This document shows positions 1 to 28,254 of a DNA stretch of 28,254 bases, one piece after another. Within the stretch, counting starts at the first letter, position 1, and the number at the start of each line of letters is the position of its first letter. The notes beneath the pieces were generated by a model. The model had not been told where the DNA came from. It made no database searches and was given only the letters and a program-made list of their open reading frames with translations. Source of the stretch: Candidatus Cloacimonadota bacterium (GTDB lineage: Bacteria > Cloacimonadota > Cloacimonadia > JGIOTU-2). Location: assembly GCA_014384665.1 (NCBI GenBank), contig JACNFI010000095.1:1-28254 (forward strand), in the 5' to 3' direction. Both the position numbers and the translations under genes were made by a program.

Positions 1-77
1 ATGACATCTGTGAGCCTTTGGAATGACATGAGAATGCAATTTTGCAGAACTCATATATATTTATTAAATTTAAAATT

Positions 78-542
78 CTACAAAGCAATAATTTTTTTTA
101 TAATAATACTTGTGGAACTATTTGGAAAATATTTCAGGCTTTTTACTTTACCACCATTTTTAATTACAATATCACTTCCGATAATTTCTTCAGTTTTCCA
201 ATCTCCACCTTTAACTAAAATATCTGGAACAATGCTTTTAATTAATTCGTAAGGTGTGTCCTCATTGAAAATTACAACAAAATCCACAGGTTTTAGTTGA
301 GATAGGATTTCAGCTCTATCTTCTTCAGAATTTATTGGGCGATTTTCTCCTTTAATTATTTTTACTGAATCATCACTATTAAGACCAATAATTAAAACAT
401 CACCAAGTTTTTTTGCTTCTTTTAAATATTCTATATGACCACGGTGAAGAATATCAAAACAACCATTTGTAAATATGATTTTTTTATTTTGCTTATGAAG
501 ATTTTCTGCAATCTTTTTTATTTCTTGTCTTGTAACAATCAT
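78..542 (-). CDS. hldC: D-glycero-beta-D-manno-heptose 1-phosphate adenylyltransferase (RfaE domain II, cytidylyltransferase-like)
   Basis: The 154-aa translation carries the nucleotidyltransferase signature [19 protein letters not shown] and KGGDW motifs. The start overlaps the upstream kinase gene by 4 nt (ATGA), which implies translational coupling. This is a split version of bifunctional HldE. Confidence 0.85.
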
Positions 543-1552
543 GATTTATTCCATTTCTTAAATGAGAGAATAATCTCTTCTGGAGAAGCTGCTGCAGCTC
601 CAACTTTTCCACAAACAACACCTGCAGCGTGGTTGGCAATTATTGATGATGTTTTTATATCGCAACCAGAAACCATTGCTAAAACAAGTGCACAAATTAC
701 TGTATCACCTGCTCCAGAAACATCATAAACTTCTTGGGAAAAAGTTGGAATTTTCCAATATGTTTCTTCATTTTCATAAACAAATAGTCCTTCCTCGCCA
801 AGTGTAATGACCAGATAAGCACACTTAATTCTTTGCTTTAATCTTTTAGCAGCAAATAGTAAATCTTCCTCATTTTTTATTTCTATATTAAGATTGTTTG
901 CTACTTCTTGTTTGTTTGGTTTGAATAAAGTTGCATTTTGATATTCTAAAAAATTATAGACTTTGGGGTCAACTCCAATAATTTTTTTGTTTTTATTGGA
1001 AGTTTTAAGGATGAATTTGATAAGATTTTTTGAAAGCATACCCTTATTATAATCCTGGATAATGATTGCATCCACTTCTTTAACAATTTTCTTAAAGTAT
1101 TCTTTGATTTTGTGGGTTAGGTCATCAGAAAGTTCATCTAAGTTTTCAAAATCAATACGAATAAGATGTTGGTGTCTGGCAATAACTCTGGTTTTTTGAG
1201 TGGTTGGTTGATTCTTATTTATGAAGATGCCATTATTTGAAATTCCTTGTTTCTGAAAAATAGAATACAATTTTTCCGCATTTGAATCATCACCCACAGT
1301 TCCAATCACAAAAGGGACAGCACCCAGAGATTTAATATTATTTGCGACATTTGCAGCTCCACCTGGTCCAAAGTGTTCATTGTCTACTTTTACAACCTGA
1401 ACTGGTGCCTCGGGTGAAATTCGTTTAACATCTCCAATTATATAATGGTCAAGCATTAAATCGCCAATTACAAGAATTTTTTTGTTAGAAAATTCGTTCA
1501 GAATATTTTTTAATTTACTCTCTTCTATATTCATTTTGTCCTTTTTTGCCAC
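539..1552 (-). CDS. hldA: D-glycero-beta-D-manno-heptose 7-phosphate kinase (RfaE domain I, PfkB carbohydrate kinase family)
   Basis: The 337-aa translation has the N-terminal [29 protein letters not shown] motif typical of the RfaE/HldE kinase domain. It has the PfkB ribokinase-like GAGD motif (VSGAGDTV) and a GG dipeptide (GPGGAANVA). It is adjacent to and overlaps the adenylyltransferase gene. Confidence 0.85.
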
Positions 1553-1576
1553 AAAGACACTAAGATAATTAAGAAA

Positions 1577-2992
1577 TTAAAATAAAAATTTATCCTTCGG
1601 GACTTGGTGACTTTGTGGCAAAGTTTTTATTGGATATTTTCCATCAAAACACGCATAGCAAAATTCTTTATTATTATCAACCAAATTTTTTAAATCTTCG
1701 ATAGTTAGATAACGCAGTGAATCTGCTCCCATATAATCTTTAATTTCTTCTACTGTTTTTTGATTTGCAATAAGCTCCTCACGAGTGGGTGTATCTATTC
1801 CATAGAAGCACGAGAATTTTACCATAGGAGAGCCAATTCTTATATGAACTTGTTTAGCACCATTTTTTCTAACCATTTTTACTAATTTACGAATTGTTGT
1901 TCCGCGAACAATAGAATCATCTACCAATGTAACAATTTTCCCTTTGAAATAATCAGGCAAGGCATTGAATTTTTGAGTGACACCTTCATCACGAATTGTT
2001 TGCTCTGGAACAATAAAAGTCCTTCCAACATAGTGATTTCTAATCAATCCAAAATTGAAATCCACTCCTAAACCTTTTGCATAACCAAGAGCAATGAAAT
2101 TACTTGAATCAGGAATTGGTATCACAATATCAGGAATATTACTTTCCTTTTCAGCAAGCTTTTGTCCAAGTTTTTCACGAAAATCATATACTTTATGGTT
2201 ATAAACTATACTATCAGGACGGGAGAAATATATCATTTCAAAAACACAGTGTGCATTGTGATTACTTGTGCGATAATTATTTGGATTTTGTGGAGTGCTC
2301 TTAAGCCCTTTTTCATCAACAATAAGTATTTCTGCAGGATTTATTTCTCGTATAAAATCAACATTTACAATATTTAGGCAGCAGGTTTCAGAAGCGAAAA
2401 CATAAGTATTATCTTTTTTTCCAATTATAAAAGGTCTATTTCCATAAGGATCTCGAAATGCATATATTTTATTTTTTATAAGCAACAATGTTGAATATGA
2501 GCCTTGAAAGTTTTGCATAATTTTTTTTATTGATTCTATGATTGACAATCCTTTTTTTATATGCCAGAAAACCAGATATTTTAATATCAATTCTCCATCG
2601 TTTTCTGATTCAAAGAATACACCTTGTTTTTCTAATTGCTTGCGAATATTAGAGTAATTTACGATATCTCCGTTACCTACTAAAGCAAAGCTTTGTCCAG
2701 AAAGTGTATTAAGAAGATAGGGTTGGGCATTATTTATGTTAGATTTTCCTTTTGTAGGATAACGAACATGTCCAATTGCTAATTTGCCATCCATTTTTTT
2801 CGATTTTTTTTCAGTAAATACTTCCTTAACCAAGCCCATTTCTTTTGTTATAGAAATTTTATTGCCATCAGAAACAGCGATTCCACAACTTTCTTGACCT
2901 CTATGTTGTTCAGCAAAAAGAGCATAAGCTGCAAGTTTGGCAGCATTTGTGTGTTTTTTGTCCTTTTGATAAATTCCAATTATTCCGCACAT
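1577..2992 (-). CDS. purF: amidophosphoribosyltransferase (glutamine PRPP amidotransferase)
   Basis: The 471-aa translation starts MCGIIGI, the N-terminal nucleophile Cys of Ntn glutamine amidotransferases. A PRTase-type PRPP-binding region (VTLVDDSIVRGTT) follows. The C-terminal cysteine-rich stretch (CYACFDGKYP) is consistent with an Fe-S-type PurF. Confidence 0.9.
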   Translation of the reverse strand: MCGIIGIYQKDKKHTNAAKLAAYALFAEQHRGQESCGIAVSDGNKISITKEMGLVKEVFTEKKSKKMDGKLAIGHVRYPTKGKSNINNAQPYLLNTLSGQSFALVGNGDIVNYSNIRKQLEKQGVFFESENDGELILKYLVFWHIKKGLSIIESIKKIMQNFQGSYSTLLLIKNKIYAFRDPYGNRPFIIGKKDNTYVFASETCCLNIVNVDFIREINPAEILIVDEKGLKSTPQNPNNYRTSNHNAHCVFEMIYFSRPDSIVYNHKVYDFREKLGQKLAEKESNIPDIVIPIPDSSNFIALGYAKGLGVDFNFGLIRNHYVGRTFIVPEQTIRDEGVTQKFNALPDYFKGKIVTLVDDSIVRGTTIRKLVKMVRKNGAKQVHIRIGSPMVKFSCFYGIDTPTREELIANQKTVEEIKDYMGADSLRYLTIEDLKNLVDNNKEFCYACFDGKYPIKTLPQSHQVPKDKFLF

Positions 2993-3021
2993 AATATTTT
3001 TTTAATTCTCTTCTGTGGGAA

Positions 3022-3252
3022 GGGCGTGAACGCCCTGATATCTTCTTCTGTTTTTCTTTTCCCAGCCATGAATGGCTGGGTTATTGACTATAAGGGCGTA
3101 AACGCCCCTTGTACATATTTTTTCCTTTTTCTCTCATAAAAAGGCATTCCGTAGCCCAGTCGTTTTTAACCCGTGAAATTCTATAAGGAATATTTCACTG
3201 GGTTATACGACTGGGATTATGATAGAATATGAAGGATACGCCGTTTACGGCG
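3022..3252. repeat. cluster of five GC-rich palindromic hairpins in the plsY-purF intergenic region
   Basis: Seen directly in the sequence: GGGCGTGAACGCCC (3022-3035), CCCAGCCATGAATGGCTGGG (3061-3080), GGGCGTAAACGCCCC (3094-3108), CCCAGTCG…CGACTGGG (3155-3216) enclosing an inner ACCCGTGAAAT…ATTTCACTGGGTT hairpin, and CGCCGTTTACGGCG (3239-3252). All are GC-rich islands in AT-rich spacer. Confidence 0.7.
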
Positions 3253-3912
3253 TTACCATAGCTTTTTCTCTTTGCCATTCATTAACCTTTTTATATTCTC
3301 TTTATGACGAAAAATAATTAAAATCATAATAAAAGCTGTCAATATTAAAAAAGGAAGCTCGTCAAAATTTGGTATGTTTTTTATTAATTCTGTGCCGAAA
3401 AATGTTATTACTGCAATCATAGATGCAAGAGATACATATCTAAAAATAATTAGTATTATTACAAAAGGAATTAAAGCATAAATAACAGGAACAGGAATTA
3501 TGTTTATAAAAGCACCGGCTCCAGTCGCAACACCTTTACCACCTTTGAACTTTAAAAAAATAGGAAATATATGACCTAACACTACAGAAATTCCAACTAT
3601 AATAATCAAAATTTGAAAAGTTTGAGTTCCTTTAATATTATTAAAGACATTTAAAATTGAAATATTGAATATATTCGTTGGACTTTCAAGAATACAGCGT
3701 CCAATTTGAACTGCAAAAAATCCTTTTAAAAAATCAAAAATAAGAGAGATGATACCCGGAATTACACCAATTACTCTAAATACATTGGTTGCACCAATAT
3801 TTTTACTTCCATAATTCCTGATATCAATTTTTTTAAGTATTTTCCCAAGAATAAAACCACTCGGTATAGCACCAAGTAGATAAGCAATTATGATTGCAAT
3901 AATAAATTTCAA
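3253..3912 (-). CDS. plsY: glycerol-3-phosphate acyltransferase PlsY (acyl-phosphate dependent)
   Basis: The 219-aa polytopic membrane protein has the GSKNIGATNVFR motif characteristic of PlsY/YgiH. It overlaps der by 4 nt, a conserved der-plsY linkage. Confidence 0.85.
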   Translation of the reverse strand: MKFIIAIIIAYLLGAIPSGFILGKILKKIDIRNYGSKNIGATNVFRVIGVIPGIISLIFDFLKGFFAVQIGRCILESPTNIFNISILNVFNNIKGTQTFQILIIIVGISVVLGHIFPIFLKFKGGKGVATGAGAFINIIPVPVIYALIPFVIILIIFRYVSLASMIAVITFFGTELIKNIPNFDELPFLILTAFIMILIIFRHKENIKRLMNGKEKKLW

Positions 3913-5231
3913 TTTTTTCTTCCTTTATATTTAAATCTTAATGTAACACCTTCAAATTTATATATTTCTCTTATTTGGTTATGAATATATCGTTTATAAT
4001 TTTCAGTAATTAATTTTGGATTATTAACACTAAACACAAATGTTGGAGGATGAACATTTGCTTCTGTGCAATAATAAAATTTAACATTTTTTTTTGATGG
4101 ATGGTGAGGAGCATATTTCTGAAATACTGATTGAAAAAATTGATTTAGTTTGCTGGTTGGAATTCTTAAGTTACTTTGTTCTTCAACATATAATATAAGT
4201 TCCAGAAGTTTATTGACTCTTTTTCCTGTTAATGCAGAAATAAATATAATTGGAGCATAGTTAATGAATCCCATTTCTTCCCTGATTTTTTGAATATATT
4301 TACTGGTTGTATCATTCTCTTTTGCTATAAGGTCCCATTTATTCACCACAATAATAATATCCTTATATTGGGATTGTGTATATTCTACTATTCGTTTATC
4401 TTGTAAAGAAATTTCTTCTTGGGCATCAAGCAATACTAAAACTATATCTGATGAGTTTATGCTTCGTAAACTACGTAGATTACTAAAATATTCAATGCCA
4501 AATTTCACTTTGCTCTTTTTCCGAAGTCCTGCAGTATCAATTATTGTCATAGGTCTTTCTTTATAGTTAAAATTGAGGTGTATAGAATCTCGTGTGGTTC
4601 CTGGAATTTCAGTAACAATTACTGCATTTTGACCAATGATTTTATTAACTAATGAAGACTTTCCTACATTTTGTTTTCCAACAACTGCGATTTTTATTGA
4701 TTCTTTATTTAATATATCATATTCAGATTTACCTGGTGGAATTTTTTCAACTACATTATCTAACAATTCACCAAAATTTCTTCCACTAATTGCAGAGATT
4801 CCAATTGGCTCTCCAAGACCTAAATTCAAGAAATCAAATAAATATAACTCATCTTTTTGATTATCTACTTTGTTTAAAACGAAAATTACTTTATCAAGGA
4901 TGGGAAATAATTTCTTTGTAATTTGCTCATCTGTTGTAGTTATTACCGTTTTGCAATCAAGAACAAAAATAATAATATCTGCTTCTTGAATTGCTATTTC
5001 TACTTGCAACTGAATTAACTGTTCCATTTCATCAAATGAGTTTGGCACCATCCCACCAGTATCTACAGCTATAAATGAATAACCTGACCATTCAGTTTCT
5101 TGATATTTTCTGTCTCTCGTAACACCGGATTCTTTATCAACTATTGCAAGTCTTTTTCGCACCATACGATTAAAAATGGTGGACTTTCCTACATTAGGTC
5201 TTCCGATTATCGCGACTATTGGGATTGACAT
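3909..5231 (-). CDS. der: ribosome-biogenesis GTPase Der (EngA), tandem GTPase domains plus a C-terminal KH-like domain
   Basis: The 440-aa translation has two P-loops (GRPNVGKST and GKQNVGKSS), DTAG/DTGG G3 motifs and NKVD/NKWD G4 motifs. This is the classic double-GTPase architecture. Confidence 0.9.
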   Translation of the reverse strand: MSIPIVAIIGRPNVGKSTIFNRMVRKRLAIVDKESGVTRDRKYQETEWSGYSFIAVDTGGMVPNSFDEMEQLIQLQVEIAIQEADIIIFVLDCKTVITTTDEQITKKLFPILDKVIFVLNKVDNQKDELYLFDFLNLGLGEPIGISAISGRNFGELLDNVVEKIPPGKSEYDILNKESIKIAVVGKQNVGKSSLVNKIIGQNAVIVTEIPGTTRDSIHLNFNYKERPMTIIDTAGLRKKSKVKFGIEYFSNLRSLRSINSSDIVLVLLDAQEEISLQDKRIVEYTQSQYKDIIIVVNKWDLIAKENDTTSKYIQKIREEMGFINYAPIIFISALTGKRVNKLLELILYVEEQSNLRIPTSKLNQFFQSVFQKYAPHHPSKKNVKFYYCTEANVHPPTFVFSVNNPKLITENYKRYIHNQIREIYKFEGVTLRFKYKGRKN

Positions 5232-5428
5232 ATTTGTTACCTTTATTAAAATAATTATTGTTAATGCTTTTTATTGTCAAATAATTTGTTTAATACATTT
5301 CAATAATATATGCGAAACTTGAGTTATTAGAAATCAAAACTTATATTTATTGACAGGAAAAAATACTATTCAAAATTTTTACATTAAATGCATATAAATT
5401 TAGAAATAAATTCTTTTCAGTTTAAATT

Positions 5429-6280
5429 ATGAAAAATATTGGTATATTTTATAATCCATTAAATCACAAAGACAAAGATTTCCTTAATGAAAAAATATCT
5501 TTGCTAAAAAGAGATAATCTAAATGTATTTCTTTTAACAAACCAGCAATCTCATGATTTGCAAAATGTTCAATATATAGATAAATTTTCTGATAATATTA
5601 TTGATATGTTAATTGTTTTTGGTGGTGATGGCACTATGCTACTTGCTGCAAAATTGGTTATTGAAGAAAACATACCAATGCTGGGTTTTAATTTAGGCAA
5701 ACTCGGTTTTCTATCTGAATGTATGAAAGATGAATTTAGTGCTGTTATATCAAACATTATTCAACATAATTTTACTATTGAACAACGACTTGTGCTTTCT
5801 TGTTATTTAAAAAGTCAACATCAGAAAAATTATTATGCAATCAATGATTGTGTAATCTATAAAGGAGCACATCCAAAATTAATTGATATTGATATTTATA
5901 AAGATGAACTACTTGTTTATAATATAAGAGCTGATGGAGTCATTGTTGCTACGCCAACAGGCTCAACTGCCTATTCTTTATCAGCCGGTGGGTCTATAAT
6001 TTTTCCCGAGTGTGAGGTGGTTACTATCACACCAATAAATCCACACAACTTATTTCTCAAACCAATTATCTTTCCAGCCAATTCTAAATTAAATATCATT
6101 TTAAGAAGTGATGTAAAAAATGTGTATTTTAATATTGATGGGGAAAATATAAATAAAATTAAAGTTAATGATAGAATTTGTGTGGGAAAGGCAGAATTTT
6201 ATACAAAATTTGTTCACTTACCAGATAAATATTTTTGCAAAATTTTAAGAGAAAAATTTTACTTAGATAAAAAATCATAA
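5429..6280 (+). CDS. nadK: NAD(+) kinase
   Basis: The 283-aa translation has the GGDGTML motif and an NE/D-rich region typical of the PpnK/NadK family. An RBS-like AG-rich stretch precedes the ATG. Confidence 0.85.
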   Translation: MKNIGIFYNPLNHKDKDFLNEKISLLKRDNLNVFLLTNQQSHDLQNVQYIDKFSDNIIDMLIVFGGDGTMLLAAKLVIEENIPMLGFNLGKLGFLSECMKDEFSAVISNIIQHNFTIEQRLVLSCYLKSQHQKNYYAINDCVIYKGAHPKLIDIDIYKDELLVYNIRADGVIVATPTGSTAYSLSAGGSIIFPECEVVTITPINPHNLFLKPIIFPANSKLNIILRSDVKNVYFNIDGENINKIKVNDRICVGKAEFYTKFVHLPDKYFCKILREKFYLDKKS

Positions 6281-6281
6281 T

Positions 6282-6881
6282 ATGTATACCACCAAGTCAG
6301 GTTTCTCCCCAGTTGATTTTAATCCTAAAACTTTTATTACTGTTCCTAATATTGTAACAATCACTCGTTTGCTAATATTACCTTTTATTCTTATCTTGCT
6401 ATTTCAAAACAAAAATATATGGGCATTTTTACTTATTATTTTTGCTGGTCTTACTGATATTTTAGATGGATTCCTTGCAAAAATTCTTAACCAAGCTACT
6501 GCTGTAGGGAAGATTATTGATCCATTTGTTGATAAAATATTTGCTCTTACAATATTTGTATTTTTACTTTTTTATAGAAATTTTCCCCTCTGGGCTTTTA
6601 TTACTATACTTTTATTTGAAATCTTAATTCTAACTGGAGGTTACATATTGGCTATTAAATTTAGGATAGTACCAAGTTCAAATATTTATGGTAAAATTGC
6701 AGCTTCTTTTATAAGTGTTTCAATTTGGCTTTATGTTATTGATATTAATTTTTTTAAAAGAGATATATCATTAAAAATTTCTTTACAAAAAATTGTGTTG
6801 ATATTAGGAATAGTAATGTTATTTTTTGCTATAATATCGTATGCTATTAGAGCAAATGCAAAAATAAAAAAATTTAATTAA
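6282..6881 (+). CDS. pgsA: CDP-alcohol phosphatidyltransferase (CDP-diacylglycerol--glycerol-3-phosphate 3-phosphatidyltransferase-like)
   Basis: The 199-aa membrane protein has the CDP-OH phosphotransferase signature D-G-x2-A-R…G-x3-D-x3-D, read as DILDGFLAKILNQATAVGKIIDPFVDKI. Its start lies 1 nt after the nadK stop. Confidence 0.75.
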   Translation: MYTTKSGFSPVDFNPKTFITVPNIVTITRLLILPFILILLFQNKNIWAFLLIIFAGLTDILDGFLAKILNQATAVGKIIDPFVDKIFALTIFVFLLFYRNFPLWAFITILLFEILILTGGYILAIKFRIVPSSNIYGKIAASFISVSIWLYVIDINFFKRDISLKISLQKIVLILGIVMLFFAIISYAIRANAKIKKFN

Positions 6882-6925
6882 GAATTTGATTGTAGATTAA
6901 TTAAGATTTCAATTTAGGAGATAAA

Positions 6926-7876
6926 ATGGTTTCATTATATCTAACCAGAAGAATTAAAAATTTATTAATAATAGGTGTTGTGTTTGTATCATTAGTTTTT
7001 GCACTTAAATTATCAAATTTTATGGAAGTCGTTCGTAAACCTTCAAATGATATGGGAAGTTCTCCAGAAAAAGCCGAGAAACTTTTTAATGATTTCAATT
7101 ATGATACTAAATTAAAATTGAAATTTGTTTCAAAAGATATTCAGGAAATTAAAAATAATGTTAATAAAATCCTATCTAATAATAACCTGAATGTATTATA
7201 TTCAATTAGAACTGGTAGTAATATCACAAAATTAGTTGAATTGCCATCTAAGAATTATAAAGAACTTCTATCTCCAATAATGAATTTGCCAAGTTTGGTT
7301 TCTGATGAATTGATAAAATCTCCAGAATCAGTTTCAATTGAAGGATTAAAGAGAAGATTACAAATTGCTGAAAAGAAAAGACAGGAAATACAGGAAAGAA
7401 TCGCTAATTCAAGAACTTACGATGTTAGATTAATGAATGCTCAAAAAAAACTGGATGAAACAATAGATGCTCTCTCAAAAGAATTAGAAGAAAAAGAGGA
7501 AAGAGAAAACTATATATTAGCAAAAATTGATATATCAAATGTAGTATTAAAAGGTGATATTGTTAAAAGTTCATTTAGGACATTTATTGGCACTTTTTTT
7601 CTATCAATTATTGTAATTTCTGTAGCATTAGTTATCATCTATTTTTTTATTGTAGGTTTTACAAAATTATTTGCCATACTTGGAATAAAAACTCGTCATG
7701 GATCCTCAAAATATGGTTCGTATGCAAGTGGTAAATATGGATATGGAAGATATTATAGTGGTTATGGTGGAGAAAAAAGAATTAAAAGAAAGTATATAAG
7801 AAGACCGGCTCATAAGGAAAAAGACTCAGAATCTCCAAAAACTAATAACGAAAGTAATTCTAATGGGAATAATTAG
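6926..7876 (+). CDS. hypothetical membrane-anchored coiled-coil protein with Gly/Tyr-rich basic C-terminal tail
   Basis: The 316-aa translation has an N-terminal TM/signal segment, a central charged coiled-coil (KRRLQIAEKKRQEIQERI…KELEEKEERE) and a second TM segment. The low-complexity tail reads GSSKYGSYASGKYGYGRYYSGYGGEKRIKRKYIRR. An RBS (TAGGAGATAAA) precedes the ATG. The family is not recognised. Confidence 0.6.
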   Translation: MVSLYLTRRIKNLLIIGVVFVSLVFALKLSNFMEVVRKPSNDMGSSPEKAEKLFNDFNYDTKLKLKFVSKDIQEIKNNVNKILSNNNLNVLYSIRTGSNITKLVELPSKNYKELLSPIMNLPSLVSDELIKSPESVSIEGLKRRLQIAEKKRQEIQERIANSRTYDVRLMNAQKKLDETIDALSKELEEKEERENYILAKIDISNVVLKGDIVKSSFRTFIGTFFLSIIVISVALVIIYFFIVGFTKLFAILGIKTRHGSSKYGSYASGKYGYGRYYSGYGGEKRIKRKYIRRPAHKEKDSESPKTNNESNSNGNN

Positions 7877-8039
7877 TGTCTGTCCATAAAGTTGGTATTA
7901 TAAAACCTTACGGATGGTTAAGCTTCCGTCTGGGCGCCGAGACCGATGCGAAACCTCCGTAATGGTTGTATGTCTTTGACCATTGCGAAGGTCTTCGACC
8001 ATTCGCAAGGTTTTCAGAGTTTACAGATAGGCACTAATT
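7874..8039. repeat. about 166-bp palindrome-rich intergenic element (E1) bounded by 8-bp inverted repeats AATTAGTG/CACTAATT
   Basis: The element has terminal AATTAGTG (7874-7881) and CACTAATT (8032-8039). Internal inverted repeats are CCTTACGGA/TCCGTAATGG and ACCATTGCGAAGG/ACCATTCGCAAGG. It shares a 21-nt GC-rich core, CCGTCTGGGCGCCGAGACCGA, identical with element E2 at 8338-8358. Confidence 0.55.
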
Positions 8040-8052
8040 AGAAGGCTTAATT

Positions 8053-8280
8053 ATGTTATCATGGTTGATTTGGATTGTTATTGGTCTTATACTAATTTTT
8101 ATTGAAATTTTTGCTCATAAGTTTATATTCTTAAGTATAGGAATTTCAGCAGTTATTACAGGAATAATAAATATATTAGGGATTAAGAATTTGATTGTAT
8201 TATTAATTATTTTTTTAATAATAGTATGTTTGAATATTCTTTTTTTAAGAAAGTTAATTACAAAATATTTAATACATTAA
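8053..8280 (+). CDS. small hydrophobic membrane protein (75 aa), hypothetical
   Basis: An ORF with two or three predicted TM helices. GAAGG lies 8 nt upstream of the ATG. It sits between the two related palindromic elements E1 and E2. Beyond ORF integrity and RBS spacing there is no evidence that it is expressed. Confidence 0.35.
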   Translation: MLSWLIWIVIGLILIFIEIFAHKFIFLSIGISAVITGIINILGIKNLIVLLIIFLIIVCLNILFLRKLITKYLIH

Positions 8281-8314
8281 ATAAAGTATATGATTTGATT
8301 AAAATTATTTATAG

Positions 8315-8515
8315 ATGAGTTCACTATAAAAACCCGTCCGTCTGGGCGCCGAGACCGACGAAACACACGAAATACTCGAAAATGGTTTGTGTAAATTCAG
8401 CCCGTCTGCCCGTCTCCCGATATATCGGGAGACGAGACAGAGGCGCCGAGCCTGATAATATACGCATGTATTTTTCGCGTATTTCGTGGGAGATACCTTT
8501 TTATAGTGAACTCAT
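8315..8515. mobile_element. MITE-like 201-bp nested palindromic element (E2) with perfect 18-bp terminal inverted repeats
   Basis: The TIRs are ATGAGTTCACTATAAAAA (8315-8332) and TTTTTATAGTGAACTCAT (8498-8515). Internal features are the inverted repeats CACGAAATAC/GTATTTCGTG, a central perfect hairpin CGTCTCCCGATATATCGGGAGACG, and duplicated GGCGCCGAG cores. It is GC-rich relative to its surroundings and shares a 21-nt core with E1. Confidence 0.6.
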
Positions 8516-8550
8516 AGATATTTAATTTATTCTATTTTGGAAGGAGAATA

Positions 8551-8808
8551 ATGCCAGAACATAAATCTTGTAAAAAAAGACTTCGTTCGGATGAAAAAAA
8601 AAGAGTTAGAAATAAATATGTAAAGAAAAGCATTAATACAATGATCAAAAAGCTTAAGAAAATTTCTAATAAAACTGAAATGGAAAAAATGTTACCAAAG
8701 ATCTATTCTTTACTTGATAAGGCAGTAAAAAAAGGTGTAATACACAAAAATAATGCTAATCGAAGAAAGTCTCGTTTAGCAAATTTTGTAAGCAAATTTG
8801 AGTTTTAA
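8551..8808 (+). CDS. rpsT: 30S ribosomal protein S20
   Basis: The 85-aa basic protein starts with SCKKRLRSDEKKRVRNK and ends with HKNNANRRKSRLANFV, matching S20 N- and C-terminal signatures. GGAAGGAGAATA precedes the ATG. Confidence 0.85.
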   Translation: MPEHKSCKKRLRSDEKKRVRNKYVKKSINTMIKKLKKISNKTEMEKMLPKIYSLLDKAVKKGVIHKNNANRRKSRLANFVSKFEF

Positions 8809-8852
8809 AAATCATTGATTTCATTTATTTACAAACCATACTTTTAAAAATA

Positions 8853-11800
8853 TTGAAAAAGCAATTACTTATTTTATTTTTATTTTTTAATTTTACCTTT
8901 CTATTTGAGAATCTTATTGGAAATAGTTTAAATGTTATAGAATCAAATACTAATTTCCTTATTCTTAAATTTAAGCTTGAAGATTATGATATTAGATATA
9001 CAGAGAATTTTTCTTTCATAAATGCAAAAAACCTTACATATAAAGAGATTGAAGGAGATGCACGACTCCCTGTTTATATTTTCACTGTAGGAATTCCTCC
9101 AGAAGGGCAAATAAATTATACAAAATTTGAAACGAATGTTACAAGCACAACTCTAAAATACCCAGTTGCCCCATATCCAAAATTTATTAAAACACAAGAA
9201 TCTGAAACCTGCCAATTAGTTTATCAAATTAACCCTGATACTTACTACAATACACTTTCACCTGAGCTTATAGAAATTTCTGAACCATATTATTGGAGAA
9301 ATCAAAGAGTTGTAAAATTTATCATTAATCCTTTTTCTGTTGAGAACAATCAACTTATTATTACTGGGCAATTTAAATTAAAAATAAATTTTCCTGGCAA
9401 TGGTAGTAATAAGAATGTTTTTAAAGATAAAAATTTTGAAAACATTTTTAAGAATTCTATAACAAATTTCAATATCGCAAAATACTGGTCTATTGAGCGA
9501 AAACGAGAAGTTCCTGACAATCCTTTTTCGCATGCCGATAGATGGTTCAAAATTCCAATTACCCAAGATGGAATCTACAAGATAACAAAAAGCGAGCTAG
9601 CAAATGCTGGCATTTTTGTAGATGATTTGGCTCCAGAATCTATAAAAATATTCAATGGTGGGGGTTATTCATTAAATAGAAACAGTTATACAGGGCCCAC
9701 AGATTTAAGAGAAATTCCAGTTTTTTTATCACAATTCGGAGATGATTTTTCAATTTACTTTTATGCTCGTGATACAAATGGAAGCAAAATGAATCCATAT
9801 TACAGCAGTCAATACTATAATCCTTACACTGGGGAAAATATTTATTGGCTTACATACAATACGGATTTTACTAATAAAACCGAAAAAAAATTAATATTAA
9901 ATTCTAAACCAACAATTCCTAAAGAAGAATTACTCCAATCTTATCATTTCACAGTGCATTTTGAAGAAGAAAATTTACGAGAAGATTCTAATGGAATCAA
10001 ATGGTTCTGGAAAAATATGTCTTCAGGCAGTTTATATAATTTTAGTTTTACTGTTTCAAATCTTGTAGAAAATGAAAACCAAAAGATTGAGTTAAAATTT
10101 AATACAGGATTATATTCCGGTACTACAATAAAAGTTAATAATGAAACTCCAGATATTACTTGGGGAAATCCAGTATATTTGGAAGGAAATTTTCTGAAAA
10201 ATGGTAATAATTCAATAATTATTTCTCCTTCAAAATCACTTTATTTTGATTATTATAAAGTAGAATATGATAAAAATCTATCAATGGAAAATAATAGAGT
10301 GGCTTTTTCTCTACCTCAAACAAATACCGAGTATGAAATTGAAATTGATAATGTACAAAATAATGAACTGTATATCTTTAAGATTAAAGATTTTGATGAT
10401 GTAGATACAATTTCATCAGAAAATTATAATTATAATCCTGAGTCCAATACCCTTACATTTATTAATTCAATAACTAATTTAAATACAAAATATTATGCTG
10501 TGTGTTATGGAGGTTACTTAACACCAACTGAAATTATTGAAGTGATACTTCATGAAAGAGAAGTATATTACTCATATAATCAAAATGGTCAGGTTGTTGG
10601 AGAAGATAAGGATTGCTATTTAAGGGATAACATAGAACTTGCAAATACAGATGTTATTATCATAACTCCGGAAGTGCTTTATGAAAAATCAAAAGAATTA
10701 GCAGATTTGCATAGTGAAATTGATAGTATGACTGTCCTTGTTGCTAAATTAAGTTATATCTATGATGAATTTTCCTGGGGCTTACCAGATGTAGTTGCTA
10801 TTAGATATTTTCTGCATTATGCTCTTGATTATTATAGTTCAGGATCTGAAAATATAGTTTCTTATGCAATTTTAGCTGGAGATGGGACGAATGATTTTAG
10901 AAAATATGAATCCATTACTGATGATAAGAACAAGTTACCCCCTTTTATTAATGGCACCACCGCTTCTGATGATTATTATGTATATTTTAATAGTGGCTCC
11001 TGTCCTGATATGATGATTGGGAGGTTTCCATGTCAAAATTTATCACAATTTGAAATATCTACAAATAAGGTTATTGAGTATGTTAAATATCCTATTTATG
11101 GTTTCTGGAGAGATAGAATTATTCTATCTGCAGACGATGCTCTTAAGGATGGTGATTATAAAGAACCTGTGCATACTGAGTATGCTGAAGAATATTGTGC
11201 AGATGTGATTCAAAACAATGTTGAACTAATAAAGATATATGGAGTGGAATACCCACTTGATGAATTTCAGAATAAACCTGAAGTTAGAGAGGATATAATA
11301 GCATCTATTAATAATGGAGTTGCTGTATTTTACTATATAGGTCATGGTGGTTATGATGTACTTGGTGATGAGGACTATTTTCGCGGAAGTAGAGATATTT
11401 CAAGGTTGAATAATGCCGACTTTCTTACTTTTTTTGTCGCTGCATCCTGTAATGTAGGGCATTTTGATTCAAATACTTTTGAATGTATGGCTGAGAAAAT
11501 GGTTGTCACCAAAGATAAAGGGGCAATCGCATCACTTGCAGCTTCAAGAGGGGTTGGGTATTCTGATAAATGTAGTAAAGTGGTAGATTCACTTGTAACA
11601 CAAGCAGATAATAATATTCGTATTGGAGAATCAATTTTAATGGCTAAATGTAAAGGTTTAAATAAGAAATATATACTATTTGGTGACCCAGTTATACAAT
11701 TAGTGATTCCCCCAATTTCTGGGTTTCTCAAAATCCCAGATGCATTGCCAGATGATTCATTACAAGCCAGGCAAACTGGATATTTAAAAGGAACTATATC

Positions 11801-12752
11801 TGATATAAGTAGTCAGTATACAGAAGTTTTTGCTGTTACCTATGATACCGATTATGAAGGAACTTATTATGTGGATATCGAACCTTATGAACGCCATTAT
11901 ATAATAAAAGGAAAGCCAATATTCAAAGGTCCAGTTTCATGTTATCAAGATTCATTTTCTCTAAATTTCATAGTTCCAGATGATATTCGTGGAGGACAGG
12001 AAGGACATATTCTTGCATATAGTGTAAACATAAATAAAACTCAAGATATTGTAATGAATTATCAAAAAAGGACAGAACCAGATAATCACAATTTGATTAT
12101 TAATGGTTATTCTGATGCTGTAAATGATGGACCTCCCACAATAGATATTTGGCTTGATAGAAAATCTTTTAACGATGGAGATTATGTTTCTACGACACCT
12201 AAACTTTTTGCAGATATTTCAGATAGCAATGGAATAAATATTACAAATACTCCTGGACATAGAATTTTGCTGACAATAGATGATGAATATGAAGAAAATG
12301 TTACTGATAAGTTTATATATAATCTCAATTCTTATACTGATGGTGCTATTGAATACAAAATTAGCAGTATAGAACCCGGTGACCATACATTGAGATTAGT
12401 TGTGTTTGATAATTTTAATCTACCTAGTTTTAAGGATGTAACTTTTAAAATAAAGGAGCCAGGCTGTATAAGTGCTTATAATGTGCTTAATTATCCAAAC
12501 CCAATGGATGTTCATACATATTTCACTTTTTATTTAGATGGAGATGCAACAGTTGATATAGAAATTTTTACAATTGCAGGAAAAATGATAAAGAGAATTG
12601 ATAATGAACTCTGCCAGCCAGGATATAATCAGATTTATTGGAATGGACGAGATGCGGATGATGATTTTCCTGCAAATGGTGTGTATTTTTATAAAATTTG
12701 CCTGAATTCAAAAAGAACTGATAAAGTTTATAAATTGATTGTTTCACATTAA
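8853..12752 (+). CDS. secreted gingipain-like cysteine peptidase (family C25) with a type IX secretion system C-terminal sorting domain
   Basis: The 1299-aa translation has an N-terminal signal peptide (KKQLLILFLFFNF), with a TTG start implied at 8853. The C25 catalytic His context is YYIGHGGYD and the Cys context is FFVAASCNVGHFD. The C-terminal about 80 aa (NYPNPMDVHTYFTFYLDGDATVDIEIFTIAGKMIKRIDN…YFYKI…YKLIV) fits the T9SS/Por secretion CTD beta-sandwich. Confidence 0.85.
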   Translation: MKKQLLILFLFFNFTFLFENLIGNSLNVIESNTNFLILKFKLEDYDIRYTENFSFINAKNLTYKEIEGDARLPVYIFTVGIPPEGQINYTKFETNVTSTTLKYPVAPYPKFIKTQESETCQLVYQINPDTYYNTLSPELIEISEPYYWRNQRVVKFIINPFSVENNQLIITGQFKLKINFPGNGSNKNVFKDKNFENIFKNSITNFNIAKYWSIERKREVPDNPFSHADRWFKIPITQDGIYKITKSELANAGIFVDDLAPESIKIFNGGGYSLNRNSYTGPTDLREIPVFLSQFGDDFSIYFYARDTNGSKMNPYYSSQYYNPYTGENIYWLTYNTDFTNKTEKKLILNSKPTIPKEELLQSYHFTVHFEEENLREDSNGIKWFWKNMSSGSLYNFSFTVSNLVENENQKIELKFNTGLYSGTTIKVNNETPDITWGNPVYLEGNFLKNGNNSIIISPSKSLYFDYYKVEYDKNLSMENNRVAFSLPQTNTEYEIEIDNVQNNELYIFKIKDFDDVDTISSENYNYNPESNTLTFINSITNLNTKYYAVCYGGYLTPTEIIEVILHEREVYYSYNQNGQVVGEDKDCYLRDNIELANTDVIIITPEVLYEKSKELADLHSEIDSMTVLVAKLSYIYDEFSWGLPDVVAIRYFLHYALDYYSSGSENIVSYAILAGDGTNDFRKYESITDDKNKLPPFINGTTASDDYYVYFNSGSCPDMMIGRFPCQNLSQFEISTNKVIEYVKYPIYGFWRDRIILSADDALKDGDYKEPVHTEYAEEYCADVIQNNVELIKIYGVEYPLDEFQNKPEVREDIIASINNGVAVFYYIGHGGYDVLGDEDYFRGSRDISRLNNADFLTFFVAASCNVGHFDSNTFECMAEKMVVTKDKGAIASLAASRGVGYSDKCSKVVDSLVTQADNNIRIGESILMAKCKGLNKKYILFGDPVIQLVIPPISGFLKIPDALPDDSLQARQTGYLKGTISDISSQYTEVFAVTYDTDYEGTYYVDIEPYERHYIIKGKPIFKGPVSCYQDSFSLNFIVPDDIRGGQEGHILAYSVNINKTQDIVMNYQKRTEPDNHNLIINGYSDAVNDGPPTIDIWLDRKSFNDGDYVSTTPKLFADISDSNGINITNTPGHRILLTIDDEYEENVTDKFIYNLNSYTDGAIEYKISSIEPGDHTLRLVVFDNFNLPSFKDVTFKIKEPGCISAYNVLNYPNPMDVHTYFTFYLDGDATVDIEIFTIAGKMIKRIDNELCQPGYNQIYWNGRDADDDFPANGVYFYKICLNSKRTDKVYKLIVSH

Positions 12753-12768
12753 AGTTTTGAAAAAGCTT

Positions 12769-12786
12769 AACGGGGTAAACCCCGTT
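12769..12786. terminator. perfect palindrome AACGGGGTAAACCCCGTT, 17 nt after the peptidase stop; candidate terminator or hairpin-family member
   Basis: It is a 7-bp GC-rich stem with a 4-nt loop. The U-run is on the upstream (antisense) side only, so it is not a canonical intrinsic terminator on the plus strand. It belongs to the CCCCGT hairpin family seen elsewhere in the window. Confidence 0.4.
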
Positions 12787-12865
12787 AAATAATTCACATT
12801 GTCCATTCTCCGTAGCACTGCGAAGGATGAATTATATAATTATTATCCTCTTCGGTTTGTTATAT

Positions 12866-13035
12866 TTAACGGGGTAAACCGCAAAATAATAATTGATTTA
12901 ACCGCGAATATACGCGAATTTACCCCGTTAGATATTCAGTTTTTTATTTCTATCTCCACCCGGATAATAAAATTATCTAACAGGGTAGACACTAATTTTT
13001 TTCTCTTAATTAGCGAAAATTAGCGTTAATTAGTG
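12866..13035. repeat. intergenic repeat block: CCCCGT-family hairpins plus a tandem 10-mer (TTAATTAGCG/AAAATTAGCG/TTAATTAGTG)
   Basis: AACGGGGTAAACCGC (about 12868) pairs with GCGAATTTACCCCGTT (about 12915-12931). TTTACCCCGTTAGAT…ATCTAACAGGGTA (12922-12988) forms a hairpin followed by CACTAATTTTTTT. A tandem 10-bp ×3 lies at 13006-13035. The AATTAGTG/CACTAATT motif is shared with the E1 boundaries. Confidence 0.55.
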
Positions 13036-13070
13036 GTTGGCAGTAAATAGTTATAATTTTTTGCCAAAGA

Positions 13071-14711
13071 ATGAAACAAAAATATGAAGAAATCGTGAAC
13101 AAGGTTGTCAAAAAACATCCAGAGAGAAAAGAAAAATTTATCTCCGGTTCTTCAGAGATTGTTAAACGGCTCTATACACAGGACGATATTTCTGCGATGG
13201 ACTCTGATGAAGATATTGGCTATCCAGGATTTTATCCATATACCCGTGGGGTTCAGCCAACAATGTATCGTGGTCGCCTCTGGACAATGCGGCAGTATGC
13301 TGGCTTTGGTACCGCTGAAGAATCTAATAAGAGATATAAATATCTTCTTTCGCAAGGACAAACAGGACTTTCCGTTGCATTTGACCTTTGTACACAACTC
13401 GGCTATGATTCTGACCATCCGATGAGCAAAGGTGAAGTTGGCAAAGTAGGTGTGGCAATTGACACACTTGCTGATATGGAAACCCTTTTTGATGGAATTC
13501 CATTGGATAAGGTTTCAACTTCAATGACGATAAATGCTCCTGCTACAATTCTATTAGCAATGTATATTGCAGTTGCAGAAAAACAAAAAGTTCCAGTAAA
13601 TAAACTCAGAGGAACTATTCAAAATGATATTCTAAAGGAATATACAGCAAGAGGAACATACATTTTTCCTCCGAAACCTTCAATGCGTCTGACTACTGAT
13701 ATTTTCCAATATTGTTCGGAAAATATTCCGAATTGGAACACCATTTCTGTTTCTGGATATCATATTCGCGAAGCAGGGGCAACAGCAGCACAGGAAGTTG
13801 CTTTCACACTTTCAGATGGTATTGCTTATGTTGAAGCTGCGATAAATGCTGGATTAGATGTAGATGATTTTGCTCCACGAATATCTTTCTTCTTTAATGC
13901 ACATAATGACCTTCTTGAAGAAGTAGGAAAATTTAGGGCAGCAAGAAGATTATGGGCAAAAATTATGAAAGAGCGTTTCAATGCAAAAAATCTGAAATCT
14001 TTAATGCTCCGATTTCATACTCAAACTGCTGGTTCTACACTTACAGCACAACAATTAGATAATAATATTGTTCGTGTTGCAATTCAAACTCTGGCTGCTA
14101 TACTTGGAGGAACTCAATCTTTACATACAAATTCCAGAGATGAAGCTTTAGCTCTTCCAAATGAGGATTCAGTAAGAACTGCTCTCCGAACTCAGCAAAT
14201 CGTTGCTTATGAAAGTGGAGTTGCTAATACCATTGACCCATTAGCCGGTTCTTATTATATTGAAAGTATAACTAATAAGATTGAGAAAAAAGCAATGGAT
14301 TATATAAAAAAAATTGATGAGTTAGGCGGTATGATTGAAGCTATTGAAAAGGGTTATGTTCAAAAACAGATTCAGGATAGTGCATATAAATATCAAAAAC
14401 AAATTGAGAATGATGAAAGAATTATTGTAGGTGTTAATAAATTCGTTTCAAATGAAAAGCCTGAACAAGATATTTTAAAAGTAAATGAGCAAATTGAAAA
14501 ATATCAAATTGAAAAATTGAAAGAGGTAAAAAAACAAAGAGATAATGATAAAGTAAAAAGGTCCTTAGAAAGAATAAGACAAGATGCTAAATCATCAAAT
14601 AATCTTATACCTGCATTTCTTGACGCAATTAAAACATATACTACACTTGGAGAAATATGTGATGTTTTACGAAATGAATTTGGTGAGTATAAAGAAAAAA
14701 ATGTTTTCTAA
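13071..14711 (+). CDS. acyl-CoA (methylmalonyl-CoA-type) mutase, large-subunit catalytic TIM-barrel domain only, no B12-binding domain
   Basis: The 546-aa translation has the conserved N-terminal [50 protein letters not shown] block of MCM-alpha/Icm large subunits. The ORF ends before any Rossmann-like cobalamin-binding domain (no DxHxxG). This is the split-mutase architecture. Confidence 0.8.
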
Positions 14712-14788
14712 AACAAAGAAAACACAACAAAGAAGAGATAAGCCATTAACTTACCCTAAACATCTCGAATAGAAATATTAAAATGAAA

Positions 14789-14819
14789 AGTTAGTGAGTG
14801 TTCGTGTAAGTTCGTGGCG
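14789..14819 (+). promoter_or_regulatory. conserved leader motif AGTTAGTGaGTGTTCGTGtAAGTTcGTGGCG, 22 nt upstream of the SPFH gene start
   Basis: It is near-identical to 27367-27452, which lies upstream of the 27473 membrane-protein gene. That copy carries an extra 55-bp CCCCGTG hairpin inserted between the two halves. In both cases AGGAGG and the ATG follow directly. Confidence 0.45.
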
Positions 14820-14840
14820 AAATAACTCATAGGAGGAAAA

Positions 14841-15740
14841 ATGGGTATAATAGTCATCATTATAATTCTGATTGTGCTATATTGGCAGGCAAAGAGTATT
14901 TTCCATGATAAAGCTAACCTGGCAAAAACTATTATTATTTTGCTAATTATAATTGGAGTTTTATCACAAACGATTAAAGTTGTAGAACCAGGTAAAGTAA
15001 AAGTGCAGGTGCTGTTCGGAAAGGTGCAAAAAAGGATTTTGCACAGCGGACTTAATTTTGTAAATCCGTTAATAACTATGCGTACTATGAGTGTTCGCAC
15101 AGAAGCTTATACAATGAGTGCTGCACGATATGAAGGTAGAGTCCGAGGCGACGATGCAATAAAAGCATTAACTTCTGATGGTATCATACTGCCTATGGAT
15201 ATTACATGCTTGTTTCATTTAATAGCTGATAAAGCACCAGAGGTATATGAAAAAATTGGCTATGATTATGAATCAAAGATTATCCGACCTGAACTCAAAA
15301 CGATTATCCGACAAGTTATTAGTAACTTTAAAATGGAGCAGGTATATTCTTCTGCAAGAGATACTATTGCTCTAAGAATGAAAGAAGAAGCTCATAAGAA
15401 ATTATTTCCAAGAGGAATATTTATTGAGGATGTTCTTTTAAGAAATGTTACTCTTCCAAAACAGGTAGAAACAGCAATAAATGCAAAAAAGACTGAGCAA
15501 CAAAATTTTGAAAAGATGCTCTATACGCTACAGAAAGAAGGAAAGGAAAAAGAGAGAAAGATTATCGAAGCAGAGGGTATCAAAATTGCCAATCAAACTA
15601 TTGCAGAAGGTCTAACAGAAAGTTATCTTAGATGGTATCAAATTGATATGATGAAAAAATTGATTGATAGCCCGAATAACACGATTATCTTTATTCCAAT
15701 GGGACAGGAGATTACACCGATAATTAATACAGGGAAATAA
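14841..15740 (+). CDS. SPFH/band-7 (stomatin/prohibitin-like) membrane protein
   Basis: The 299-aa translation has an N-terminal TM segment. The SPFH core (KVVEPGKVKVQVLFGKVQ…, IRPELKTIIRQVISNFKMEQVYSSARDTIALRMKEEAHKKL) and a C-terminal coiled-coil are typical of the family. An RBS (AGGAGGAAAAA) precedes the ATG. Confidence 0.8.
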   Translation: MGIIVIIIILIVLYWQAKSIFHDKANLAKTIIILLIIIGVLSQTIKVVEPGKVKVQVLFGKVQKRILHSGLNFVNPLITMRTMSVRTEAYTMSAARYEGRVRGDDAIKALTSDGIILPMDITCLFHLIADKAPEVYEKIGYDYESKIIRPELKTIIRQVISNFKMEQVYSSARDTIALRMKEEAHKKLFPRGIFIEDVLLRNVTLPKQVETAINAKKTEQQNFEKMLYTLQKEGKEKERKIIEAEGIKIANQTIAEGLTESYLRWYQIDMMKKLIDSPNNTIIFIPMGQEITPIINTGK

Positions 15741-15850
15741 GGAAATAGAGGTATAAGGGAAAAATCAAAAGGCAAAATGTAAAAGGCAAAATTAAAAGTT
15801 ATAGGGCAGAAATTTTTAATATATTGAAATTTTATTCTTTCCCTGTAAAT
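15632..15850 (+). repeat. direct repeat copy A: last 35 codons of the SPFH gene plus about 110 bp downstream; partner at 16637-16857
   Basis: 15632-15850 and 16637-16857 align end to end at roughly 85% identity. Copy B still encodes WYQIDMMKKLIDSPNNTIIFIPRGQDITPIINTGK*, against native …FIPMGQEITPIINTGK*. Confidence 0.8.
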
Positions 15851-15903
15851 TTATTGCATAGGAATTTCCTTTTTTTCTGACACATAAGTTTTTGGTAGAT
15901 AAC

Positions 15904-15927
15904 TCGTAACCCGTAACCCGTAACTCG
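15904..15927. repeat. tandem heptamer CGTAACC ×3 (TCGTAACCCGTAACCCGTAACTCG)
   Basis: Seen directly in the sequence, in the region carried in with the bioY insert. Confidence 0.6.
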
Positions 15928-15954
15928 AATAGCATTTTTTATCAGTGAATATCT

Positions 15955-16010
15955 GTGTTTACCCCGTGTAATATAAAACGCTTCACTATTACACGGGGTG
16001 AATCTGTGGC
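15955..16010 (+). promoter_or_regulatory. GC-rich hairpin GTGTTTACCCCGTGTAATAT-N13-TATTACACGGGGTGAATCTGTGGC, about 30 nt upstream of bioY; possible operator or hairpin-repeat family member
   Basis: It is a 12-bp perfect stem. The flanking ACGGGGTGAAnnnGTGGC motif recurs at 27249-27266 (reverse orientation) and 27436-27452. Confidence 0.4.
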
Positions 16011-16039
16011 TAATATTTTCTCGGCGGTGAAAGGAAAAA

Positions 16040-16636
16040 ATGGAAAATCTAAAAAGAATGAACACAATGGCTGAAGCTTGTTTTCCAAGAATTGGAATTT
16101 TGAGCAATCCGATAATTTATAACTTGCTATTGATTTTAGGTGGCAGTCTCTTTATCTCCTTGACCGCACAATTAGCATTTCGTTTGCCTTTTACTCCAGT
16201 GCCAATAACAATGCAGACATTTGGAGTGCTTTTAATTGGACTTACATATGGTAGCAAGAGAGGTGCTTTAACATTGGTTGCATACCTTGCAGAAGGAGCA
16301 ATGGGCTTACCAGTATTTGCGAATGGTGGGTGTGGAATTGCTTACCTTTGCGGTCCCACAGGTGGATATTTGTTTGGATTTGTAGTTGCAGCATTTGTTA
16401 TTGGATACTTGGCAGAAAATGGCTGGGATAGAAAAATGTTGACTGCATTTGCAGCAATGTTGATTGGCACAATTGTTCTATTTGCTTTTGGTTTGCTCGG
16501 GCTGAGCAGATTTGTTGGTGAAGATAAATTATTTGTCGCAGGATTGATTCCGTTCATTCCAGGTGAGATTTTTAAGAGCATTCTTGTGGCTATTTCATTG
16601 CCAACTGCATGGAAGGTTCTCATAAAAAAATTTTAA
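16040..16636 (+). CDS. bioY: biotin transporter BioY (ECF-type S component)
   Basis: The 198-aa polytopic protein has the BioY hallmark PVPITMQTFGVLLIGL and GPTGGYLFGF motifs. A strong RBS (AAAGGAAAAA) precedes the ATG. It is visibly more GC-rich than its neighbours and is flanked by the 15632/16637 direct repeats. Confidence 0.85.
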   Translation: MENLKRMNTMAEACFPRIGILSNPIIYNLLLILGGSLFISLTAQLAFRLPFTPVPITMQTFGVLLIGLTYGSKRGALTLVAYLAEGAMGLPVFANGGCGIAYLCGPTGGYLFGFVVAAFVIGYLAENGWDRKMLTAFAAMLIGTIVLFAFGLLGLSRFVGEDKLFVAGLIPFIPGEIFKSILVAISLPTAWKVLIKKF

Positions 16637-16857
16637 ATGGTACCAAATTGATATGATGAAAAAACTGATTGATAGTCCGAATAATACGATTATCTTTATC
16701 CCGAGGGGACAAGATATTACACCAATAATTAATACTGGAAAGTAGTATATAAAAGGAAATAAGGAGATAGGGATATAAGGATATAAGGCAAAATGTAAAA
16801 GGCAAAAAATTAAGAAGCAGAAATTATTAATATAGAGAAGATTTATTCTTTTACCCT
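16637..16857 (+). repeat. direct repeat copy B (diverged duplicate of the SPFH 3' end plus downstream spacer)
   Basis: See copy A. It includes the in-frame remnant of the 35 C-terminal SPFH codons with its own stop at about 16747-16749. Confidence 0.8.
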
Positions 16858-16880
16858 ATTAGATTTCAATTTGAGGTAGA

Positions 16881-18068
16881 ATGATAAATATGAAAAAGAA
16901 AAAAATTATATTCATTATTGTATTATTCTCTATGTTTTCTACATGCACTTTTTCTTATGCTTTATATGAATTTACTTGTATTTTTACTTTATACAACACT
17001 TCTGCAACCAATTTAGCTTTTGGACTTGATTCTGGTACAGCAAATATCTGGCACAAAAATCCCTTAGATATTTGGAGTAATCCAGCAAAACTTGGGTATT
17101 ATAAAGGATTTGCTTTTGGATACTCACATGATAAATGGTTTGATGATCTTAATTTGGACATTTATCACAACTCATCCTATTTAACATTTGGATGGAAGGG
17201 TTTAGGCATTTTACTGCCTTCTCTCAATAATTCAAGCAAATTTGGAACCACTATGGATTATGGTGAACAAGAAGTATATGATGCACATGGAAATCTTTTG
17301 AGGAAGTTTAATTCCTATGAGACCTGCAGTCAATTTGCTTTTGGAATTAATTGTCTTGAATTCATTAATTATTTTTCTAAAGAAAATCAATTATTCAATA
17401 ATCTGCGAAAATACTCGGAACTTTCATTAGGATTAAGTATTGATTATATACGAAGTAATCTGCTGCCTTATATTTCTGATTCCCTGAAAATAAATAAAGG
17501 AACTGGGTTATCAAATAATATTGGCGCACTAATAAAAATAACTCCTTTAAATATATATGATAGTGGTATAAGGCTTGATATTACTGCAGGCATAAATATA
17601 GTTAACATATTTAAATCAGACATGACTTATAAATACAATAATGGAGATAAGGAGAAACAACCATTGCCTTATGGTAATAGAACTGGAATCGCTGGAAAAT
17701 TATCATTTATAAATATTAAGAACCTCGCAGATGAATATCCTTTGCTTTTTGATATTTCTAAATATCTTTTATCAATCTATGCAAGTTATGATAATTCTAA
17801 ATATGGTGATAATCCTTCTATCTGGGGTAAAGGAATTGAATTAACTTTGCTTGATATATTTTCTTGGCGATTTGGAGAATGCACAGATAAATATGGACAG
17901 GAGATTGGAGATTGTGAAGGTTGGGGTATTAATCTCAATTACAAAAATATTGTTAGTTTTCAATATAATTATGTTGAGTTTCCTTTAGGAGAGTCGCAAA
18001 CTAAGCAAAAAAAAGAAGATATATCATTTGGTATAGATATAATTAAACTCATAAATGAGTTTAAATAA
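16881..18068 (+). CDS. hypothetical secreted / outer-membrane-like protein
   Basis: The 395-aa translation has an N-terminal signal-like segment (KKKKIIFIIVLFSMFSTCTFSYA). Alternating aromatic/glycine-rich beta-strand-like segments run through the protein. Its family is unknown. The true start may be the second ATG at 16890, which has better spacing to GAGGT. Confidence 0.6.
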   Translation: MINMKKKKIIFIIVLFSMFSTCTFSYALYEFTCIFTLYNTSATNLAFGLDSGTANIWHKNPLDIWSNPAKLGYYKGFAFGYSHDKWFDDLNLDIYHNSSYLTFGWKGLGILLPSLNNSSKFGTTMDYGEQEVYDAHGNLLRKFNSYETCSQFAFGINCLEFINYFSKENQLFNNLRKYSELSLGLSIDYIRSNLLPYISDSLKINKGTGLSNNIGALIKITPLNIYDSGIRLDITAGINIVNIFKSDMTYKYNNGDKEKQPLPYGNRTGIAGKLSFINIKNLADEYPLLFDISKYLLSIYASYDNSKYGDNPSIWGKGIELTLLDIFSWRFGECTDKYGQEIGDCEGWGINLNYKNIVSFQYNYVEFPLGESQTKQKKEDISFGIDIIKLINEFK

Positions 18069-18073
18069 AATCT
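18006..18073 (+). repeat. direct repeat copy A: last about 20 codons of gene 16881-18068 plus 5 nt downstream; partner at 18511-18577
   Basis: CAAAAAAAAGAAGATATATCATTTGGTATAGATATAATTAAACTCATAAATGAGTTTAAATAAAATCT matches CAAAAAAAGAATGATCTATCATTTATTATAGACATATTTAAATTCATAAATGAGTTAAAATAAAATCT. Copy B still reads …DLSFIIDIFKFINELK*, against native …DISFGIDIIKLINEFK*. Confidence 0.75.
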
Positions 18074-18153
18074 AAAGTTATTATAGTTTTTTATTTTCTA
18101 TGAAATATGCCATTTATATTTTTACATTAGAATTCTAATAAGTGAGATAAATT

Positions 18154-18456
18154 ATGAAAACAGTCTCAAAGAGTACCACCTTTAAGAATTTATTAAAAGA
18201 TTTGGCAATTACAGATGTGTCAAGGATAATAAGGGATACTTTGCTCACCGAAATTCTTTGCAAGATTTCAGATTTTTCTGATGAAGTAAAACATTTTGAG
18301 GAAAAATATGGCAAAAATCTAAGTGACTTCATTAAAGAATATGAATCTAATGATGAAGATTTTGAAAAATATGATGACCTGATGGCTTGGGAATTTGCTC
18401 AACAAGGAAAACAATATTGGGAAACAAAGCTAAAGGAAGCCAAGAGTGTTTTATAA
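18154..18456 (+). CDS. hypothetical 100-aa acidic cytoplasmic protein (cargo of the second tail-duplication cassette)
   Basis: An intact ORF lying between the two copies of the 18006/18511 repeat. It has no recognisable catalytic motif and is rich in charged residues (…DFSDEVKHFEEKYG…EDFEKYDDLMAWEFAQQGKQYW). It may be a small antitoxin-like or regulatory protein, but this is unverified. Confidence 0.45.
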   Translation: MKTVSKSTTFKNLLKDLAITDVSRIIRDTLLTEILCKISDFSDEVKHFEEKYGKNLSDFIKEYESNDEDFEKYDDLMAWEFAQQGKQYWETKLKEAKSVL

Positions 18457-18510
18457 AATAATTGAAGAGTACGCAAATATTATTCACAGATATTCTGTAA
18501 AAAACAAAAA

Positions 18511-18577
18511 CAAAAAAAGAATGATCTATCATTTATTATAGACATATTTAAATTCATAAATGAGTTAAAATAAAATC
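18511..18577 (+). repeat. direct repeat copy B (diverged duplicate of the 3' end of gene 16881-18068)
   Basis: See copy A at 18006-18073; identity is roughly 80%. Confidence 0.75.
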
Positions 18578-18617
18578 TCTGCGTTCTCTGCGTCTTCGCG
18601 GTGAGTGAAAGGAACAA

Positions 18618-19847
18618 GTGGGCAAAACTATAGTTGAAAAAATCATTCAATCACATTCAGATGAAAAAGTAAAAGCAGGCAAGATTGTCTGGATGAAGTT
18701 AGATATCAGAACTGCACGAGATTTCGGCGGTCCAAATGTAGTAAAAAATCTTGAGAAATACTATCCAGATGAACGATTACCAGATGTAGAAAATATACTT
18801 TTTACTTTTGATTGCGTTGTACCTGCAAAAACCATTCCTTATGCAAACAATCAGCAAATCTGCCGTGAATTTGCAAAAAAGCAAGGTATAAGAGTTTTTG
18901 ATGTTGATGCTGGAATTGGAACTCATATTTTAATGGAAAAAGGATTTGCACGACCGGGCAGAATTCTTGTAGGTACAGATAGTCATTTTAACATTCTAGG
19001 TGCTGTTGGAGCTTTCGGACAGGGGATGGGGGATCAGGATATTGCTTTTACTTTTTGCACAGGAAAAACCTGGTTTGAAGTACCAGAAACAATCAAAATC
19101 AATCTAAAAGGAAGATTTACTTTTCCTACAACTGGTAAAGATTTAGTTCTTTTCGTTTTGCGAAAATTAGGAAGTAAAGGTGCATTGGGGAAATGTATTG
19201 AATATTATGGAGAATGCCTTCAAGATTTGAGTTTCGCAGAATATATTACTCTATGCAGTATGATGACAGAGATGGGCGGTATCGTAGCTTTTCCTTATCC
19301 AAATGAAAATGTAACAAATTGGCTTATTAAAAGAACAGGAGAAAATCCAGAATTTATTTTTGCTGATAGAGATGCAAAATATTGCAATGAAATTGAAATT
19401 GATGTTACTGATTTACAACCGCAAATTGCCTGTCCGCCAAAACCAGATAATGTTAAAGAGGTTTCAAGGTTAAAATGTTTGAAGGTTAATTCAGTTTTTG
19501 TTGGCTCTTGCACAAATGGTAGATTTGAAGATATGCTGCAAGTCTCTGAAATCCTGAAAGGAAACAAGGTTGCACAAGGAGTTATGTTGAGAATTGTTCC
19601 TGCAACAAAAGAAGTTTATGGTCAAATGCTTAAAGAAGGATTAATCCAGGTTCTCTATGATGCAGGTGCAATTATTTCAAACCCAGGATGTGGTGGATGT
19701 GCATCTGGTCAAATTGGTATGACTGGCAAAAGAGAAGTGCAGATTTCAACTGCTAATCGCAATTTTTTAGGAAAACAGGGAGACGGAGATACCTATCTTG
19801 CCAGTCCTGTTACTGCAGCTTTTGCAGCCCTAAAGGGAAAATTGTAG
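18618..19847 (+). CDS. leuC: 3-isopropylmalate dehydratase / homoaconitase-type large subunit (short aconitase-family LeuC)
   Basis: The 409-aa translation has a GTG start after AAAGGAACAA. It has aconitase-family motifs, including the cysteine ligands of VGSCTNGR and GCGGCASGQ. Its short size fits the archaeal-type LeuC/HACN. Confidence 0.85.
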   Translation: MGKTIVEKIIQSHSDEKVKAGKIVWMKLDIRTARDFGGPNVVKNLEKYYPDERLPDVENILFTFDCVVPAKTIPYANNQQICREFAKKQGIRVFDVDAGIGTHILMEKGFARPGRILVGTDSHFNILGAVGAFGQGMGDQDIAFTFCTGKTWFEVPETIKINLKGRFTFPTTGKDLVLFVLRKLGSKGALGKCIEYYGECLQDLSFAEYITLCSMMTEMGGIVAFPYPNENVTNWLIKRTGENPEFIFADRDAKYCNEIEIDVTDLQPQIACPPKPDNVKEVSRLKCLKVNSVFVGSCTNGRFEDMLQVSEILKGNKVAQGVMLRIVPATKEVYGQMLKEGLIQVLYDAGAIISNPGCGGCASGQIGMTGKREVQISTANRNFLGKQGDGDTYLASPVTAAFAALKGKL

Positions 19848-19848
19848 A

Positions 19849-21060
19849 ATGAAAAATAAAACTTTTTTTTCAATCATCATTTTAGTATCTTCAATCTTTA
19901 TTATACTTTCTGGATGCACAAAAAAACAATTAGAAGAAGTCCATGAGTTCATTAACATTGCCGGAAAGATAAGAAAAGGTGAATCACTGTTTTCTACCTT
20001 ACTTGAAAAAAATGTTGATAGGAAAGAAGCATTCAAAATCACAAAATCTCTTAATAAATATTTTGACCTCAGATATACTCACCCAAACGATAGTTTTGCA
20101 ATACAAATTGATACTTTGGGACAGGTTCAGAGATTGGAATATTTCCCGAATAAAATTGAAAAATATATCGTAATCCGAGACACATTAGACGATTTCATCA
20201 CGCATAAAAAGGAAGTTGAATTATCAAAAGAAATTTTTGTCTTGTCTTCTCAGATTCAATCATCAATTTATCAATCAATGGTAAATCAGGGAGTTAGTCC
20301 AGAATTGGTAATGAATTTCAGTGATATTTTTCAGTGGGATATTGATTTTTTTATAGACCCAAGAGAAGGAGATAGTTGCAAACTTGTTTATGAAGCATTT
20401 ACCAACAATGGCAAAATTCTGAAATATGGCGATATTCTTGCAGCGTCATATAAAGGAAAAAATTTTGACCTTACTGCTTACTACTTTTTTGATGACGGCA
20501 AGAATGCAAACGGATATTTTGATAAAGATGGCATATCATTTCAGAAAGCATTTCTTAAATCCCCATTAAATTATTCATATATCAGTTCATACTTTTCTTA
20601 TGCACGATACCATCCAATTTTGAAAAAGGTCTGTCCTCATTATGGAATTGATTATGCTGCTCCTTATGGAACTCCAATTGTTGCTTCAGCTGATGGAAAA
20701 GTTGTTTTCAAAGGTTGGAATAATGGCTTTGGTCATTGTATAAAAATCAGACATAAAAATAGCAGATATGTTACTTTATATGGACATTTAAGTGGATATG
20801 CTCGTGGAATTTATGTGGGCGCAAATGTCAAACAGAAACAACTGATTGGATATGTGGGTTCAACTGGCTGGTCAACAGGTCCTCATCTTGATTACAGAAT
20901 CTATGATAATGGACGAGCAATTAATCCACTGAAATTGAAGAATGTATCAGGTCCCCCAATTCCGAAAAAAATAAAAAAAGATTTCATGAAAATTGTATTA
21001 GCAATGAATGAAATGTTGGAGAATGATATTTTAGAAAATAAAAAAAATCAAAAAAATTGA
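19849..21060 (+). CDS. M23 family metallopeptidase lipoprotein (murein DD-endopeptidase-like)
   Basis: The 403-aa translation has a lipoprotein signal peptide ending ILSGC. The C-terminal LytM/M23 domain carries HYGIDYAAPYGTPIVA…GHLSGY…GSTGWSTGPHLDYRI (HxxxD and HxH zinc motifs). Its start is 1 nt after the leuC stop. Confidence 0.85.
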   Translation: MKNKTFFSIIILVSSIFIILSGCTKKQLEEVHEFINIAGKIRKGESLFSTLLEKNVDRKEAFKITKSLNKYFDLRYTHPNDSFAIQIDTLGQVQRLEYFPNKIEKYIVIRDTLDDFITHKKEVELSKEIFVLSSQIQSSIYQSMVNQGVSPELVMNFSDIFQWDIDFFIDPREGDSCKLVYEAFTNNGKILKYGDILAASYKGKNFDLTAYYFFDDGKNANGYFDKDGISFQKAFLKSPLNYSYISSYFSYARYHPILKKVCPHYGIDYAAPYGTPIVASADGKVVFKGWNNGFGHCIKIRHKNSRYVTLYGHLSGYARGIYVGANVKQKQLIGYVGSTGWSTGPHLDYRIYDNGRAINPLKLKNVSGPPIPKKIKKDFMKIVLAMNEMLENDILENKKNQKN

Positions 21061-21093
21061 CACAGAAATAATCGTCGCTTCATTTTATCCCCA

Positions 21094-21600
21094 ATGCAGA
21101 AAAATATGAAACTAAACGGCAAAATATGGTTGATTACTAACAATAATAATCTCATAAACGATATTGACACAGATATGATTTTCCACAATAGATATTTAGC
21201 AATCACAGATATAAATCAGATGGGACAATATGCATTTGATAATCTTAATGGATGGAAAGATTTTGCAAAGGAAAGTGAGAAAGGTGATATCATCATTGCT
21301 GGGAAAAATTTTGGTTCTGGTTCATCCAGACAGCAAGCAGTTGATTGCTTTATCTCGCTTGGAATTCAAGCAATTTTGGCTGAATCTTTTGGTGCTATCT
21401 ACAAACGAAATGCAATAAATTCAGGATTACCAATCTTACAAATTAAAAAAATAAATTTACAAAAATTTAATCAACGAGAAAAAATTGTAATTAATTTAGT
21501 TGATGGCTCAACTAATTCGGAATATTTAGAAATAGAGCCTTTTTCAAAGGTTCAGCTGGATATTTATCAATCAGGAAATTTATTCTCCTATGGAAAGTAA
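21094..21600 (+). CDS. leuD: 3-isopropylmalate dehydratase small subunit (aconitase swivel domain, LeuD-like)
   Basis: The 168-aa translation has the GKNFGSGSSRQQA…AESFGAIYKRNAIN motifs typical of LeuD. An alternative start at 21106 (MKLNGKIW…) is possible. Confidence 0.85.
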   Translation: MQKNMKLNGKIWLITNNNNLINDIDTDMIFHNRYLAITDINQMGQYAFDNLNGWKDFAKESEKGDIIIAGKNFGSGSSRQQAVDCFISLGIQAILAESFGAIYKRNAINSGLPILQIKKINLQKFNQREKIVINLVDGSTNSEYLEIEPFSKVQLDIYQSGNLFSYGK

Positions 21601-21659
21601 CGCAATTGTCTCAATTGCGACACAAACCCCCGATTTCTCGGGGGGGACGATTGTGTTAC
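21596..21659 (+). repeat. composite hairpin H1 directly after the leuD stop: GTAAC-[CGCAATTG tct CAATTGCG]-[ACACAA a CCCCCGA tttc TCGGGGG ggacga TTGTGT]-TAC
   Basis: Seen directly in the sequence. The same structure recurs at 21992-22040, but there it lacks the inner CCCCCGA…TCGGGGG mini-hairpin. It could act as a terminator or recombination site, or it may be a nested hairpin insertion. Confidence 0.65.
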
Positions 21660-21662
21660 AAA

Positions 21663-21716
21663 ATTCTATTTGATATTCATCAAGCAGGAAATTTGTTCAC
21701 TTATGGATGAAAGAAT
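21663..21716 (+). repeat. degenerate duplicate of the leuD 3' tail (encodes FDIHQAGNLFTYG*, against native LDIYQSGNLFSYGK*)
   Basis: It aligns to 21556-21600 at roughly 75% identity. A second, more degenerate copy lies at 22041-22078. Confidence 0.65.
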
Positions 21717-21738
21717 TTTTTAAAGGAGGTTTTTAGAA

Positions 21739-21969
21739 ATGTTAAATACAGTTAGAGGTATATATGAAAATGGGGTAATAAAACCTTTTGAAAAAGTAAG
21801 AGATAAAGAAAGGTCAGAGGGCATAATTATCTTTTTAGATACTGCCAAAGAGAAGAAATCAGCTTTCTTTTCCTCGGCCGGCTCATGGAAAGATGTAGAT
21901 ACCGAGGTCTTGAAAAAACAAATATACGAAAGCAGAAAAATTTCTAATAGAAGAAAAATTCAGCTATGA
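21739..21969 (+). CDS. DUF104 (AF2212-like) family putative antitoxin, orphan
   Basis: The 76-aa translation starts MLNTVRGIYENGVIKPFEKV…EGIIIF, matching the conserved N-terminus of the DUF104 antitoxin-like family that is usually paired with PIN/VapC toxins. The RBS is AAAGGAGG. No adjacent PIN-domain ORF is present. Confidence 0.5.
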   Translation: MLNTVRGIYENGVIKPFEKVRDKERSEGIIIFLDTAKEKKSAFFSSAGSWKDVDTEVLKKQIYESRKISNRRKIQL

Positions 21970-21978
21970 TTTCATTCC

Positions 21979-22078
21979 TTCTCCTATGGAAAGTAACGCA
22001 ATTGTCTCAATTGCGACACAATCGGAGACGATTGTGTTACAAAATCCAGATGATTTATCAGGCAGGAAATTTGTTTAA
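21979..22078 (+). repeat. second copy of the cassette-boundary module: leuD tail fragment (TTCTCCTATGGAAAGTAA), hairpin H3 (21992-22040), then a degenerate tail
   Basis: TTCTCCTATGGAAAGTAACGCAATTGTCTCAATTGCGACACAA is identical to 21580-21622. H3 is the simple form …ACACAATCG gaga CGATTGTGT TAC. The following 22041-22078 parallels 21660-21716. An ATG of a cargo gene follows each module. Confidence 0.7.
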
Positions 22079-22080
22079 AT

Positions 22081-22418
22081 TTGGGAAAATATAGTATGAT
22101 TAGTAAAGAGCAGATTCATGAAATTGTACAAACTATTGTAAAAGGCTACAATCCAAAGAAAATAATCCTTTTTGGTTCGTATGTTAGTGGAAATCCTTCT
22201 GAAGATAGTGACTTAGACATGTTTCTTGTGAAAGAGAGCAAACTTCCAAGATATAAACGAGCAAGGCAGGTTCATAAATTATTTGACCCCTTGTGCGATG
22301 GATATAATCGTGTACAACACAAATGAAATAAAAAAATGGAAAGATGTCAGAAATTCTTTTGTATACGATGTTCTAAAAAATGGGAAAGTGTTATATGAAC
22401 AAACTGGTTGAAGAGTGG
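22081..22418 (+). pseudogene. mntA: MNT-type (minimal) nucleotidyltransferase antitoxin gene, interrupted by a +1 frameshift
   Basis: The N-terminal 81 aa contain the nucleotidyltransferase motif ILFGSYVSGNPSEDSDLDMFLV (GS…DxD). The frame then ends at 22326. Reading +1 from the CCCC run at about 22288 gives …PCAMDIIVYNTNEIKKWKDVRNSFVYDVLKNGKVLYEQTG*, the canonical MNT C-terminus. The shift sits in a C4 homopolymer, so this is a genuine frameshift or a sequencing error. Confidence 0.65.
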
Positions 22419-22776
22419 ATTCATAAAGCAGAAAATGATTTTTTAGATGCAGAAAATAATTTGAAAAGTCAGCAGATACCTACTGATACAGTCTGTTTTC
22501 ACTGCCAACAAGTAGCAGAAAAATATCTGAAAGCTTACTTGATTTCAAGAAACAAATCCTTTCCCCAAATTCATAATCTCATTCATCTGATGTAATTATG
22601 TAGAGAACTGGACCCAATTTTTTTGAAGTTAAAAGATGAACTAATAATTCTAAATGACTATGCAGTAGAAATTCGCTATCCTGACGACTGGTTGTGAACC
22701 AACCATTGAAGAAGCCAATGAAGCATTGGAATTAGCAAGAAAAGTAAAAGATTTTATATCTATAAAAATAAAATAG
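22380..22776 (+). pseudogene. hepT: HEPN-domain toxin gene (HepT-like), interrupted by two frame changes
   Basis: The first 71 aa (…AENDFLDAENNLKS…CFHCQQVAEKYLKAYLISRN…IHNLIHLM*) form the HEPN N-terminal helices. Downstream in other frames the reading continues ELCRELDPIFLKLKDELIILNDYAVEIRYPDDW (the Rx4-6H-like RYPDD HEPN motif), then EPTIEEANEALELARKVKDFISIKIK*. The start overlaps the end of the MNT gene, as in mntA-hepT pairs. Confidence 0.6.
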
Positions 22777-22797
22777 CATTTTGAAAGGAGCAAAAAA

Positions 22798-25605
22798 GTG
22801 AAAATTTGTATAAAACTCTTTTTTCTACTTACAATCCTATCACTCTCCTTTTCAGGTAATCTAATTGCTAAGCTACTACCTAATGATGAACCTGTAACAG
22901 AGCTTAAAGCAGAAGATGTGCCAAATGATGATGGAGGTGGATTAATCATAAGTTGGAAACCTCTTCACAAGGATAAGAAAATTATTGAATATCGTATTTA
23001 TCGTGGTGTAACACCTGATACTCTGTTTTATATTGGTAAGATACCGGTAAATGTAAAAACAGGTGTTATCGGTGATACAATGAGATTTACTGATCAAAGC
23101 TGGGTATTGTTTGTTGATGCCACTTCTCCTGCTGAATTGAGAAGAGAGAAAGGGCAAAGAAAAGGTGAGATAGGTTATGATGTTTTATATCGTAAAGTTC
23201 CAAGAGATATGAAGGTCTATGGACCTTTATTGAAAGAGTATAGAATTCTATGTGTAATTCCTTTAAAACAATATTTATACAAAACAAAGATGAAGGAATT
23301 TACTGAAATTGACACAACCAAAGAAGGTAAAGTGGATACCACCTCAACTACTTTAGCTGGTTTAAAGCTACGACAATTTAAATATCTTCTAACTAAACAG
23401 ATTATCGGGAAAAATTATTATTATGCTGTGCAAGCAGTAAACCTAAATAGAAGGACTTCTCCACTATCTGAAATTGTGGCAGGTGTAACTACAAATGACC
23501 CACCAGAAAAGTTGAAAGAGTTTTACGCAGTTGCATATTTAGATACAGAGGAGATGCGCTTTGAATGGTCACTACCTACTTTTGCTGAAGACCAGAAACA
23601 ATTCAATATTTATCTTTATGATGAAAATGGTGAAAAACATAGAATATTTACCCGTGCTGATGCTTACCCATATACACCACAAACAAATGCAATTGTTACA
23701 TTTGATTCAATTAAAGTTAGATTTCCTGAATTTAATTCAACAAATATGAAATGGTATAGATTCAATATTGGGGAACAGGATAGGGCTAATCAGGAAACAC
23801 TTGCAAAAGATGAACCAATCCCAGCTGAAATAGTTGAGAATTCTATGGATGTTTTACCACCTGTTCCTCAATATTTCACTGTGGAAGATAATCCCAATGA
23901 TAAAGGTGATCAAATCAAAATATTCTTTGATAAACCCTATTTTGGTATTTCTAAATTGACTTATAATAACGATTTTACAAAATTATTTGTAAGTTACTTT
24001 ATTAGAGATAATGAATTATTTAAGGTTTACAGAATTACAATTCAGATAAATGGAACAAAACAAACTGAGTATGTACTTGATGATAAAGCAAAATTCAAAG
24101 TTGATTGGGATTACCAAGAGCCAATGACAATTTCTGCTACATTTCAGTGCAGAAACAAAGCTAAAAGATTATATAAAGATGTGACATTACCTGAAGATTA
24201 TTCTGTATCTCATACATTTTATTATGATGAAGAAAGGTCATTAGTTGAATTGGTCCCAACTGAATCAAAAAATTATAGTTTTCAAATATATAAACATAAC
24301 AAATCTAGTGATGTATATCGCTTTCCAAAACTTTTATCTTATATGGAAAGAGAATATCTTGATAGAATTAGATATGAGGAAGTTGAATTTCGCGGTAATC
24401 CAAAATATTGTTTAGATGACAATCGGCTTTATGTTTCAACTTATTTAAGTATTGAAAATTGGGAAGAACAAGAACCATATTATACAATGGCAATTTACCT
24501 TGAGCAATTAGAGAAAATGAATAAGGAAATGAAAGATGAAATTGATAAATTACAGAAAGAATTAGAAGAAACGAGCGATAAGGATAAAGTTGATAGTTTG
24601 AAAACATTAATTAAGAATTATACGAATTTAATTGAAGATAAACCTCCGATTGTTGAACTTGCAAACGAGCAAACAACTAATAGAGATAGAATGAAAATTT
24701 TAGACAAACGACATTGTGAGAGTAAGCGAACTTTTAAATATTTTATAAGAAAGACTGATGGGAAAGGGCATTTTGTTGATACAAAGGTTTATACTAAAAA
24801 GGATGGTGACCAGTATTTCTTCCCTCAGTCAAATTGGTTTAATAAAAACGAAATTATTACTCTCATTGCTGTTTTGATTTTTGGAGCATTAGTATATTTT
24901 ATGATTAGGGCAGCTAAAAAGGGTAAGAAGCTATACATAAGACCTATTGCAGGTATTCAAGAAATAGATACTGCAATAGGCCGTGCCACAGAAATGGGCA
25001 GGCCAATTCTATTCGTGCCAGGGATAAGTGGAATTAGAGATGTTGCAACTTTAGCGGGACTGGCAATTTTAGCTAAGGTAGCCAAAAAAGCTGCAGAGTA
25101 TGATACAAAAATTCTTGTTCCTATAAGAGATTATATAGTTCTTCCAATTGCTCAGGAGATTGTAAAAGAAGCCCATTACGAAGCAGGGCGTCCAGATACT
25201 TATGACAAAAATAGTGTATTCTTTATTTCCATTGAACAGTTTGCTTTTGTGTCTGGGGTTAACGGAATTATGATAAGAGAAAAAACAGCAACGAACTTCT
25301 ATATGGGAATGTTCTATGCAGAATCACTTCTTTTGACAGAAACTGGAAGTATGACAGGTGCTATACAAATCGCTGGCACAGATGCTATTACCCAGCTTCC
25401 ATTCTTTATTACAACTTGTGACTATACATTAATGGGAGAAGAACTTTATGCTGCAAGTGCCTATCTGTCCAAACAACCACTAATACTTGGAACTTTGAAA
25501 GCTCAGGATTATGTAAAACTTTTGATAGTAATTGCCGTAGTGTTTGGAACCCTTCTTTCAACAATTCATTTAACATTTTTTATGAACTGGTTTCCAACTA
25601 AATAG
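22798..25605 (+). CDS. large surface protein (935 aa): signal peptide, FN3-like repeats, a large unassigned ectodomain, a TM helix, an about 200-aa conserved-looking C-terminal domain and a terminal TM helix
   Basis: GTG start after AAAGGAGCAAAAAA. The signal peptide is KLFFLLTILSLSFSG. FN3-like hallmarks are IEYRIYRGVTPDT and KNYYYAVQAVNLN. A TM helix is predicted around IITLIAVLIFGALVYFMI. The C-terminal region (…RPIAGIQEIDTAIGRATEMGRPILFVPGISGIRDVATLAGLAILAKV…) is followed by a final hydrophobic helix. No family is recognised. Confidence 0.75.
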   Translation: MKICIKLFFLLTILSLSFSGNLIAKLLPNDEPVTELKAEDVPNDDGGGLIISWKPLHKDKKIIEYRIYRGVTPDTLFYIGKIPVNVKTGVIGDTMRFTDQSWVLFVDATSPAELRREKGQRKGEIGYDVLYRKVPRDMKVYGPLLKEYRILCVIPLKQYLYKTKMKEFTEIDTTKEGKVDTTSTTLAGLKLRQFKYLLTKQIIGKNYYYAVQAVNLNRRTSPLSEIVAGVTTNDPPEKLKEFYAVAYLDTEEMRFEWSLPTFAEDQKQFNIYLYDENGEKHRIFTRADAYPYTPQTNAIVTFDSIKVRFPEFNSTNMKWYRFNIGEQDRANQETLAKDEPIPAEIVENSMDVLPPVPQYFTVEDNPNDKGDQIKIFFDKPYFGISKLTYNNDFTKLFVSYFIRDNELFKVYRITIQINGTKQTEYVLDDKAKFKVDWDYQEPMTISATFQCRNKAKRLYKDVTLPEDYSVSHTFYYDEERSLVELVPTESKNYSFQIYKHNKSSDVYRFPKLLSYMEREYLDRIRYEEVEFRGNPKYCLDDNRLYVSTYLSIENWEEQEPYYTMAIYLEQLEKMNKEMKDEIDKLQKELEETSDKDKVDSLKTLIKNYTNLIEDKPPIVELANEQTTNRDRMKILDKRHCESKRTFKYFIRKTDGKGHFVDTKVYTKKDGDQYFFPQSNWFNKNEIITLIAVLIFGALVYFMIRAAKKGKKLYIRPIAGIQEIDTAIGRATEMGRPILFVPGISGIRDVATLAGLAILAKVAKKAAEYDTKILVPIRDYIVLPIAQEIVKEAHYEAGRPDTYDKNSVFFISIEQFAFVSGVNGIMIREKTATNFYMGMFYAESLLLTETGSMTGAIQIAGTDAITQLPFFITTCDYTLMGEELYAASAYLSKQPLILGTLKAQDYVKLLIVIAVVFGTLLSTIHLTFFMNWFPTK

Positions 25606-25638
25606 AAATGTCATCCTCGCGAATGCGGGGAAAGGAGC

Positions 25639-26271
25639 ATGATAATGAAAAGAACAATACCTTTATTAATAGTAATGACTTTGGGATTCCTCTTTGTTGC
25701 ACATGTATTCATCCCTAGTAAGATATCACAGGATTTTTTTGACTGGTTTTTGAAATGGACAAAAGTAATCGGACCCTTTGCTGTTGTTTTAGGTGTTATG
25801 AGTCTTGTAATGGTGCATTCAACAAAAATAAGACGGAAAGCACACAATTGGGGATATAGCATAGTTGCATTAGTTGCTTTGGCTTTAACAACTGCAACAG
25901 GATTTATCTGGGGTATTCAGGAAGGAACTCCATATATGTGGATTTTCAGGAATTTCAATGTTCCACTCGGCGCCACTATGTTCTCATTACTTGCTTTCTA
26001 TATTGCTTCTGCAGCCTATAAAGCATTCCGAGCTCGGTCAGTTGAAGCTACTGTGCTCTTAATAGCAGCTATTATTGTTATGCTCGGAAGGGTCTCAATA
26101 GGACATGCTATTAGCCATTGGATTCCTGACATTACTGAGTGGATTTTGAATGTGCCTAATTTAGCTGCAAAAAGGGGAATTACTTTAGGTGTTGGTTTGG
26201 GTATGACAGCCACATCATTAAAAATTATATTGGGAATTGAAAGAACATACCTTGGTGGCGGTAAAGATTAG
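25639..26271 (+). CDS. polytopic inner-membrane protein (about 5-6 TM), unknown family
   Basis: The 210-aa hydrophobic ORF follows the 935-aa gene directly. GGAAAGGAGC precedes it, and the second ATG at 25645 has better RBS spacing. No motif is recognised. Confidence 0.65.
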   Translation: MIMKRTIPLLIVMTLGFLFVAHVFIPSKISQDFFDWFLKWTKVIGPFAVVLGVMSLVMVHSTKIRRKAHNWGYSIVALVALALTTATGFIWGIQEGTPYMWIFRNFNVPLGATMFSLLAFYIASAAYKAFRARSVEATVLLIAAIIVMLGRVSIGHAISHWIPDITEWILNVPNLAAKRGITLGVGLGMTATSLKIILGIERTYLGGGKD

Positions 26272-26302
26272 AAAGGATAAATAAATCTTTAAGGAGAAGA
26301 AA

Positions 26303-27247
26303 ATGAAATTTTCTGAAAGTATTCAAAAACTTGATAGAAGATATATTTATATAGTTGTTGCACTTGCTGTCATTATTCCATTGATATTTCCACTTGGTTT
26401 AAAAACATATCTTACTACTCCTGTGGAAGACCTTTATAAACATATTGATGAAATTGCAGGTCGTGATGATATGGCAATTTTAATTGATTTTGCCCAAAGT
26501 CCATCTACTATGCCAGAATTGTATCCAATGGATATAGCAATCTTAAGGCATTGTTTTCAAAGAAGAATAAAGGTCTTTACCATAGCATATTTTCCTCAAG
26601 GAGCTGCAATTGTGGAAATGGCATTGGCTGAAGTTAAAGAGGATTTTCCTGAGATAAAACAAGATGTAGATTATTGCAACTTCGGATATAAATCTGGTTA
26701 TATGTTTTTGCCAATTGTTCTTGGAATGGGTGATGATATTGCAAAAGCTGTGGAAACAAACAGTGAAGGAAATATGCTTGAAAATCTTCCTATAATGGAA
26801 AAAATTAAGAATTATGATAACATTCAGGTAATTATTGAAATAACTGGTTCGACACCTGGTATTTCGTATATTACTTACGCAAGAGGAAGATTTGGAGTAG
26901 ATGTAGCTGTAGGTGTTACAGCCGTTTCTGCTGCAGATGTATATCCTTATTTGCAGACAGGACAATTGATAGGAAGTCTTGGTGGGTTAAAAGGCGCCGC
27001 AGAATACGAAGAATTGGTGCAAACCTTTGCTATGCAAAATCTTGACTATAGTAAAAAAAACGCAAGTGATGTTGATTGGAGAGAGAAACAATATTCACTA
27101 TCAAGTGTTCCATATAAATATAAGAAAGCAAGAGTTGGTATGGATACTCAAGCAGTAGTTCATGTATTAATAATTCTGTTTATTGTAATTGGAAATATTG
27201 GATATTTTATTGAAAAAAGAACTGAAAAACATAAGTATGTTAAATAA
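26303..27247 (+). CDS. bitopic membrane protein with a large extracytoplasmic domain between N- and C-terminal TM helices, unknown family
   Basis: The 314-aa translation has an RBS (TAAGGAGAAGAAA). The N-terminal TM is YIYIVVALAVIIPLIFPL and the C-terminal TM is AVVHVLIILFIVIGNIGYF. No catalytic motif is recognised. Confidence 0.65.
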   Translation: MKFSESIQKLDRRYIYIVVALAVIIPLIFPLGLKTYLTTPVEDLYKHIDEIAGRDDMAILIDFAQSPSTMPELYPMDIAILRHCFQRRIKVFTIAYFPQGAAIVEMALAEVKEDFPEIKQDVDYCNFGYKSGYMFLPIVLGMGDDIAKAVETNSEGNMLENLPIMEKIKNYDNIQVIIEITGSTPGISYITYARGRFGVDVAVGVTAVSAADVYPYLQTGQLIGSLGGLKGAAEYEELVQTFAMQNLDYSKKNASDVDWREKQYSLSSVPYKYKKARVGMDTQAVVHVLIILFIVIGNIGYFIEKRTEKHKYVK

Positions 27248-27248
27248 A

Positions 27249-27459
27249 GCCACGAATTCACCCCGTTAGATGCTATTACCCAGTTAGATGATTGCTATTT
27301 AATGGAATGTTATCTAACGGGGCAAGCACTAACTATCACGAACAAAAATTTTATTATATAATAAAGAGTTAGTGCTTGTTCGTGTTTACCCCGTGAAATA
27401 ATGCTTTGCATTAAAATCTCTGATTTTATTTCACGGGGTGAAGTTGGTGGCGGATAATT
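27249..27459. repeat. composite palindromic element bounded by inverted 18-mers GCCACGAATTCACCCCGT / ACGGGGTGAAGTTGGTGGC
   Basis: It contains the hairpin CCCCGTTAGAT…ATCTAACGGGG (27262-27323). It has interleaved inverted repeats AGCACTAACT/AGTTAGTGCT and CACGAACA/TGTTCGTG, with pseudoknot-like topology. It also has the hairpin TTTACCCCGTGAAATAA…TTATTTCACGGGGTG (27385-27440). The 3' half equals the 14789 leader motif plus an inserted hairpin. Confidence 0.6.
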
Positions 27460-27472
27460 TATTGGAGGATAA

Positions 27473-28072
27473 ATGACTGAAATTATTGGAATCTGGATAG
27501 CGGCATTTCTTACTTTATGTATGTTTTCGTTTTTATACAAAGAAAACCCTTTTTATAGATTTGCGGAGCACCTTTTTGTTGGATGTTCTATGGGATATTT
27601 TATTCCTTATACTTATTATAATGTTTTTATTCCTTATACTTATAATCCTTTATTCCTAAGAAAGGAGTATATTCTTATTATACCATTTATTATTGGTCTT
27701 TTGTACTGGTTAAGATTTTCTGGTAAGTATAGCTGGCTTAGTAGATATCCTATTGCATTCGGTTTAGGTATTGTTGGAATGGGTGTTCCAATGTCTATGC
27801 ATGCAAGTGTGCTTGTGCAGATGAGAAGTATGATGTTGCCTTTAGATAATATAAATATCATCCTAATTTTTATTGGAACTATTACCATACTTCTTTATTT
27901 CTTTTTCTCAAAAGCTCATACAGGTATTTATGGGAGATTTACTTCTATTGGAATATGGTTTATGATGGTAGGATTCGGTGCTTCTTTTGGATATACTGTA
28001 ATGGCTCGTATTTCTCTGCTCATTGGAAGAGTACAGTTTCTTCTTGAGGAGTGGTTGCATATTATTAAATAG
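27473..28072 (+). CDS. polytopic membrane protein (about 5-6 TM), unknown family
   Basis: The 199-aa hydrophobic ORF has an RBS (TGGAGGATAAATG). It carries an aromatic-rich loop FIPYTYYNVFIPYTYNP. It is the last gene of a same-strand run of four membrane proteins. Confidence 0.6.
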   Translation: MTEIIGIWIAAFLTLCMFSFLYKENPFYRFAEHLFVGCSMGYFIPYTYYNVFIPYTYNPLFLRKEYILIIPFIIGLLYWLRFSGKYSWLSRYPIAFGLGIVGMGVPMSMHASVLVQMRSMMLPLDNINIILIFIGTITILLYFFFSKAHTGIYGRFTSIGIWFMMVGFGASFGYTVMARISLLIGRVQFLLEEWLHIIK

Positions 28073-28254
28073 ATTTATAGAAACATACAGCACAAGGGTA
28101 TCTCAGGAATTTTCATTCAGTTTTGCCTTTGTGCTTTTTATTAAATAAACGAACAAATAATATAAAACATACACCACCGTGAATACGAAAGCAAAAGCTT
28201 ATGAAACATTCATGTCCCGAAAAAATTCGTGACACCCCATTAAATAGGAAAAGA

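Follow-up and report, generated by a model that had tools for sequence, protein, structure and literature searches.

Two palindromic elements upstream of rpsT in a Cloacimonadota MAG, E1 and E2, are most probably independent MITEs of two different Cloacimonadota families, each inserted beside a native 75-amino-acid (aa) open reading frame (ORF), with the GC-rich core that occurs in both being a separate, mobile-like module of 22 nt. As MITEs, the two elements are ordinary and represent two new families in an uncultured phylum. The point of interest is the 22-nt hairpin, which comes and goes precisely and accepts additional units at set positions next to its GGCGCC. To our knowledge, reports of mobile units of such small size are essentially limited to heterocystous cyanobacteria, where the mechanism was never elucidated. 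Another such system, from a phylum unrelated to these, would offer a very clean sequence signature, many filled/empty pairs, and abundant metagenomic population data, advantages that would make the question of what moves the 22-nt hairpin directly testable.

Lineage-specific insertions flank a native small gene

The window, meaning the whole stretch of 28,254 nt analyzed here, belongs to a contig of a Cloacimonadota MAG and has a GC content of 31%. E1 and E2 coincide with its two strongest noncoding GC islands, at 7875 to 8021 (peak, 55%) and 8322 to 8499 (peak, 56%). The original prediction, made from the sequence alone, had already recognized both as GC-rich islands, and everything it described in the sequence is present. 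The genes for NAD kinase, CDP-alcohol phosphatidyltransferase, a protein of about 316 aa, rpsT, and a C25 peptidase keep their order in the related loci L004 to L013, and direct comparison of the orthologous sites reveals that both E1 and E2 are missing there despite the common gene order. The 75-aa ORF (8053 to 8280, plus strand), a small membrane-protein gene without a Pfam match, lies outside both elements, and its orthologues, with at least 57% identity, are found at the same position without E1 or E2 in L004, L005, L006, and L011 to L013. Because most relatives with the conserved gene order retain this ORF while lacking the elements, it is native to the locus, and E1 and E2 are lineage-specific insertions flanking it. 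The downstream neighbor is rpsT, encoding ribosomal protein S20 (8551 to 8808, plus strand; Pfam PF01649, E = 1.4e-24), and no tRNA or tmRNA genes were found in the window. Three assemblies obtained independently, namely, the window, L001, and L003, are identical in this region.

A small gene bracketed by two repeat elements, with the same 22-mer in the same orientation in both, invites the idea that E1, the 75-aa ORF, and E2 form one composite mobile unit, and mobilization of the ORF between the elements had indeed been suggested. This is almost certainly not the case, as relatives that lack both elements have the orthologues at this very chromosomal position, the terminal repeats of E1 and E2 differ, each element has a target duplication of its own, and ORF clustering across the fetched loci revealed no second copy of the ORF elsewhere.

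E1 and E2 belong to unrelated MITE families

E1 is a 167-bp MITE (7872 to 8038, plus strand) of the “ATTAGTGTCTGTCCGTAAAG” terminal-repeat family, delimited by its inverted repeat and by comparison with family copies. Its terminal repeats of approximately 20 bp (7872 to 7891 and 8019 to 8038) are flanked by TA at 7870 to 7871 on the left and at 8039 to 8040 on the right. Since TA is self-complementary, these flanks may be a target duplication or may equally be the outermost pairing of a longer terminal repeat. The sequences AATTAGTG (7871 to 7878) and CACTAATT (8032 to 8039), initially taken as the boundaries of E1, are genuine as the tips of 21-nt arms with 81% complementarity, but do not mark its ends. 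In addition, the left repeat supplies the stop codon TAG (7874 to 7876) of the upstream 316-aa ORF. The recurrence of AATTAGTG that had been pointed out at 12990 to 13035 is real but only marginally above chance (6 occurrences in the window versus 2.06 expected, with at least 6 in 2 of 100 shuffles), and the repeat landscape of that region is a different one.

We observe E1-type copies in L032, L049, L061, L069, and L070, the first four of which lie within one MAG, JAGMCF01. Six copies are complete (151 to 351 bp) and all six carry TA on both sides, while TA precedes 16 of the 16 E1-type terminal repeats found in the fetched loci. L004, L005, and L011 lack E1 in the interval that separates the upstream gene from the 75-aa ORF, and no empty site in the relatives’ loci was close enough for exact mapping of the insertion. 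Internally, a 22-nt unit, TCCGTCTGGGCGCCGAGACCGA, occupies the tip of a hairpin (7925 to 7946, plus strand; arms at 7903 to 7919 and 7951 to 7967) and is followed by a tandem 19-nt direct repeat detected by repeat search, GTCTTTGACCATTGCGAAG/GTCTTCGACCATTCGCAAG (7972 to 8009, plus strand), that has no counterpart in the other fetched loci. GTAG-tagged hairpins (GTAG-TCCCGAT..ATCGGGAC) are also nested within E1-type elements.

Bacterial MITEs with TA duplications derive from IS630/Tc1-mariner elements, with Correia/NEMIS of Neisseria and the pneumococcal RUP as examples. E1 resembles them in its size, noncoding nature, terminal inverted repeats of about 20 bp, TA flanks, multiple copies, location beside coding regions, and long hairpin. 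It differs in showing no sequence similarity to a named family, in a TA that is inseparable from the terminal repeat, in having no parent insertion sequence (IS) that we could find, and in a mosaic interior made up of nested, small hairpin modules. From the TA flanks we infer that E1 would be a MITE of the IS630/Tc1-mariner type.

E2 is a 197-bp MITE (8317 to 8513, plus strand) belonging to the family with “GAGTTCACTATAAAAA” terminal repeats. ATGAGTTCACTATAAAAA/TTTTTATAGTGAACTCAT, a perfect inverted repeat spanning 8315 to 8332 and 8498 to 8515, had been described as 18-bp termini; comparison with four other family copies reveals that its outer AT is part of a 6-bp target-site duplication, ATAGAT (8311 to 8316 and 8514 to 8519, both defined from family copies). 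E2 proper is therefore 8317 to 8513, with terminal repeats that are just as perfect, yet 16 bp long (8317 to 8332 and 8498 to 8513). Further E2-type copies were recovered from L016, L019, L033, and L057, all within the same MAG, JAGMCF01, and from L017/L077. Perfect 6-bp duplications surround five of five distinct copies (ATAGAT, AAATAT, ATATAT, AATAAT, and AAGTAT), and the left arm of E2 is 97 to 99% identical to those in L016, L019, and L057. This arm contains the same 22-nt unit, TCCGTCTGGGCGCCGAGACCGA, which forms a side hairpin (8337 to 8358, plus strand). E2 contains no ORFs other than those of 47 aa that run across the palindrome on both strands.

With perfect 16-bp termini, a 6-bp duplication in five of five copies, an AT-rich target, a length of about 140 to 200 bp, and no coding capacity, E2-type elements resemble MITEs that are mobilized by DDE transposases and generate duplications of fixed length. 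A 6-bp duplication fits several IS families, e.g., IS481-like. E2 would thus have been inserted by a cut-and-paste (DDE-type) transposase making 6-bp staggered cuts and duplicating ATAGAT, with the transposase class being suggested by the duplication and termini. The cognate transposase that the original prediction proposed to look for was not encountered: approximately 0.5 Mb of Cloacimonadota loci contained no autonomous IS with E1 or E2 terminal repeats, and every repeat pair spans 351 bp or less. Likewise, an automated search for empty sites of E1- and E2-type copies among the fetched loci returned none, and viral contigs scanned for the core and for each of the two terminal repeats gave 0 matches.

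The view of E1 and E2 as nonautonomous transposable elements is borne out by terminal repeats, target duplications (6 bp for E2 and TA for E1), multiple copies in related genomes, and absence from the orthologous site, all of which are directly observed. The two are not related to each other as had been assumed, since their termini, duplication lengths, and interiors differ; they are two unrelated MITE families that have only the 22-nt module in common. This core is identical in E1 and E2, as predicted, although it measures 22 rather than 21 nt, and its repetition is far above chance (0 of 100 shuffles gave a match, even with three mismatches). It was not inherited from a common ancestor of E1 and E2.

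Short-read assemblies are broken by the nested palindromes, with L002 and L003 both terminating within E2. The E2 portion of L002 differs from the window by four single-nucleotide polymorphisms (SNPs) and a 33-nt indel. We downgraded it as a strain polymorphism for the 33-nt insert described below, since all four SNPs fall within E2 and the following 3.3 kb are identical; the difference may instead have arisen when the assembler joined the locus to a second copy of E2, which makes L002 the sole hint of a further copy in the source genome.

E2 and the rpsT promoter

Removal of E2 and one copy of the duplication yields TTGATT-N17-TTTAAT. The first box (8295 to 8300, plus strand) is a putative −35 box that aligns with TTGACA upstream of rpsT in L004 and L007/L008, and the second (8521 to 8526, plus strand) is a putative −10 box, as read from the sequence. 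E2 would have landed inside the promoter spacer and parted the −35 from the −10 box, and the ancestral rpsT promoter is thus probably split. In a simple promoter scan, the stretch from E2 to the start of rpsT showed no significant sigma-70-like site.

On both strands, E1 and E2 form much more stable folds than shuffled sequences do (z-scores of −6.2 and −7.4 for E1 and of −10.6 and −9.7 for E2). Such very stable folds, together with an E2 end only 37 nt before the rpsT start codon and the probable inclusion of E2 in the rpsT transcript, given that no promoter-like site intervenes, could suggest that E1, E2, or both act as a cis-regulatory structured RNA (leader or riboswitch-like) controlling rpsT, the second option of the original prediction. 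We consider this highly improbable. No Rfam family matches even at E = 10: scanning the window at the gathering threshold and 7700 to 8700 permissively gave only a chance miRNA match (E = 9.7). Nothing is conserved upstream of rpsT, where all relatives examined lack E1 and E2, with nothing resembling either element in the intergenic sequence of L004, L007, L008, and L011. Moreover, E1 and E2 sequences recur at unrelated loci in both orientations relative to genes, and E2 is surrounded by a 6-bp target duplication. Single-copy status with deep conservation at this locus would favor a regulatory RNA, and we find the opposite. Known bacterial MITEs are often cotranscribed and alter the expression of neighboring genes (PMC3733652). 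A secondary effect of E2 on the stability or processing of the rpsT mRNA may exist, as a consequence of the insertion and not as the origin of the element.

A 22-nt unit with precise presence and absence

The 22-nt unit is an imperfect palindrome, TCCGTCTG-GGCGCC-GAGACCGA, with a GTCT/AGAC stem and C.C and G.G mismatches. Scanning species-representative genomes for its core 20-mer gave 58 stretches, about 37 of which come from four Cloacimonadota MAGs of low GC content, JAGMCF01 contributing about 23 and CAYNOU01 9; the remainder, in genomes of 52 to 73% GC, are best read as chance. A metagenome scan for the core returned 21 stretches, mostly from the same species as MAG CAYNOU01. Altogether, the unit is found in 31 distinct flank contexts in at least four Cloacimonadota genomes, with 32 of 36 copies being intergenic and both orientations represented. 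These contexts include MITE arms, a MITE tip, a REP tail, tandem decamers (TTNGTTCGTG) upstream of genes, and a tRNA-like pseudogene, and in about one in three of those observed the flanks form a stem that adjoins the unit. The loci from L014 onward were fetched by exact core match, which makes the apparent sequence invariance of the core partly an artifact, and variant and split forms in the flanks are at least as common as the exact core.

In five sets of paralogous sites, the filled and empty versions are distinguished by exactly 22 nt, without target duplication, and a sixth case is located upstream of a RAYT gene in L036. The unit would accordingly behave as a very small mobile module that appears and disappears precisely without duplicating its target. 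The exact units in E1 and in the E2 left arm have no counterpart among the fetched loci in which the same host occurs without the core, and by analogy with the other contexts we regard these as probable insertions. Literature searches returned nothing on Cloacimonadota MITEs or on the sequence of the 22-nt unit.

Such units are nested at three levels in the center of E2. At the palindrome tip, L019 and L057 read AAATTCAG|TAATAT without any insert; L016, L033, and L002 carry an intact 22-nt variant without a 33-nt insert; and in the window the variant unit CCCGTCTG|GGCGCCGAGCCTGA (8401 to 8455, plus strand) is split between 8408 and 8442 by a third-level insert of 33 nt, CCCGTCTCCCGATATATCGGGAGACGAGACAGA (8409 to 8441, plus strand). 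The presence or absence of exactly 22 or 33 nt is thus directly observed along this series. The 33-nt insert lies exactly 5′ of the central GGCGCC and holds the perfect palindrome previously described as a 10-bp central hairpin; its perfection stands, and its size is in fact 12 + 12 (CGTCTCCCGATA/TATCGGGAGACG, 8411 to 8434). The same 33-nt unit, with one mismatch, occupies the same position of another core in L081/L041, and the 55-nt composite at 8401 to 8455 is 95% identical to L081 positions 2464 to 2521 in an unrelated context. In L085 and L056, different units are found at this core position.

In 481 kb of sequence there are 76 GGCGCC sites, of which 57 are in intact cores and at least 9 more in split cores, and the inserts in split cores lie directly at one side of GGCGCC. 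The 22-nt unit would therefore also serve as a target, receiving units of the grammar CCGTCT-hairpin-GCCGAGACNGA beside its central GGCGCC.

How the 22-nt unit may move

We tentatively propose, as a possible reading that we hold with some reserve, that the units with ends CCGTCT ... GCCGAGACNGA constitute an autonomous class of ultrasmall, self-nesting mobile DNA, which inserts without target duplication, often beside a flank stem and site-specifically at the borders of its own GGCGCC, and without a linked transposase. As for the mode of movement, we infer, as a best guess, a structure-specific, single-strand mechanism acting in trans. If true, this would be the second independent case, after the cyanobacterial SDRs, of mobile elements of about 20 to 35 nt, and would point to a structure-specific activity that nicks and joins single strands, or to an RNA-templated one.

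SDR1 to SDR8 of Nostoc/Anabaena were reportedly presented by Elhai et al. in 2008 as “very small mobile repeated elements.” Like these, the Cloacimonadota unit falls in a range of 21 to 27 nt, forms a hairpin, and is confined to one clade; both occur within MITEs, tandem short repeats, and their own copies, and both have a fixed insertion position in a short GC palindrome, no target duplication, and no known enzyme. In contrast to SDRs, the unit stems from Cloacimonadota rather than Cyanobacteria, is unrelated in sequence, exists in tens of copies, and belongs to units whose ends are conserved (CCGTCT ... GCCGAGACNGA) while the hairpin between them varies. In addition, its GGCGCC target is part of the unit itself, whereas the SDR target is a genome-wide iterated octamer. 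Homology with SDR1 to SDR8, which come from another phylum, is unlikely.

Alternatively, the shared 22-mer might not be mobile at all, being a selected protein-binding or recombination site (a small dif/lox-type site with 8-nt arms and a 6-bp palindromic center) whose patchiness results from gene conversion or deletion. Its near-perfect dyad, TCCGTCTG-GGCGCC-rc(TCGGTCTC), its extreme sequence conservation in at least four species, and the location of extra inserts exactly at the two borders of the 6-bp center, where a tyrosine recombinase would cut, are in line with such a site. However, the conservation is inflated by the exact-match fetching of loci, the contexts are highly mixed (decamers, tRNA-like pseudogene, MITE arms and tip, and REP tail), and paralogous sites differ by precisely 22 nt and nothing else. 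Conservative recombination would also leave two hybrid sites around each insert; these were not seen, and we dropped conservative insertion by a tyrosine recombinase for that reason. A nonmobile site thus appears rather improbable. GAGACC (BsaI-type) and GGCGCC restriction sites were considered separately as an explanation for the junctions and dropped by reasoning, as the predicted cut positions do not match the insert borders.

A further reading would make the 22-nt unit and its relatives strict REPs, moved as single-stranded hairpins by an HUH/Y1 RAYT, with E1 and E2 as BIME-like mosaics. The unit shares with REP, REPIN, and BIME sequences (PMC3733652; PMC3116915) a short, GC-rich, imperfect palindrome and a mostly intergenic location, here in both orientations and without target duplication. 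The same genomes do encode true RAYTs (NCBIfam NF047646, 88 and 109 bits at a cutoff of 80), the RAYT gene in L036 is preceded by one unit at a distance of 50 nt, and the hairpins nested in E1-type elements carry a GTAG tag. Some REP families are, moreover, regularly inserted within longer palindromes (PMC3733652). Nevertheless, we judge this reading unlikely. Tagged REPs combine an unpaired GTAG or CGTC tag with a stem of 8 to 9 bp, a loop of 4 to 5 nt, and a short tail (PMC3733652). The unit has a different architecture, lacking the unpaired tag, such a stem, and the CCA tail; its CGTC is base-paired with GAC(C)G in the predicted hairpin, and its copies are mostly singletons and not head-to-head dimers, with exact copies numbering in the tens rather than the hundreds. 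The 6-bp duplication of E2 is not HUH chemistry, so the host elements at least are not BIMEs. All RAYTs examined (two families, five genomes) have at their flanks hairpins of their own that are unrelated to the unit, GGTTCAGGTAACATACCTGAACC or CTTTACCAAGCCCCAGCTTGGTAAAG, and the unit in L036 is an insert inside one such RAYT-flanking REP that is missing from two downstream copies.

All-against-all clustering of the ORFs around the units gave no recurrent enzyme, and no further Y1 transposase was found near any 22-nt unit. The only recurrent ORFs are small GIY-YIG ORFs at five loci, and of these loci just L061 and L063 carry a unit. Finally, tblastn searches with IS200/RAYT queries (first approximate sequences and then real Cloacimonadota RAYTs) recovered two RAYT families and one tandem IS200 pair, with the RAYTs of L036, L060, L093/L094, L097, and L101 being flanked by hairpin families other than the 22-nt unit.

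Two putative MITEs upstream of rpsT

The top two noncoding GC islands of this 28,254-bp contig (31% GC, Candidatus Cloacimonetes MAG) are the elements E1 (7872-8038) and E2 (8317-8513), which follow a 316-aa gene of unknown function (6926-7876), flank a 75-aa membrane ORF (8053-8280), and precede rpsT (8551-8808). Both contain long inverted-repeat arms, fold on either strand with z-scores of -6.2 to -10.6 versus shuffled controls, and have in common an exact 22-mer, TCCGTCTGGGCGCCGAGACCGA (7925-7946 in E1 and 8337-8358 in E2), which gave 0 matches in shuffles. The original prediction had described the GC islands, inverted repeats, and common core accurately; the recurrence of AATTAGTG that it reported near position 13000 is present but barely exceeds chance expectation. 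In the intergenic region at 12753-13070, upstream of a methylmalonyl-CoA mutase gene, about five copies of TATTTAACGGGGTAAACC in alternating orientations come before a run of three tandem decamers (TTAATTAGCG, AAAATTAGCG, and TTAATTAGTG), and comparable tandem decamers precede genes in loci fetched from relatives (TTNGTTCGTG x3 in L056/L057; GTTAACTGGTTAATT in L026/L052).

The left arm of E2 is 97 to 99% identical to copies in three loci of relatives (L016, L019, and L057), a further copy is found in L033, and L017 carries E2-type terminal repeats around a different interior. With E2-type copies delimited as GAGTTCAC...GTGAACTC (the element end also being written GAGTTCACTATAAAAA), all five distinct copies are flanked by a perfect 6-bp direct repeat that differs each time (ATAGAT, AAATAT, ATATAT, AATAAT, and AAGTAT), which is the signature of staggered-cut transposition. 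These repeats also show that two bases of the 18-bp inverted repeat initially assigned to E2 belong to the target duplication. E1 has the termini ATTAGTGTCTGTCC(R)TAAAG, inverted pairs of which surround 151- to 351-bp elements in L032, L049, L061, L069, and L070 and are always preceded by TA, as in IS630/Tc1-type MITEs; its interior has no relative among the sampled loci. Since each element has its own family of termini, TA-flanked in one case and with a 6-bp duplication in the other, E1 and E2 appear to be MITEs of two unrelated families and not the related pair first supposed. The MITE interpretation itself, with corrected boundaries, is supported by terminal repeats, 6-bp duplications (E2) or TA flanks (E1), and dispersed relatives. 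No autonomous parent of either element was found in ~0.5 Mb of related sequence, and viral contigs gave no match to E1- or E2-type terminal repeats. As MITEs, the two are new but of a well-known type. A small hairpin, (T)CCCGA-N(2-7)-TCGGG(A), is nested within E1-type and E2-type elements and is very abundant in Cloacimonadota loci (79 in ~480 kb; for example, window 8416-8429, L071 3017, and L060 5730), at times with a 5' GTAG (GTAGTCCCGATTGTATCGGGAC) resembling GTAG-tagged REPs.

Orthologous loci, reached via S20 homologues (66 to 79% identity), have the same gene order as the window: NAD kinase, CDP-alcohol phosphatidyltransferase, the ~316-aa gene, rpsT, and C25 peptidase. In L004/L005/L006 and L011-L013, the 75-aa ORF lies ~12 nt after the upstream gene, and only a short AT-rich stretch separates it from rpsT, E1 and E2 both being missing; in L007-L010, the ORF is missing as well. 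Because relatives keep the ORF without either element, it is a conserved resident gene, with E1 and E2 as later arrivals in the window lineage. This arrangement rules out both earlier proposals, namely, that the ORF was mobilized between the elements and that these form a conserved structured leader RNA of rpsT, and an Rfam search gave no match for E1 or E2. Small GIY-YIG nuclease-domain ORFs (~84 aa) recur in the fetched loci (L004 83-337, L006 128-382, L011 443-604, L061 ~3030-3280, and L063), and where relatives carry this locus, such ORFs can directly precede its NAD kinase gene; the window has none there.

As a probable consequence of insertion, the TAG stop codon of the 316-aa ORF (7874-7876) lies inside the left terminal repeat of E1. 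On the other side, E2 probably split the rpsT promoter, since taking out E2 together with one copy of the duplication brings back TTGATT-N17-TTTAAT, whose -35 box aligns with TTGACA upstream of rpsT in relatives. A scan found no promoter-like site between E2 and the rpsT start codon, so rpsT is most likely transcribed through E2.

A self-nesting 22-nt module

The finding of interest is the core, a GC-rich imperfect palindrome centered on GGCGCC, which is a separate, very small module that is distinct from E1 and E2 and nests within itself. When its 20-mer was scanned against one genome per species, 58 stretches were recovered, ~37 of them in four low-GC Cloacimonadota MAGs (including ~23 in JAGMCF01 and 9 in CAYNOU01); the remainder, in genomes of 52 to 73% GC, seem to be coincidental hits to GC-rich sequence. 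The 22-mer occupies 31 distinct flank contexts. It lies in both MITE families, in arms as well as at tips, and also within tandem decamers of TTNGTTCGTG that closely precede gene starts, in a hairpin loop between CTCCTTCTCC and GGAGAAGGAG, in a pseudogene resembling tRNA-Asp, and in the tail of a REP beside a gene for a REP-associated tyrosine transposase (RAYT). Copies are intergenic in 32 of 36 cases, and their orientation relative to flanking genes is mixed (~15 same and ~10 opposite). Five paralogous sets match completely apart from exactly 22 nt, with boundaries within 1 nt and no target duplication, and a sixth filled/empty case is provided by the RAYT locus of L036, where the upstream REP carries the unit after CTGAACCAGCAG and the two downstream copies lack it. 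A flank stem of at least 5 bp abuts the unit in about one-third of contexts, only ~5 of them independent, versus 9.5% for permuted flank pairs. Loci were fetched by exact core match, which overstates core invariance; variant and split core forms in the flanks are at least as frequent as exact ones.

On the minus strand of L061 (2700-3400), two partial copies resembling tRNA-Asp, with a small GIY-YIG ORF between them, come before a true tRNA-Asp, the only tRNA called there by ARAGORN. The anticodon arm of these copies is replaced by the hairpin TCCCGACAGGTCGGGA, and a 22-nt unit directly follows this hairpin in one copy and not in the other.

Nesting is seen among the E2 copies, of which those in L019 and L057 lack any insert at the center, with AAATTCAG running directly into TAATAT, those in L016, L033, and L002 (an assembly of the window region) carry a 22-nt variant, CCCGTCTGGGCGCCGAGCCTGA, at the palindrome tip, and that of the window holds an additional 33-nt unit (8409-8441) exactly between CCCGTCTG and GGCGCC. 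With one mismatch, this 33-nt unit is also present at the equivalent position of another core, found in L081/L041. In L085 and L056, the position 5' of GGCGCC is taken by other units, and inserts lie directly 3' of GGCGCC in four further contexts (L033, L052/L091, and two in L049). GGCGCC hexamers number 76 in 481 kb, of which 57 belong to intact cores and 9 or more to split ones. The nested units all have CCGTCT ... GCCGAGAC(N)GA as their ends (unit form CCGTCT-X-GCCGAGACNGA), while their inner hairpins differ.

In two cases, an independent short-read assembly of the same species is interrupted within E2, L002 starting at window position 8392, near the palindrome center, and L003 at 8371. The differences between L002 and the window (4 SNPs and an indel) are confined to E2 and followed by 3.3 kb of identical sequence, and may come from a different copy of E2 joined on by the assembler, not from polymorphism. 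Together, the two breaks and the E2-confined SNPs indicate that palindromes nested in this way cause short-read assemblies to fragment or become scrambled.

Known small repeats and a candidate mechanism

In its behavior, the 22-nt unit is closest to the small dispersed repeats (SDRs) of Nostoc, which were reportedly described by Elhai in 2008. One of these, SDR5, enters the HIP1 palindrome at a fixed position (PMC4390886). REPs are similar to the unit in size and habitat; however, the unit has neither their unpaired GTAG or CGTC tag architecture (PMC3733652) nor a flanking RAYT. Parallels to the unit are some REP families that are regularly embedded in longer palindromes and CGTC REPs that have no dedicated transposase (PMC3733652). 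A literature search returned no mention of the core sequence or of Cloacimonadota MITEs.

Bona fide RAYT genes do occur in these genomes, with scores exceeding the NF047646 cutoff, and in the two RAYT families examined, from five genomes, the hairpins that border each gene are its own and unrelated to the 22-nt units, which do not serve as flanking repeats there. No other enzyme was recurrent beside the units when the surrounding ORFs were compared. We infer that the unit may be moved in trans by a structure-specific mechanism acting on folded single strands, given the lack of target duplication, the frequent flank-stem position, and the fixed insertion points bordering GGCGCC.

REPtron-like flanks are seen at the RAYT loci of L036 (5950-6900), L060 (5700-6900), and L093/L094, L097, and L101 (~2800-3960), the flanking hairpins being GGTTCAGGTAACATACCTGAACCAGCAG plus GCTGGTTCAATTTTGTAAATTGAACC in L036 and CTTTACCAAGCCCCAGCTTGGTAAAG in L060, L093/L094, L097, and L101. 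A 24-nt tandem array (ATATATCCTCATTACCAAGCCCCA) that contains an N run adjoins the RAYT gene of L060. Finally, at a distance of ~4 kb from one 22-nt unit, L064 (1989-3171) encodes two tandem, near-identical IS200-family TnpA proteins (142 and 147 aa) that bear the HUH motif HVHLL.

Follow-up and report, generated by a model that had tools for sequence, protein, structure and literature searches.

Hairpins dispersed through the intergenic DNA of a 28,254-nt stretch of a Candidatus Cloacimonadota genome (the window) form one family with five scored members, and copies of this family occur in many other genomes and inside genes. Two of the window members sit in the arms of a longer inverted repeat, and the orthologous sites of relatives are empty for the resulting composite element (foldback plus hairpins). 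The reading that we consider probable is that of a mobile hairpin family resembling REP and RPE elements (layer 2) nested in a foldback repeat of about 78 bp (layer 1), both being non-autonomous.

A foldback repeat with and without hairpins

The earlier note had described a leader at 14789-14819 with a second copy at 27367-27452, where a hairpin separates its two halves. The two regions do share this context, and the hairpin lies exactly at the junction named there. However, the ‘leader’ proved to be the right arm of a foldback repeat of about 78 bp that is absent from the orthologous sites of relatives, and the homology of its two copies extends beyond the stretch originally given. Each arm is a series of three 7-nt words (GTTNGTG) spaced 10 nt apart; the outer ends read GCCA...TGGC, and the arms form terminal inverted repeats (GCCAnnAACTTACnCnAAC compared with the reverse complement of the right arm). 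Copy A (14742-14818, no strand assigned), defined by alignment to the second copy and by DNA folding, is hairpin-free. Its left arm is GCCATTAAC-TTA-CCCTAAAC-ATCTCGAA (14742-14769), its centre is AT-rich, and its right arm is GTTAGTG-AGT-GTTCGTG-TAA-GTTCGTGGC (14790-14818). Copy B/D (27249-27451, no strand assigned), defined by alignment and by the relatives' loci, contains one hairpin per arm; the two are at mirror positions, each placed in the 3-nt spacer that separates the outermost word from the second. In this genome the foldback repeat is located between the stop codon of one gene and the ribosome-binding site of the next, and copy B/D sits in about 216 extra bp (27248-27463) separating genes 26303-27247 and 27473-28072.

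The sequence AGTTAGTGNNTGTTCGTGT is found only at 14789 and 27367 (0.00 expected, 100 shuffles), and a 19-mer pattern common to both copies occurs twice against an expectation of 0. With both hairpins removed from 27249-27452, 61/76 positions (80%) are identical to 14742-14819; the alignment score is 91, compared to 15.8 ± 7.2 in 2000 shuffles (z = 10.4), and the left halves alone give z = 4.2. Judged by this alignment, the contexts of copies A and B/D are homologous outside the hairpins, a point on which the earlier note had made its reading depend. In DNA folding, copy A has a z-score of –2.4 and copy B/D one of –8.0. In a check for target-site duplications, ATAA-like words were seen near both ends of both copies, with ambiguous boundaries. 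The window contains no autonomous insertion sequence sharing the foldback ends.

The right-arm hairpin of copy B/D (27385-27442, plus strand; covariance model R1, 49.5 bits, E = 1.4e-21) is placed between GTTCGTG and AAGTTGGTGGCG. It measures 58 nt with its whole foot, the core being 27385-27439 (TTTACCCCGTG...CACGGGGT), and has the foot TTTACCCCGT/ACGGGGTGAA (single-stranded form TTCACCCCGT...ACGGGGTGAA) on a 14-bp stem. Its interior is a three-way junction with the mini-hairpins TGC-TTT-GCA and AAAATC-TCT-GATTTT, and its DNA fold reaches –17 kcal/mol (z = –8.3). The left-arm hairpin (27257-27327, minus strand; R1 24.9 bits, E = 1.5e-08 over 27261-27322) reads CTTGCCCCGTTAGAT...ATCTAACGGGGTGAA, then TTCGTGGC, on the minus strand. 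The two arms therefore hold different hairpin subtypes, TGAAAT and TTAGAT, the latter in the left arm.

The R1 hairpin family in the window

Family members share the foot TT[C/T]ACCCCGT...ACGGGGT[G/A]AA, in which the outer TT[C/T]A and T[G/A]AA pair with each other, and the stem goes on as N-R-R-A-T. The interior is freely variable and often forms a three-way junction of two triloop mini-hairpins. Among 40 exact-foot matches, stem pairs 11-15 beyond the fixed foot are paired in 85-95% of cases, compared to 33-53% in slid controls, with UA<->GC and AU<->GC exchanges. The R1 model identifies five members in the 28-kb window, all of them intergenic (E from 1e-21 to 6e-3).

Apart from the two hairpins of copy B/D, the strongest is 15958-16002, which interrupts ATCAGTG-AAT-ATCTGTG ... 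ATCTGTGGC (element 15941-16010, plus strand; R1 42.7 bits, E = 5.9e-18). This element has the architecture of copy B/D with another 7-nt word and lies 30 nt upstream of the start of a BioY gene. A hairpin of the TTAGAT subtype with a decayed right arm (ACAGGGTAGA) occupies 12919-12989 (plus strand; R1 20.7 bits, E = 2.5e-06) and is flanked by two CGCGAAT words (12903-12918). The fifth member is a degenerate copy, AACCCGTGAAAT...ATTTCACTGGGTT (3166-3206, within 3155-3215, plus strand; R1 14.4 bits, E = 0.006), nested within the outer stem CCCAGTCGT/ACGACTGGG. An arm-loop-arm-arm structure of the TTAAAT subtype (12767-12876, no strand assigned; fold computed) was identified by eye only, because its loop of about 70 nt places it outside R1 scoring; it combines a mini-hairpin TTAACGGGG-TAAA-CCCCGTTAA (12767-12788) with a large-loop copy ACCCCGTTAAATAAT...ATATTTAACGGGGT (12779-12876). 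The position next to the terminal word, filled in copy B/D, is also occupied by a hairpin at 15958-16002 and in the relative L134, with other 7-nt words.

Word arrays and other palindromes

Arrays of 7-nt words also occur uninterrupted. One, ATTAGCG-AAA-ATTAGCG-TTA-ATTAGTGGTTGGC (13009-13041, plus strand), lies 30 nt upstream of a mutase gene start; another, two tandem copies of TCTCTGCGT followed by CTTCGCGGTG (18576-18593, plus strand), lies 25 nt upstream of the GTG start of gene 18618. Altogether, six word arrays are found 20-60 nt upstream of plus-strand gene starts. The window's words are GTTCGTG, ATCTGTG, ATTAGCG and TCTCTGCG, with spacers of 1-3 nt, and the window holds two triple arrays, against 0.01 in shuffles. 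The locus of the relative L132 has uninterrupted word arrays and no R1 match. Upstream of rpsT we observed a three-layer nested palindrome (8302-8528, no strand assigned; fold –53 kcal/mol, z = –9.4) built of outer 31-nt arms, word-array arms CACGAAATACTCGAAAAT / ATTTTTCGCGTATTTCGTGG and an inner GC hairpin CGTCTCCCGATATATCGGGAGACG (8411-8434).

All GC-rich palindromes listed in the earlier note are present in the window: GGGCGTGAACGCCC at 3022, GGGCGTAAACGCCC at 3094, CGCCGTTTACGGCG at 3239, AACGGGGTAAACCCCGTT at 12769, and CCCCGTTAGAT...ATCTAACGGGG at 27261-27322, with a one-mismatch version at 12923-12985. Treating them as one family, however, lumps several things together, since GGGCGT.AACGCCC, CGCCGTTTACGGCG and the palindrome H1 do not match the R1 model. 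A cluster of small GC-rich tetraloop hairpins at 3021-3253 (no strand assigned), likewise with no R1 match, contains AGGGCG-TGAA-CGCCCT (3021-3036), CCCAGCCA-TGAA-TGGCTGGG (3061-3080), GGGCG-TAAA-CGCCC (3094-3107) and ACGCCG-TTTA-CGGCGT (3238-3253). Nine short-loop GC-rich perfect hairpins occur in the window, compared to 1.4 ± 1.0 in shuffles; all nine are located in intergenic DNA, which makes up about 12% of it.

A second proposed case of hairpin insertion concerned H1 and its paralogue H3. Both sequences exist, H1 at 21620-21656 and H3 at 22016-22037 rather than at 22011-22032, as first given. H1 (plus strand; no R1 match, structure by folding) is ACACAA-ACCCCCGATTTCTCGGGGGG-GACGATTGTGT and contains the hairpin CCCCCGA-TTTC-TCGGGGG (21627-21644); H3 (plus strand), in the second copy of a direct repeat of about 110 bp, is the plain stem-loop ACACAATCG-GAGA-CGATTGTGT. 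The pair does not represent insertion of a hairpin of the same family: TCGGA in H3 corresponds to ACCCCCGATTTCTCGGGGGG in H1, a 5-for-20-nt replacement with no clean insertion, and the repeat holding both is a cassette-boundary duplication that arose by insertion of a cassette into the 3′ end of a leuD-like gene.

Orthologous sites in relatives and strains

Copy A is absent upstream of the orthologous Band_7 gene in two relatives, L151 (91% amino acid identity) and L133 (85%). At the site of copy B/D in five relatives (L152-L156), only about 8-13 bp separate the stop codon from the next ATG, and the window's approximately 216 bp are lacking. The site upstream of rpsT (8302-8528 in the window) measures 13 bp in L133. 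No R1 match was found in about 88 kb of the relatives' loci. The comparison of filled and empty orthologous sites proposed in the earlier note thus revealed empty sites for the foldback repeat and the composite element, but no such pair within this lineage for a hairpin alone.

Over about 7 kb, identity among four independent assemblies of this organism is 99.8-99.99%, and the copies that they carry are identical. We detected no polymorphism of the elements among these near-identical strains, and there is no sign of current activity. Presence and absence at paralogous sites, earlier taken as a signature of mobility, is by itself not one here: A against B/D is a comparison of paralogues, from which alone insertion and deletion are indistinguishable.

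Occurrence in other genomes and inside genes

Exact-pattern matches to the family were found at at least 119 loci, with locus GC of 24-58%, in metagenome-assembled genomes (MAGs) labelled as more than a dozen bacterial phyla. All genome matches are MAGs and the phylum names are those of the MAG records, so some labels may be binning errors. The polA genes of four CPR-type (candidate phyla radiation) MAGs carry an in-frame hairpin at three positions, each corresponding to a gap in the other aligned sequences. These cases argue against mis-binned Cloacimonadota DNA as the source of the copies in other phyla. About 20 more long open frames carry a family hairpin, many reading (Y/H)PV...GV(K/N); a search with a 40-aa concatenated peptide for in-frame copies gave no match. 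The earlier idea of a mobile hairpin family nesting in another repeat gains support from the homologous contexts, the many genomes and polA; the many labelled phyla speak against a family specific to this lineage.

In one case the resemblance between distant copies is very close: the hairpin 27385-27442 shares 55/58 positions with a Bacteroidales copy (L112), in which the interior is inverted relative to the feet and whose contig is otherwise dissimilar. A further copy (L074) is identical at 51/58 positions.

Of the copies in other genomes that could be classified, about 74% are intergenic. Copies lie on both strands, between convergent genes and in frame within genes, and the genes downstream are unrelated. 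A bias against divergent spacers (12% of copies compared to 19% of intergenic bases) was not significant. In viral contigs the foot TTCA...TGAA was found at 10 loci, TTTA...TGAA at 8 and TTTA...TAAA at 3. A strand-marking T.G foot was therefore rejected; the perfect palindrome is as frequent as the T.G form, so no strand is marked by the foot. Plasmid and phage collections contained no family match.

Such flanking words are missing from about 80% of the family copies in other genomes. A general rule of target-site duplication for the hairpins, which the earlier note suggested looking for, was rejected: flanks matching at ≥6/7 positions were observed 21 times against 3.5 expected, but such direct repeats accompany only about 17% of copies and are mostly of the CTG[TC]G class.

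All-against-all clustering of 1640 open reading frames (ORFs) from 119 loci revealed no gene family travelling with the hairpin. The recurrent families near the loci are only housekeeping ones (ABC ATPase, aminotransferase, histidine kinase, TPR, glycosyltransferase), and a search of the same ORFs for IS200-type TnpA with an approximate query sequence gave no match. Full-text literature searches with the foot and stem gave only chance primer matches, and keyword searches returned related concepts and not the R1 hairpin family.

Insertion, deletion and other explanations

Considering the constant place of the hairpins next to ...GTGGC words, a hairpin could be an optional module of the foldback repeat and not an independent invader. 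Taken further, it would be an original foldback module that copy A has lost by replication-slippage deletion, with no nested insertion at all. Long perfect palindromes are prone to deletion, within the arm the hairpins are always found at one place, beside the terminal ...GTGGC word, and at the Cloacimonadota locus L082 a hairpin is joined to GTTAGTGGC with no upstream words, as if the two were one unit. Nevertheless, we consider this loss unlikely. The two arms of copy B/D have different hairpin subtypes, the L132 locus has uninterrupted word arrays, and most copies elsewhere stand free of words, some of them inside genes; together, these observations imply that the hairpin moved on its own at some point.

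The elements could alternatively be functional cis-acting RNAs, either 5′-UTR leaders or intercistronic hairpins that stabilise or process mRNA, with the R1 hairpin as an optional variable stem. Arrays and hairpins on the coding strand 20-60 nt upstream of six plus-strand starts would fit, as would the compensatory changes in the stems, and in other bacteria tandem heptamer repeats upstream of start codons were proposed as sites for post-transcriptional regulators (PMC4679880). We hold this to be quite improbable, as the elements are missing from the orthologous sites in relatives although the same genes are retained there, and as the family has no strand-marking foot and occurs on both strands, in spacers between convergent genes, in frame and in front of unrelated genes. 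Rfam 15 gave 0 matches in the window at the gathering threshold and, at E ≤ 10, only three unrelated chance matches, none at element sites; no tRNA or tmRNA genes were found in the window.

A local origin by replication template switching that extends quasi-palindromes, with convergent likenesses in other genomes, fits the H1/H3 pair: the new arm CCCCCGA is complementary to TCGGGGG, which reuses the TCGG of the old loop, and the change is the 5-for-20-nt replacement. For the R1 hairpins it is very hard to sustain, since neither 20 specified foot bases with a shared stem and interior over more than 100 loci nor 55/58 identity between otherwise unlike contigs would be explained. Ordinary intrinsic terminators are almost certainly not the answer: the stem-loops are GC-rich and intergenic and two small palindromes (21644-21627 and 12789-12766) resemble terminators when read on the minus strand, against the direction of every neighbouring gene, but, in line with the earlier note, no family hairpin is followed by a T-run (flanks GAAGTTGGTGGCGG, GAATCTGTGGCTAA, CAAGCACTAAC), the only terminator call touching one is a spurious partial stem (15992-16008), and hairpins also lie within genes.

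Several narrower identifications were tried and rejected. Integron attC sites were considered because of GTTAGAT and ATCTAAC, but these are in inverse order inside the CCCC/GGGG foot, the subtypes GTGAGAT and GTAGGAT misfit, and the window has no integrase. Further readings, of ...GTGGC with an AT-rich box as a sigma-54 or sigma-70 promoter and of GTTGGTGG as a Chi-like site, were abandoned because they did not fit or lacked a test. The window words differ from the TAACTGA heptamer, though their position close upstream of starts matches.

How the nested hairpins may have moved

Under the preferred reading of a mobile hairpin family nested in a foldback repeat, the hairpins would be selfish DNA of the REP/RPE kind. 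An enzyme encoded away from them may have moved them in trans, probably as hairpins of single-stranded DNA whose conserved foot is recognised, with insertion preferred beside ...G[TC]GG[CT]-type words. We put this route forward tentatively, and as conjecture, because target duplication is absent in about 80% of copies and no neighbouring protein or IS200-type transposase recurs. Once transcribed within operons, the elements would be expected to form strong RNA hairpins, with possible effects on mRNA.

A broader picture, possible but doubtful, is that of a hairpin family defined by a 10-nt foot, with any interior, that moves between phyla and multiplies within genomes through a universal host function or a widely transferred enzyme. 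It would prefer ...G[TC]GG words, and its insertion and excision would leave the word arrays behind as by-products (target duplications and 3-nt footprints). Such a family would be a pan-bacterial counterpart of RPE that can settle in essential genes, polA for example, while preserving their frame.

How palindromes of the REP and RPE kind spread without a transposase of their own is a long-standing question, which this family may make testable by comparative genomics. Its foot is sharply defined; sister species lack it at the syntenic loci examined, although it is present in many phyla; in-frame copies exist in conserved genes, and the hairpin-carrying repeat has both filled and empty orthologous sites. 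Together these features allow phylogenetic profiling for a mobilising enzyme and dating of insertions. In this genome the elements inflate intergenic DNA (about 216-320 bp compared to about 10-13 bp in relatives). They also produce spurious ORFs (e.g. 12799-13023) and, in MAG annotation, peptide insertions in proteins.

Comparison with known systems

REP/BIME/REPIN elements of the GTAG and CGTC superfamilies are short, imperfect palindromes rich in GC that occur in many copies, chiefly between genes, span several phyla, are often paired in inverted orientation into larger structures and in some copies lie in replication or repair genes; the CGTC REPs have no dedicated neighbouring transposase (Di Nocera et al. 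2013, PMC3733652). The R1 family is similar in being short, GC-rich, palindromic, repeated and mostly extragenic, in its several phyla and inverted pairing, in having some copies within replication or repair genes, and in that no dedicated transposase was seen beside its copies. It differs in that the flank position table reveals neither GTAG nor CGTC as an unpaired head, its stems measure 14-16 bp (6-13 bp in REPs), and the interior is branched and 8-70 nt long where REPs have a loop of 2-5 nt. What its members have in common is a 10-nt foot with the stem rather than a 4-nt tag, and at the 119 loci, given the approximate TnpA query, none of the copies was seen to adjoin a RAYT gene.

A REP-like palindrome of Caldithrix abyssi, aAACCGTTgaAACGGTTt, is a fixed 18-mer with no loop or interior, reported to be species-specific and not part of larger repeats (PMC5317091). 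Like R1, it is intergenic and over-represented, in a phylum of the same FCB group, and its core ACCGTT/AACGGT resembles ACCCCGTT/AACGGGGT of R1. Mobile GC clusters of yeast mitochondria are likewise small palindromic elements rich in GC, and they invade AT-rich DNA between genes and, now and then, coding sequence; they differ from R1 in being organellar, eukaryotic and unrelated in sequence.

The foldback repeat resembles MITEs and foldback elements in its shortness, its inverted-repeat arms and its presence or absence at orthologous sites, and the nesting of one repeat in another is as in cyanobacterial small dispersed repeats (SDR). In contrast to MITEs, it shows no clear target-site duplication, and the window has no parent insertion sequence whose ends match; in contrast to both classes, its arms consist of 7-nt words in tandem, with a different sequence from copy to copy. 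TAACTGA heptamer direct repeats occur in two to six copies close upstream of starts in Beggiatoaceae, Cyanobacteria and Bacteroidetes (MacGregor 2015, PMC4679880), and the word arrays are likewise intergenic heptamers near start codons with a patchy cross-phylum distribution. Their word is another one and varies by site, their spacers are 1-3 nt, they end in G[TC]GG[CT], and they form inverted arms associated with hairpins.

Rickettsia palindromic elements (RPE) enter protein-coding genes in either orientation, keep the reading frame and persist at these sites; they are about 100-150 bp long and not known outside Rickettsia and close relatives. The R1 family, probably unrelated to RPE in sequence, is shorter (28-60+ nt) and occurs in many phyla with hosts other than Rickettsiales, and it resembles RPE in its in-frame copies in polA and other long ORFs.

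Foldback copies with and without hairpins

The earlier note described two near-identical contexts in the window, one of them interrupted by a hairpin, and both halves of that description hold. The pattern AGTTAGTGNNTGTTCGTGT occurs in the window only at 14789 and 27367 (0 in 100 shuffles), and the second copy has the hairpin TTTACCCCGTG...CACGGGGTGAA (27385-27442) exactly between GTTCGTG and GTTGGTGGCG. At the first site (copy A), the words GTTAGTG, GTTCGTG and GTTCGTG begin at 14790, 14800 and 14810, spaced by exactly 10 nt, and the third continues into GGC. These words form a right arm, of which the left arm (14742-14769), GCCATTAAC-TTA-CCCTAAAC-ATCTCGAA, is an imperfect reverse complement; 14742-14818 thus forms a ~78-bp foldback with GCCA...TGGC at its outer ends.

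The second copy (27249-27451, copy B/D) carries GCCACGAAT...CACTAAC-TAT-CACGAAC on the left, then an AT-rich centre, and GTTAGTG-CTT-GTTCGTG...GTTGGTGGC on the right. With its two hairpins removed it is identical to copy A at 61/76 positions (score 91 versus 15.8 +/- 7.2 for shuffles), and the left halves, missed in the earlier note, are likewise significantly similar. The paralogous foldback copies are homologous and represent the same element. Both hairpins occupy the 3-nt spacer between the outermost and second words (TAA in the right arm, TTA in the left), at mirror positions. Their stem subtypes differ (TGAAAT versus TTAGAT), therefore neither is a copy of the other. For this pair, deletion of hairpins from copy A, not insertion into copy B/D, is a possible explanation.

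The same layout with other words is found with a hairpin at 15941-16010 (ATCAGTG-AAT-ATCTGTG-hairpin-ATCTGTGGC) and in the relative L134 (GTTTGTG-TAT-GTTCGTG-ATG-GTTCGTG-hairpin-ATTCGTGGC). Uninterrupted triple arrays number 2 in the window versus 0.01 expected; the relative L132 has one, with no hairpin match in its locus. A tandem TAACCCG x3.6 (15900-15924; GTTACGG on the other strand) is the left side of the 15941-16010 element, and a 19-nt unit, GTCTTCGACCATTCGCAAG, is repeated 2.3 times in the spacer before gene 8053 (7972-8015). Copy A also contains a sigma-70-like match, TAAACA-16 nt-TAAAAT (14757-14784), directed at gene 14841, and TATAAT stands at 27357-27362 in copy B/D. An outward promoter might be part of the foldback; overall, the promoter scan did no better than chance (104 versus 100 in shuffles).

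Occupied and empty sites in relatives

Orthologous sites differ in whether they carry the composite element. In five relatives (78-46% identity), the junction of the genes matching 26303-27247 and 27473-28072 reads ...TTAAATAA|GGAG..ATG, with ~8-13 bp from the stop codon to the next ATG; the window is ~216 bp longer there. Upstream of Band_7, the spacer of the relatives L151 (91% protein identity) and L133 (85%) is short, AT-rich and without foldback. L133 is compact elsewhere too: its spacer ahead of rpsT measures 13 bp (271 bp in the window) and that ahead of the mutase gene 11 bp (319 bp in the window). In near-identical strains (99.8-99.99%) the copies are identical, so there is no sign of current activity; the Band_7 protein of the window is identical in GCA_016783705.1 and three ENA assemblies.

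The window, from a Candidatus Cloacimonetes/Cloacimonadota MAG, has 31% GC, its main genes lie on the plus strand from ~5.4 kb on, and it contains no tRNA genes or Rfam families. A three-layer nested palindrome of 230 bp fills the spacer before rpsT (8302-8528; DNA fold -53 kcal/mol, z = -9.4). The 33-bp spacer before gene 25639 holds a small GC hairpin, CCTCGC-GAAT-GCGGGG (25614-25631), which is missing from the 14-bp spacer of L133 (14780-14805). Gene 27473-28072 holds an in-frame 27-nt tandem repeat x2.4 (27599-27657) encoding FIPYTY(Y)N.. twice.

The hairpins form one family in many genomes

Scanning one genome per species for the exact pattern TTTACCCCGT-N8-38-ACGGGGTGAA returned at least 119 loci, where we estimate ~34 by chance under uniform base composition. 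In 40 aligned matches, stem pairs 11-15, the five just past the fixed foot, are 85-95% paired with UA/GC and AU/GC exchanges, versus 33-53% when partner columns were slid. Chance matches would lack this continuing stem. The interior can be as small as an 8-nt loop or as complex as a three-way junction of two mini-hairpins, which have a C-G closing pair and GAA, AAA, TTT or TTC triloops. GCGAAGC-type motifs are classic, very stable DNA mini-hairpins.

From these matches we built a covariance model (R1), which recognised five hairpins in the window, at 27385-27442 (49.5 bits), 15958-16002 (42.7), 27261-27322 (24.9), 12922-12986 (20.7) and 3166-3206 (14.4); a large-loop copy at 12779-12876 was recognised by eye only. 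No R1 match was found in ~88 kb of relatives' loci. A 74-aa TTG-start ORF (12799-13023), wholly contained in hairpin repeats, is almost certainly spurious; repeats of this type lead to false gene calls in MAG annotation.

Among the matches listed, all host records are MAGs, labelled Bacteroidota, Planctomycetota, Omnitrophota, Nitrospirota, Patescibacteria/CPR, Desulfobacterota, Acidobacteriota, Gammaproteobacteria, Bdellovibrionota, Chloroflexota, Elusimicrobiota, Cloacimonadota and others (phyla are record labels, checked by genes only for the CPR polA cases). In this listed set, locus GC spans 24 to 58%, several MAGs contribute 4-8 loci each, and ~3/4 of copies are intergenic without strong gene orientation bias. 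The remaining ~1/4 of the listed copies lie inside long open frames, four of the in-frame ones in DNA polymerase I genes of CPR-type MAGs. There the hairpin translates in either orientation as (I/V/Y)(H/Y)PVKS...(F/L)(N/D)GVK and occupies three different positions, every insertion being a gap in the others; one older copy has apparently decayed in place. In the C-terminal region of the L020 polA (~1900-1970), a different extra segment, QPRVDELSSTRVEAGEL, stands where L087 has an R1 hairpin; at the peptide level it looks palindrome-encoded. This site, a loop preceding the ILQVHDE motif, may be a hot spot for insertions in polA of CPR bacteria.

A Bacteroidales MAG (L112) carries a copy that matches the window hairpin 27385-27442 at 55/58 positions, and a Prolixibacteraceae MAG (L074) carries one that matches it at 51/58; beyond the hairpin, these contigs have no similarity to the window's. 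The hairpin interior is inverted with respect to the feet, a DNA-level flip between arms; interiors in this family can flip. In five Bacteroidales and Saprospiraceae MAG loci (L033, L045, L067, L072, L111) the R1 hairpin lies within a longer conserved repeat, ...gatataaagcaaagattttt..attcctc-hairpin-ttttttttatatctgcaaaaatacaaa..., so other lineage-specific repeats, too, either host the family or include it as a component.

Candidate identities and flanks

A strand-marking foot was ruled out, perfect TTCA...TGAA being as common as the T.G form in viral contigs. U-tract terminators were ruled out by a terminator check of the window hairpins, and a known RNA family by the lack of any Rfam match at hairpin sites, also at E <= 10. 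The ORFs of the at least 119 loci yielded no gene family recurring beside hairpins and no match to an IS200-type transposase (approximate query sequence); plasmid and phage reference collections did not contain the family. Direct repeats flank 21 listed hairpins versus 3.5 expected, yet only ~17% of the copies, and are mostly ATCTGCG-hairpin-ATCTGCGTCC in Nitrospirota-type MAGs plus Cloacimonadota words. Pyrimidines predominate at positions +1 to +3 of the 3' flank.

Other palindromes in the window

Insertion had also been proposed for hairpin H1 (21620-21656) relative to its paralogue H3. Both exist, H3 five bases from its reported position, at 22016-22037, each in its own copy of a ~110-bp direct repeat comprising the last leuD-like codons and a double hairpin. 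In H1, ACCCCCGATTTCTCGGGGGG replaces TCGGA of H3, its new arm pairing with a segment that reuses the old TCGG, and R1 does not match H1. This looks more like a local palindrome extension than a newly arrived family member. In the compact relative L133, leuD ends with the window's third copy and is joined directly to a nucleotidyltransferase gene remnant; the window has thus gained ~490 bp at this point, AF2212-like antitoxin gene included. Of the nucleotidyltransferase/HEPN toxin-antitoxin pair, the window has only fragments (22081-22595; 81-aa and 71-aa ORFs) and L133 a fused remnant immediately after leuD (11890-11960).

Three gene-cassette insertions (BioY; a 100-aa ORF; the AF2212-like antitoxin) are flanked by direct repeats of 70-230 bp, 85-96% identical, which duplicate the 3' end of the upstream gene (15616-15840 and 16621-16851; 18003-18073 and 18508-18578; 21559-21707 and 21955-22095). 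BioY is missing from L133, as are the 395-aa and 100-aa ORFs. The cassettes look like Campbell-type integration of circular DNA with a homologous segment.

GC-rich perfect short-loop hairpins number 9 in the window versus 1.4 +/- 1.0 in shuffles, and 9/9 are intergenic, where intergenic DNA is 12% of the window. The remaining palindromes named earlier were all located. GGGCG-TGAA-CGCCC, GGGCG-TAAA-CGCCC, CGCCG-TTTA-CGGCG and CCAGCCA-TGAA-TGGCTGG give no match to R1. The tetraloops of these four are foot tetranucleotides of the hairpin family, and AACGGGG-TAAA-CCCCGTT is a right arm fused to a left arm, like tandem-array junctions in the loci L031 and L069. These small palindromes could be either array relics or separate families.

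Proposed mechanism and known systems

The hairpins, one family present in many genomes and with copies in frame in genes, would move on their own, favouring the spacer beside the terminal ...GTGGC word. Their conserved foot would be recognised by a putative enzyme encoded elsewhere. Single-stranded DNA would be its most plausible substrate, as it is for HUH Y1 transposases acting on REPs and IS200/IS605 ends.

No description of the consensus was found in the searchable literature, whose coverage is incomplete. Among the closest known things are REP/BIME elements, whose GTAG- and CGTC-tagged superfamilies span phyla, some lying in replication/repair genes (PMC3733652). Unlike these, the hairpins have no defining REP head and RAYT was not found at the loci examined; we therefore class them not as REP but as a new family within a known kind of element. 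MITE/foldback elements and the nested small dispersed repeats of cyanobacteria are similarly close, and in-frame insertion is shared with Rickettsia RPEs. The word arrays are reminiscent of the TAACTGA repeats, as yet unexplained, that precede start codons (PMC4679880).

Follow-up and report, generated by a model that had tools for sequence, protein, structure and literature searches.

How might a single gene be added behind another without damage to either neighbor? Homology-facilitated illegitimate recombination (HFIR), a process of natural transformation originally described in Acinetobacter and pneumococcus, usually deletes or replaces, at its illegitimate joint, the recipient DNA beside the homologous anchor. 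In integrative islands that occupy gene ends, a replaced gene 3′ end lying between direct repeats is the classical signature. Flexible genomic islands are exchanged by homologous recombination in the flanking core genes (PMC4033161). Here we describe a locus that resembles each of these in part, in which the biotin transporter gene bioY is flanked by two diverged copies of the end of the gene upstream of it.

The bioY insertion and its empty sites

The DNA analyzed, hereafter called the window, comprises 28,254 nt (positions 1–28,254, forward strand) of contig JACNFI010000095.1 from the Candidatus Cloacimonadota bacterium assembly GCA_014384665.1. The features that concern us are the following.

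14841–15740, plus strand: intact SPFH/Band 7 gene of the prohibitin family, of which the final 35 codons and the stop codon lie in copy A
15633–15850, plus strand: copy A, made up of the SPFH tail (15633–15740) and a purine-rich spacer (15741–15850)
15639–15659, plus strand: 21-nt block CAAATTGATATGATGAAAAAA within the tail alignment, the longest perfect identity between A and B; its partner is at 16644–16664
15851–16039, plus strand: cassette leader upstream of bioY, with TAACCCG heptamers, a hairpin, the motif GGTGAATCTGTGGC and a ribosome-binding site
16040–16636, plus strand: bioY (PF02632; 198 aa), biotin transporter S component
16631–16637, plus strand: putative illegitimate junction of the bioY 3′ end with SPFH codon ~263, from comparison of C-termini and SPFH sequences
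16638–16857, plus strand: copy B, an SPFH tail remnant (16638–16745) with an open frame and the stop codon TAG, then a spacer leading into gene 16881
16881–18068, plus strand: gene 16881 (395 aa), with no Pfam family and a signal-like N-terminal segment
18003–18578, plus strand: second event, repeats of the 3′ end of gene 16881 around a 100-aa open reading frame (18154–18456)
21583–22096, plus strand: third event, repeats of the aconitase small-subunit tail around an AF2212-like gene (21739–21969)

Copies A and B are direct repeats around 786–787 bp, and when A was compared by blastn with the remainder of the window there was one significant match, at 16630–16851 (76.4% over 233 columns, E = 5e-48), the runner-up having E = 0.07. 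The original prediction had placed the repeats at 15632–15850 and 16637–16857 with about 85% identity over their full length. The repeats are real, with borders refined to 15633–15850 and 16638–16857, and the identity holds for the coding tail (94/108 positions) but was optimistic for the spacer, which is 68% identical when gaps are counted and 92% when they are not; the gapped value is low because the number of ATAAGG-type units varies. An ungapped core of 124 nt is 85% identical, and k-mers of 21 and 23 nt are common to both copies. Local alignment would carry the repeats leftward to 15602/16606; we rejected this extension as real homology because the stretch is the conserved bioY C-terminus (AWKV), which is also found in the relatives L011 and L015. 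We likewise rejected the spacer as a structured RNA, its folding energy being that of shuffled sequence (z about 0). The SPFH reading frame is intact after the event: its 299-aa product matches PF01145 with 106.9 bits (cut-off, 23.6), and its C-terminus is identical to the family consensus, ..IPMGQEITPIINTGK. Copy B was expected to encode the last 35 SPFH codons followed by the downstream spacer, and it does translate up to its stop codon without an internal stop, as WYQIDMMKKLIDSPNNTIIFIPRGQDITPIINTGK, with three unique changes that include M to R in the otherwise invariant IPMGQ.

The insert between the repeats (15851–16636, 786 bp) holds the heptamer array, hairpin and bioY, as had been read from the sequence. 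Beyond the boundary of the A spacer and the leader (for example, CCCTGTAAATTTATTGCATAGGAATTTCC), TAACCCG is repeated 3.6 times at 15900–15924, and the hairpin occupies 15957–16003, with a 17-bp stem (−24.2 kcal/mol, z = −4.2) and palindrome arms of 16–17 nt. By inspection, the arms GTTTACCCCGTGTAATA and TATTACACGGGGTGAA contain no RYYYAAC/GTTRRRY cores, and the hairpin was therefore set aside as an attC site. It was also rejected as a BirA/bioO-type biotin operator, since it recurs beside an unrelated gene, with family members at 27384–27443 upstream of that gene, and in L011 the element lies downstream of bioY. The last ~40 nt of the leader and the hairpin element are homologous to L011 sequences flanking bioY. 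The hairpin looks like a member of a REP-like or promoter-proximal element family, and this family, with members elsewhere in the window and in L011, is native to the genome. The whole window yielded no Rfam match at gathering thresholds.

The bioY product matches PF02632 with 139.4 bits (cut-off 25, E = 1e-40) over residues 51–192, which cover profile positions 1–140 of 140. Judging from family membership, it probably gives the cell biotin uptake; this would fit an organism using the methylmalonyl-CoA pathway, in which biotin-dependent enzymes are involved. Among the open reading frames scanned in the window, no bioM or bioN partner (ABC ATPase or ECF T-component domain) was found, and bioY is thus solitary there. 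Its closest homologs are at 99%, 79% and 78% identity, followed by values of at most 60%; the homolog at 78% amino-acid identity, which is the closest bioY on a long contig, occupies the same slot downstream of SPFH, in L011. A phage origin of bioY was rejected, no relatives having been found among viral contigs.

The insert is visibly more GC-rich than the window, as the original prediction had stated, yet it is not strongly anomalous: its GC content of 0.382 against a window mean of 0.313 ranks among the highest 1.4% for stretches of 786 nt, an excess of about 2 sd. The gene bioY is the GC-richest of the window (0.387), with a GC3 of 0.296 against 0.208 ± 0.049, while its GC at codon position 2 (0.417) equals that of another gene without a Pfam match (25639–26271). 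The excess is modest and stems largely from amino-acid composition, much of it at codon position 2, so that GC content is weak proof of a foreign origin. The compositionally foreign donor that had been proposed is not borne out, given this modest excess, the L011 bioY (78% amino-acid identity) in the same slot and the native hairpin family.

That bioY is an insertion was expected to be visible in relatives as an empty site, with SPFH followed directly by gene 16881. This arrangement (SPFH with one tail, the spacer and a homolog of gene 16881) is present in L002, L009, L010 and L018. Homologs of gene 16881, which evolves fast (63–71% amino-acid identity), lie directly after the SPFH spacer in L002, L009, L010, L017 and L018, and in L023 and L024 they are fused to the SPFH N-terminus; adjacency of the two genes is thus widespread, with seven relatives including the two fusions, and the fusions imply that it is ancestral. 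The comparison supports gene 16881 as the ancestral downstream neighbor of SPFH and bioY as inserted relative to the common arrangement. In L011, bioY lies directly behind SPFH and its spacer, and has diverged from that of the window to an extent resembling that of housekeeping neighbors; judged from this genome, bioY is a legitimate occupant of the slot. The SPFH genes of L011 and L018 are 97.3% identical, yet they are followed by bioY and gene 16881, respectively, which would be a parallel replacement at the slot. Across close relatives the slot holds nothing, gene 16881, bioY, a beta-eliminating lyase or a toxin-antitoxin pair. Genome and metagenome scans with SPFH returned five relatives. 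The closest relative, L016, is represented by a 1.3-kb contig, the sequence of which after the spacer fits neither arrangement.

Could the structure be a metagenome assembly chimera of two co-existing strains? Contig L005 begins at exactly 15849, at the end of copy A, a hint that the assembly graph branches there, and A and B have 21- and 23-nt k-mers in common. However, these k-mers would not join the end of bioY to an SPFH tail, and five further contigs from separate assemblies or sequencing runs, three from ENA (41–189x coverage) and two from Logan, the latter spanning bioY, copy B and gene 16881, carry the structure at at least 99.8% identity. Because of this recurrence an assembly artefact is unlikely, and we find a chimera of strains scarcely credible.

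Which copy of the SPFH tail came in

The original prediction had argued from the divergence of the two copies that the incoming one came from a different lineage or that the event is old. The coding tails of A and B differ by 11 synonymous and 2 non-synonymous changes (pS 0.569, pN 0.023). When duplication in situ followed by neutral decay of B was simulated, a mean of 8.2 codons underwent amino-acid change, two or fewer being reached with P = 3e-4, and a premature stop arose in copy B in 40% of the runs of the same-locus decay simulation. These values support the former alternative, the two copies having evolved apart as functional alleles of separate lineages. There is moderate support for the repeat copies having come from two different molecules, a donor and a recipient.

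This evidence also bears on an origin in situ, either through an insertion mechanism that duplicated a long target or through local duplication in tandem, in which the copies would have been identical at birth and B would have decayed later. The three events in the window have one geometry, with hairpins near each, which could suggest a replication-linked mechanism, and the third-event repeats are 96% identical over 48 nt. Against this, the simulation rejects neutral decay of B; the coding tail of B differs from L016 at 9 positions and from A at 14; and the spacers of L011 and L018, which diverge only in their second half, differ by 27%, far above the neutral expectation (dS 0.087 for the pair). 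We regard an origin in situ as very improbable.

Which copy, then, is the incoming one? First, the body of the SPFH gene (codons 1–264) is closest to L016, with 88.5% nucleotide identity and a pS of 0.312; the pS of B to L016 is 0.305, whereas that of A is 0.579, a contrast with the body that reaches only p = 0.038 (Fisher) because the tail is conserved in all lineages. Second, A groups with L001, to which its pS is 0.268 against 0.731 for the SPFH body (p = 9e-5); as with L016, the assignment rests on about 19 synonymous sites. Third, the B spacer is collinear with those of L002, L016 and L018 right to where the downstream gene begins and differs from them by 11–16%, whereas the A spacer differs from relatives by 22–34%. 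Because B matches the SPFH body and A does not, A, the region before bioY and bioY itself probably entered together, and B would be the displaced resident SPFH tail. The cassette had been predicted to bring its own SPFH tail; this is supported, with the refinement that the incoming, donor-type copy would be A, not B, and would have arrived with the leader and bioY from another Cloacimonadota lineage.

The tail of L001 is the closest to A, but L001 has neither the spacer nor bioY, and among SPFH homologs at 67–91% identity the only L001-like one is L001 itself. In the databases searched, no carrier of an A-type tail with spacer and leader was found, nor was a donor sequence.

We also considered the reverse polarity, namely that this lineage originally had SPFH, spacer and bioY, and that B came in with gene 16881, perhaps also with the 100-aa gene, on a fragment starting inside a donor SPFH gene. 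The order SPFH-spacer-bioY does stand alone in L011, and gene 16881 is fast-evolving. It is B rather than A, however, that has the synonymous distance of the SPFH body to L016 and L001, and the SPFH-gene 16881 order of the seven relatives would demand a loss followed by a regain. We consider this polarity improbable, and we retain A as the putative incoming copy.

The phylogenetic affinity of the SPFH gene changes at the left border of the repeat. Crossover mapping has 14 informative sites, which resolve the position no finer than near this edge, and the 21-nt block at 15639–15659 is plausibly the candidate site of a homologous crossover. A crossover confined to 21 identical nt of a 220-nt handle with 13–30% divergence would be rare.

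Routes of capture and further insertions

What kind of process might have brought in the cassette? A Pfam scan of all gene candidates of at least 100 aa in the window, together with the small genes lying in the three insertions, detected no integrase, transposase, tyrosine or serine recombinase domain and no intI. No inverted-repeat pair was found around 15851–16636. A transposon, IS or MITE was rejected, as terminal inverted repeats are lacking there and the duplication is ~218 nt long and diverged rather than short (2–14 bp); the prediction that transposition would not leave this pattern is thereby sustained. An integron cassette was also rejected, with no intI in the scanned frames and no attC cores in the hairpin arms.

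If a tyrosine or serine recombinase acting in trans had catalyzed site-specific integration, A and B would be the attL and attR sites bounding a miniature integrative element, in keeping with the gene-end signature noted above. Three different genes are targeted in the window, however, and the scanned frames hold no recombinase gene; moreover, the repeats are 70–220 nt long and diverged throughout, and by inspection the cassette ends have no motif in common. Such integration is, in our judgment, highly improbable.

We favor, as the probable explanation, capture of a donor piece of ~1 kb by homologous recombination, either Campbell-type or one-sided, with A incoming and B resident. Before the event, the recipient would have had SPFH, the spacer and gene 16881, while in the donor, a different Cloacimonadota lineage, bioY would have lain directly behind SPFH and its spacer; the piece would have comprised the SPFH tail, spacer, hairpin leader and bioY. 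A crossover at the left edge of the common segment, plausibly within 15639–15659, would have let the donor tail (copy A) complete the SPFH gene, and the resident tail and spacer (copy B) would have been pushed 3′ of bioY, still joined to gene 16881. The simplest topology would be a single Campbell-type crossover with a small circle, the ends of which had been joined at the A/T-rich TTTTAAATGG. Such an event would leave the neighboring genes and their upstream regions undamaged and would need no recombinase. Of the Campbell-type capture originally predicted, the insertion, the cassette's own tail and the direct repeats with their empty sites hold; the circle, the precise position of the crossover and the donor itself are hypothetical parts of the model, and Campbell integration rather than another recombination route is what we infer.

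At 16631–16637, the 3′ end of bioY is probably joined illegitimately to SPFH codon ~263. The TAA stop codon of bioY (16634–16636) sits on the A/T-rich join TTTTAAATGG; before their stop codons, bioY products end in LIKKF in the window, RS in L011 and INKKNNTQ in L015, while SPFH sequences read cTTAAATGG. There is patchy similarity between TGCATGGAAGGTTCT..TTTTAAATGG and TGCAGAAGGTCT..CTTAGATGG. These features are consistent with capture of a linear fragment, by HFIR or by a replicative template switch on external DNA, which needs no circle: one end would have paired in the SPFH tail, and the bioY 3′ end would have been joined to the resident SPFH by microhomology just upstream of the anchor, although at this A/T-rich, patchily similar junction microhomology is definable only with the donor sequence. 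The second event has its junction within an A-run, PMC3240628 describes HFIR as an established route for short linear DNA, and a xenologous copy A fits equally well. On the other hand, both copies contain ~25 nt to the left of the presumed crossover and the recipient has lost no DNA, an outcome requiring a circular donor or an additional round of copying. The linear route seems to us unlikely, and we return to the capture, Campbell-type or one-sided, outlined above.

Two further duplications of gene tails around small genes, which had been missed in the original prediction, lie within 6.5 kb, and hairpin elements are found near each of the three events. In the second event, 18003–18073 is repeated at 18508–18578 with 85–88% identity, the downstream copy keeps the ancestral junction to an aconitase-like gene, and L018 and L010 provide empty sites. 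In the third, the aconitase small-subunit tail and a hairpin module (21583–21697) are repeated at 21979–22075, and a further resident tail remnant (22053–22096) abuts the MNT gene, into which the tail runs straight in L001, L002 and L011. The truncated copy thus keeps the ancestral downstream junction in both events. The same tail-duplication signature occurs at 6719–6916 of L011, which gave the only case in ~60 kb of relatives searched for tail duplications. It appears that this process also operated at two other slots of the window and once in L011, a pattern pointing to repeated capture of genes through homologous recombination without an integrase. Simple chance capture leaves the clustering of three events in 6.5 kb unexplained.

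We speculate, tentatively and with more doubt than belief, that these Cloacimonadota might contain self-propagating, integrase-free cassettes that use homology as a handle. Single genes (bioY, the AF2212-like gene and the 100-aa frame) or bare hairpins would move between lineages as units of 0.1–1 kb, each equipped with a copy of the terminal part of a conserved core gene. A circle would be freed when the flanking repeats recombine, and host RecA would re-insert it at the same gene end in any relative, and arrays would grow next to a gene end, as at 21562–22096.

Biologically, the bioY locus is ordinary: a variable slot that has gained a biotin transporter. If the preferred explanation is true, the wider meaning is a natural and repeated gain of genes without mobile-element machinery, in which a short, diverged copy of a core-gene end suffices to direct a one-gene cassette into the corresponding slot of a related genome while both neighboring genes are spared. 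This would help to explain how small accessory genes, such as those for a vitamin transporter or toxin-antitoxin-like proteins, move among uncultured low-GC anaerobes with few recognizable mobile elements. The signature can be searched for genome-wide as a complete gene, one small gene and a truncated copy of the former's own end that differs mainly at synonymous sites.

Comparison with known systems

The locus resembles Campbell insertion-duplication in form: the insert lies between direct repeats, deletion of one copy with the insert gives the empty site of the relatives, no site-specific recombinase is needed, and the target gene stays intact because the fragment includes its 3′ end. In contrast to the laboratory procedure, the event described here is natural, its cargo is ~0.8 kb without replicon or vector, its handle is ~220 nt and 13–30% diverged, and the circle is an inferred one. 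With HFIR the locus would share one short homologous anchor, a second joint at a putative A/T-rich microhomology and a donor that is a diverged relative; here, however, the anchor is duplicated, the full resident tail and spacer being kept as B, and nothing is lost.

Like integrase-mediated islands at the 3′ ends of tRNA or protein genes, it has a replacement 3′ end, a displaced original and flanking direct repeats, and successive events stack at one gene end, as in the array beside the aconitase small subunit. Such islands differ in having an integrase, whereas here a single gene makes up the cargo, long, diverged repeats take the place of a short identical core, and three unrelated targets (SPFH, gene 16881 and the aconitase small subunit) have no common attachment core. 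The addition of single small genes one by one, including those of toxin-antitoxin type, with hairpins beside them, recalls integron cassettes, yet intI, attI and the GTTRRRY/RYYYAAC cores are lacking, and the units are bounded by copies of neighboring gene ends instead of attC sites. Finally, as in flexible genomic islands (PMC4033161), a slot between conserved core genes varies in content among close relatives; but clean double crossovers leave no duplication, whereas the change at this slot is additive and leaves behind a xenologous copy of the gene tail.

The direct repeats flanking bioY

The window is a housekeeping stretch of a Cloacimonadota genome, and its closest public records are Cloacimonadota/Cloacimonetes MAGs.

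Features discussed here (forward-strand positions of the window)
13071-14711, methylmalonyl-CoA mutase
14841-15740, SPFH/Band 7
15633-15850, repeat copy A (SPFH tail and spacer)
15957-16003, hairpin with a 17-bp stem (fold z=-4.2)
16040-16636, bioY (biotin transporter S component)
16638-16857, repeat copy B (truncated SPFH tail and spacer)
16881-18068, g16881, 395-aa gene without assigned function
18154-18456, 100-aa ORF with a weak DUF7342 match
18618-19847, aconitase-like large subunit, followed by an M23 peptidase gene that precedes the small subunit
21094-21600, aconitase-like small subunit
21739-21969, AF2212-like gene, 3′ of the small subunit
22081-22700, MNT and HEPN remnants, 3′ of the AF2212-like gene

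No integrase, transposase or other recombinase domain was found in the window ORFs scanned. The MNT (nucleotidyltransferase) and HEPN genes appear split into short ORFs (81 and 42 aa; 71 aa, then stops) and are probably pseudogenes; their counterparts in the related locus L011 were called as 106 and 126 aa.

The direct repeats bracketing bioY were recovered by blastn (E=5e-48), and no other match to copy A within the window was better than E=0.07. The original prediction put their identity at roughly 85% over the full length. This value holds for the ungapped 124-nt core (85%), and the coding tail is identical at 94/108 positions, but the spacer reaches 68% when gaps are counted (92% when they are not), the difference being mostly the copy number of ATAAGG-type units. 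Copy B, as predicted, keeps the last 35 SPFH codons in an open frame. Because five other contigs, assembled separately or from separate runs, carry the A-bioY-B structure with at least 99.8% identity, it is unlikely to be an assembly artefact. The contig L005 of one assembly starts exactly at the counterpart of window position 15849, the end of copy A, which hints at a branch in the assembly graph, perhaps due to a co-existing variant. Also in this sample is another bioY (L015, about 2x coverage), which is 79% identical and has a different gene context.

The 786 bp between the repeats contain the expected heptamer array (TAACCCG x3.6), the hairpin and bioY. The insert is indeed GC-rich (0.382 versus 0.313 for the window; top 1.4% of same-size windows), and no other gene of the window reaches the GC content of bioY, whose GC3 is 0.296 against 0.208 +/- 0.049. 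The use of GC content as a sign of foreignness did not stand, however: the excess is about 2 standard deviations, and a large part of it comes from codon position 2, where the bioY value (0.417) equals that of a non-Pfam gene at 25639-26271. Since the excess is modest and bioY of L011 (GC 0.374) does not stand out from its neighbour genes, composition gives no proof of a distant donor and at most fits a slightly GC-richer relative. Elsewhere in this 31% GC window, a conspicuous GC-rich, highly palindromic intergenic block with CCCGTC/GACGGG-type repeats and a CCCGATATATCGGG core (8330-8480) lies upstream of an 85-aa lysine/arginine-rich ORF (8551-8808).

The slot downstream of SPFH in related genomes

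In relatives (given below by locus), what lies between SPFH and the aconitase-like gene, here called the slot, varies.

Content of the slot
L001/L008, no gene; the SPFH stop codon and the next start codon overlap
L002, L009, L010, L018, spacer, then g16881 homolog
L017, different spacer, then g16881 homolog
L020, L021, L027, beta-eliminating lyase (likely also L026 and L029, where the contig end cuts the locus)
L025, UPF0175/DUF3368 pair
L011, spacer, then bioY
L023 (1748-2965), L024 (825-2072), in-frame fusion of the SPFH N-terminus (about 33 codons) with a g16881 homolog

In these fusions, SPFH continues into the signal-peptide region of g16881 and is otherwise deleted. Such fusions need prior adjacency of the two genes, which points to SPFH followed by g16881 as the widespread, ancestral arrangement. 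Four relatives (L002, L009, L010 and L018) provide the clean empty site that the original prediction envisaged, and the alignment of copy B with them extends as far as the g16881 start codon. The emphasis on foreignness, in contrast, was misplaced. Locus L011 carries bioY in the same slot, with 78% amino-acid identity to the window gene, together with counterparts of the hairpin and of the last ~40 nt upstream of bioY. As the mutase (78%), SPFH (81%) and the aconitase small subunit (77%) have diverged to a similar degree, bioY is not alien to this clade. SPFH of L011 and L018 is 97.3% identical, yet the slot holds bioY in one and g16881 in the other, a contrast that indicates a very recent cassette replacement. 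Upstream of SPFH, L011 has an extra Cofac_haem_bdg gene, which follows a small B12-binding-domain gene. The latter lies just downstream of the mutase gene, before SPFH, in L002, L009, L011, L017, L018 and L026, while in L020/L021 it is found upstream of SPFH; it is absent from the window (14712-14840), L001 and L023.

Several non-coding elements recur in these loci. Hairpins of one family (window 15957-16003 and 27384-27443; L011 6640-6709) sit just upstream of the start codons of unrelated genes and share the pattern GTTTACCCCGTG(T/A)AATA...TATT(A/T)CACGGGGTGAA, with GTGAAT..GTGG motifs in the flanks. Stable folds are predicted for all three (z=-3.3 to -5.8), the window and L011 stems differ by one compensatory T:A/A:T exchange, and a search for an Rfam match found none. 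The purine-rich SPFH spacer (window 15741-15850 and 16746-16857; L002 6901-7010; L016 1041-1170; L018 3413-3540) carries 8-nt (A/G)ATAAGG repeats and AAGGCAAAA units. It is 84-89% conserved across lineages where g16881 comes next, has no significant predicted fold, and may be a regulatory region of g16881. A further motif, ..C(G/T)GTGG(C/T)GA.. or GGTGA followed by GAAAGGAA, occurs just upstream of start codons (window 14790-14840, 16010-16039 and 18579-18617; L011 6830-6861; L018 4900-4947) and may represent a lineage-specific promoter or leader element.

Origin of the two tails and mode of insertion

Which of the two tails is the resident one? Thirteen sense-codon positions distinguish copy A from copy B, 11 of them synonymous and 2 non-synonymous (pS 0.569, pN 0.023). 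When we simulated a repeat that arose in place and was followed by neutral decay of copy B, a mean of 8.2 codons changed their amino acid, and B acquired a premature stop in 40% of runs; the probability of two or fewer changes was 3e-4, and this origin was therefore rejected. The tails thus diverged inside working SPFH genes of different lineages, and the predicted arrival of one tail from another lineage was largely right.

For the SPFH body (codons 1-264), the nearest relative is L016 (pS 0.312). Copy B shares this affinity (0.305) and copy A does not (0.579; Fisher p=0.038). Conversely, the distance to L001 is 0.731 for the body and 0.672 for B, but only 0.268 for A (p=9e-5), and the spacer of B diverges by 11-16% from L002, L016 and L018, that of A by 22-34%. 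From these distances, the tail comparisons covering about 19 synonymous sites in a conserved region, we infer that B is the resident tail and that A arrived with bioY. The reverse polarity, with g16881 as the incoming gene, is contradicted by the same affinities. The affinity changes at the repeat's left edge, where the longest block of A/B identity is located (21 nt, 15639-15659). Copy B has three private changes, one of which replaces the methionine of an otherwise invariant IPMGQ and so fits a recent loss of function.

From left to right, the locus reads as a complete gene with the donor tail, the donor spacer, the cargo, the resident tail, the resident spacer and the resident downstream gene. 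No sequence was lost at the site; the homology segment is present twice, with the same left boundary in both copies. This is the product expected of one crossover with a circle, and the most likely mechanism is thus a Campbell-type insertion-duplication, in which a single homologous crossover would have joined the site to a circular molecule of handle and cargo. The geometry thereby largely bears out the predicted class of integrative or Campbell-type capture, the circular crossover itself being the conjectural part. The circle's own joint would be the junction between the bioY end and SPFH codon 263 (16631-16637), an A/T-rich string, TTTTAAATGG; the bioY stop codon sits on it, and the C-termini of bioY homologs vary. 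A linear fragment could also have entered through a homologous joint at one end and an illegitimate joint at the other (HFIR), or through a template switch during repair. HFIR, however, normally removes recipient DNA and does not duplicate the anchor. It has been described as a route for linear DNA with one homologous and one illegitimate joint (PMC3240628).

Recurrence of tail duplications and comparison with known systems

A repeat search over the whole window revealed two further tail duplications, which were absent from the original prediction. First, the final 22 codons of g16881 together with 5 nt (18003-18073) have a second copy at 18508-18578 (85-88%), with the 100-aa ORF in between. 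This second copy retains the ancestral junction to the upstream region of the aconitase-like gene, as in L018 and L010, and the geometry matches that of the bioY event. Second, the aconitase small-subunit tail with a hairpin (21583-21697) reappears at 21979-22075, on the other side of the AF2212-like gene. In full or in part, this tail occurs at 21562-21600, 21675-21706, 21974-22000 and 22053-22096, and hairpin copies at 21601-21659 and 22001-22040. The remnant at 22053-22096 is near-identical to the true L001 tail and adjoins MNT, as in L001, L002 and L011; we take it to be the resident tail, and the arrangement at 21562-22096 suggests insertions stacked behind a single gene. The three window events are grouped within 6.5 kb. 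In L011 (6719-6916), two copies (93%) of the first 60 nt of the aconitase-like gene flank a segment of ~78 nt, which includes an inverted hairpin element of the family seen at window 21601-21659. About 60 kb of other relatives searched contained no comparable duplications. Together, these cases suggest that the process behind the bioY event has acted repeatedly in this lineage. A recombinase supplied in trans is an unlikely agent, because the three target genes differ and have no core site in common.

The bioY insert is not an integron cassette, a transposon or a MITE. It resembles att-flanked islands at gene ends but has no recombinase among the window ORFs scanned, and it works like a laboratory insertion-duplication. 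The biology of the locus is ordinary; the point of interest, genome-wide, is the recurring tail-duplication signature, which we interpret as the natural, integrase-free and repeated capture of one-gene cassettes, such as bioY, via a diverged core-gene 'handle'.

What the first reader, a model, noticed from the sequence alone, without database searches (positions are those of the whole stretch)
18006..18577. Second tail-duplication cassette: 100-aa acidic ORF flanked by about 68-bp diverged repeats of the upstream gene's last about 20 codons
The 3' end of gene 16881-18068 (…DISFGIDIIKLINEFK* plus AAATCT) is repeated at 18511-18577. The copy still translates to …DLSFIIDIFKFINELK*. The 18154-18456 ORF sits between the two copies. 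This is the same architecture as the bioY insertion 1.3 kb upstream and the leuD-tail modules 3 kb downstream. That makes three in a row, which points to a shared mechanism rather than coincidence.
Basis: seen in the sequence. Interest (0 to 1): 0.7.

Follow-up and report, generated by a model that had tools for sequence, protein, structure and literature searches.

The report
Decayed toxin-antitoxin cassette with duplicated gene tail
The 100-aa ORF is the surviving antitoxin-like gene of a small TumE-type toxin-antitoxin cassette that was inserted between an outer-membrane protein gene and leuC in a Cloacimonadota genome, duplicating about 75 bp of the upstream gene's end; this footprint ("insertion with long target duplication") was previously described for restriction-modification genes.

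Summary
Window 17998-18073 and 18502-18578 are a 77-nt direct repeat (84% identity, E 1.6e-14).

In close relatives, the 100-aa gene is followed, with an 11-nt overlap, by a 122-124-aa TumE/DUF6516 toxin gene. Here only 79 of its 369 nt remain (18446-18524). The insert is therefore a decayed two-gene toxin-antitoxin module with an orphan antitoxin-like gene.

Three related Cloacimonadota MAG contigs have the empty junction, with one tail and no cassette. Copy 2 is collinear with the native tail plus intergenic region. There is no integrase, tRNA, attC-like structure or reverse transcriptase.

Cassette dS between lineages is 0.15-0.22, against 0.8-1.0 for the flanking genes. The breakpoints lie inside the repeats. 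The cassette has therefore moved between diverged lineages by recombination in the duplicated tails.

The closest known pattern is "insertion with long target duplication" (Nobusato 2000; Furuta 2010), here with non-restriction-modification cargo. How the duplication arose is inferred, not shown.

Interest is moderate.

The parts
16881..18068 (+). Target gene: 395-aa putative outer-membrane protein, weakly PorV/PorQ-like, with a signal-peptide-like N-terminus.
   Evidence: ORF list. No Pfam hit. NCBIfam NF033709 PorV_fam, E 6e-10, 39 bits, below the 90-bit cutoff. Orthologues lie next to leuC in L010-L013.
17998..18073 (+). Repeat copy 1: the functional last about 71 nt of the PorV-like CDS, including the stop, plus 5 nt (AATCT).
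   Evidence: It folds as a hairpin (AAACTCAT/ATGAGTTT, z -4.7) in this lineage only.
18074..18153 (+). Cassette 5' non-coding leader (80 nt), presumably carrying the promoter and ribosome-binding site of the toxin-antitoxin module.
   Evidence: Homologous (61-62 of 80 nt) to the same segment in the L008, L009, L010 and L031 cassettes. Absent from the empty sites.
18154..18456 (+). Intact 100-aa gene: the upstream partner of TumE, a putative TumA-type antitoxin, now orphaned.
   Evidence: About 99 homologues, almost all exactly 100 aa, across many phyla. 224 clusters at 50% identity with E <= 1e-3. Paired with a PF20126 TumE gene in L008, L009, L015, L016, L030 and L031-34 (Pfam-called) and, in L023, L027 and L028, with a 118-121-aa ORF that begins with the TumE N-terminal motif. 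dN/dS about 0.26. AF2 model with four helices, pLDDT 90.7. No family or fold hit.
18446..18499 (+). TumE toxin gene 5' stub: GTG start overlapping the antitoxin stop by 11 nt, and the first 18 codons (VFYKIIEEYANIIHRYSV).
   Evidence: Translation. Alignment to intact TumE in L008, L009, L010 and L031.
18500..18524 (+). TumE 3' stub ending in the original TGA (18522-18524). Only 79 of 369 nt of the gene survive, an internal deletion of about 290 nt that is out of frame.
18502..18578 (+). Repeat copy 2: the orphaned resident tail of the PorV-like gene. Its left part also encoded the last codons of TumE (gene fusion at the junction).
   Evidence: Collinear with the L011 tail plus intergenic region plus leuC head (77% over 163 nt, E 4e-30). 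Cloacimonadota TumE C-termini are 5-9 aa longer than those of relatives.
18579..18617 (+). Native PorV-like to leuC intergenic leader, L011-type.
18618..19847 (+). Downstream gene: aconitase-family large subunit (3-isopropylmalate/homoaconitate dehydratase, 'leuC').
   Evidence: Pfam PF00330 E 8e-78. NCBIfam NF001614 E 7e-131.

Best explanation
The segment 18074-18501 is the decayed remnant of a two-gene type II toxin-antitoxin cassette. The cassette consisted of a 100-aa TumA-type antitoxin-like gene followed by a TumE/DUF6516 toxin gene. It sits between a PorV-like outer-membrane protein gene and leuC in a Candidatus Cloacimonadota genome.

Shown:
- The insertion is polymorphic. Relatives have an empty junction with a single tail.
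- It is bracketed by a duplication of about 77 nt covering the last about 71 nt of the PorV-like CDS plus 5-8 nt.
- Copy 2 is contiguous with the native intergenic region and leuC.
- Copy 1 keeps the PorV-like ORF intact.
- The toxin ORF ran into copy 2.
- In this lineage the toxin was then destroyed, by an internal deletion of about 290 nt here and by a premature stop plus a small hairpin insertion in the sister allele L029.
- The antitoxin-like gene stayed intact under purifying selection.
- The cassette is 4-6 times younger in synonymous divergence than the genes around it. It occurs in two different genomic backgrounds, each of which also has an empty-site relative. The similarity breaks fall inside the two tail copies.

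Inferred:
- The first insertion was an illegitimate, microhomology-guided event that returned upstream of its departure point. Candidate routes are template switching, fill-in of a staggered break, or a one-sided homology-facilitated join. This produced a long target duplication with no element-encoded recombinase.
- The two tail copies then served as short homology arms. Through them the cassette was passed between lineages by homologous recombination. The topology is that of a single-crossover (Campbell-type) integration of [tail + cassette] into a resident tail, which regenerates the duplication each time.
- The duplication is tolerated because it preserves both the upstream ORF and the native leuC leader.
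- The orphan antitoxin may persist as protection against incoming TumE copies.
For: Identity of the cassette: the 100-aa gene is followed, with an 11-nt overlap, by a PF20126 TumE gene in L008/L009 (92% identical antitoxin; TumE E 1.5e-23). The same pairing occurs in L015, L016, L030 and L031-34 (Pfam-called TumE) and, by ORF listing, in L023, L027 and L028. TumE-TumA is an experimentally validated toxin-antitoxin superfamily with the toxin downstream of diverse partners (PMC10584680). Toxin remnant. Sister allele L029 with full-length but broken TumE. Empty sites: L011, L012 and L013 have PorV-like directly followed by leuC. Collinearity: W copy 2 plus intergenic region matches L011 tail plus intergenic region, and L009 copy 2 plus intergenic region matches L013 (84% over 146 nt, E 1.6e-36). 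Age: dS for the antitoxin gene is 0.15 (W-L009) and 0.22 (W-L010), against 0.82-0.89 for the PorV-like gene and 0.92-1.03 for leuC. Mosaicism: W copy 2 left part is 28/30 identical to L009 copy 2, but the right part is only 31/43, and the downstream intergenic regions are of different types. W copy 1 right part is 38/41 identical to L008, but the left part only 21/35. W copy 2 plus intergenic region plus 48 nt of leuC is 95% identical to L031, although the cassette non-coding part is 78%. No recombinase: Pfam scan of the large ORFs found none; five ORFs had no Pfam hit and could not be classified. No tRNA. No Rfam family. No conserved hairpin in the target. Junction microhomology: TumE ...CAAGAAAAGAA against PorV-like CAAGAAAAAGAA, and TCTAAA(T) on the left side. 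Precedent: insertion with long target duplication, 46-420 bp, without mobility genes, sometimes with gene fusion at the junction (PMC2853133).
Against: The event that created the duplication cannot be reconstructed. All filled alleles share the same right junction, so there is effectively one founding event, and no intermediate or donor state was found. The mosaic signals rest on 30-45-nt segments in AT-rich sequence and on different reference lineages for the two copies. Selection on copy 1 (coding) and gene conversion between copies could mimic some of them. High conservation of the antitoxin gene could in principle reflect selection, although dS, not only dN, is low. A trans-acting recombinase encoded elsewhere in the genome cannot be excluded from a 28-kb window. 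Toxicity and neutralisation for this TumE subfamily and its 100-aa partner have not been tested. All sequences are MAG or metagenome contigs. L010 and L012 come from the same bin, which therefore mixes two populations.
Confidence: 0.7

Rival explanations
1. There was no true target duplication. In a one-sided homology-facilitated illegitimate recombination after DNA uptake, a donor fragment carrying [PorV-like 3' part with its own tail + toxin-antitoxin module] was anchored by homology in the PorV-like gene. Its far end was joined by microhomology about 77 nt upstream of the recipient's stop codon. On this view copy 1 is donor DNA and copy 2 is recipient DNA.
For: The 15-18% divergence between the copies equals the typical divergence of this tail between lineages (72-87%). 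The right junction lies in an 11-12-nt A/G-rich microhomology. Long target duplications are reported mostly in naturally competent species. The mosaic alleles in L012, L029 and L031 show frequent exchange between lineages.
Against: It requires a donor in which the toxin-antitoxin module already lay directly after a PorV-like gene without a duplication, and none was found. PorV-like bodies next to the cassette are as diverged as the rest of the genome (dS 0.7-0.9), so later transfers did not carry the gene body. Competence genes were not examined.
Confidence: 0.2
2. The cassettes are mobilised by a dedicated site-specific recombinase acting in trans, either integron-like or a tyrosine/serine integrase that targets gene 3' ends. 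On this view the tail copies are attL/attR.
For: Direct repeats of a gene's 3' end flanking an insert are the classic footprint of integrase-mediated insertion. Several cassettes stack at the leuD tail, as tandem islands do at one attB. A structured 48-nt double-hairpin element with GTAAC...GTTAC ends sits at three junctions.
Against: No recombinase gene was found in 28 kb and none lies within the 437-nt insert. No tRNA. The repeats are 84% identical with only a 13-nt exact run. Inferred crossover positions differ between lineages, at the stop codon in L009 and at about -45 in W/L008. Duplication lengths range from about 50 to 255 nt at different sites. The target tail has no conserved secondary structure. 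The double-hairpin element is absent from the toxin-antitoxin cassette and the bioY cassette.
Confidence: 0.08
3. Copy 2 is the last remnant of a tandem PorV-like paralogue. Its body was deleted or overwritten when the toxin-antitoxin module arrived, so gene duplication preceded insertion and was independent of it.
For: Tandem PorV-like paralogues exist. L010 carries a 405-aa and a 404-aa copy in series, upstream of the same cassette.
Against: Copy 2 is collinear with the single tail plus intergenic region of the empty-site genomes. The same footprint occurs at Band7/bioY, at the leuD tail and at the leuC head, where no paralogues are seen. The remnant would have to end by chance exactly where the toxin ORF ends.
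Confidence: 0.05
4. The repeat is a diversity-generating-retroelement-like variable/template repeat pair, or else a chance or assembly artefact.
For: A repeat of a gene's 3' end with a small ORF in between superficially resembles a DGR variable repeat, accessory gene and template repeat.
Against: The mismatches are of all types, not adenine-specific. No reverse transcriptase was found. The repeat includes the stop codon and 5 nt beyond it. Chance is excluded. Artefact is excluded by independent contigs from other samples and assemblers.
Confidence: 0.01

Closest known systems
Insertion with long target duplication (Nobusato et al. 2000, Gene 259:99, pmid 11163967; Furuta, Abe & Kobayashi 2010, NAR, PMC2853133)
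   Same: A short gene unit with no transposase or integrase is flanked by direct repeats longer than 30 bp, both of which align to a single copy in an empty-site genome. Repeat lengths are long and variable: 46-420 bp in the literature, and about 50-255 bp here. Repeats often overlap a flanking gene's 3' end. Gene fusion at the junction has been reported. The cargo is an addiction-type (post-segregational killing) module.
   Different: All described cases carry restriction-modification genes, and the authors linked the process to DNA breakage by those systems. Here the cargo is a toxin-antitoxin module, and at the sister sites a bioY transporter gene, an AF2212-like gene and a 48-62-nt non-coding hairpin. 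The repeats here are old (84% identical) rather than near-identical. The phylum is Cloacimonadota. A full-text search found no toxin-antitoxin example described under this name.
TumE-TumA toxin-antitoxin superfamily (Durairaj et al. 2023, Nature, PMC10584680; Pfam PF20126/DUF6516)
   Same: Relatives of this cassette encode a PF20126 toxin immediately downstream of, and overlapping, a small partner gene. This is the consensus bicistronic arrangement of the superfamily.
   Different: The window no longer has the toxin. The 100-aa helical partner matches no Pfam, NCBIfam or PADLOC model and no solved structure. The validated examples are gammaproteobacterial pairs from another subcluster.
Minimal mobile elements of Neisseria: cassettes exchanged by homologous recombination of conserved flanking genes after transformation (from my own knowledge, not read here)
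   Same: Small cassettes without their own mobility genes occupy a fixed intergenic site and are swapped between lineages by recombination in the flanks.
   Different: Minimal mobile elements have no duplication of the flanking gene end. Here the crossovers lie inside arms of about 75 nt that are themselves duplicated.
Integron gene cassettes and tandem islands at gene or tRNA 3' ends
   Same: Promoter-less or small cassettes, often toxin-antitoxin modules, stack at one site. The repeated sequence lies between cassettes.
   Different: There is no IntI or integrase, no attC-type conserved imperfect palindrome, no fixed crossover point, and the repeat is the host gene's own coding tail.

Membership tests
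Insertion with long target duplication (criteria of Furuta et al. 2010) | Direct repeats longer than 30 bp flank the insert. | tested here: met
   77 nt, 84% identity, E 1.6e-14.
Insertion with long target duplication (criteria of Furuta et al. 2010) | An empty-site genome has similarity on both sides and a single copy of the repeated sequence. | tested here: met
   L011, L012 and L013 have PorV-like directly followed by leuC, with one tail.
Insertion with long target duplication (criteria of Furuta et al. 2010) | The insert is shorter than 20 kb and no mobility gene lies in or beside it. | tested here: met
   The insert is 437 nt here and about 720 nt when intact. No integrase or transposase Pfam hit was found in the window; five ORFs had no Pfam hit. 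No tRNA.
Insertion with long target duplication (criteria of Furuta et al. 2010) | The cargo includes restriction and modification genes. | tested here: not met
   The cargo is a TumE-type toxin-antitoxin module. The pattern is the same but the cargo class differs.
TumE-TumA toxin-antitoxin system | A toxin gene with the TumE/DUF6516 domain (PF20126) is present. | tested here: not met
   In the window only 79 of 369 nt remain, with no Pfam hit. The feature is met in the orthologous cassettes L008, L009 and L031 (E 1.5e-23).
TumE-TumA toxin-antitoxin system | Bicistronic arrangement with a small partner gene immediately upstream of the toxin. | tested here: met
   An 11-nt overlap of stop and start is conserved in W (stub), L008, L009, L015, L016, L030 and L031.
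TumE-TumA toxin-antitoxin system | The toxin arrests growth and the partner neutralises it. | not testable with these tools
   Shown only for six gammaproteobacterial pairs (PMC10584680). Repeated loss of the toxin with retention of the partner (W, L017-22, L029) fits an antitoxin role.
Integron cassette | An attC imperfect palindrome (RYYYAAC ... GTTRRRY) lies at the cassette end, with an IntI integrase and attI nearby. | tested here: not met
   Copy 2 and the empty-site tails are unstructured (z -0.6 to +0.6). No integrase in 28 kb.
Integrase-mediated integrative element at a gene 3' end | An element-encoded or linked recombinase, with an identical att core at a fixed crossover point. | tested here: not met
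   No recombinase found. The longest exact run is 13 nt. Crossover positions differ between lineages.
Diversity-generating retroelement | A reverse transcriptase gene, and template/variable repeat differences confined to adenines. | tested here: not met
   No reverse transcriptase found. The 11 mismatches are of eight substitution types.

The most novel reading that the evidence does not exclude
Duplicated gene ends act as portable 'address tags'. Small cassettes without any recombinase would loop out through the flanking repeats, travel between cells, and re-enter the same gene end in species-level-diverged Cloacimonadota by a single homologous crossover. This would build integron-like cassette arrays at the ends of housekeeping genes, such as leuD with four tail copies. 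It would also show that insertion with long target duplication is a host recombination process independent of restriction-modification cargo.
Probability: 0.2. Interest if true: 0.7.

Novelty: new variant of a known kind. Interest (0 to 1): 0.42.

Why it matters
The mechanism of insertion with long target duplication has been unknown since it was described in 2000, and it has been tied to restriction-modification systems. This locus shows the same footprint at least four times within 7 kb, with three kinds of non-restriction-modification cargo: a toxin-antitoxin module, a vitamin transporter gene and a non-coding hairpin. Several alleles coexist in public metagenomes: empty, intact, pseudogenised and deleted. 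This argues that the process does not depend on the cargo's own DNA-cutting activity. It also offers a natural population in which circular intermediates and empty sites could be looked for in reads. In addition, the locus documents the life cycle of a TumE-type toxin-antitoxin module (arrival, spread between lineages, toxin loss, orphan antitoxin retention), and it assigns a widespread but unannotated 100-aa family as a TumE partner.

Tried and rejected
- **DGR reading:** rejected (no reverse transcriptase).
- **attC or att hairpin in the target:** only the W copy 1 folds. Copy 2 and the empty-site tails do not.
- **tRNA/tmRNA or known RNA family at the site:** none.
- **Duplication extending further into the intergenic region:** local alignment of the cassette 5' leader against native intergenic regions was not better than shuffles (p 0.28-0.87). 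Only TCTAAA(T) is shared.
- **Sigma-70 promoter scan:** tried to test whether the tail carries the leuC promoter. It was uninformative in this AT-rich DNA (33 hits against 35 expected).
- **Flanking duplication as a property of the toxin-antitoxin family:** no. Loci from other phyla (L024, L025, L027, L028) have no flanking repeats. L015 has purine-rich microsatellite repeats and L017 has a 134-nt promoter repeat, which are different features.
- **Fold and sequence searches with the 100-aa protein:** no Pfam, NCBIfam or PADLOC hit. No PDB sequence hit. No PDB fold hit with E below 1. The afdb50 library was unavailable.
- **Vector search:** no homologue in plasmid, phage or IMG/VR collections.
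- **Empty site within the same strain:** an exact-protein look-up of the PorV-like protein found only the filled context.
- **Metagenome scan with the antitoxin:** only six loci, none from Cloacimonadota.
Full report
**Source and gene map.** The 100-aa protein is annotated in NCBI as a hypothetical protein of a Candidatus Cloacimonetes MAG. The same locus occurs in GCA_016783705.1 and in ENA and Logan assemblies. Around the finding the genes run as follows:

| Coordinates | Gene |
|---|---|
| 13071-14711 | methylmalonyl-CoA mutase |
| 14841-15740 | Band7/SPFH |
| 16040-16636 | BioY |
| 16881-18068 | 395-aa protein, weakly PorV/PorQ-like |
| 18154-18456 | the 100-aa ORF |
| 18618-19847 | aconitase-family large subunit ('leuC') |
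| 19849-21060 | M23 peptidase |
| 21094-21600 | 'leuD' |
| 21739-21969 | AF2212-like ORF |
| 22081-22595 | degraded MNT and HEPN genes |
| 22798-25605 | DUF6754 protein |

**Observation.** The repeat is real. Window 18003-18073 matches 18508-18578 at 85% ungapped. With gaps, 17998-18073 matches 18502-18578 over 77 nt at 84%, E 1.6e-14. Copy 1 is the true end of the PorV-like ORF, and copy 2 still reads ...NDLSFIIDIFKFINELK*. Five independent contigs (L001, L003-L006) carry the identical arrangement over the stretch compared; a sixth, L002, matches up to 18595 and then diverges. Chance and assembly artefact are therefore excluded.

**What lies between the copies.** The 100-aa protein has about 99 homologues, nearly all exactly 100 aa. 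They occur in Aminicenantes, Nitrospirota, Thermodesulfobacteriota, Moduliflexus, Hakubella and other groups. A profile search finds 224 clusters at 50% identity. The protein has no Pfam, NCBIfam, PADLOC or PDB match. It is predicted with high confidence (pLDDT 90.7) as a four-helix protein with no significant fold match.

Its context is informative. In the closest relatives (L008 and L009, 92% identical) a 122-aa gene with the Pfam TumE domain follows, overlapping by 11 nt (PF20126, E 1.5e-23). The same pairing recurs in L015, L016, L030 and L031-34, where a Pfam TumE gene is called, and in L023, L027 and L028, where a 118-121-aa ORF with the TumE N-terminal motif follows. TumE (DUF6516) is the toxin of an experimentally validated, translation-targeting toxin-antitoxin superfamily, and the toxin typically lies downstream of diverse small partners (PMC10584680). 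The 100-aa ORF is therefore best read as a TumA-type antitoxin. This assignment is inferred from context; it has not been tested.

**The toxin remnant.** In the window a GTG at 18446 overlaps the antitoxin stop by 11 nt and encodes VFYKIIEEYANIIHRYSV, the first 18 residues of TumE. The sequence then jumps to the last about 25 nt of the gene, ending in the original TGA at 18522-18524. In all, 79 of 369 nt survive, and they are out of frame. A low-coverage sister allele from the same sample series (L029) has identical copy 1 and cassette leader. Its TumE is full-length but broken by a premature TAG and a small GC-rich hairpin insertion. L031-34 carry intact antitoxin and TumE genes. L017-22 (another phylum) again keep the 100-aa gene with only a few TumE codons. 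Toxin loss with antitoxin retention is thus recurrent. The antitoxin gene here evolves with dN/dS of about 0.26.

**It is an insertion with a target duplication.** Three Cloacimonadota contigs (L011, L012, L013) have the PorV-like gene directly followed by leuC, with one tail and no cassette.

- W copy 2 with its downstream sequence is collinear with the L011 tail, intergenic region and leuC head (77% over 163 nt, E 4e-30).
- L009 copy 2 with its downstream sequence is collinear with L013 (84% over 146 nt, E 1.6e-36).
- Copy 1 is followed by an 80-nt leader found only in cassette-bearing genomes.
- The left junction lies 5-8 nt after the stop codon. TCTAAA(T) is shared with the L013-type intergenic region, and no further homology was detected.
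- The right junction lies inside the toxin ORF. Cloacimonadota TumE proteins end ...IIAPKETKTRKE*, which is 5-9 residues longer than relatives. Those extra codons are PorV-like tail sequence read in another frame...CAAGAAAAGAATGA against the tail's CAAGAAAAAGAAGAT, an 11-12-nt microhomology.

**The cassette has moved between lineages.** Synonymous divergence of the antitoxin gene is 0.15 (W-L009) and 0.22 (W-L010). For the flanking PorV-like gene it is 0.82-0.89, and for leuC 0.92-1.03. The cassette sits in two backgrounds that differ in the type of intergenic region, and each background has an empty-site relative: W with L011, and L008/L009 with L013/L012.

Similarity breaks fall inside the repeats.

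- W and L009 copy 2 agree at 28/30 in the left part but only 31/43 in the right part, and the downstream sequence is then unalignable.
- W and L008 copy 1 agree at 38/41 in the right part but only 21/35 in the left part.
- L009 copy 1 switches at the stop codon.
- W and L031 share copy 2, the intergenic region and 48 nt of leuC at 95%, although their cassette leaders are 78% identical and their PorV-like genes are different types.

These are the signatures of homologous exchange with crossovers in the short tail copies at variable positions. Integration of [tail + cassette + tail] into a genome with one tail is topologically a single-crossover (Campbell-type) event and regenerates the duplication. 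These inferences rest on short segments and should be treated as suggestive.

**What it is not.** No integrase, transposase or reverse transcriptase was found in the window; five ORFs had no Pfam hit and so could not be classified. There is no tRNA and no Rfam family. The target has no conserved hairpin: only W copy 1 folds (z -4.7), while copy 2 and the empty-site tails do not. The mismatches are of eight substitution types. The flanking duplication is not a property of this toxin-antitoxin family elsewhere. The family was not found on plasmids, phages or viral contigs.

**Sister events.** L011 is also the empty site for the other two loci.

- Band7 is followed directly by the PorV-like gene in L011. 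In W, bioY with its own leader sits between two copies of [Band7 tail + intergenic region] (15606-15852 and 16612-16866, 261 aligned nt, E 1e-44). The BioY ORF ends inside copy 2.
- At leuD, L011 has leuD overlapping an intact MNT-HEPN pair. W has four tail copies. The most distal, tail-d, is collinear with the L011 tail plus MNT start.
- Proximal to tail-d lie a 48-62-nt double-hairpin element (twice) and an AF2212-like gene, bracketed by a 129-nt duplication. New material has therefore been added next to the gene body repeatedly.
- L012 and L031 show the mirror image. In both, the first 48 nt of leuC are duplicated around the same double-hairpin element.
- Duplication lengths of about 50, 77, 129 and 255 nt, with three kinds of cargo, argue for a host recombination or repair route rather than a cargo-encoded or ruler-type enzyme.

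**Comparison with known systems.** The footprint meets the published criteria for 'insertion with long target duplication': repeats longer than 30 bp, an empty site with one copy, and no mobility genes (PMC2853133; Nobusato et al. 2000, cited). The exception is that the cargo is not a restriction-modification system. That literature reports repeats of 46-420 bp, overlap with 3' gene ends, gene fusion at junctions and enrichment in naturally competent species. The mechanism remains unknown. A full-text search found no toxin-antitoxin case described under that name. I therefore file the finding as a new variant of a known kind. The toxin-antitoxin module itself is a new, decayed member of the TumE-TumA superfamily with an unannotated partner family.

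**Verdict.** The finding is real and explained in outline. It is not a novel kind of element. Its value lies in extending long-target-duplication insertion to non-restriction-modification cargo, and in offering a polymorphic natural system for studying the process.

**Confidence by claim.**

| Claim | Confidence |
|---|---|
| Decayed TumE-type cassette inserted with a target duplication | about 0.9 |
| Horizontal spread by recombination in the tails | about 0.65 |
| Founding event being a microhomology-guided illegitimate join | about 0.4 |

Noticed in passing
window 15606-15852 and 16612-16866 (insert 15853-16611, bioY 16040-16636): bioY with its own leader is bracketed by a duplication of about 255 nt covering the Band7 gene's last about 135 nt plus most of the Band7 to PorV-like intergenic region (76% over 261 aligned nt, E 1e-44). 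The BioY ORF terminates inside copy 2. L011 has Band7 directly followed by the PorV-like gene, so it is an empty site.
   Followed up: partly
window 21542-22090: There are four copies of the leuD tail. The order is tail-a (functional), double-hairpin element, tail-b, AF2212-like ORF 21739-21969, tail-c, double-hairpin element, tail-d, then MNT (frameshifted, 22081-22326) and HEPN (in-frame stops, 22380-22700). Tail-d plus MNT is collinear with L011, where leuD overlaps an intact 106-aa MNT and 131-aa HEPN pair. The array has grown at the gene-proximal end.
   Followed up: partly
window 21597-21659 and 21993-22040; L012 7307-7354; L031 about 1017-1065: A 48-nt quasi-palindromic element has ends GTAACRCAATYG...CRATTGYGTTAC. 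It folds either as two hairpins or as one long hairpin (DNA fold z -5.3 and -7.3). It always lies exactly at a junction between a duplicated gene end and the next segment: the leuD tail in W, and the first 48 nt of leuC in L012 and L031. It has no Rfam match. Its role is unknown; it could be a MITE-like element, a recombination scar or a recombination site.
   Followed up: partly
window 21627-21647; L029 608-628; window about 8408-8428; window 15962-15998: Tiny GC-rich hairpins of the form CCCCGAT-N3-5-ATCGGGG occur as apparent insertions. One lies inside the first double-hairpin element, one inside the TumE pseudogene of L029 (absent from L008, L009 and L031), and one in the rpsT upstream region. 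A related hairpin, CCCCGTGTAATA...TATTACACGGGG, lies in the bioY leader. They may form a family of miniature palindromic insertions.
   Followed up: no
window 7925-7963 and 8337-8373: A GC-rich 39-nt direct repeat (CCGTCTGGGCGCCGAGACCGA..., 85% identical) flanks the unannotated 75-aa membrane-like ORF 8053-8280, upstream of rpsT. A weaker repeat, 6860-6970 against 8163-8274 (67%, E 1e-4), may be a further gene-end duplication around the 316-aa ORF 6926-7876.
   Followed up: no
window 15940-16012; L009 1722-1757; L012 7218-7255; L013 7196-7235: A shared leader motif, TATCAGTGAATATC(G/T)GTG..AATC(G/T)GTGGC, precedes bioY in the window and leuC in L009, L012 and L013. A second motif, C(T/G)GTGGTGA(G)AAA...ATG, precedes leuC in W, L011, L012 and L031 and bioY in W. 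These interchangeable leader modules appear to be shuffled together with the cassettes. A (GTAACCC)3 tandem repeat lies at 15906-15925.
   Followed up: no
L010 1748-4241 and 4325-4627: This relative carries two tandem PorV-like paralogues (405 and 404 aa, about 65% identical to each other's orthologues) upstream of the same cassette. Its antitoxin gene has a premature stop at codon 12. L010 and L012 come from the same MAG bin (CSMAG_1562), although they represent alternative versions of one locus, so the bin mixes two populations.
   Followed up: partly
L001 1727-2915 and L003 1033-2221: In two assemblies that are otherwise identical to the window across the cassette region, the PorV-like gene is called as two ORFs (83 and 317 aa). 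This implies a frameshift or stop variant of the target gene in part of the population.
   Followed up: no
L002 from the position equivalent to window 18596; L004 contig end at 18595: Strain-level identity to the window ends abruptly 18 nt downstream of copy 2. L002 diverges there, and an NCBI contig breaks at the same base. This indicates a population-level recombination breakpoint right beside the cassette.
   Followed up: no

Follow-up and report, generated by a model that had tools for sequence, protein, structure and literature searches.

Insertion with long target duplication is the described process that comes closest to the locus reported here. Addiction modules have been found inserted with target duplications of 46–420 bp, some of them over gene 3' ends, and with no mobility genes (Furuta et al. 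2010, PMC2853133), and the process (Nobusato et al. 2000) has been without a mechanism since 2000. We analyzed a window of 28,254 nt from a Candidatus Cloacimonadota bacterium (assembly GCA_014384665.1, contig JACNFI010000095.1, positions 1–28,254, forward strand), in which small pieces of foreign DNA are piled up 3' of leuD, each with a spare leuD end. An unusual small repeat accompanies this insertion hotspot, which is not an integron. It shows, in an uncultured phylum, that small genes are added behind housekeeping genes by incoming DNA that bears its own copy of the gene end, and the palindromic element tied to such joints in two species offers a concrete handle on the mechanism.

As in insertion with long target duplication, the unit is small and of addiction type, is absent in a relative, is bounded by direct repeats of more than 30 bp that match a single-copy target and often overlap a gene 3' end, and comes with no mobility gene. 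Two comparisons follow this pattern, in that the insert is missing from the relative and the repeats align to its single copy: locus L007, from another Cloacimonadota species, against its sister genome L013, and the BioY and ORF100 insertions of the window against locus L017. The differences are that one repeat here is a foreign allele, with mostly synonymous differences, that the leuD tail in present use (T0) is unlike the lineage of the gene body, and that in two species the joints hold a specific palindromic element. The near-identical 66–84-nt repeat on both sides of the DUF104 gene does fit two copies of a resident target, whereas the SPFH tails and the T0/T3 pair do not.

The initial annotation had likened the repeated module to the attC boundaries of integron cassettes. 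The likeness lies in a folded imperfect palindrome at the edge of a small gene unit with no recognizable promoter, in element ends of the form ...TAAC and GTTA..., and in the toxin–antitoxin genes that are common integron cargo. However, on direct reading both core boxes fail: the 5' end AAGTAAC misses two of the three Y positions of the inverse core RYYYAAC, and the 3' end GTTACAA misses one R position and the Y position of the core GTTRRRY. The outer stem is continuous over 16 bp, with two G-T wobble pairs and none of the bulged or extrahelical bases that, with an unpaired central spacer, mark the recombinogenic strand of attC. There is no array, as two element copies bracket one gene fragment and the MNT/HEPN genes have no site, and the window holds neither IntI nor attI. 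Moreover, host gene tails accompany the inserts at leuD, whereas integron cassettes are not known to carry any. The statement that the window lacks an integrase or recombinase is confirmed; none was found among the 19 window ORFs scanned against Pfam, nor annotated in the called genes of matching contigs. A literature search for integrons in Cloacimonadota returned nothing relevant.

Islands that integrate through attP at the 3' end of tRNA or protein genes likewise restore the gene with their own 3' end, displace the old end, and leave newer insertions nearest the gene. In contrast, the units here are 113–400 bp, no integrase is present, the element also lies at a 5' gene end, and three genes within 7 kb are affected. 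Repeated integration into a single att site, also proposed initially, fails to account for the element at the leuC 5' end or for the element-free BioY and ORF100 tails. REP doublets (REPINs) and miniature palindromic elements, which RAYT or IS200/IS605-type Y1 transposases mobilize, resemble the element in having two similar imperfect palindromes that are inverted and can form one long hairpin, each preceded by the same pentanucleotide; the inverted doublet is present here, with both strands starting with GTAAC and a hairpin. The position outside functional coding sequence, beside gene ends, is also shared. REPINs number tens to hundreds of extragenic copies per genome, usually with a cognate RAYT gene flanked by REPs, and are not known with flanking gene-end duplications of 50–80 nt; in the loci read, the copy number of the element is very low and no RAYT or TnpA gene was seen.

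Homology-facilitated illegitimate recombination in natural transformation reportedly adds foreign DNA beside a homologous stretch (de Vries and Wackernagel 2002; Prudhomme et al. 2002), and the few-base microhomology at the other joint is a point of agreement. However, the anchor gene has no extended donor tract, which would be expected to cover about 100 nt or more of homology beside the foreign DNA, and recipient sequence was kept. Identity to the related locus L006 stays at 84–88% right up to the start of T0, and L007 and L013 keep about 90% identity on both sides of the insert. This lack of a donor tract beside T0 or in L007 argues against homology-facilitated illegitimate recombination with a long anchor, and it fits site-specific cut-and-paste at least as well.

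Gene ends and cargo stacked behind leuD

The leuD gene (positions 21,094–21,600, plus strand; Pfam Aconitase_C) encodes the small subunit of 3-isopropylmalate dehydratase and is a mosaic by sliding identity. While its 5' part is nearest L017, its 3' half is nearest L006 at 84–88%, with only 76% over the last 90 nt. Three copies of the leuD tail are present in the region by translation, namely T0, T1, and T3. T0 (21,553–21,600, plus strand; LDIYQSGNLFSYGK and stop), the functional tail in present use, takes its stop codon TAA from the first bases of the hairpin element (G-TAA-C). In the tail comparison T0 is least similar to L006 (30/45 nt), yet the neighboring gene body is most similar to L006; T0 is foreign relative to the gene body. 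T1 was recognized by repeat and tail comparison; together with an AAAAT joint it occupies 21,660–21,710 of the plus strand (T1 itself 21,669–21,710; FDIHQAGNLFTYG and stop). It is the leuD tail of another lineage and came in as part of the DUF104 cassette. Where T1 ends, the bases TATGGATGAA run into the cassette's own upstream sequence, and matching sequence stands upstream of the distant cassettes L091 and L092 (TCTATGGTGAA and TCTATGATGAAA, respectively). A second copy of the final 18 nt of T0, TTCTCCTATGGAAAGTAA, lies at 21,979–21,996 on the plus strand, inside an exact 43-nt repeat. Finally, an AAAAT joint and T3 occupy 22,041–22,095 of the plus strand (T3 itself 22,047–22,094; QMIYQAGNLFKFGKI and stop). 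The functional tail of L006 is the clear best match of T3 (40/45 nt identical), while T0 and T3 agree at 33 of 45 nt. T3 abuts the MNT start codon, with the same ATATAGTATGATTAGTAAA junction to MNT in L006. It is cognate to the gene body and represents the ancestral leuD end, now displaced.

The MNT nucleotidyltransferase gene (22,096–22,411, plus strand) is a frameshifted pseudogene, of which residues 1–76 match Pfam NTP_transf_2/Polbeta and the rest lies in another frame; it is intact in L014 and L017. The HEPN gene (22,380–22,776, plus strand) is likewise a pseudogene, with an internal stop and a frameshift evident in the translation; its first 71 aa match Pfam HEPN, and its homologues are intact in L017 and L108. 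The assignment of this pair as MNT and HEPN is thereby upheld. Six loci (L014, L017, L103–L105, and L108) have an intact MNT/HEPN pair that overlaps the leuD stop and have neither the module nor a displaced tail, and L006 and L100 have a T3-type tail with an MNT/HEPN remnant, the tail being the functional one in L006. MNT/HEPN with T3 is the ancestral leuD end, and its relatives lack the hairpin module; the supposition that the module stands before both cargo genes therefore fails. In about 20 Cloacimonadota loci the site is empty, with the DUF6754 gene immediately after leuD. With these empty sites and the alternative cargos in related genomes, the view of the leuD 3' end as a hotspot of serial insertion stands. 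Among the genomes compared, none has the intermediate leuD-T0-element-T3, and none provides an empty site for the 396-bp unit. Exact-protein look-ups with LeuD, DUF104, and an MNT fragment gave only the same arrangement and thus no within-species polymorphism. The contig of a 97%-identical LeuD variant stops at the leuD stop codon, and that of an L007-type LeuD stops about 64 nt past leuD.

The DUF104 gene (21,739–21,969, plus strand; Pfam PF01954) matches the AF2212-like antitoxins, in agreement with its first assignment as DUF104-like. It overlaps the first 13 nt of a PIN/VapC toxin gene (21,966–21,978, plus strand; ATGATTTCATTCC), which is cut at the joint and aligns with the start of the L089 PIN gene (ATGATTTCATACC). 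The stretch ahead of the second hairpin had been read as a degenerate leuD tail. This holds for the final 18 nt of leuD at 21,979–21,996, but the preceding 13 nt are the PIN start, and a tail at 21,960–21,978 was rejected in favor of the DUF104 end and PIN start. In all five DUF104 homologues whose context was examined, an overlapping toxin gene comes next (PIN, 133 aa, in three; truncated in a fourth family), and the L089 PIN protein matches the VapC family. The combination of an antitoxin gene and an overlapping PIN toxin gene, as in VapBC, is absent from the window and present in the homologues. The DUF104 gene is a toxin–antitoxin remnant, the antitoxin half of a VapBC-type pair, and is now an orphan because only 13 nt of the toxin gene are left; an intact free cassette, as first envisaged, it is not. 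In L089 and L090, a DUF104-PIN cassette occupies the same leuD site, with the left half of the element before it and a decayed leuD tail after it. The L089 cassette is 89.5% identical in nucleotides to that of the window, and leuD is 78% identical. In the window, direct copies of the last 18 nt of T0 plus the element flank T1, DUF104, and the PIN start, 396 bp apart.

A palindromic element in two species

The module is a discrete palindromic element of 48–63 nt that runs from GTAAC to GTTAC and contains two similar hairpins. Copy 1 (21,597–21,659, plus strand; 63 nt) consists of GTAAC, hairpin A (CGCAATTG-TCT-CAATTGCG), hairpin B, which bears an additional G+C-rich stem-loop, and GTTAC. Copy 2 (21,993–22,040, plus strand; 48 nt) is the basic form, and the two are the same but for one indel in the loop of hairpin B. 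Segments 21,578–21,625 and 21,974–22,021 are 96% identical and include the exact 43-nt repeat (21,583–21,625 and 21,979–22,021); a second exact block of 19 nt joins 21,646–21,664 with 22,027–22,045. The perfect palindrome of hairpin A, at 21,601–21,619 and 21,997–22,015, has a chance expectation of 0.01 matches, and none of 100 shuffles reached 4. Both modules, first labeled H1 and H3, fold far better than shuffles, with z-scores of -6.4 and -7.0 as RNA and of -5.6 to -8.5 as DNA. The exact repeat and the folding scores bear out the claim of a repeated structured module with a perfect hairpin, and the module is a discrete repeated entity at insertion boundaries. Two-hairpin and single long-hairpin folds are both predicted. 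Two G-T wobble pairs of the outer stem are kept in all three known copies, and the stem is further backed by one compensatory pair (T-A/C-G/T-G). The bottom strand reads GTAAC followed by ACAATCG-TCTC-CGATTGT, just as the top strand reads GTAAC followed by CGCAATTG-TCT-CAATTGCG.

The element recurs in a second species at another duplicated gene end. In L007 it lies upstream of leuC (positions 3382–3429 of that locus), inverted relative to copy 2 and 94% identical to it. The 133-nt insert is made up of a leuC head (51 nt), the element, and a foreign upstream stretch (33 nt); it is missing from L013, which is otherwise about 92% identical, and the duplicated leuC head flanks the element. The leuD gene of L007 is only about 78% identical to that of the window. 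Outside the window species, 178 loci yielded only the copy in L007 and a half copy in L089/L090. Of the three full copies known, two are at the single leuD locus of the 28-kb window and one lies among the other Cloacimonadota loci, which total about 230 kb. The 23-mer TAAYGCAATTGTCTCAATTGCGA had no match in JGI metagenome contigs, the full-element pattern had none in IMG/VR, and querying proteins with translations of every open frame of the element also gave none. Two IMG/VR matches to an 18-mer of hairpin A were dismissed as chance, lying in unrelated coding or other contexts.

Proposed formation of the stack and competing readings

We favor, with about as much confidence as doubt, lateral insertions that are nested and stacked at the leuD 3' end, each unit being a foreign gene end plus the element, with or without cargo. 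The starting point would be a leuD that ended in T3, its stop codon abutting the MNT/HEPN toxin–antitoxin pair as in relatives. In a first insertion, T0 and a 48-nt two-hairpin element would have entered exactly at the start of T3; leuD would have been kept in frame, with the TAA stop given by the element, and T3 pushed downstream. A second insertion would have placed the VapBC-type fragment (T1, DUF104, and the first 13 nt of PIN) between two copies of the last 18 nt of T0 plus element. Such units may integrate at the end of the homologous gene and in register with it, so that the gene stays intact, while the other joint would form at the foot of a hairpin through a short similarity, TTACAAAAT and TTTCAAAAGT (about 8/10 nt). 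The outcome would resemble insertion with long target duplication, and the enzymes could be encoded elsewhere or belong to general host functions. The anatomy, the ancestral state, the foreign source of the tails, and the element's recurrence are shown, whereas, with only three full copies of the element known, we infer in what order the events took place and how the ends were joined.

The element itself is best explained, at an evenly balanced probability, as a low-copy, laterally spreading palindrome that resembles a REP doublet or MITE and moves with the spare end of the adjoining gene. A bolder version, which we think unlikely, is that the 48-nt element represents a new kind of non-autonomous "self-patching" mobile element, in which tiny circles, probably single-stranded, would carry the element with the spare end of the adjoining gene. 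If this were true, the element could land inside a new host's homologous gene without destroying it, and repeated landings would stack cargo such as toxin–antitoxin genes behind housekeeping genes. It would also be a natural way for promoterless genes to become tied to a recombination site that folds, a point relevant to the origin of integron-type cassettes.

A dedicated recombinase encoded elsewhere (IntI, Xer-type, or Y1/HUH of the IS200/IS605 or RAYT kind) might instead use the element as its site, and the 113-nt, 133-nt, and 396-bp units might be small circles that integrate beside a CAAAA(G)T-like motif; we rate both parts of this proposal as rather unlikely, though far from negligible. 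The inserts are indeed discrete, in register, and without a flanking donor tract, each unit ends a few bases past the foot of a hairpin, and the displaced tails all start at one position. The two similar hairpins with GTAAC before each on its own strand, the strand-asymmetric stem with its conserved G-T pairs, and the apparent circular permutation of cassette and element between L089 and the window are also in keeping with it, as are units of 113–133 nt, which are likelier as single-stranded circles. However, no such enzyme is encoded in the 28 kb, the attC boxes fail, the targets, which comprise a leuD 3' end and a leuC 5' end, differ in orientation, copies are very few and form no array, and tails are duplicated in the same way at BioY and ORF100, where the element is lacking. 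The 94% identical 48-nt element at another gene, inverted and within an L007 insert that the sister genome lacks, tells against an immobile element in which the hairpins are merely a leuD terminator or an mRNA-stabilizing structure. Such a reading could draw on module copies that are identical save for one indel, on microhomology read directly at both joints (ATTTCATTCCT against ATTTATTCTCCT and TTACAAAAT against TTTCAAAAGT), and on the hairpins that the native leuD of L012 and L106 has after the gene. Nevertheless, T0 is itself foreign, and the leuD strand has no U/T tract after the hairpins. In a terminator scan the hairpins gave no terminator on the plus strand, terminator-like matches being confined to the minus strand, and Rfam over 15,500–23,000 yielded nothing relevant. 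We consider immobility improbable.

It is about equally improbable that the palindromes are the operator/promoter of DUF104-PIN, bound by the antitoxin, and mark former cassette sites with no role in recombination. Adjacent pairs of similar palindromes are typical of type II toxin–antitoxin operators, and such a pair is present here; in L089 and L090, hairpin A precedes the start of DUF104 by about 38 nt, and the element lies on both sides of DUF104 in the window. However, the more distant DUF104-PIN cassettes (L091–L093) have no element, whereas L007 has a complete element and no toxin–antitoxin gene nearby. In the window, T1 lies between the element and DUF104, with no convincing sigma-70-type promoter there, and the gene-end duplications would be left unexplained. 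Finally, an assembler could have joined strain variants into one sequence, as might be suspected from Logan contigs that break at the repeat (L005 ends inside hairpin A, and L088 starts at the DUF104 start). The full arrangement is nevertheless identical in four independent contigs, one NCBI MAG and three ENA assemblies from different samples, which are continuous through both modules at coverage of 41x to 189x. A fifth contig, from Logan, runs from DUF104 through the second module, T3, and MNT/HEPN into the DUF6754 gene, and L088 reaches from DUF104 over H3 and T3 to MNT. Because the same structure recurs in independent contigs, the arrangement is not an assembly artifact, and we regard that explanation as extremely improbable.

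Upstream tail duplications that lack the element

The two upstream tail-duplication cassettes described initially are both real. The BioY gene (16,040–16,636) lies between two copies of the SPFH gene tail with its adjoining intergenic region (15,616–15,840 and 16,621–16,851), and the whole spans 15,616–16,851 of the plus strand. Between the SPFH copies, 12 nucleotide differences are synonymous and three lie in codons with an amino acid change. Because the differences are mostly synonymous (12 versus 3), the copies evolved as coding sequence in separate lineages, and the downstream copy, which resembles L017, is ancestral. Likewise, a 100-aa ORF (18,154–18,456) is enclosed by tails of a PorV/PorQ-like gene (18,003–18,073 and 18,508–18,578; 18,003–18,578 overall, plus strand), the downstream one in its native context upstream of leuC, as in L017. 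Both cases have the order new tail, cargo, old tail, and neither has the element. Because BioY and ORF100 lack it, tail duplication does not need the element, and the link between the two could be partly coincidental.

The proposed 7-kb zone of serial capture is retained, as all three cargo insertions are lineage-specific and have duplicated tails of the upstream gene. For annotation, degenerate gene tails stacked 3' of a gene can be read as a record of past insertions and not as integron cassettes. In a self-comparison of all loci, only the window had three tail duplications. Tail duplication as a common feature of the clade or of the leuD neighborhood was rejected, most other matches being paralogous aconitase-family genes. 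The direct repeat in L014 and L104 is an unrelated tandem non-coding array between leuC and an M23 peptidase gene.

The hairpin element at the leuD end

The arrangement at the leuD 3′ end is real and more structured than a local duplication, but does not constitute an integron. The site is an insertion hotspot at which gene ends are preserved, and the joints carry a small palindromic element that spreads laterally. This description of the locus is well supported. Three leuD-tail-like reading frames are present in the window: T0, the native tail now used by leuD (21094-21600, Pfam Aconitase_C match), and the further copies T1 and T3 downstream. A repeat finder showed that 21578-21625 and 21974-22021 are 96% identical, with an exact core of 43 nt and a further exact block of 19 nt after it. 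The palindrome CGCAATTG-TCT-CAATTGCG occurs twice, against 0.01 occurrences expected by chance, and both modules fold with z-scores of -5.6 to -8.5 relative to shuffled sequence, upholding the repeated structured module described in the initial annotation. The locus was also found in NCBI MAG GCA_016783705.1 and three ENA assemblies. Because the full arrangement lies on four independent contigs and its DUF104-to-DUF6754 part on a fifth (Logan) contig, an assembly artefact is ruled out.

The hairpin module forms a discrete element, of which the basic 48-nt version (21993-22040), GTAAC-GCAATTG-TCT-CAATTGC-G-ACACAATCG-GAGA-CGATTGTGT-TAC, consists of two similar hairpins, and the outer 16 nt of both ends can alternatively pair into one long stem; copy 1 (21597-21659) carries an additional G+C-rich stem-loop within hairpin B. 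A pattern search of all loci fetched for comparison (L-numbers) revealed one further full copy, 94% identical and on the opposite strand, at 3382-3429 of L007, from another Cloacimonadota species. It lies just upstream of leuC inside a 133-nt insert, between a 51-nt duplicate of the leuC head (MGKTIIEKIIQSHSDEM*) and a 33-nt stretch of foreign-type leuC leader; the resident leuC starts after the insert. The sister genome L013 lacks the entire insert, and no donor tract was found around it, L007 and L013 being ~92% identical on either side. In both species, the TAA in the terminal GTAAC closes the upstream reading frame. One stem pair covaries among the copies (T-A, C-G, T-G), and all three retain two G-T wobble pairs, which hints at the long-stem form and at strand asymmetry.

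Ancestral and foreign leuD ends

Comparison of the leuD 3′ end across 33 related loci from genome and metagenome collections, as had been proposed, yielded both empty sites and alternative contents. The gene order MCM–SPFH–(PorV-like)–leuC–M23–leuD–DUF6754 is conserved, and in ~20 loci the site is empty, with the DUF6754 gene only 30-82 nt after leuD. Six loci carry an intact MNT/HEPN toxin–antitoxin pair with a start codon that overlaps the stop of leuD, without the hairpin module or a displaced tail, while L006 and L100 have a functional T3-type leuD tail followed by an MNT/HEPN remnant with an internal deletion. The L006 tail is clearly the best match for T3 (40/45 nt identical), whereas T0 is the tail least like it (30/45 nt). 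Even so, the 3′ half of the window leuD body is nearest L006 (84-88%), and only its last 90 nt drop to 76%. These alignments show that T3 with MNT/HEPN is the ancestral leuD end and T0 a foreign replacement tail. The pair had been regarded as captured cargo, a reading contradicted by the relatives in which leuD ends directly in MNT/HEPN and by the match of T3 to a functional tail.

In the window, both genes are pseudogenes (22096-22776), with a frameshift in MNT near 22283-22326 and, in HEPN, an internal TAA stop (22593-22595) and a further frameshift beyond it; these defects are the same in every contig covering them, and the genes are intact in L017 and L108. Compared with the latter two, a short palindromic insertion, CCGCCAGCTGGCGG, splits the conserved YPDDW codons in HEPN of L014, L103, and L104 (e.g. 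~L014 7130). With its 5′ third nearest L017 (87-91%) and its 3′ half nearest L006, window leuD (21094-21600) is a mosaic, indicating homologous exchange between Cloacimonadota lineages inside the gene.

The leuD 3′ ends of L013/L007 and L089 differ although the gene is 95-96% identical, so this end is hypervariable. The leuD–DUF6754 spacer of relatives holds other structured repeats of 100-170 nt (L013 6530-6700, L089 1265-1420, and L106 850-1010), with arms such as GACACAAAGACACAAAG / CTTCGTGTCTTCGTG and GTGTCAAGTCAAGC / GCTTGACTTGACA, and several MAG contigs stop just past leuD. The hairpin element has no relation to a tandem array of ~280-nt units in the leuC–M23 spacer (L014 4040-4680, also L104), which includes fragments that resemble a small four-helix-bundle (23S intervening-sequence-type) gene.

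Between the two element copies lies DUF104, an AF2212-like antitoxin gene with only six homologues in a large protein collection. An overlapping toxin gene follows DUF104 in all five contexts examined, namely a 133-aa PIN gene in three (that of L089 matching the VapC family) and a truncated one in L092/L093. The window retains only ATGATTTCATTCC of this gene (21966-21978), fused to the final 18 nt of T0. Thus, the second degenerate leuD tail claimed initially is for the most part a toxin-gene stump, the PIN start, and only those 18 nt of it are leuD. The leuD genes of L089/L090 are 96% identical to that of L013, placing them in its species group, and their layout runs leuD, the left half of the element, DUF104–PIN, and a decayed leuD tail. 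Between L089 and the window, the cassette is 89.5% identical in nucleotides versus 78% for leuD, so the cassette has moved laterally. Direct repeats of 35-53 nt also bracket DUF104–PIN family cassettes in unrelated organisms (L091 60-100 and 880-916; L092 1598-1650 and 2163-2215). The right-hand repeat of L092 and L093 cuts the PIN gene after ~45 codons, paralleling the antitoxin and toxin stump between repeats in the window.

Architecture and probable mechanism of the insertions

The two tail duplications farther upstream, at BioY and at a 100-aa ORF (ORF100), also proved real. At BioY, the old SPFH tail copy, together with its intergenic region, matches L017, and the two SPFH tail copies show 12 synonymous nucleotide differences and 3 positions in amino-acid-changing codons. 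Since the differences are mostly synonymous, both copies evolved as functional coding sequence, each in a lineage of its own; ORF100 is analogous. The architecture is the same in every case (leuD twice, the L007 leuC head, BioY, and ORF100): gene, new foreign gene end, new DNA, and old end in its native context. The incoming DNA thus most likely brings its own gene-end copy, set in register with the resident end. Both displaced leuD tails start at one position, directly after the element's ...GTGTTACAAAAT, which resembles leuD TTTCAAAAGT where these tails begin, and a second short similarity (ATTTCATTCCT versus ATTTATTCTCCT) is present at the toxin stump–T0 joint. The leuD end would have arisen either by three successive additions (T0 and element, then T1, DUF104, and toxin stump, then T0 and element again) or by a single addition, after which a 396-bp insertion duplicated the T0 end and element. 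L013 and L007 have a partial leuD tail duplication (GGGAATTTATTCTATTATGGA / GAATTTGTTTGAGTTTGAAATGTAG) without the element, which may have been lost secondarily from a T0–element–old-tail state via a short GGAAA repeat.

The closest match to these insertions is insertion with long target duplication, known from restriction-modification gene units, in which repeats of 46-420 bp sometimes overlap gene 3′ ends, mobility genes are lacking, and the mechanism is not known (PMC2853133). Here, however, one of the repeat copies is an allele of foreign origin, and the joints carry a specific palindrome. The element's anatomy fits a REP doublet, but its copy number in the fetched data is very low. The initial likening to an integron attC boundary fails on the consensus boxes, extrahelical bases, array, and integrase. 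In agreement with the initial annotation, no recombinase was found by Pfam among 19 window ORFs scanned or annotated among the called genes of contigs matching the window. We infer the mechanism from three element copies, with no enzyme found. The absence of donor tracts disfavours ordinary homology-facilitated illegitimate recombination, leaving a site-specific mechanism, possibly single-strand, as the main rival.

Sequences around BioY and ORF100

The BioY frame ends within the displaced SPFH tail (16590-16640), and its final ~12 codons (CCAACTGCATGGAAGGTTCTCATAAAAAAATTTTAA) line up with SPFH coding sequence read in a different register, so the BioY C-terminus is a fusion created at the insertion joint. 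ORF100 has no Pfam or NCBIfam match; a short overlapping frame after it (IIEEYANIIHRYSVKNKNKK..., 18457-18510) runs into the displaced PorV-like tail, and the region may hold another antitoxin-like gene whose partner is truncated, like DUF104 and its PIN stump. The new DNA upstream of BioY contains tandem heptamers with the element's end motif (TCGTAAC CCGTAAC CCGTAAC TCG, 15900-15930), after which comes a hairpin with a 12-bp stem (CCCCGTGTAATA...TATTACACGGGG, 15964-16000). A leader-like sequence, TTTTTATCAGTGAATATC(T/A/G)GTGTT...GGTGGCT, is common to the regions upstream of BioY (15934-15965) and of leuC in L007 (3283-3330) and L013 (about 3410-3450), and a related ...CTGYGGTGAG motif lies ahead of the leuC genes of the window, L017, and L007. 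These sequences may represent a shared promoter or leader, or else a further family of repeats.

Follow-up and report, generated by a model that had tools for sequence, protein, structure and literature searches.

The conserved motif that precedes the SPFH gene and the gene at 27473 in the window (the whole 28,254-nt stretch of DNA analysed here) is an ordinary end of a REP/MITE-like repeat and not a regulatory signal for these two membrane-protein genes. We consider it probable that the supposed leader is the flank module of one subfamily of a lineage-specific intergenic hairpin repeat of the REP/REPIN or MITE kind, which spread only recently in one Cloacimonadota lineage, and the best reading of the element as a whole is a non-autonomous one of that type. 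The preliminary description had put forward a shared promoter, operator or 5'-UTR RNA for membrane-protein genes; this proposal is not supported: relatives lack the element at the orthologous junctions, copies are found in either orientation, and Rfam has no match. What had been offered there as the alternative, that the motif is merely the terminus of a repeat family, is borne out by the empty junctions, by the two orientations and by ends that abut stop codons.

Anatomy of the repeat units

We begin by considering the motif itself. The sequence AGTTAGTGnnTGTTCGTGT + AAGTTnGTGGCG(A/G)ATAA is present at 14789-14825 and 27367-27457, as had been described. Its left half AGTTAGTGNNTGTTCGTGT is exact at 14789-14807 and 27367-27385 (chance expectation 0.05) and has no further match in the window even when up to three mismatches are allowed, while the right half AAGTTNGTGGCGRATAA is found without mismatch at 27441-27457 and with two mismatches at 14808-14824. 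The spacing to the ribosome binding site also stands, with the GTGGC end located 12 nt from the SD and 21 nt from the ATG in both copies. The motif had been treated as a single unit of ~30 nt, and it is indeed contiguous at 14789, but at 27367 the two halves are split by a 58-nt hairpin module (27385-27442) which, according to the alignment, is precisely missing from the 14789 copy. In other words, unit D of Table 1 is unit A minus TTACCCCGTG…CACGGGGTG, and the hairpin module may be lacking from a copy. The local alignment of 14739-14843 with 27323-27475 scores 83.8, compared with 44.8 +/- 5.3 for shuffles, and shows before copy D a spacer similar to the AT-rich one between units B and A. The third partial copy, (C)ACGGGGTGAATCTGTGGC at 15992-16010, does lie 29 nt before the ATG of bioY, but all it has in common with the other two is the right box and the 3' part of the hairpin foot. 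Allowing at most one mismatch, CACGGGGTGAA occurs five times against 0.11 expected. The inverted-end relation of the composite 27249-27459 was correctly recognised. Two additional copies, at ~12773-12878 and 12911-12997, had been overlooked.

The units follow a modular layout in which boxes of ~10 nt lead to the hairpin TTTA-CCCCGT…ACGGGG-TGAA and then to NNNGTGGC. Each unit has from zero to three direct boxes of ~10 nt (consensus ~TAAYCYGTGT; GTTAGTG and GTTCGTG in the window), a 5' linker of 4 nt (TTTA, TTCA or CTTG), the 3' linker TGAA, and a right box that ends in GTGGC and is often followed by TAA. The hairpin foot CCCCGT…ACGGGG is invariant; the distal stem and the loop differ from copy to copy, yet they stay complementary. 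In some copies the left box is inverted (GCCAC…GTGGC), resulting in terminal inverted repeats. The arrangement GCCAC-N3-TTCACCCCGT…ACGGGGTGAA-N3-GTGGC is seen in L001, L009, L032 and L037 (loci are cited by their L numbers) and in the B-A composite, and left boxes that are direct, not inverted, are seen in units A and C, L018, L028 and others. Units can also be paired in inverted orientation, as in the B-A doublet (27249-27457) and an equivalent doublet at L042 4844-5089. Internal sequence is common within subfamilies (L016/L021/L044; L003/L028/L037; L013/L014/unit B) and differs among A, B and C.

The units of the window and its immediate surroundings are collected in Table 1. Just 1 nt separates the GTGGC end of unit B from the stop of gene 26303-27247. 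Unit C has the 7-mer ATCTGTG on either side of its hairpin, and unit E is without a GTGGC end, so that its orientation is ambiguous. Folding gives -31.1 kcal/mol (z -3.3) for unit A as RNA and a z of -6.9 as DNA; the plus-strand transcript of unit B folds as RNA with -26.5 kcal/mol (z -3.7). Past the end of the window there is a further family hairpin at L054 8493-8560 (corresponding to ~28235-28302), a weak one with 17 bits and an E-value of 0.14. The alignment for a putative decayed unit B to the left of copy D (14712-14790) does not reach significance, its score being matched by 19 of 300 shuffles.

Table 1. Repeat units and associated features in the window, with their scores under model R1
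Feature	Position	Strand	Composition	R1 score (bits)	Basis
Hairpin cluster of the family, just 3' of C25 peptidase gene	12768..12878	.	short hairpin TTAACGGGG-TAAA-CCCCGTTAA (12768-12789); long hairpin CCCCGTTAAATA…TATTTAACGGGG (12780-12874)	26.6 (E 3e-4)	hairpin scan, R1
Unit E, degenerate	12911..12997	.	CGCGAA boxes, TTTA, hairpin CCCCGTTAGATATT…AATTATCTAACAGGG, TAGACAC	43.0 minus, 33.5 plus	
Array following unit E	13002-13034		AATTAGCG x3, 10-nt period		
Unit D, hairpin-less, upstream of SPFH	14789..14825	+	AGTTAGTG-AGT-GTTCGTG-TAA-GTTCGTGGCG-AAATAA; three boxes, 10-nt period		sequence matches, alignment
Unit C, upstream of bioY	15945..16013	+	boxes (C)AGTGAAT and ATCTGTG, linker TTTA, hairpin CCCCGTGTAATA…TATTACACGGGG (15962-15998), TGA, ATCTGTG, GC, TAA	57.3 plus, 31.7 minus	sequence, R1
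Unit B	27249..27343	- (sense strand)	boxes GTTCGTG-ATA-GTTAGTG, linker CTTG, hairpin CCCCGTTAGAT…ATCTAACGGGG (27261-27322; 3' arm duplicated), linker TGAA, right box TTCGTGGC	54.2 minus, 27.1 plus	sequence, R1, hairpin scan, fold
AT-rich spacer between inverted units B and A	27344..27366	.			sequence
Unit A (the reported finding)	27367..27457	+	boxes AGTTAGTG-CTT-GTTCGTG (27367-27384), linker TTTA (27385-27388), hairpin CCCCGTGAAATAA…TTATTTCACGGGG (27389-27438), linker TGAA (27439-27442), right box GTTGGTGGC (27443-27451), tail GGATAA (27452-27457)	48.8 plus, 33.6 minus	sequence, R1, folds
SD GGAGG and ATG after unit A	27464-27468; 27473				
Beginning of the following repeat-rich spacer, after the canonical terminator that serves gene 27473-28072	28170..28254	.			

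In an alignment from which the loops had been cut out by hand (the same that underlies model R1), 92% of the hairpin cells are paired and 22 cells at four pairs are compensatory, a result equalled by none of the 500 shuffles, while slid controls reach 29-49%. Many sequences of this alignment, and most copies from other genomes, were picked by a pattern fixing ACGGGGTGAA…GTGGC; because the search pattern fixed it, the conservation of this part is not independent evidence, and its cross-phylum portion is partly ascertainment. The basal pairs are U.G or G.U in 14/25 and 8/25 copies, and as such they form on the sense strand only. One simple hairpin with compensatory changes is the only structure supported.

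Orthologous junctions and the spread of copies

At the junction of g26303 and g27473, the window has an insert of 225 nt that consists of the two inverted hairpin units B and A. The relatives go from the stop codon of the g26303 orthologue to the SD and ATG of the 27473 orthologue within 9-15 nt. Six of these loci are from close relatives (L097, L098, L100, L102, L119 and L121, with a 27473 protein that is 83-89% identical and a gap of 9-14 nt), and about 15 are distant ones, where the SD comes straight after the stop codon; none of the ~21 orthologous loci carries the element at this junction. Elsewhere, the gap between the mutase and SPFH genes is ~25 nt and free of the motif in L058, L100 and L101, the bioY gene is missing from that region in L058, L059, L100 and L101, and the gap between the C25 and mutase genes is ~10 nt in L058 as against 319 nt in the window. 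The element thus entered the lineage of the window after its split from relatives whose neighbouring proteins are 83-89% identical. It sits in what were once spacers of ~10-25 nt separating a stop codon from the SD of the following gene, a conserved four-gene operon included, and the SD and ATG were preserved at the insertions, which are found in both orientations.

This location would also account for the fixed distance to start codons, which had been cited as a sign of regulation. The near-constant distance is real, but because the operons are tightly packed and the insertions fall after a stop codon and ahead of the following SD, the end of the element always comes to lie one SD plus spacer (18-29 nt) from the ATG. 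The GTGGC ends are indeed located either 1-7 nt from a stop codon (five cases) or 18-29 nt from an ATG (six cases). The constant distance would then be a by-product of where the insertions lie. That the downstream genes are all of membrane proteins is true for the three genes noted in the window only; elsewhere the same end faces unrelated genes or gene 3' ends. The genes that it faces in other genomes include those of a rubrerythrin and an S41 peptidase (by Pfam) and MnmG-like and HNH-/homing-endonuclease-like genes (identified by reading the translations).

The hairpin scan gives five copies in the 28-kb window and three more in the next 4.3 kb (L054), all of them intergenic, and none in L098, L100 and L102, which together cover 61.8 kb. 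It finds one hairpin, apparently by chance, in 375 kb of distant relatives (L058-L096). In ~200 kb drawn from several relatives there are no copies. Model R1 recovers the same copies in the window and L054 and one each in L097, L119 and L121, with none in L098, L100, L102 or the 14 loci run from L058-L077. A search of the genome collection results in 53 matches, 22 of which are true hairpins with at least 10 pairs, the others having at most 9. These related copies come from other Cloacimonadota MAGs and from MAGs labelled Planctomycetota, Verrucomicrobiota, Bacteroidota and Patescibacteria. Several of the cross-phylum matches (L001, L005, L009, L019 and L026) are on short contigs whose labels might reflect binning errors; the firmest is L050, which lies on a Sedimentisphaerales contig of 207 kb. 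Whole-unit copying is indicated by one MAG with seven copies, three of them near-identical in the loop, together with a 61-nt hairpin common to L003, L028 and L037 (~80% alike by eye, not as a computed identity). Among viral contigs there is one match, and it falls on the Polyangiaceae contig that also gave the chance hit L008, so the element is not phage-borne. The Rfam gathering scan of the window gives no hits, and the E-value scan of 27200-27500 gives sub-threshold miRNA hairpin models only. Searching the literature with the string ACGGGGTGAA returns primers only, and searching it for Cloacimonadota repeats, palindromes, MITE or RAYT returns nothing relevant.

As to how the copies arise, they could be made in trans by an enzyme that recognises a folded single strand. 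The likeliest candidate would be a Y1 (HUH) transposase of the RAYT/TIRYT kind, which would fit the GGGGWSAS-like termini, a basal pairing confined to the sense strand and junctions that show no clean target-site duplication. Two motif scans for a Y1-like ORF (HUH and Tyr motifs) are negative over 930 kb of loci, ~32 kb of which come from the genome of the window. The 3.4 kb present in L042 but not in L032 encode a hybrid-cluster (prismane) protein and an S41 peptidase and contain no mobile element. Copies that are co-transcribed would add a stable stem-loop to the mRNA. As a by-product, this may influence how stable the mRNA is or how operon genes are coupled, rather than serve as a dedicated control; a regulatory side effect of the element on downstream genes is conceivable.

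Alternative explanations

It is possible, though in our judgement unlikely, that the mobile repeat has been co-opted, with its outward end or the B-A spacer serving the downstream gene as a promoter or a protective 5' stem-loop. By analogy with Correia, ERIC and RUP elements, this would restore or uncouple downstream expression, and it would suit a B-A insert that splits a conserved operon while keeping the SD, as well as hairpins that are stable as RNA. There are also promoter-like sites near the unit ends. The B-A spacer has TATAAT at 27355-27360, 6 nt before the start of unit A and promoter-like by eye only, and L014 and L042 have TAAAAT or TATTAC 4-5 nt before the first box. Sigma-70-like sites with 9/12 matches, to a consensus that may not be that of the phylum, are located at 14757-14784, stopping 4 nt short of the first box of copy D, and at 27430-27458, inside unit A. 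However, hexamers resembling a -10 element are frequent by chance in DNA of 31% GC, no -35 element is evident, and the scan with the sigma-70 consensus (again perhaps not that of the phylum) finds no site in the spacer 27344-27366 and no excess of promoter-like sites over shuffles. About one third of the copies, moreover, point into gene 3' ends.

A different kind of mobility, which we likewise regard as unlikely, would make the hairpin core TTCACCCCGT…ACGGGGTGAA a DDE-type MITE that duplicates a preferred target of 7-8 nt, AATCYGTG. Repeated insertion and loss at one spot would then give rise to the arrays of 10-nt period, and copy D would be a footprint. The inverted repeat begins directly inside flanking repeats, which are identical or near-identical 7-8-mers in unit C (ATCTGTG/ATCTGTG), L018a (the same) and L028 (ATCCGTG/ATCCGTG) and agree at 7/8 positions in L003, L014 and L050; copy D reads GTTCGTG-TAA-GTTCGTG, in which the two 7-mers are joined by the T and AA that end the linkers. 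Matching direct repeats of 7-8 nt flank the hairpin in many copies, and these would suit a DDE transposase with target-site duplication better than a Y1 enzyme. Matching flanking boxes are lacking, on the other hand, in L013, L018b and L054a/b, and the inverted left boxes of L001, L009, L032 and L037 are inexplicable as duplications. How closely the left and right boxes agree depends on the subfamily, so this likeness may be inherited instead of being made at insertion. The comparison of the filled g26303|g27473 junction with the empty one of L097 reveals no clean duplication, and no transposase or parent IS was found.

A cis-regulatory leader common to membrane-protein genes and co-ordinating them, be it a promoter, an operator or a 5'-UTR RNA, is very improbable. 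It is true that an SD follows 12 nt after the end of two near-identical copies, that the hairpin shows compensatory changes, and that both A and D have a -10-like hexamer 4 nt ahead of the first box (TATAAT at A, by eye; TAAAAT at D, within the 9/12 consensus match). Nevertheless, the leader is absent at each orthologous junction of the six close and ~15 distant relatives, the downstream genes elsewhere are functionally unrelated, and an Rfam match is lacking. Motif halves that are 58 nt apart in one copy and contiguous in the other are ill-suited to a promoter or operator of fixed geometry. The preliminary description had itself held that copies in random orientations and at random distances from genes would indicate a repeat, and the copies do lie in both orientations, with ends that abut stop codons as well as SDs. 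Several other signals were considered and dropped. There is no match by eye to a sigma-54 or ECF promoter; an upstream ORF, with the GTG of GTGGC as a start coupled to the ATG, fits copy A only; SD/anti-SD mimicry by GGGGTGA / TCACCCC is inconsistent with the positions and orientations; and a DnaA box, TGTGGCTAA versus TGTGGATAA with one mismatch, is judged coincidental.

Transcription terminators or integron attC sites, for which the hairpins would have been conserved, are scarcely credible: GC-footed stem-loops do follow stop codons and two L009 copies do bracket a toxin-antitoxin cassette, but the stems are without a T-run on either strand (the linkers after the stem are TGAA, TAAA or CAAG), the organism uses canonical terminators, e.g., after gene 27473-28072, a terminator scan flags just two places, a small hairpin (12766-12789) and a weak sub-hairpin (15992-16008), with none inside 27249-27459, the copies contain no GTTRRRY/RYYYAAC core sites, no integrase is among the window proteins scanned, and the neighbours are core metabolic genes in conserved synteny.

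Likeness to known repeats

Returning to the intergenic hairpin repeat as the preferred reading, we compare it with known systems. The REP/BIME/REPIN sequences with their RAYT (Y1, HUH) in E. coli and Pseudomonas are, like the element, multi-copy, all extragenic, imperfect palindromes with a strand orientation. Both form inverted doublets (here B-A and L042), lie between co-directional and convergent genes where they are co-transcribed, have a patchy, lineage-specific abundance, and are without an obvious target duplication. They differ in that the GTAG/CGTC tag of REP does not adjoin the stem here, except in the doubtful L007 hit; instead of this tag, the tail GGCTAA is conserved in about half of the copies. 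A unit measures 60-100 nt, as opposed to 20-40 nt for REPs, and its loop, of 4-50 nt, varies far more from copy to copy than that of classical REPs. There are additional arrays of ~10-nt boxes, and no cognate RAYT was found in the loci scanned. The termini are near-identical across MAGs of several phyla, whereas REP sequences are usually genus-specific.

RAYT-like (TIRYT) genes are flanked by inverted repeats with a common GGGGWSAS, some of which are multi-copy (Di Nocera et al. 2013, PMC3733652). To this GGGG-led motif the element offers GGGGTGAA or GGGGTGAG, a 7/8 match in most copies. The TIRYT repeats are found as singles, dimers and clusters of moderate abundance, as is the element, and their hosts include Planctomycetes and other non-proteobacterial groups. 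A profile search reveals Y1_Tnp genes in Omnitrophota and Elusimicrobia with the inverted repeats GGGGACAGGCTAC / AAAAGGGGACAGGCTAC, which are only loosely similar to the element; no TIRYT gene bounded by this element was found.

The Correia (Neisseria), ERIC/IRU (enterobacteria) and RUP/BOX (pneumococcus) elements are MITE-like and inserted within transcription units. They resemble the element in their size (100-200 nt), in terminal inverted repeats (here in a subset of copies), in insertion just upstream of start codons or in operons, and in forming stem-loops in mRNA; BOX is also modular (BOX A/B/C) with a variable number of modules. Their sequences are unrelated, however, and they have defined TA or other duplications and a conserved interior, while in the element conservation is confined to the hairpin foot and the ends, and boxes and hairpin come and go independently. 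Nearer in lineage, Caldithrix abyssi has a REP-like palindrome aAACCGTTgaAACGGTTt that is overrepresented, intergenic and strand-specific, and that its authors do not regard as a transcription-factor site (PMC5317091). It comes from a related FCB-group phylum and shares an AACGG/CCGTT core, but it is a perfect palindrome of 18 nt without a long loop, boxes or GTGGC ends.

A terminus of ~20 nt, TTAGCCAC-N3-TTCA-CCCCGT, is near-unchanged across MAGs labelled as five phyla. It might, at a low but not negligible probability, define an undescribed REPIN-like super-family. If so, one horizontally spreading mobilising enzyme, perhaps a Y1, would prefer the few bases between stop codon and SD, the 10-nt-period box arrays upstream of many genes could be its scars or arrays of its recognition sites, and operon spacers would be under active remodelling by the family. 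Should the likeness of the termini across phyla stem from a shared mobilising enzyme, the family would offer a good way to study how repeats behave in uncultured anaerobes.

In annotation, membrane-protein genes should not be assigned to a regulon on the strength of this motif; pipelines for motif discovery, when applied to these MAGs, will go on reporting it ahead of start codons because the repeat is tolerated there. In a Cloacimonadota lineage that is otherwise highly compact, where the spacers of relatives are 1-30 nt, the intergenic regions of the window grew about five- to thirty-fold through a burst of hairpin repeats, even in a conserved operon. The repeat also disrupts short-read assembly of this organism: the assemblies break at copies B and C, several independent ones at or near C.

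The hairpin element and its copies in the window

We begin with the motif as it occurs in the AT-rich window (31% GC). NCBI gives the proteins of its 27473 gene cluster the name Candidatus Cloacimonetes. The string AGTTAGTGnnTGTTCGTGT has two exact matches, at 14789 and 27367, where 0.05 would be expected by chance, and each is followed by AAGTTnGTGGCG(A/G)ATAA, at 14808 and 27441. In both copies the GTGGC end lies 12 nt from AGGAGG/GGAGG and 21 nt from the ATG. The third copy, at 15992-16010, has CACGGGGTGAA-TCT-GTGGC in common with these, and for CACGGGGTGAA with at most one mismatch there are five matches where chance would give 0.11. The strings of the preliminary description are present, with exact matches and counts above chance. 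Of the genes 3' of the three copies, one encodes an SPFH/Band 7 protein and another BioY; the product of the third is hydrophobic, 199 aa long and without a Pfam match.

Reading the copies side by side reveals a modular build: zero to three direct boxes with a period of ~10 nt (here GTTAGTG, GTTCGTG and ATCTGTG; elsewhere ATCCGTG and GTCCGC), a 4-nt linker (TTTA, TTCA or CTTG), a hairpin with the invariant foot CCCCGT…ACGGGG, a linker TGAA, and a right box ending in GTGGC, after which TAA follows in 11 of 22 genuine matches from a genome scan. The distal stems vary by copy (GTGAAATAA, GTGTAATA, GTTAGAT, GT[T/A]GGAT) with complementarity kept, the loops range from ~4 to 50 nt, and the box (AATCCGTG) has a variant in the hairpin foot (ACCCCGTG). 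Unit D has no hairpin; 14739-14843 aligns with the B-A region at a score of 83.8 (shuffles 44.8 +/- 5.3), and D lacks exactly TTACCCCGTG…CACGGGGTG, the gap falling between GTTCGTGT and AAGTT.

Coordinates of the element and of neighbouring features (window unless stated)
Feature	Coordinates	Remark
Unit A	27367-27457 (+)	upstream of g27473
Unit B	27249-27343 (-)	
B + A	27249-27457	inverted pair, GTGGC ends outward
Unit C	15945-16013 (+)	upstream of bioY
Unit D	14789-14825 (+)	upstream of SPFH gene
Further copies	12773-12878; 12911-12997	hairpin scan and model R1
bioY	16040-16636	
SPFH-tail repeat	15616-15739; 16621-16744	85% identity
Patchier repeats	15733-15840; 16755-16851	71-100%
Tandem arrays	13002-13034; 15905-15932; 18589-18612; L054 ~8590-8625; L050 4380-4445	
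Repeat GTAACGCAATTGTCTCAATTGCGACACAA…GACGATTGTGTTAC	21578-21660; 21974-22050; L042 ~1616-1690	palindromic
AF2212-like gene	21739-21969	
Nucleotidyltransferase	22081-22326	
HEPN	22380-22595	
Nested palindromes	8300-8530	arms 8302-8332/8498-8528 and 8366-8397/8457-8488
Gene 3' of these	8551-8808	
L009 cassette region	2291-4032	MNT/HepT pair at 2685-3315
L119 array	10700-11500	~7 tandem copies

When 25 copies are aligned with their loops excised, pairing over the 16 pairs of the stem reaches 92%, and four of these pairs hold 22 compensatory cells, a combination reached by 0 of 500 shuffles (slid controls pair 29-49%). As a caveat, many of the aligned sequences were gathered by a pattern in which the right box was fixed together with the 3' foot. 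At the four basal pairs, 14 and 8 of the 25 copies have U.G or G.U, and because of this reliance these pairs form on the sense strand only. The hairpins fold stably both as RNA and as DNA.

Short tandem arrays that look like the boxes of the element, with no hairpin, lie just 5' of several other genes. Their period is mostly 9-10 nt (7 nt at 15905-15932), and their units are AATTAGCG x3, TAACYCG x4, and TCTCTGCGT x2 then CTTCGCGGTGAG.

Orthologous junctions and position relative to genes

The genes DUF6754 (22798), g25639, g26303 and g27473 (numbered by their starts) form a cluster kept across Cloacimonadota and beyond, and in 15 metagenomic loci the stop of the g26303 orthologue leads directly to the ribosome-binding site (SD) and ATG of the g27473 orthologue. 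In all six loci with the closest g27473 relatives (L097 at 89% identity; L098, L100, L102, L119 and L121 at 83-85%) this gap is 9-14 nt, against 225 nt in the window, where it consists of B, a spacer and A, and nothing else. L097 has AAGTATGTGAAATAA|GGAGAAGAAAATG at its empty site, and the filled site of the window is AAGTATGTTAAATAAA[GCCAC…GTGGC]GGATAATTTATTGGAGGATAAATG. The mutase-to-SPFH spacer is ~25 nt and motif-free in L058, L100 and L101, compared with 129 nt in the window, and the C25-to-mutase spacer is ~10 nt in L058 compared with 319 nt. Since the orthologous junctions are without the motif, it is a recent insertion limited to the lineage of the window and not a conserved leader.

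On a rough gene call, five GTGGC ends have a stop codon 1-7 nt away and six have an ATG at 18-29 nt. Independently at three sites (B-A, L013, L032), the element occupies the entire stop-to-SD gap ahead of a co-directional gene, where the corresponding gaps in relatives are ~10 nt. An insertion is tolerated only between stop and SD, and its end then always lies an SD and a spacer short of the ATG, which would explain why that distance is constant. Among the genes downstream are those of rubrerythrin and an S41 peptidase (Pfam) as well as MnmG-like and HNH-endonuclease-like genes (by reading of translations); the link to membrane proteins proposed earlier does not hold. With the orthologous junctions empty and the downstream genes sharing no function, the reading as a regulatory leader is not supported.

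The loci differ in other ways too. Neither bioY nor the insertion that it forms together with copy C is found in this region of L058, L059, L100 or L101. The 3' tail of the SPFH gene is duplicated past bioY, the second copy containing the bioY stop codon, and patchier repeats lie further downstream. At the leuD|DUF6754 junction the nucleotidyltransferase/HEPN pair is present in L100 and missing in L101, their g27473 proteins being identical; the pair behaves as a mobile cassette.

Copy number and spread

By hairpin scan and R1 (a model built from aligned copies of the element), the 28-kb window holds five hairpin copies and L054 three more in the 4.3 kb past the window end. L097, L119 and L121 (3-18 kb each) hold one copy each by both methods, the coordinates in L121 differing between them, and L098, L100 and L102 hold none in 61.8 kb. 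The hairpin scan gave one copy, apparently by chance, in the 375 kb of L058-L096, and R1 gave none in 14 of L058-L077 within a 297-kb run. Independent short-read assemblies of the organism (L056, L057, L108, L111-L113) stop inside or beside B and C, as a multi-copy repeat would cause; the repeat restricts the assembly contiguity of this genome.

We searched one genome for each of 185,579 species with CCCCGT-N20-50-ACGGGGTGAA-N3-4-GTGGC. Among the 53 matches, 22 are true hairpins (>=10 pairs), and the 31 with <=9 pairs, mostly in high-GC genomes, look like chance matches. The true matches comprise five Cloacimonadota-labelled loci in three MAGs (L013, L014, L018, L032, L042), copies in three unclassified MAGs (CBDVDA01 with seven, JAWODZ01 with two, CAZETW01 with one), and single copies in MAGs labelled Sedimentisphaerales (207-kb contig), Pirellulales, Verrucomicrobia, Paceibacterota, Bacteroidales and Bacteroidota. 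In one further true match, on the Armatimonadota-labelled contig L022, the copy and ~95 nt of flanks equal L013 save one base; the two are probably one sequence binned twice. Within genomes, some copies have their loops in common (L016/L021/L044; L003/L028/L037), the expected outcome of whole-unit copying. Viral contigs gave no copy except one chance match. Multi-copy, lineage-specific and missing from orthologous sites, the motif is better described by the fallback once offered for it, a repeat-family terminus.

In L009, from a Bacteroidota MAG, an MNT/HepT toxin-antitoxin pair lies between two direct repeats of ~200 nt, made up of 153 nt and a neighbouring stretch of 53 nt. Both repeats contain a CCCCGT-family hairpin, so the family is also part of larger cassette-flanking units. 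In L119, 3' of the g27473 orthologue, the ~130-nt tandem units all contain a microsatellite of heptamers, (ATCCGCA/ATCTGCA)n, and the array has a family hairpin next to it.

Mobility, effects and comparison with known repeats

The element is non-coding, hairpin-forming and multi-copy, and it enters stop/SD spacers in both orientations with the SD left intact. It resembles REP/BIME/REPIN in its way of working, as well as Correia, ERIC and RUP/BOX, MITEs found inside transcription units. It falls outside the GTAG and CGTC REP super-families, having no tag, longer units and variable loops, and no Rfam family matched. From Caldithrix, of a related phylum, a REP-like palindrome has been reported whose AACGG/CCGTT core is similar (PMC5317091); in the searchable literature such repeats are not described in Cloacimonadota. 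The weight of the finding lies mainly in burst-like spacer growth in an otherwise compact genome and in the likeness of the termini among MAGs that are placed in different phyla.

The element would be copied in trans, and we tentatively favour a Y1 (HUH) transposase of the RAYT/TIRYT kind working on the folded single strand, because the single filled-versus-empty pair has no clean duplication, because the basal pairs exist only on the sense strand, and because GGGGWSAS of TIRYT inverted repeats resembles GGGGTGAA or GGGGTGAG of the element. Di Nocera et al. (PMC3733652) describe RAYT-like genes whose flanking inverted repeats have GGGGWSAS in common and make up repeat families. The TIRYT genes that we inspected carry AAAAGGGGACAGGCTAC / GTAGCCTGTCCCC, only loosely like the element, and no Y1-like ORF was found in the 930 kb of loci scanned. 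The main mechanistic rival, a DDE-type MITE duplicating a preferred 7-8-nt target, would account for the identical 7-8-mers on either side of the hairpin in C, L018a and L028, but in other copies these are missing or inverted boxes stand in their place.

Any influence on neighbouring genes is probably a side effect of the stable stem-loop that the element adds to the mRNA. The B-A insert contains no terminator-like site. TATAAT in the B-A spacer and TAAAAT ahead of copy D would also allow a portable promoter carried by the element.

Several further repeats were observed. Y1_Tnp (PF01797) genes in Omnitrophota and Elusimicrobia MAGs (L114-L118), tightly packed between neighbours, are bounded by an inverted repeat AAAAGGGGACAGGCTAC…GTAGCCTGTCCCCTTTT that holds the GGGGWSAS motif and GTAG. 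The palindromic repeat GTAACGCAATTGTCTCAATTGCGACACAA…GACGATTGTGTTAC, unrelated to the element, brackets small toxin-antitoxin-like genes, namely the AF2212-like gene, the nucleotidyltransferase and HEPN. Nested GC-rich palindromes with no sequence relation to the CCCCGT family occupy the spacer 5' of a gene that, from its sequence alone, we take to be that of ribosomal protein S20.
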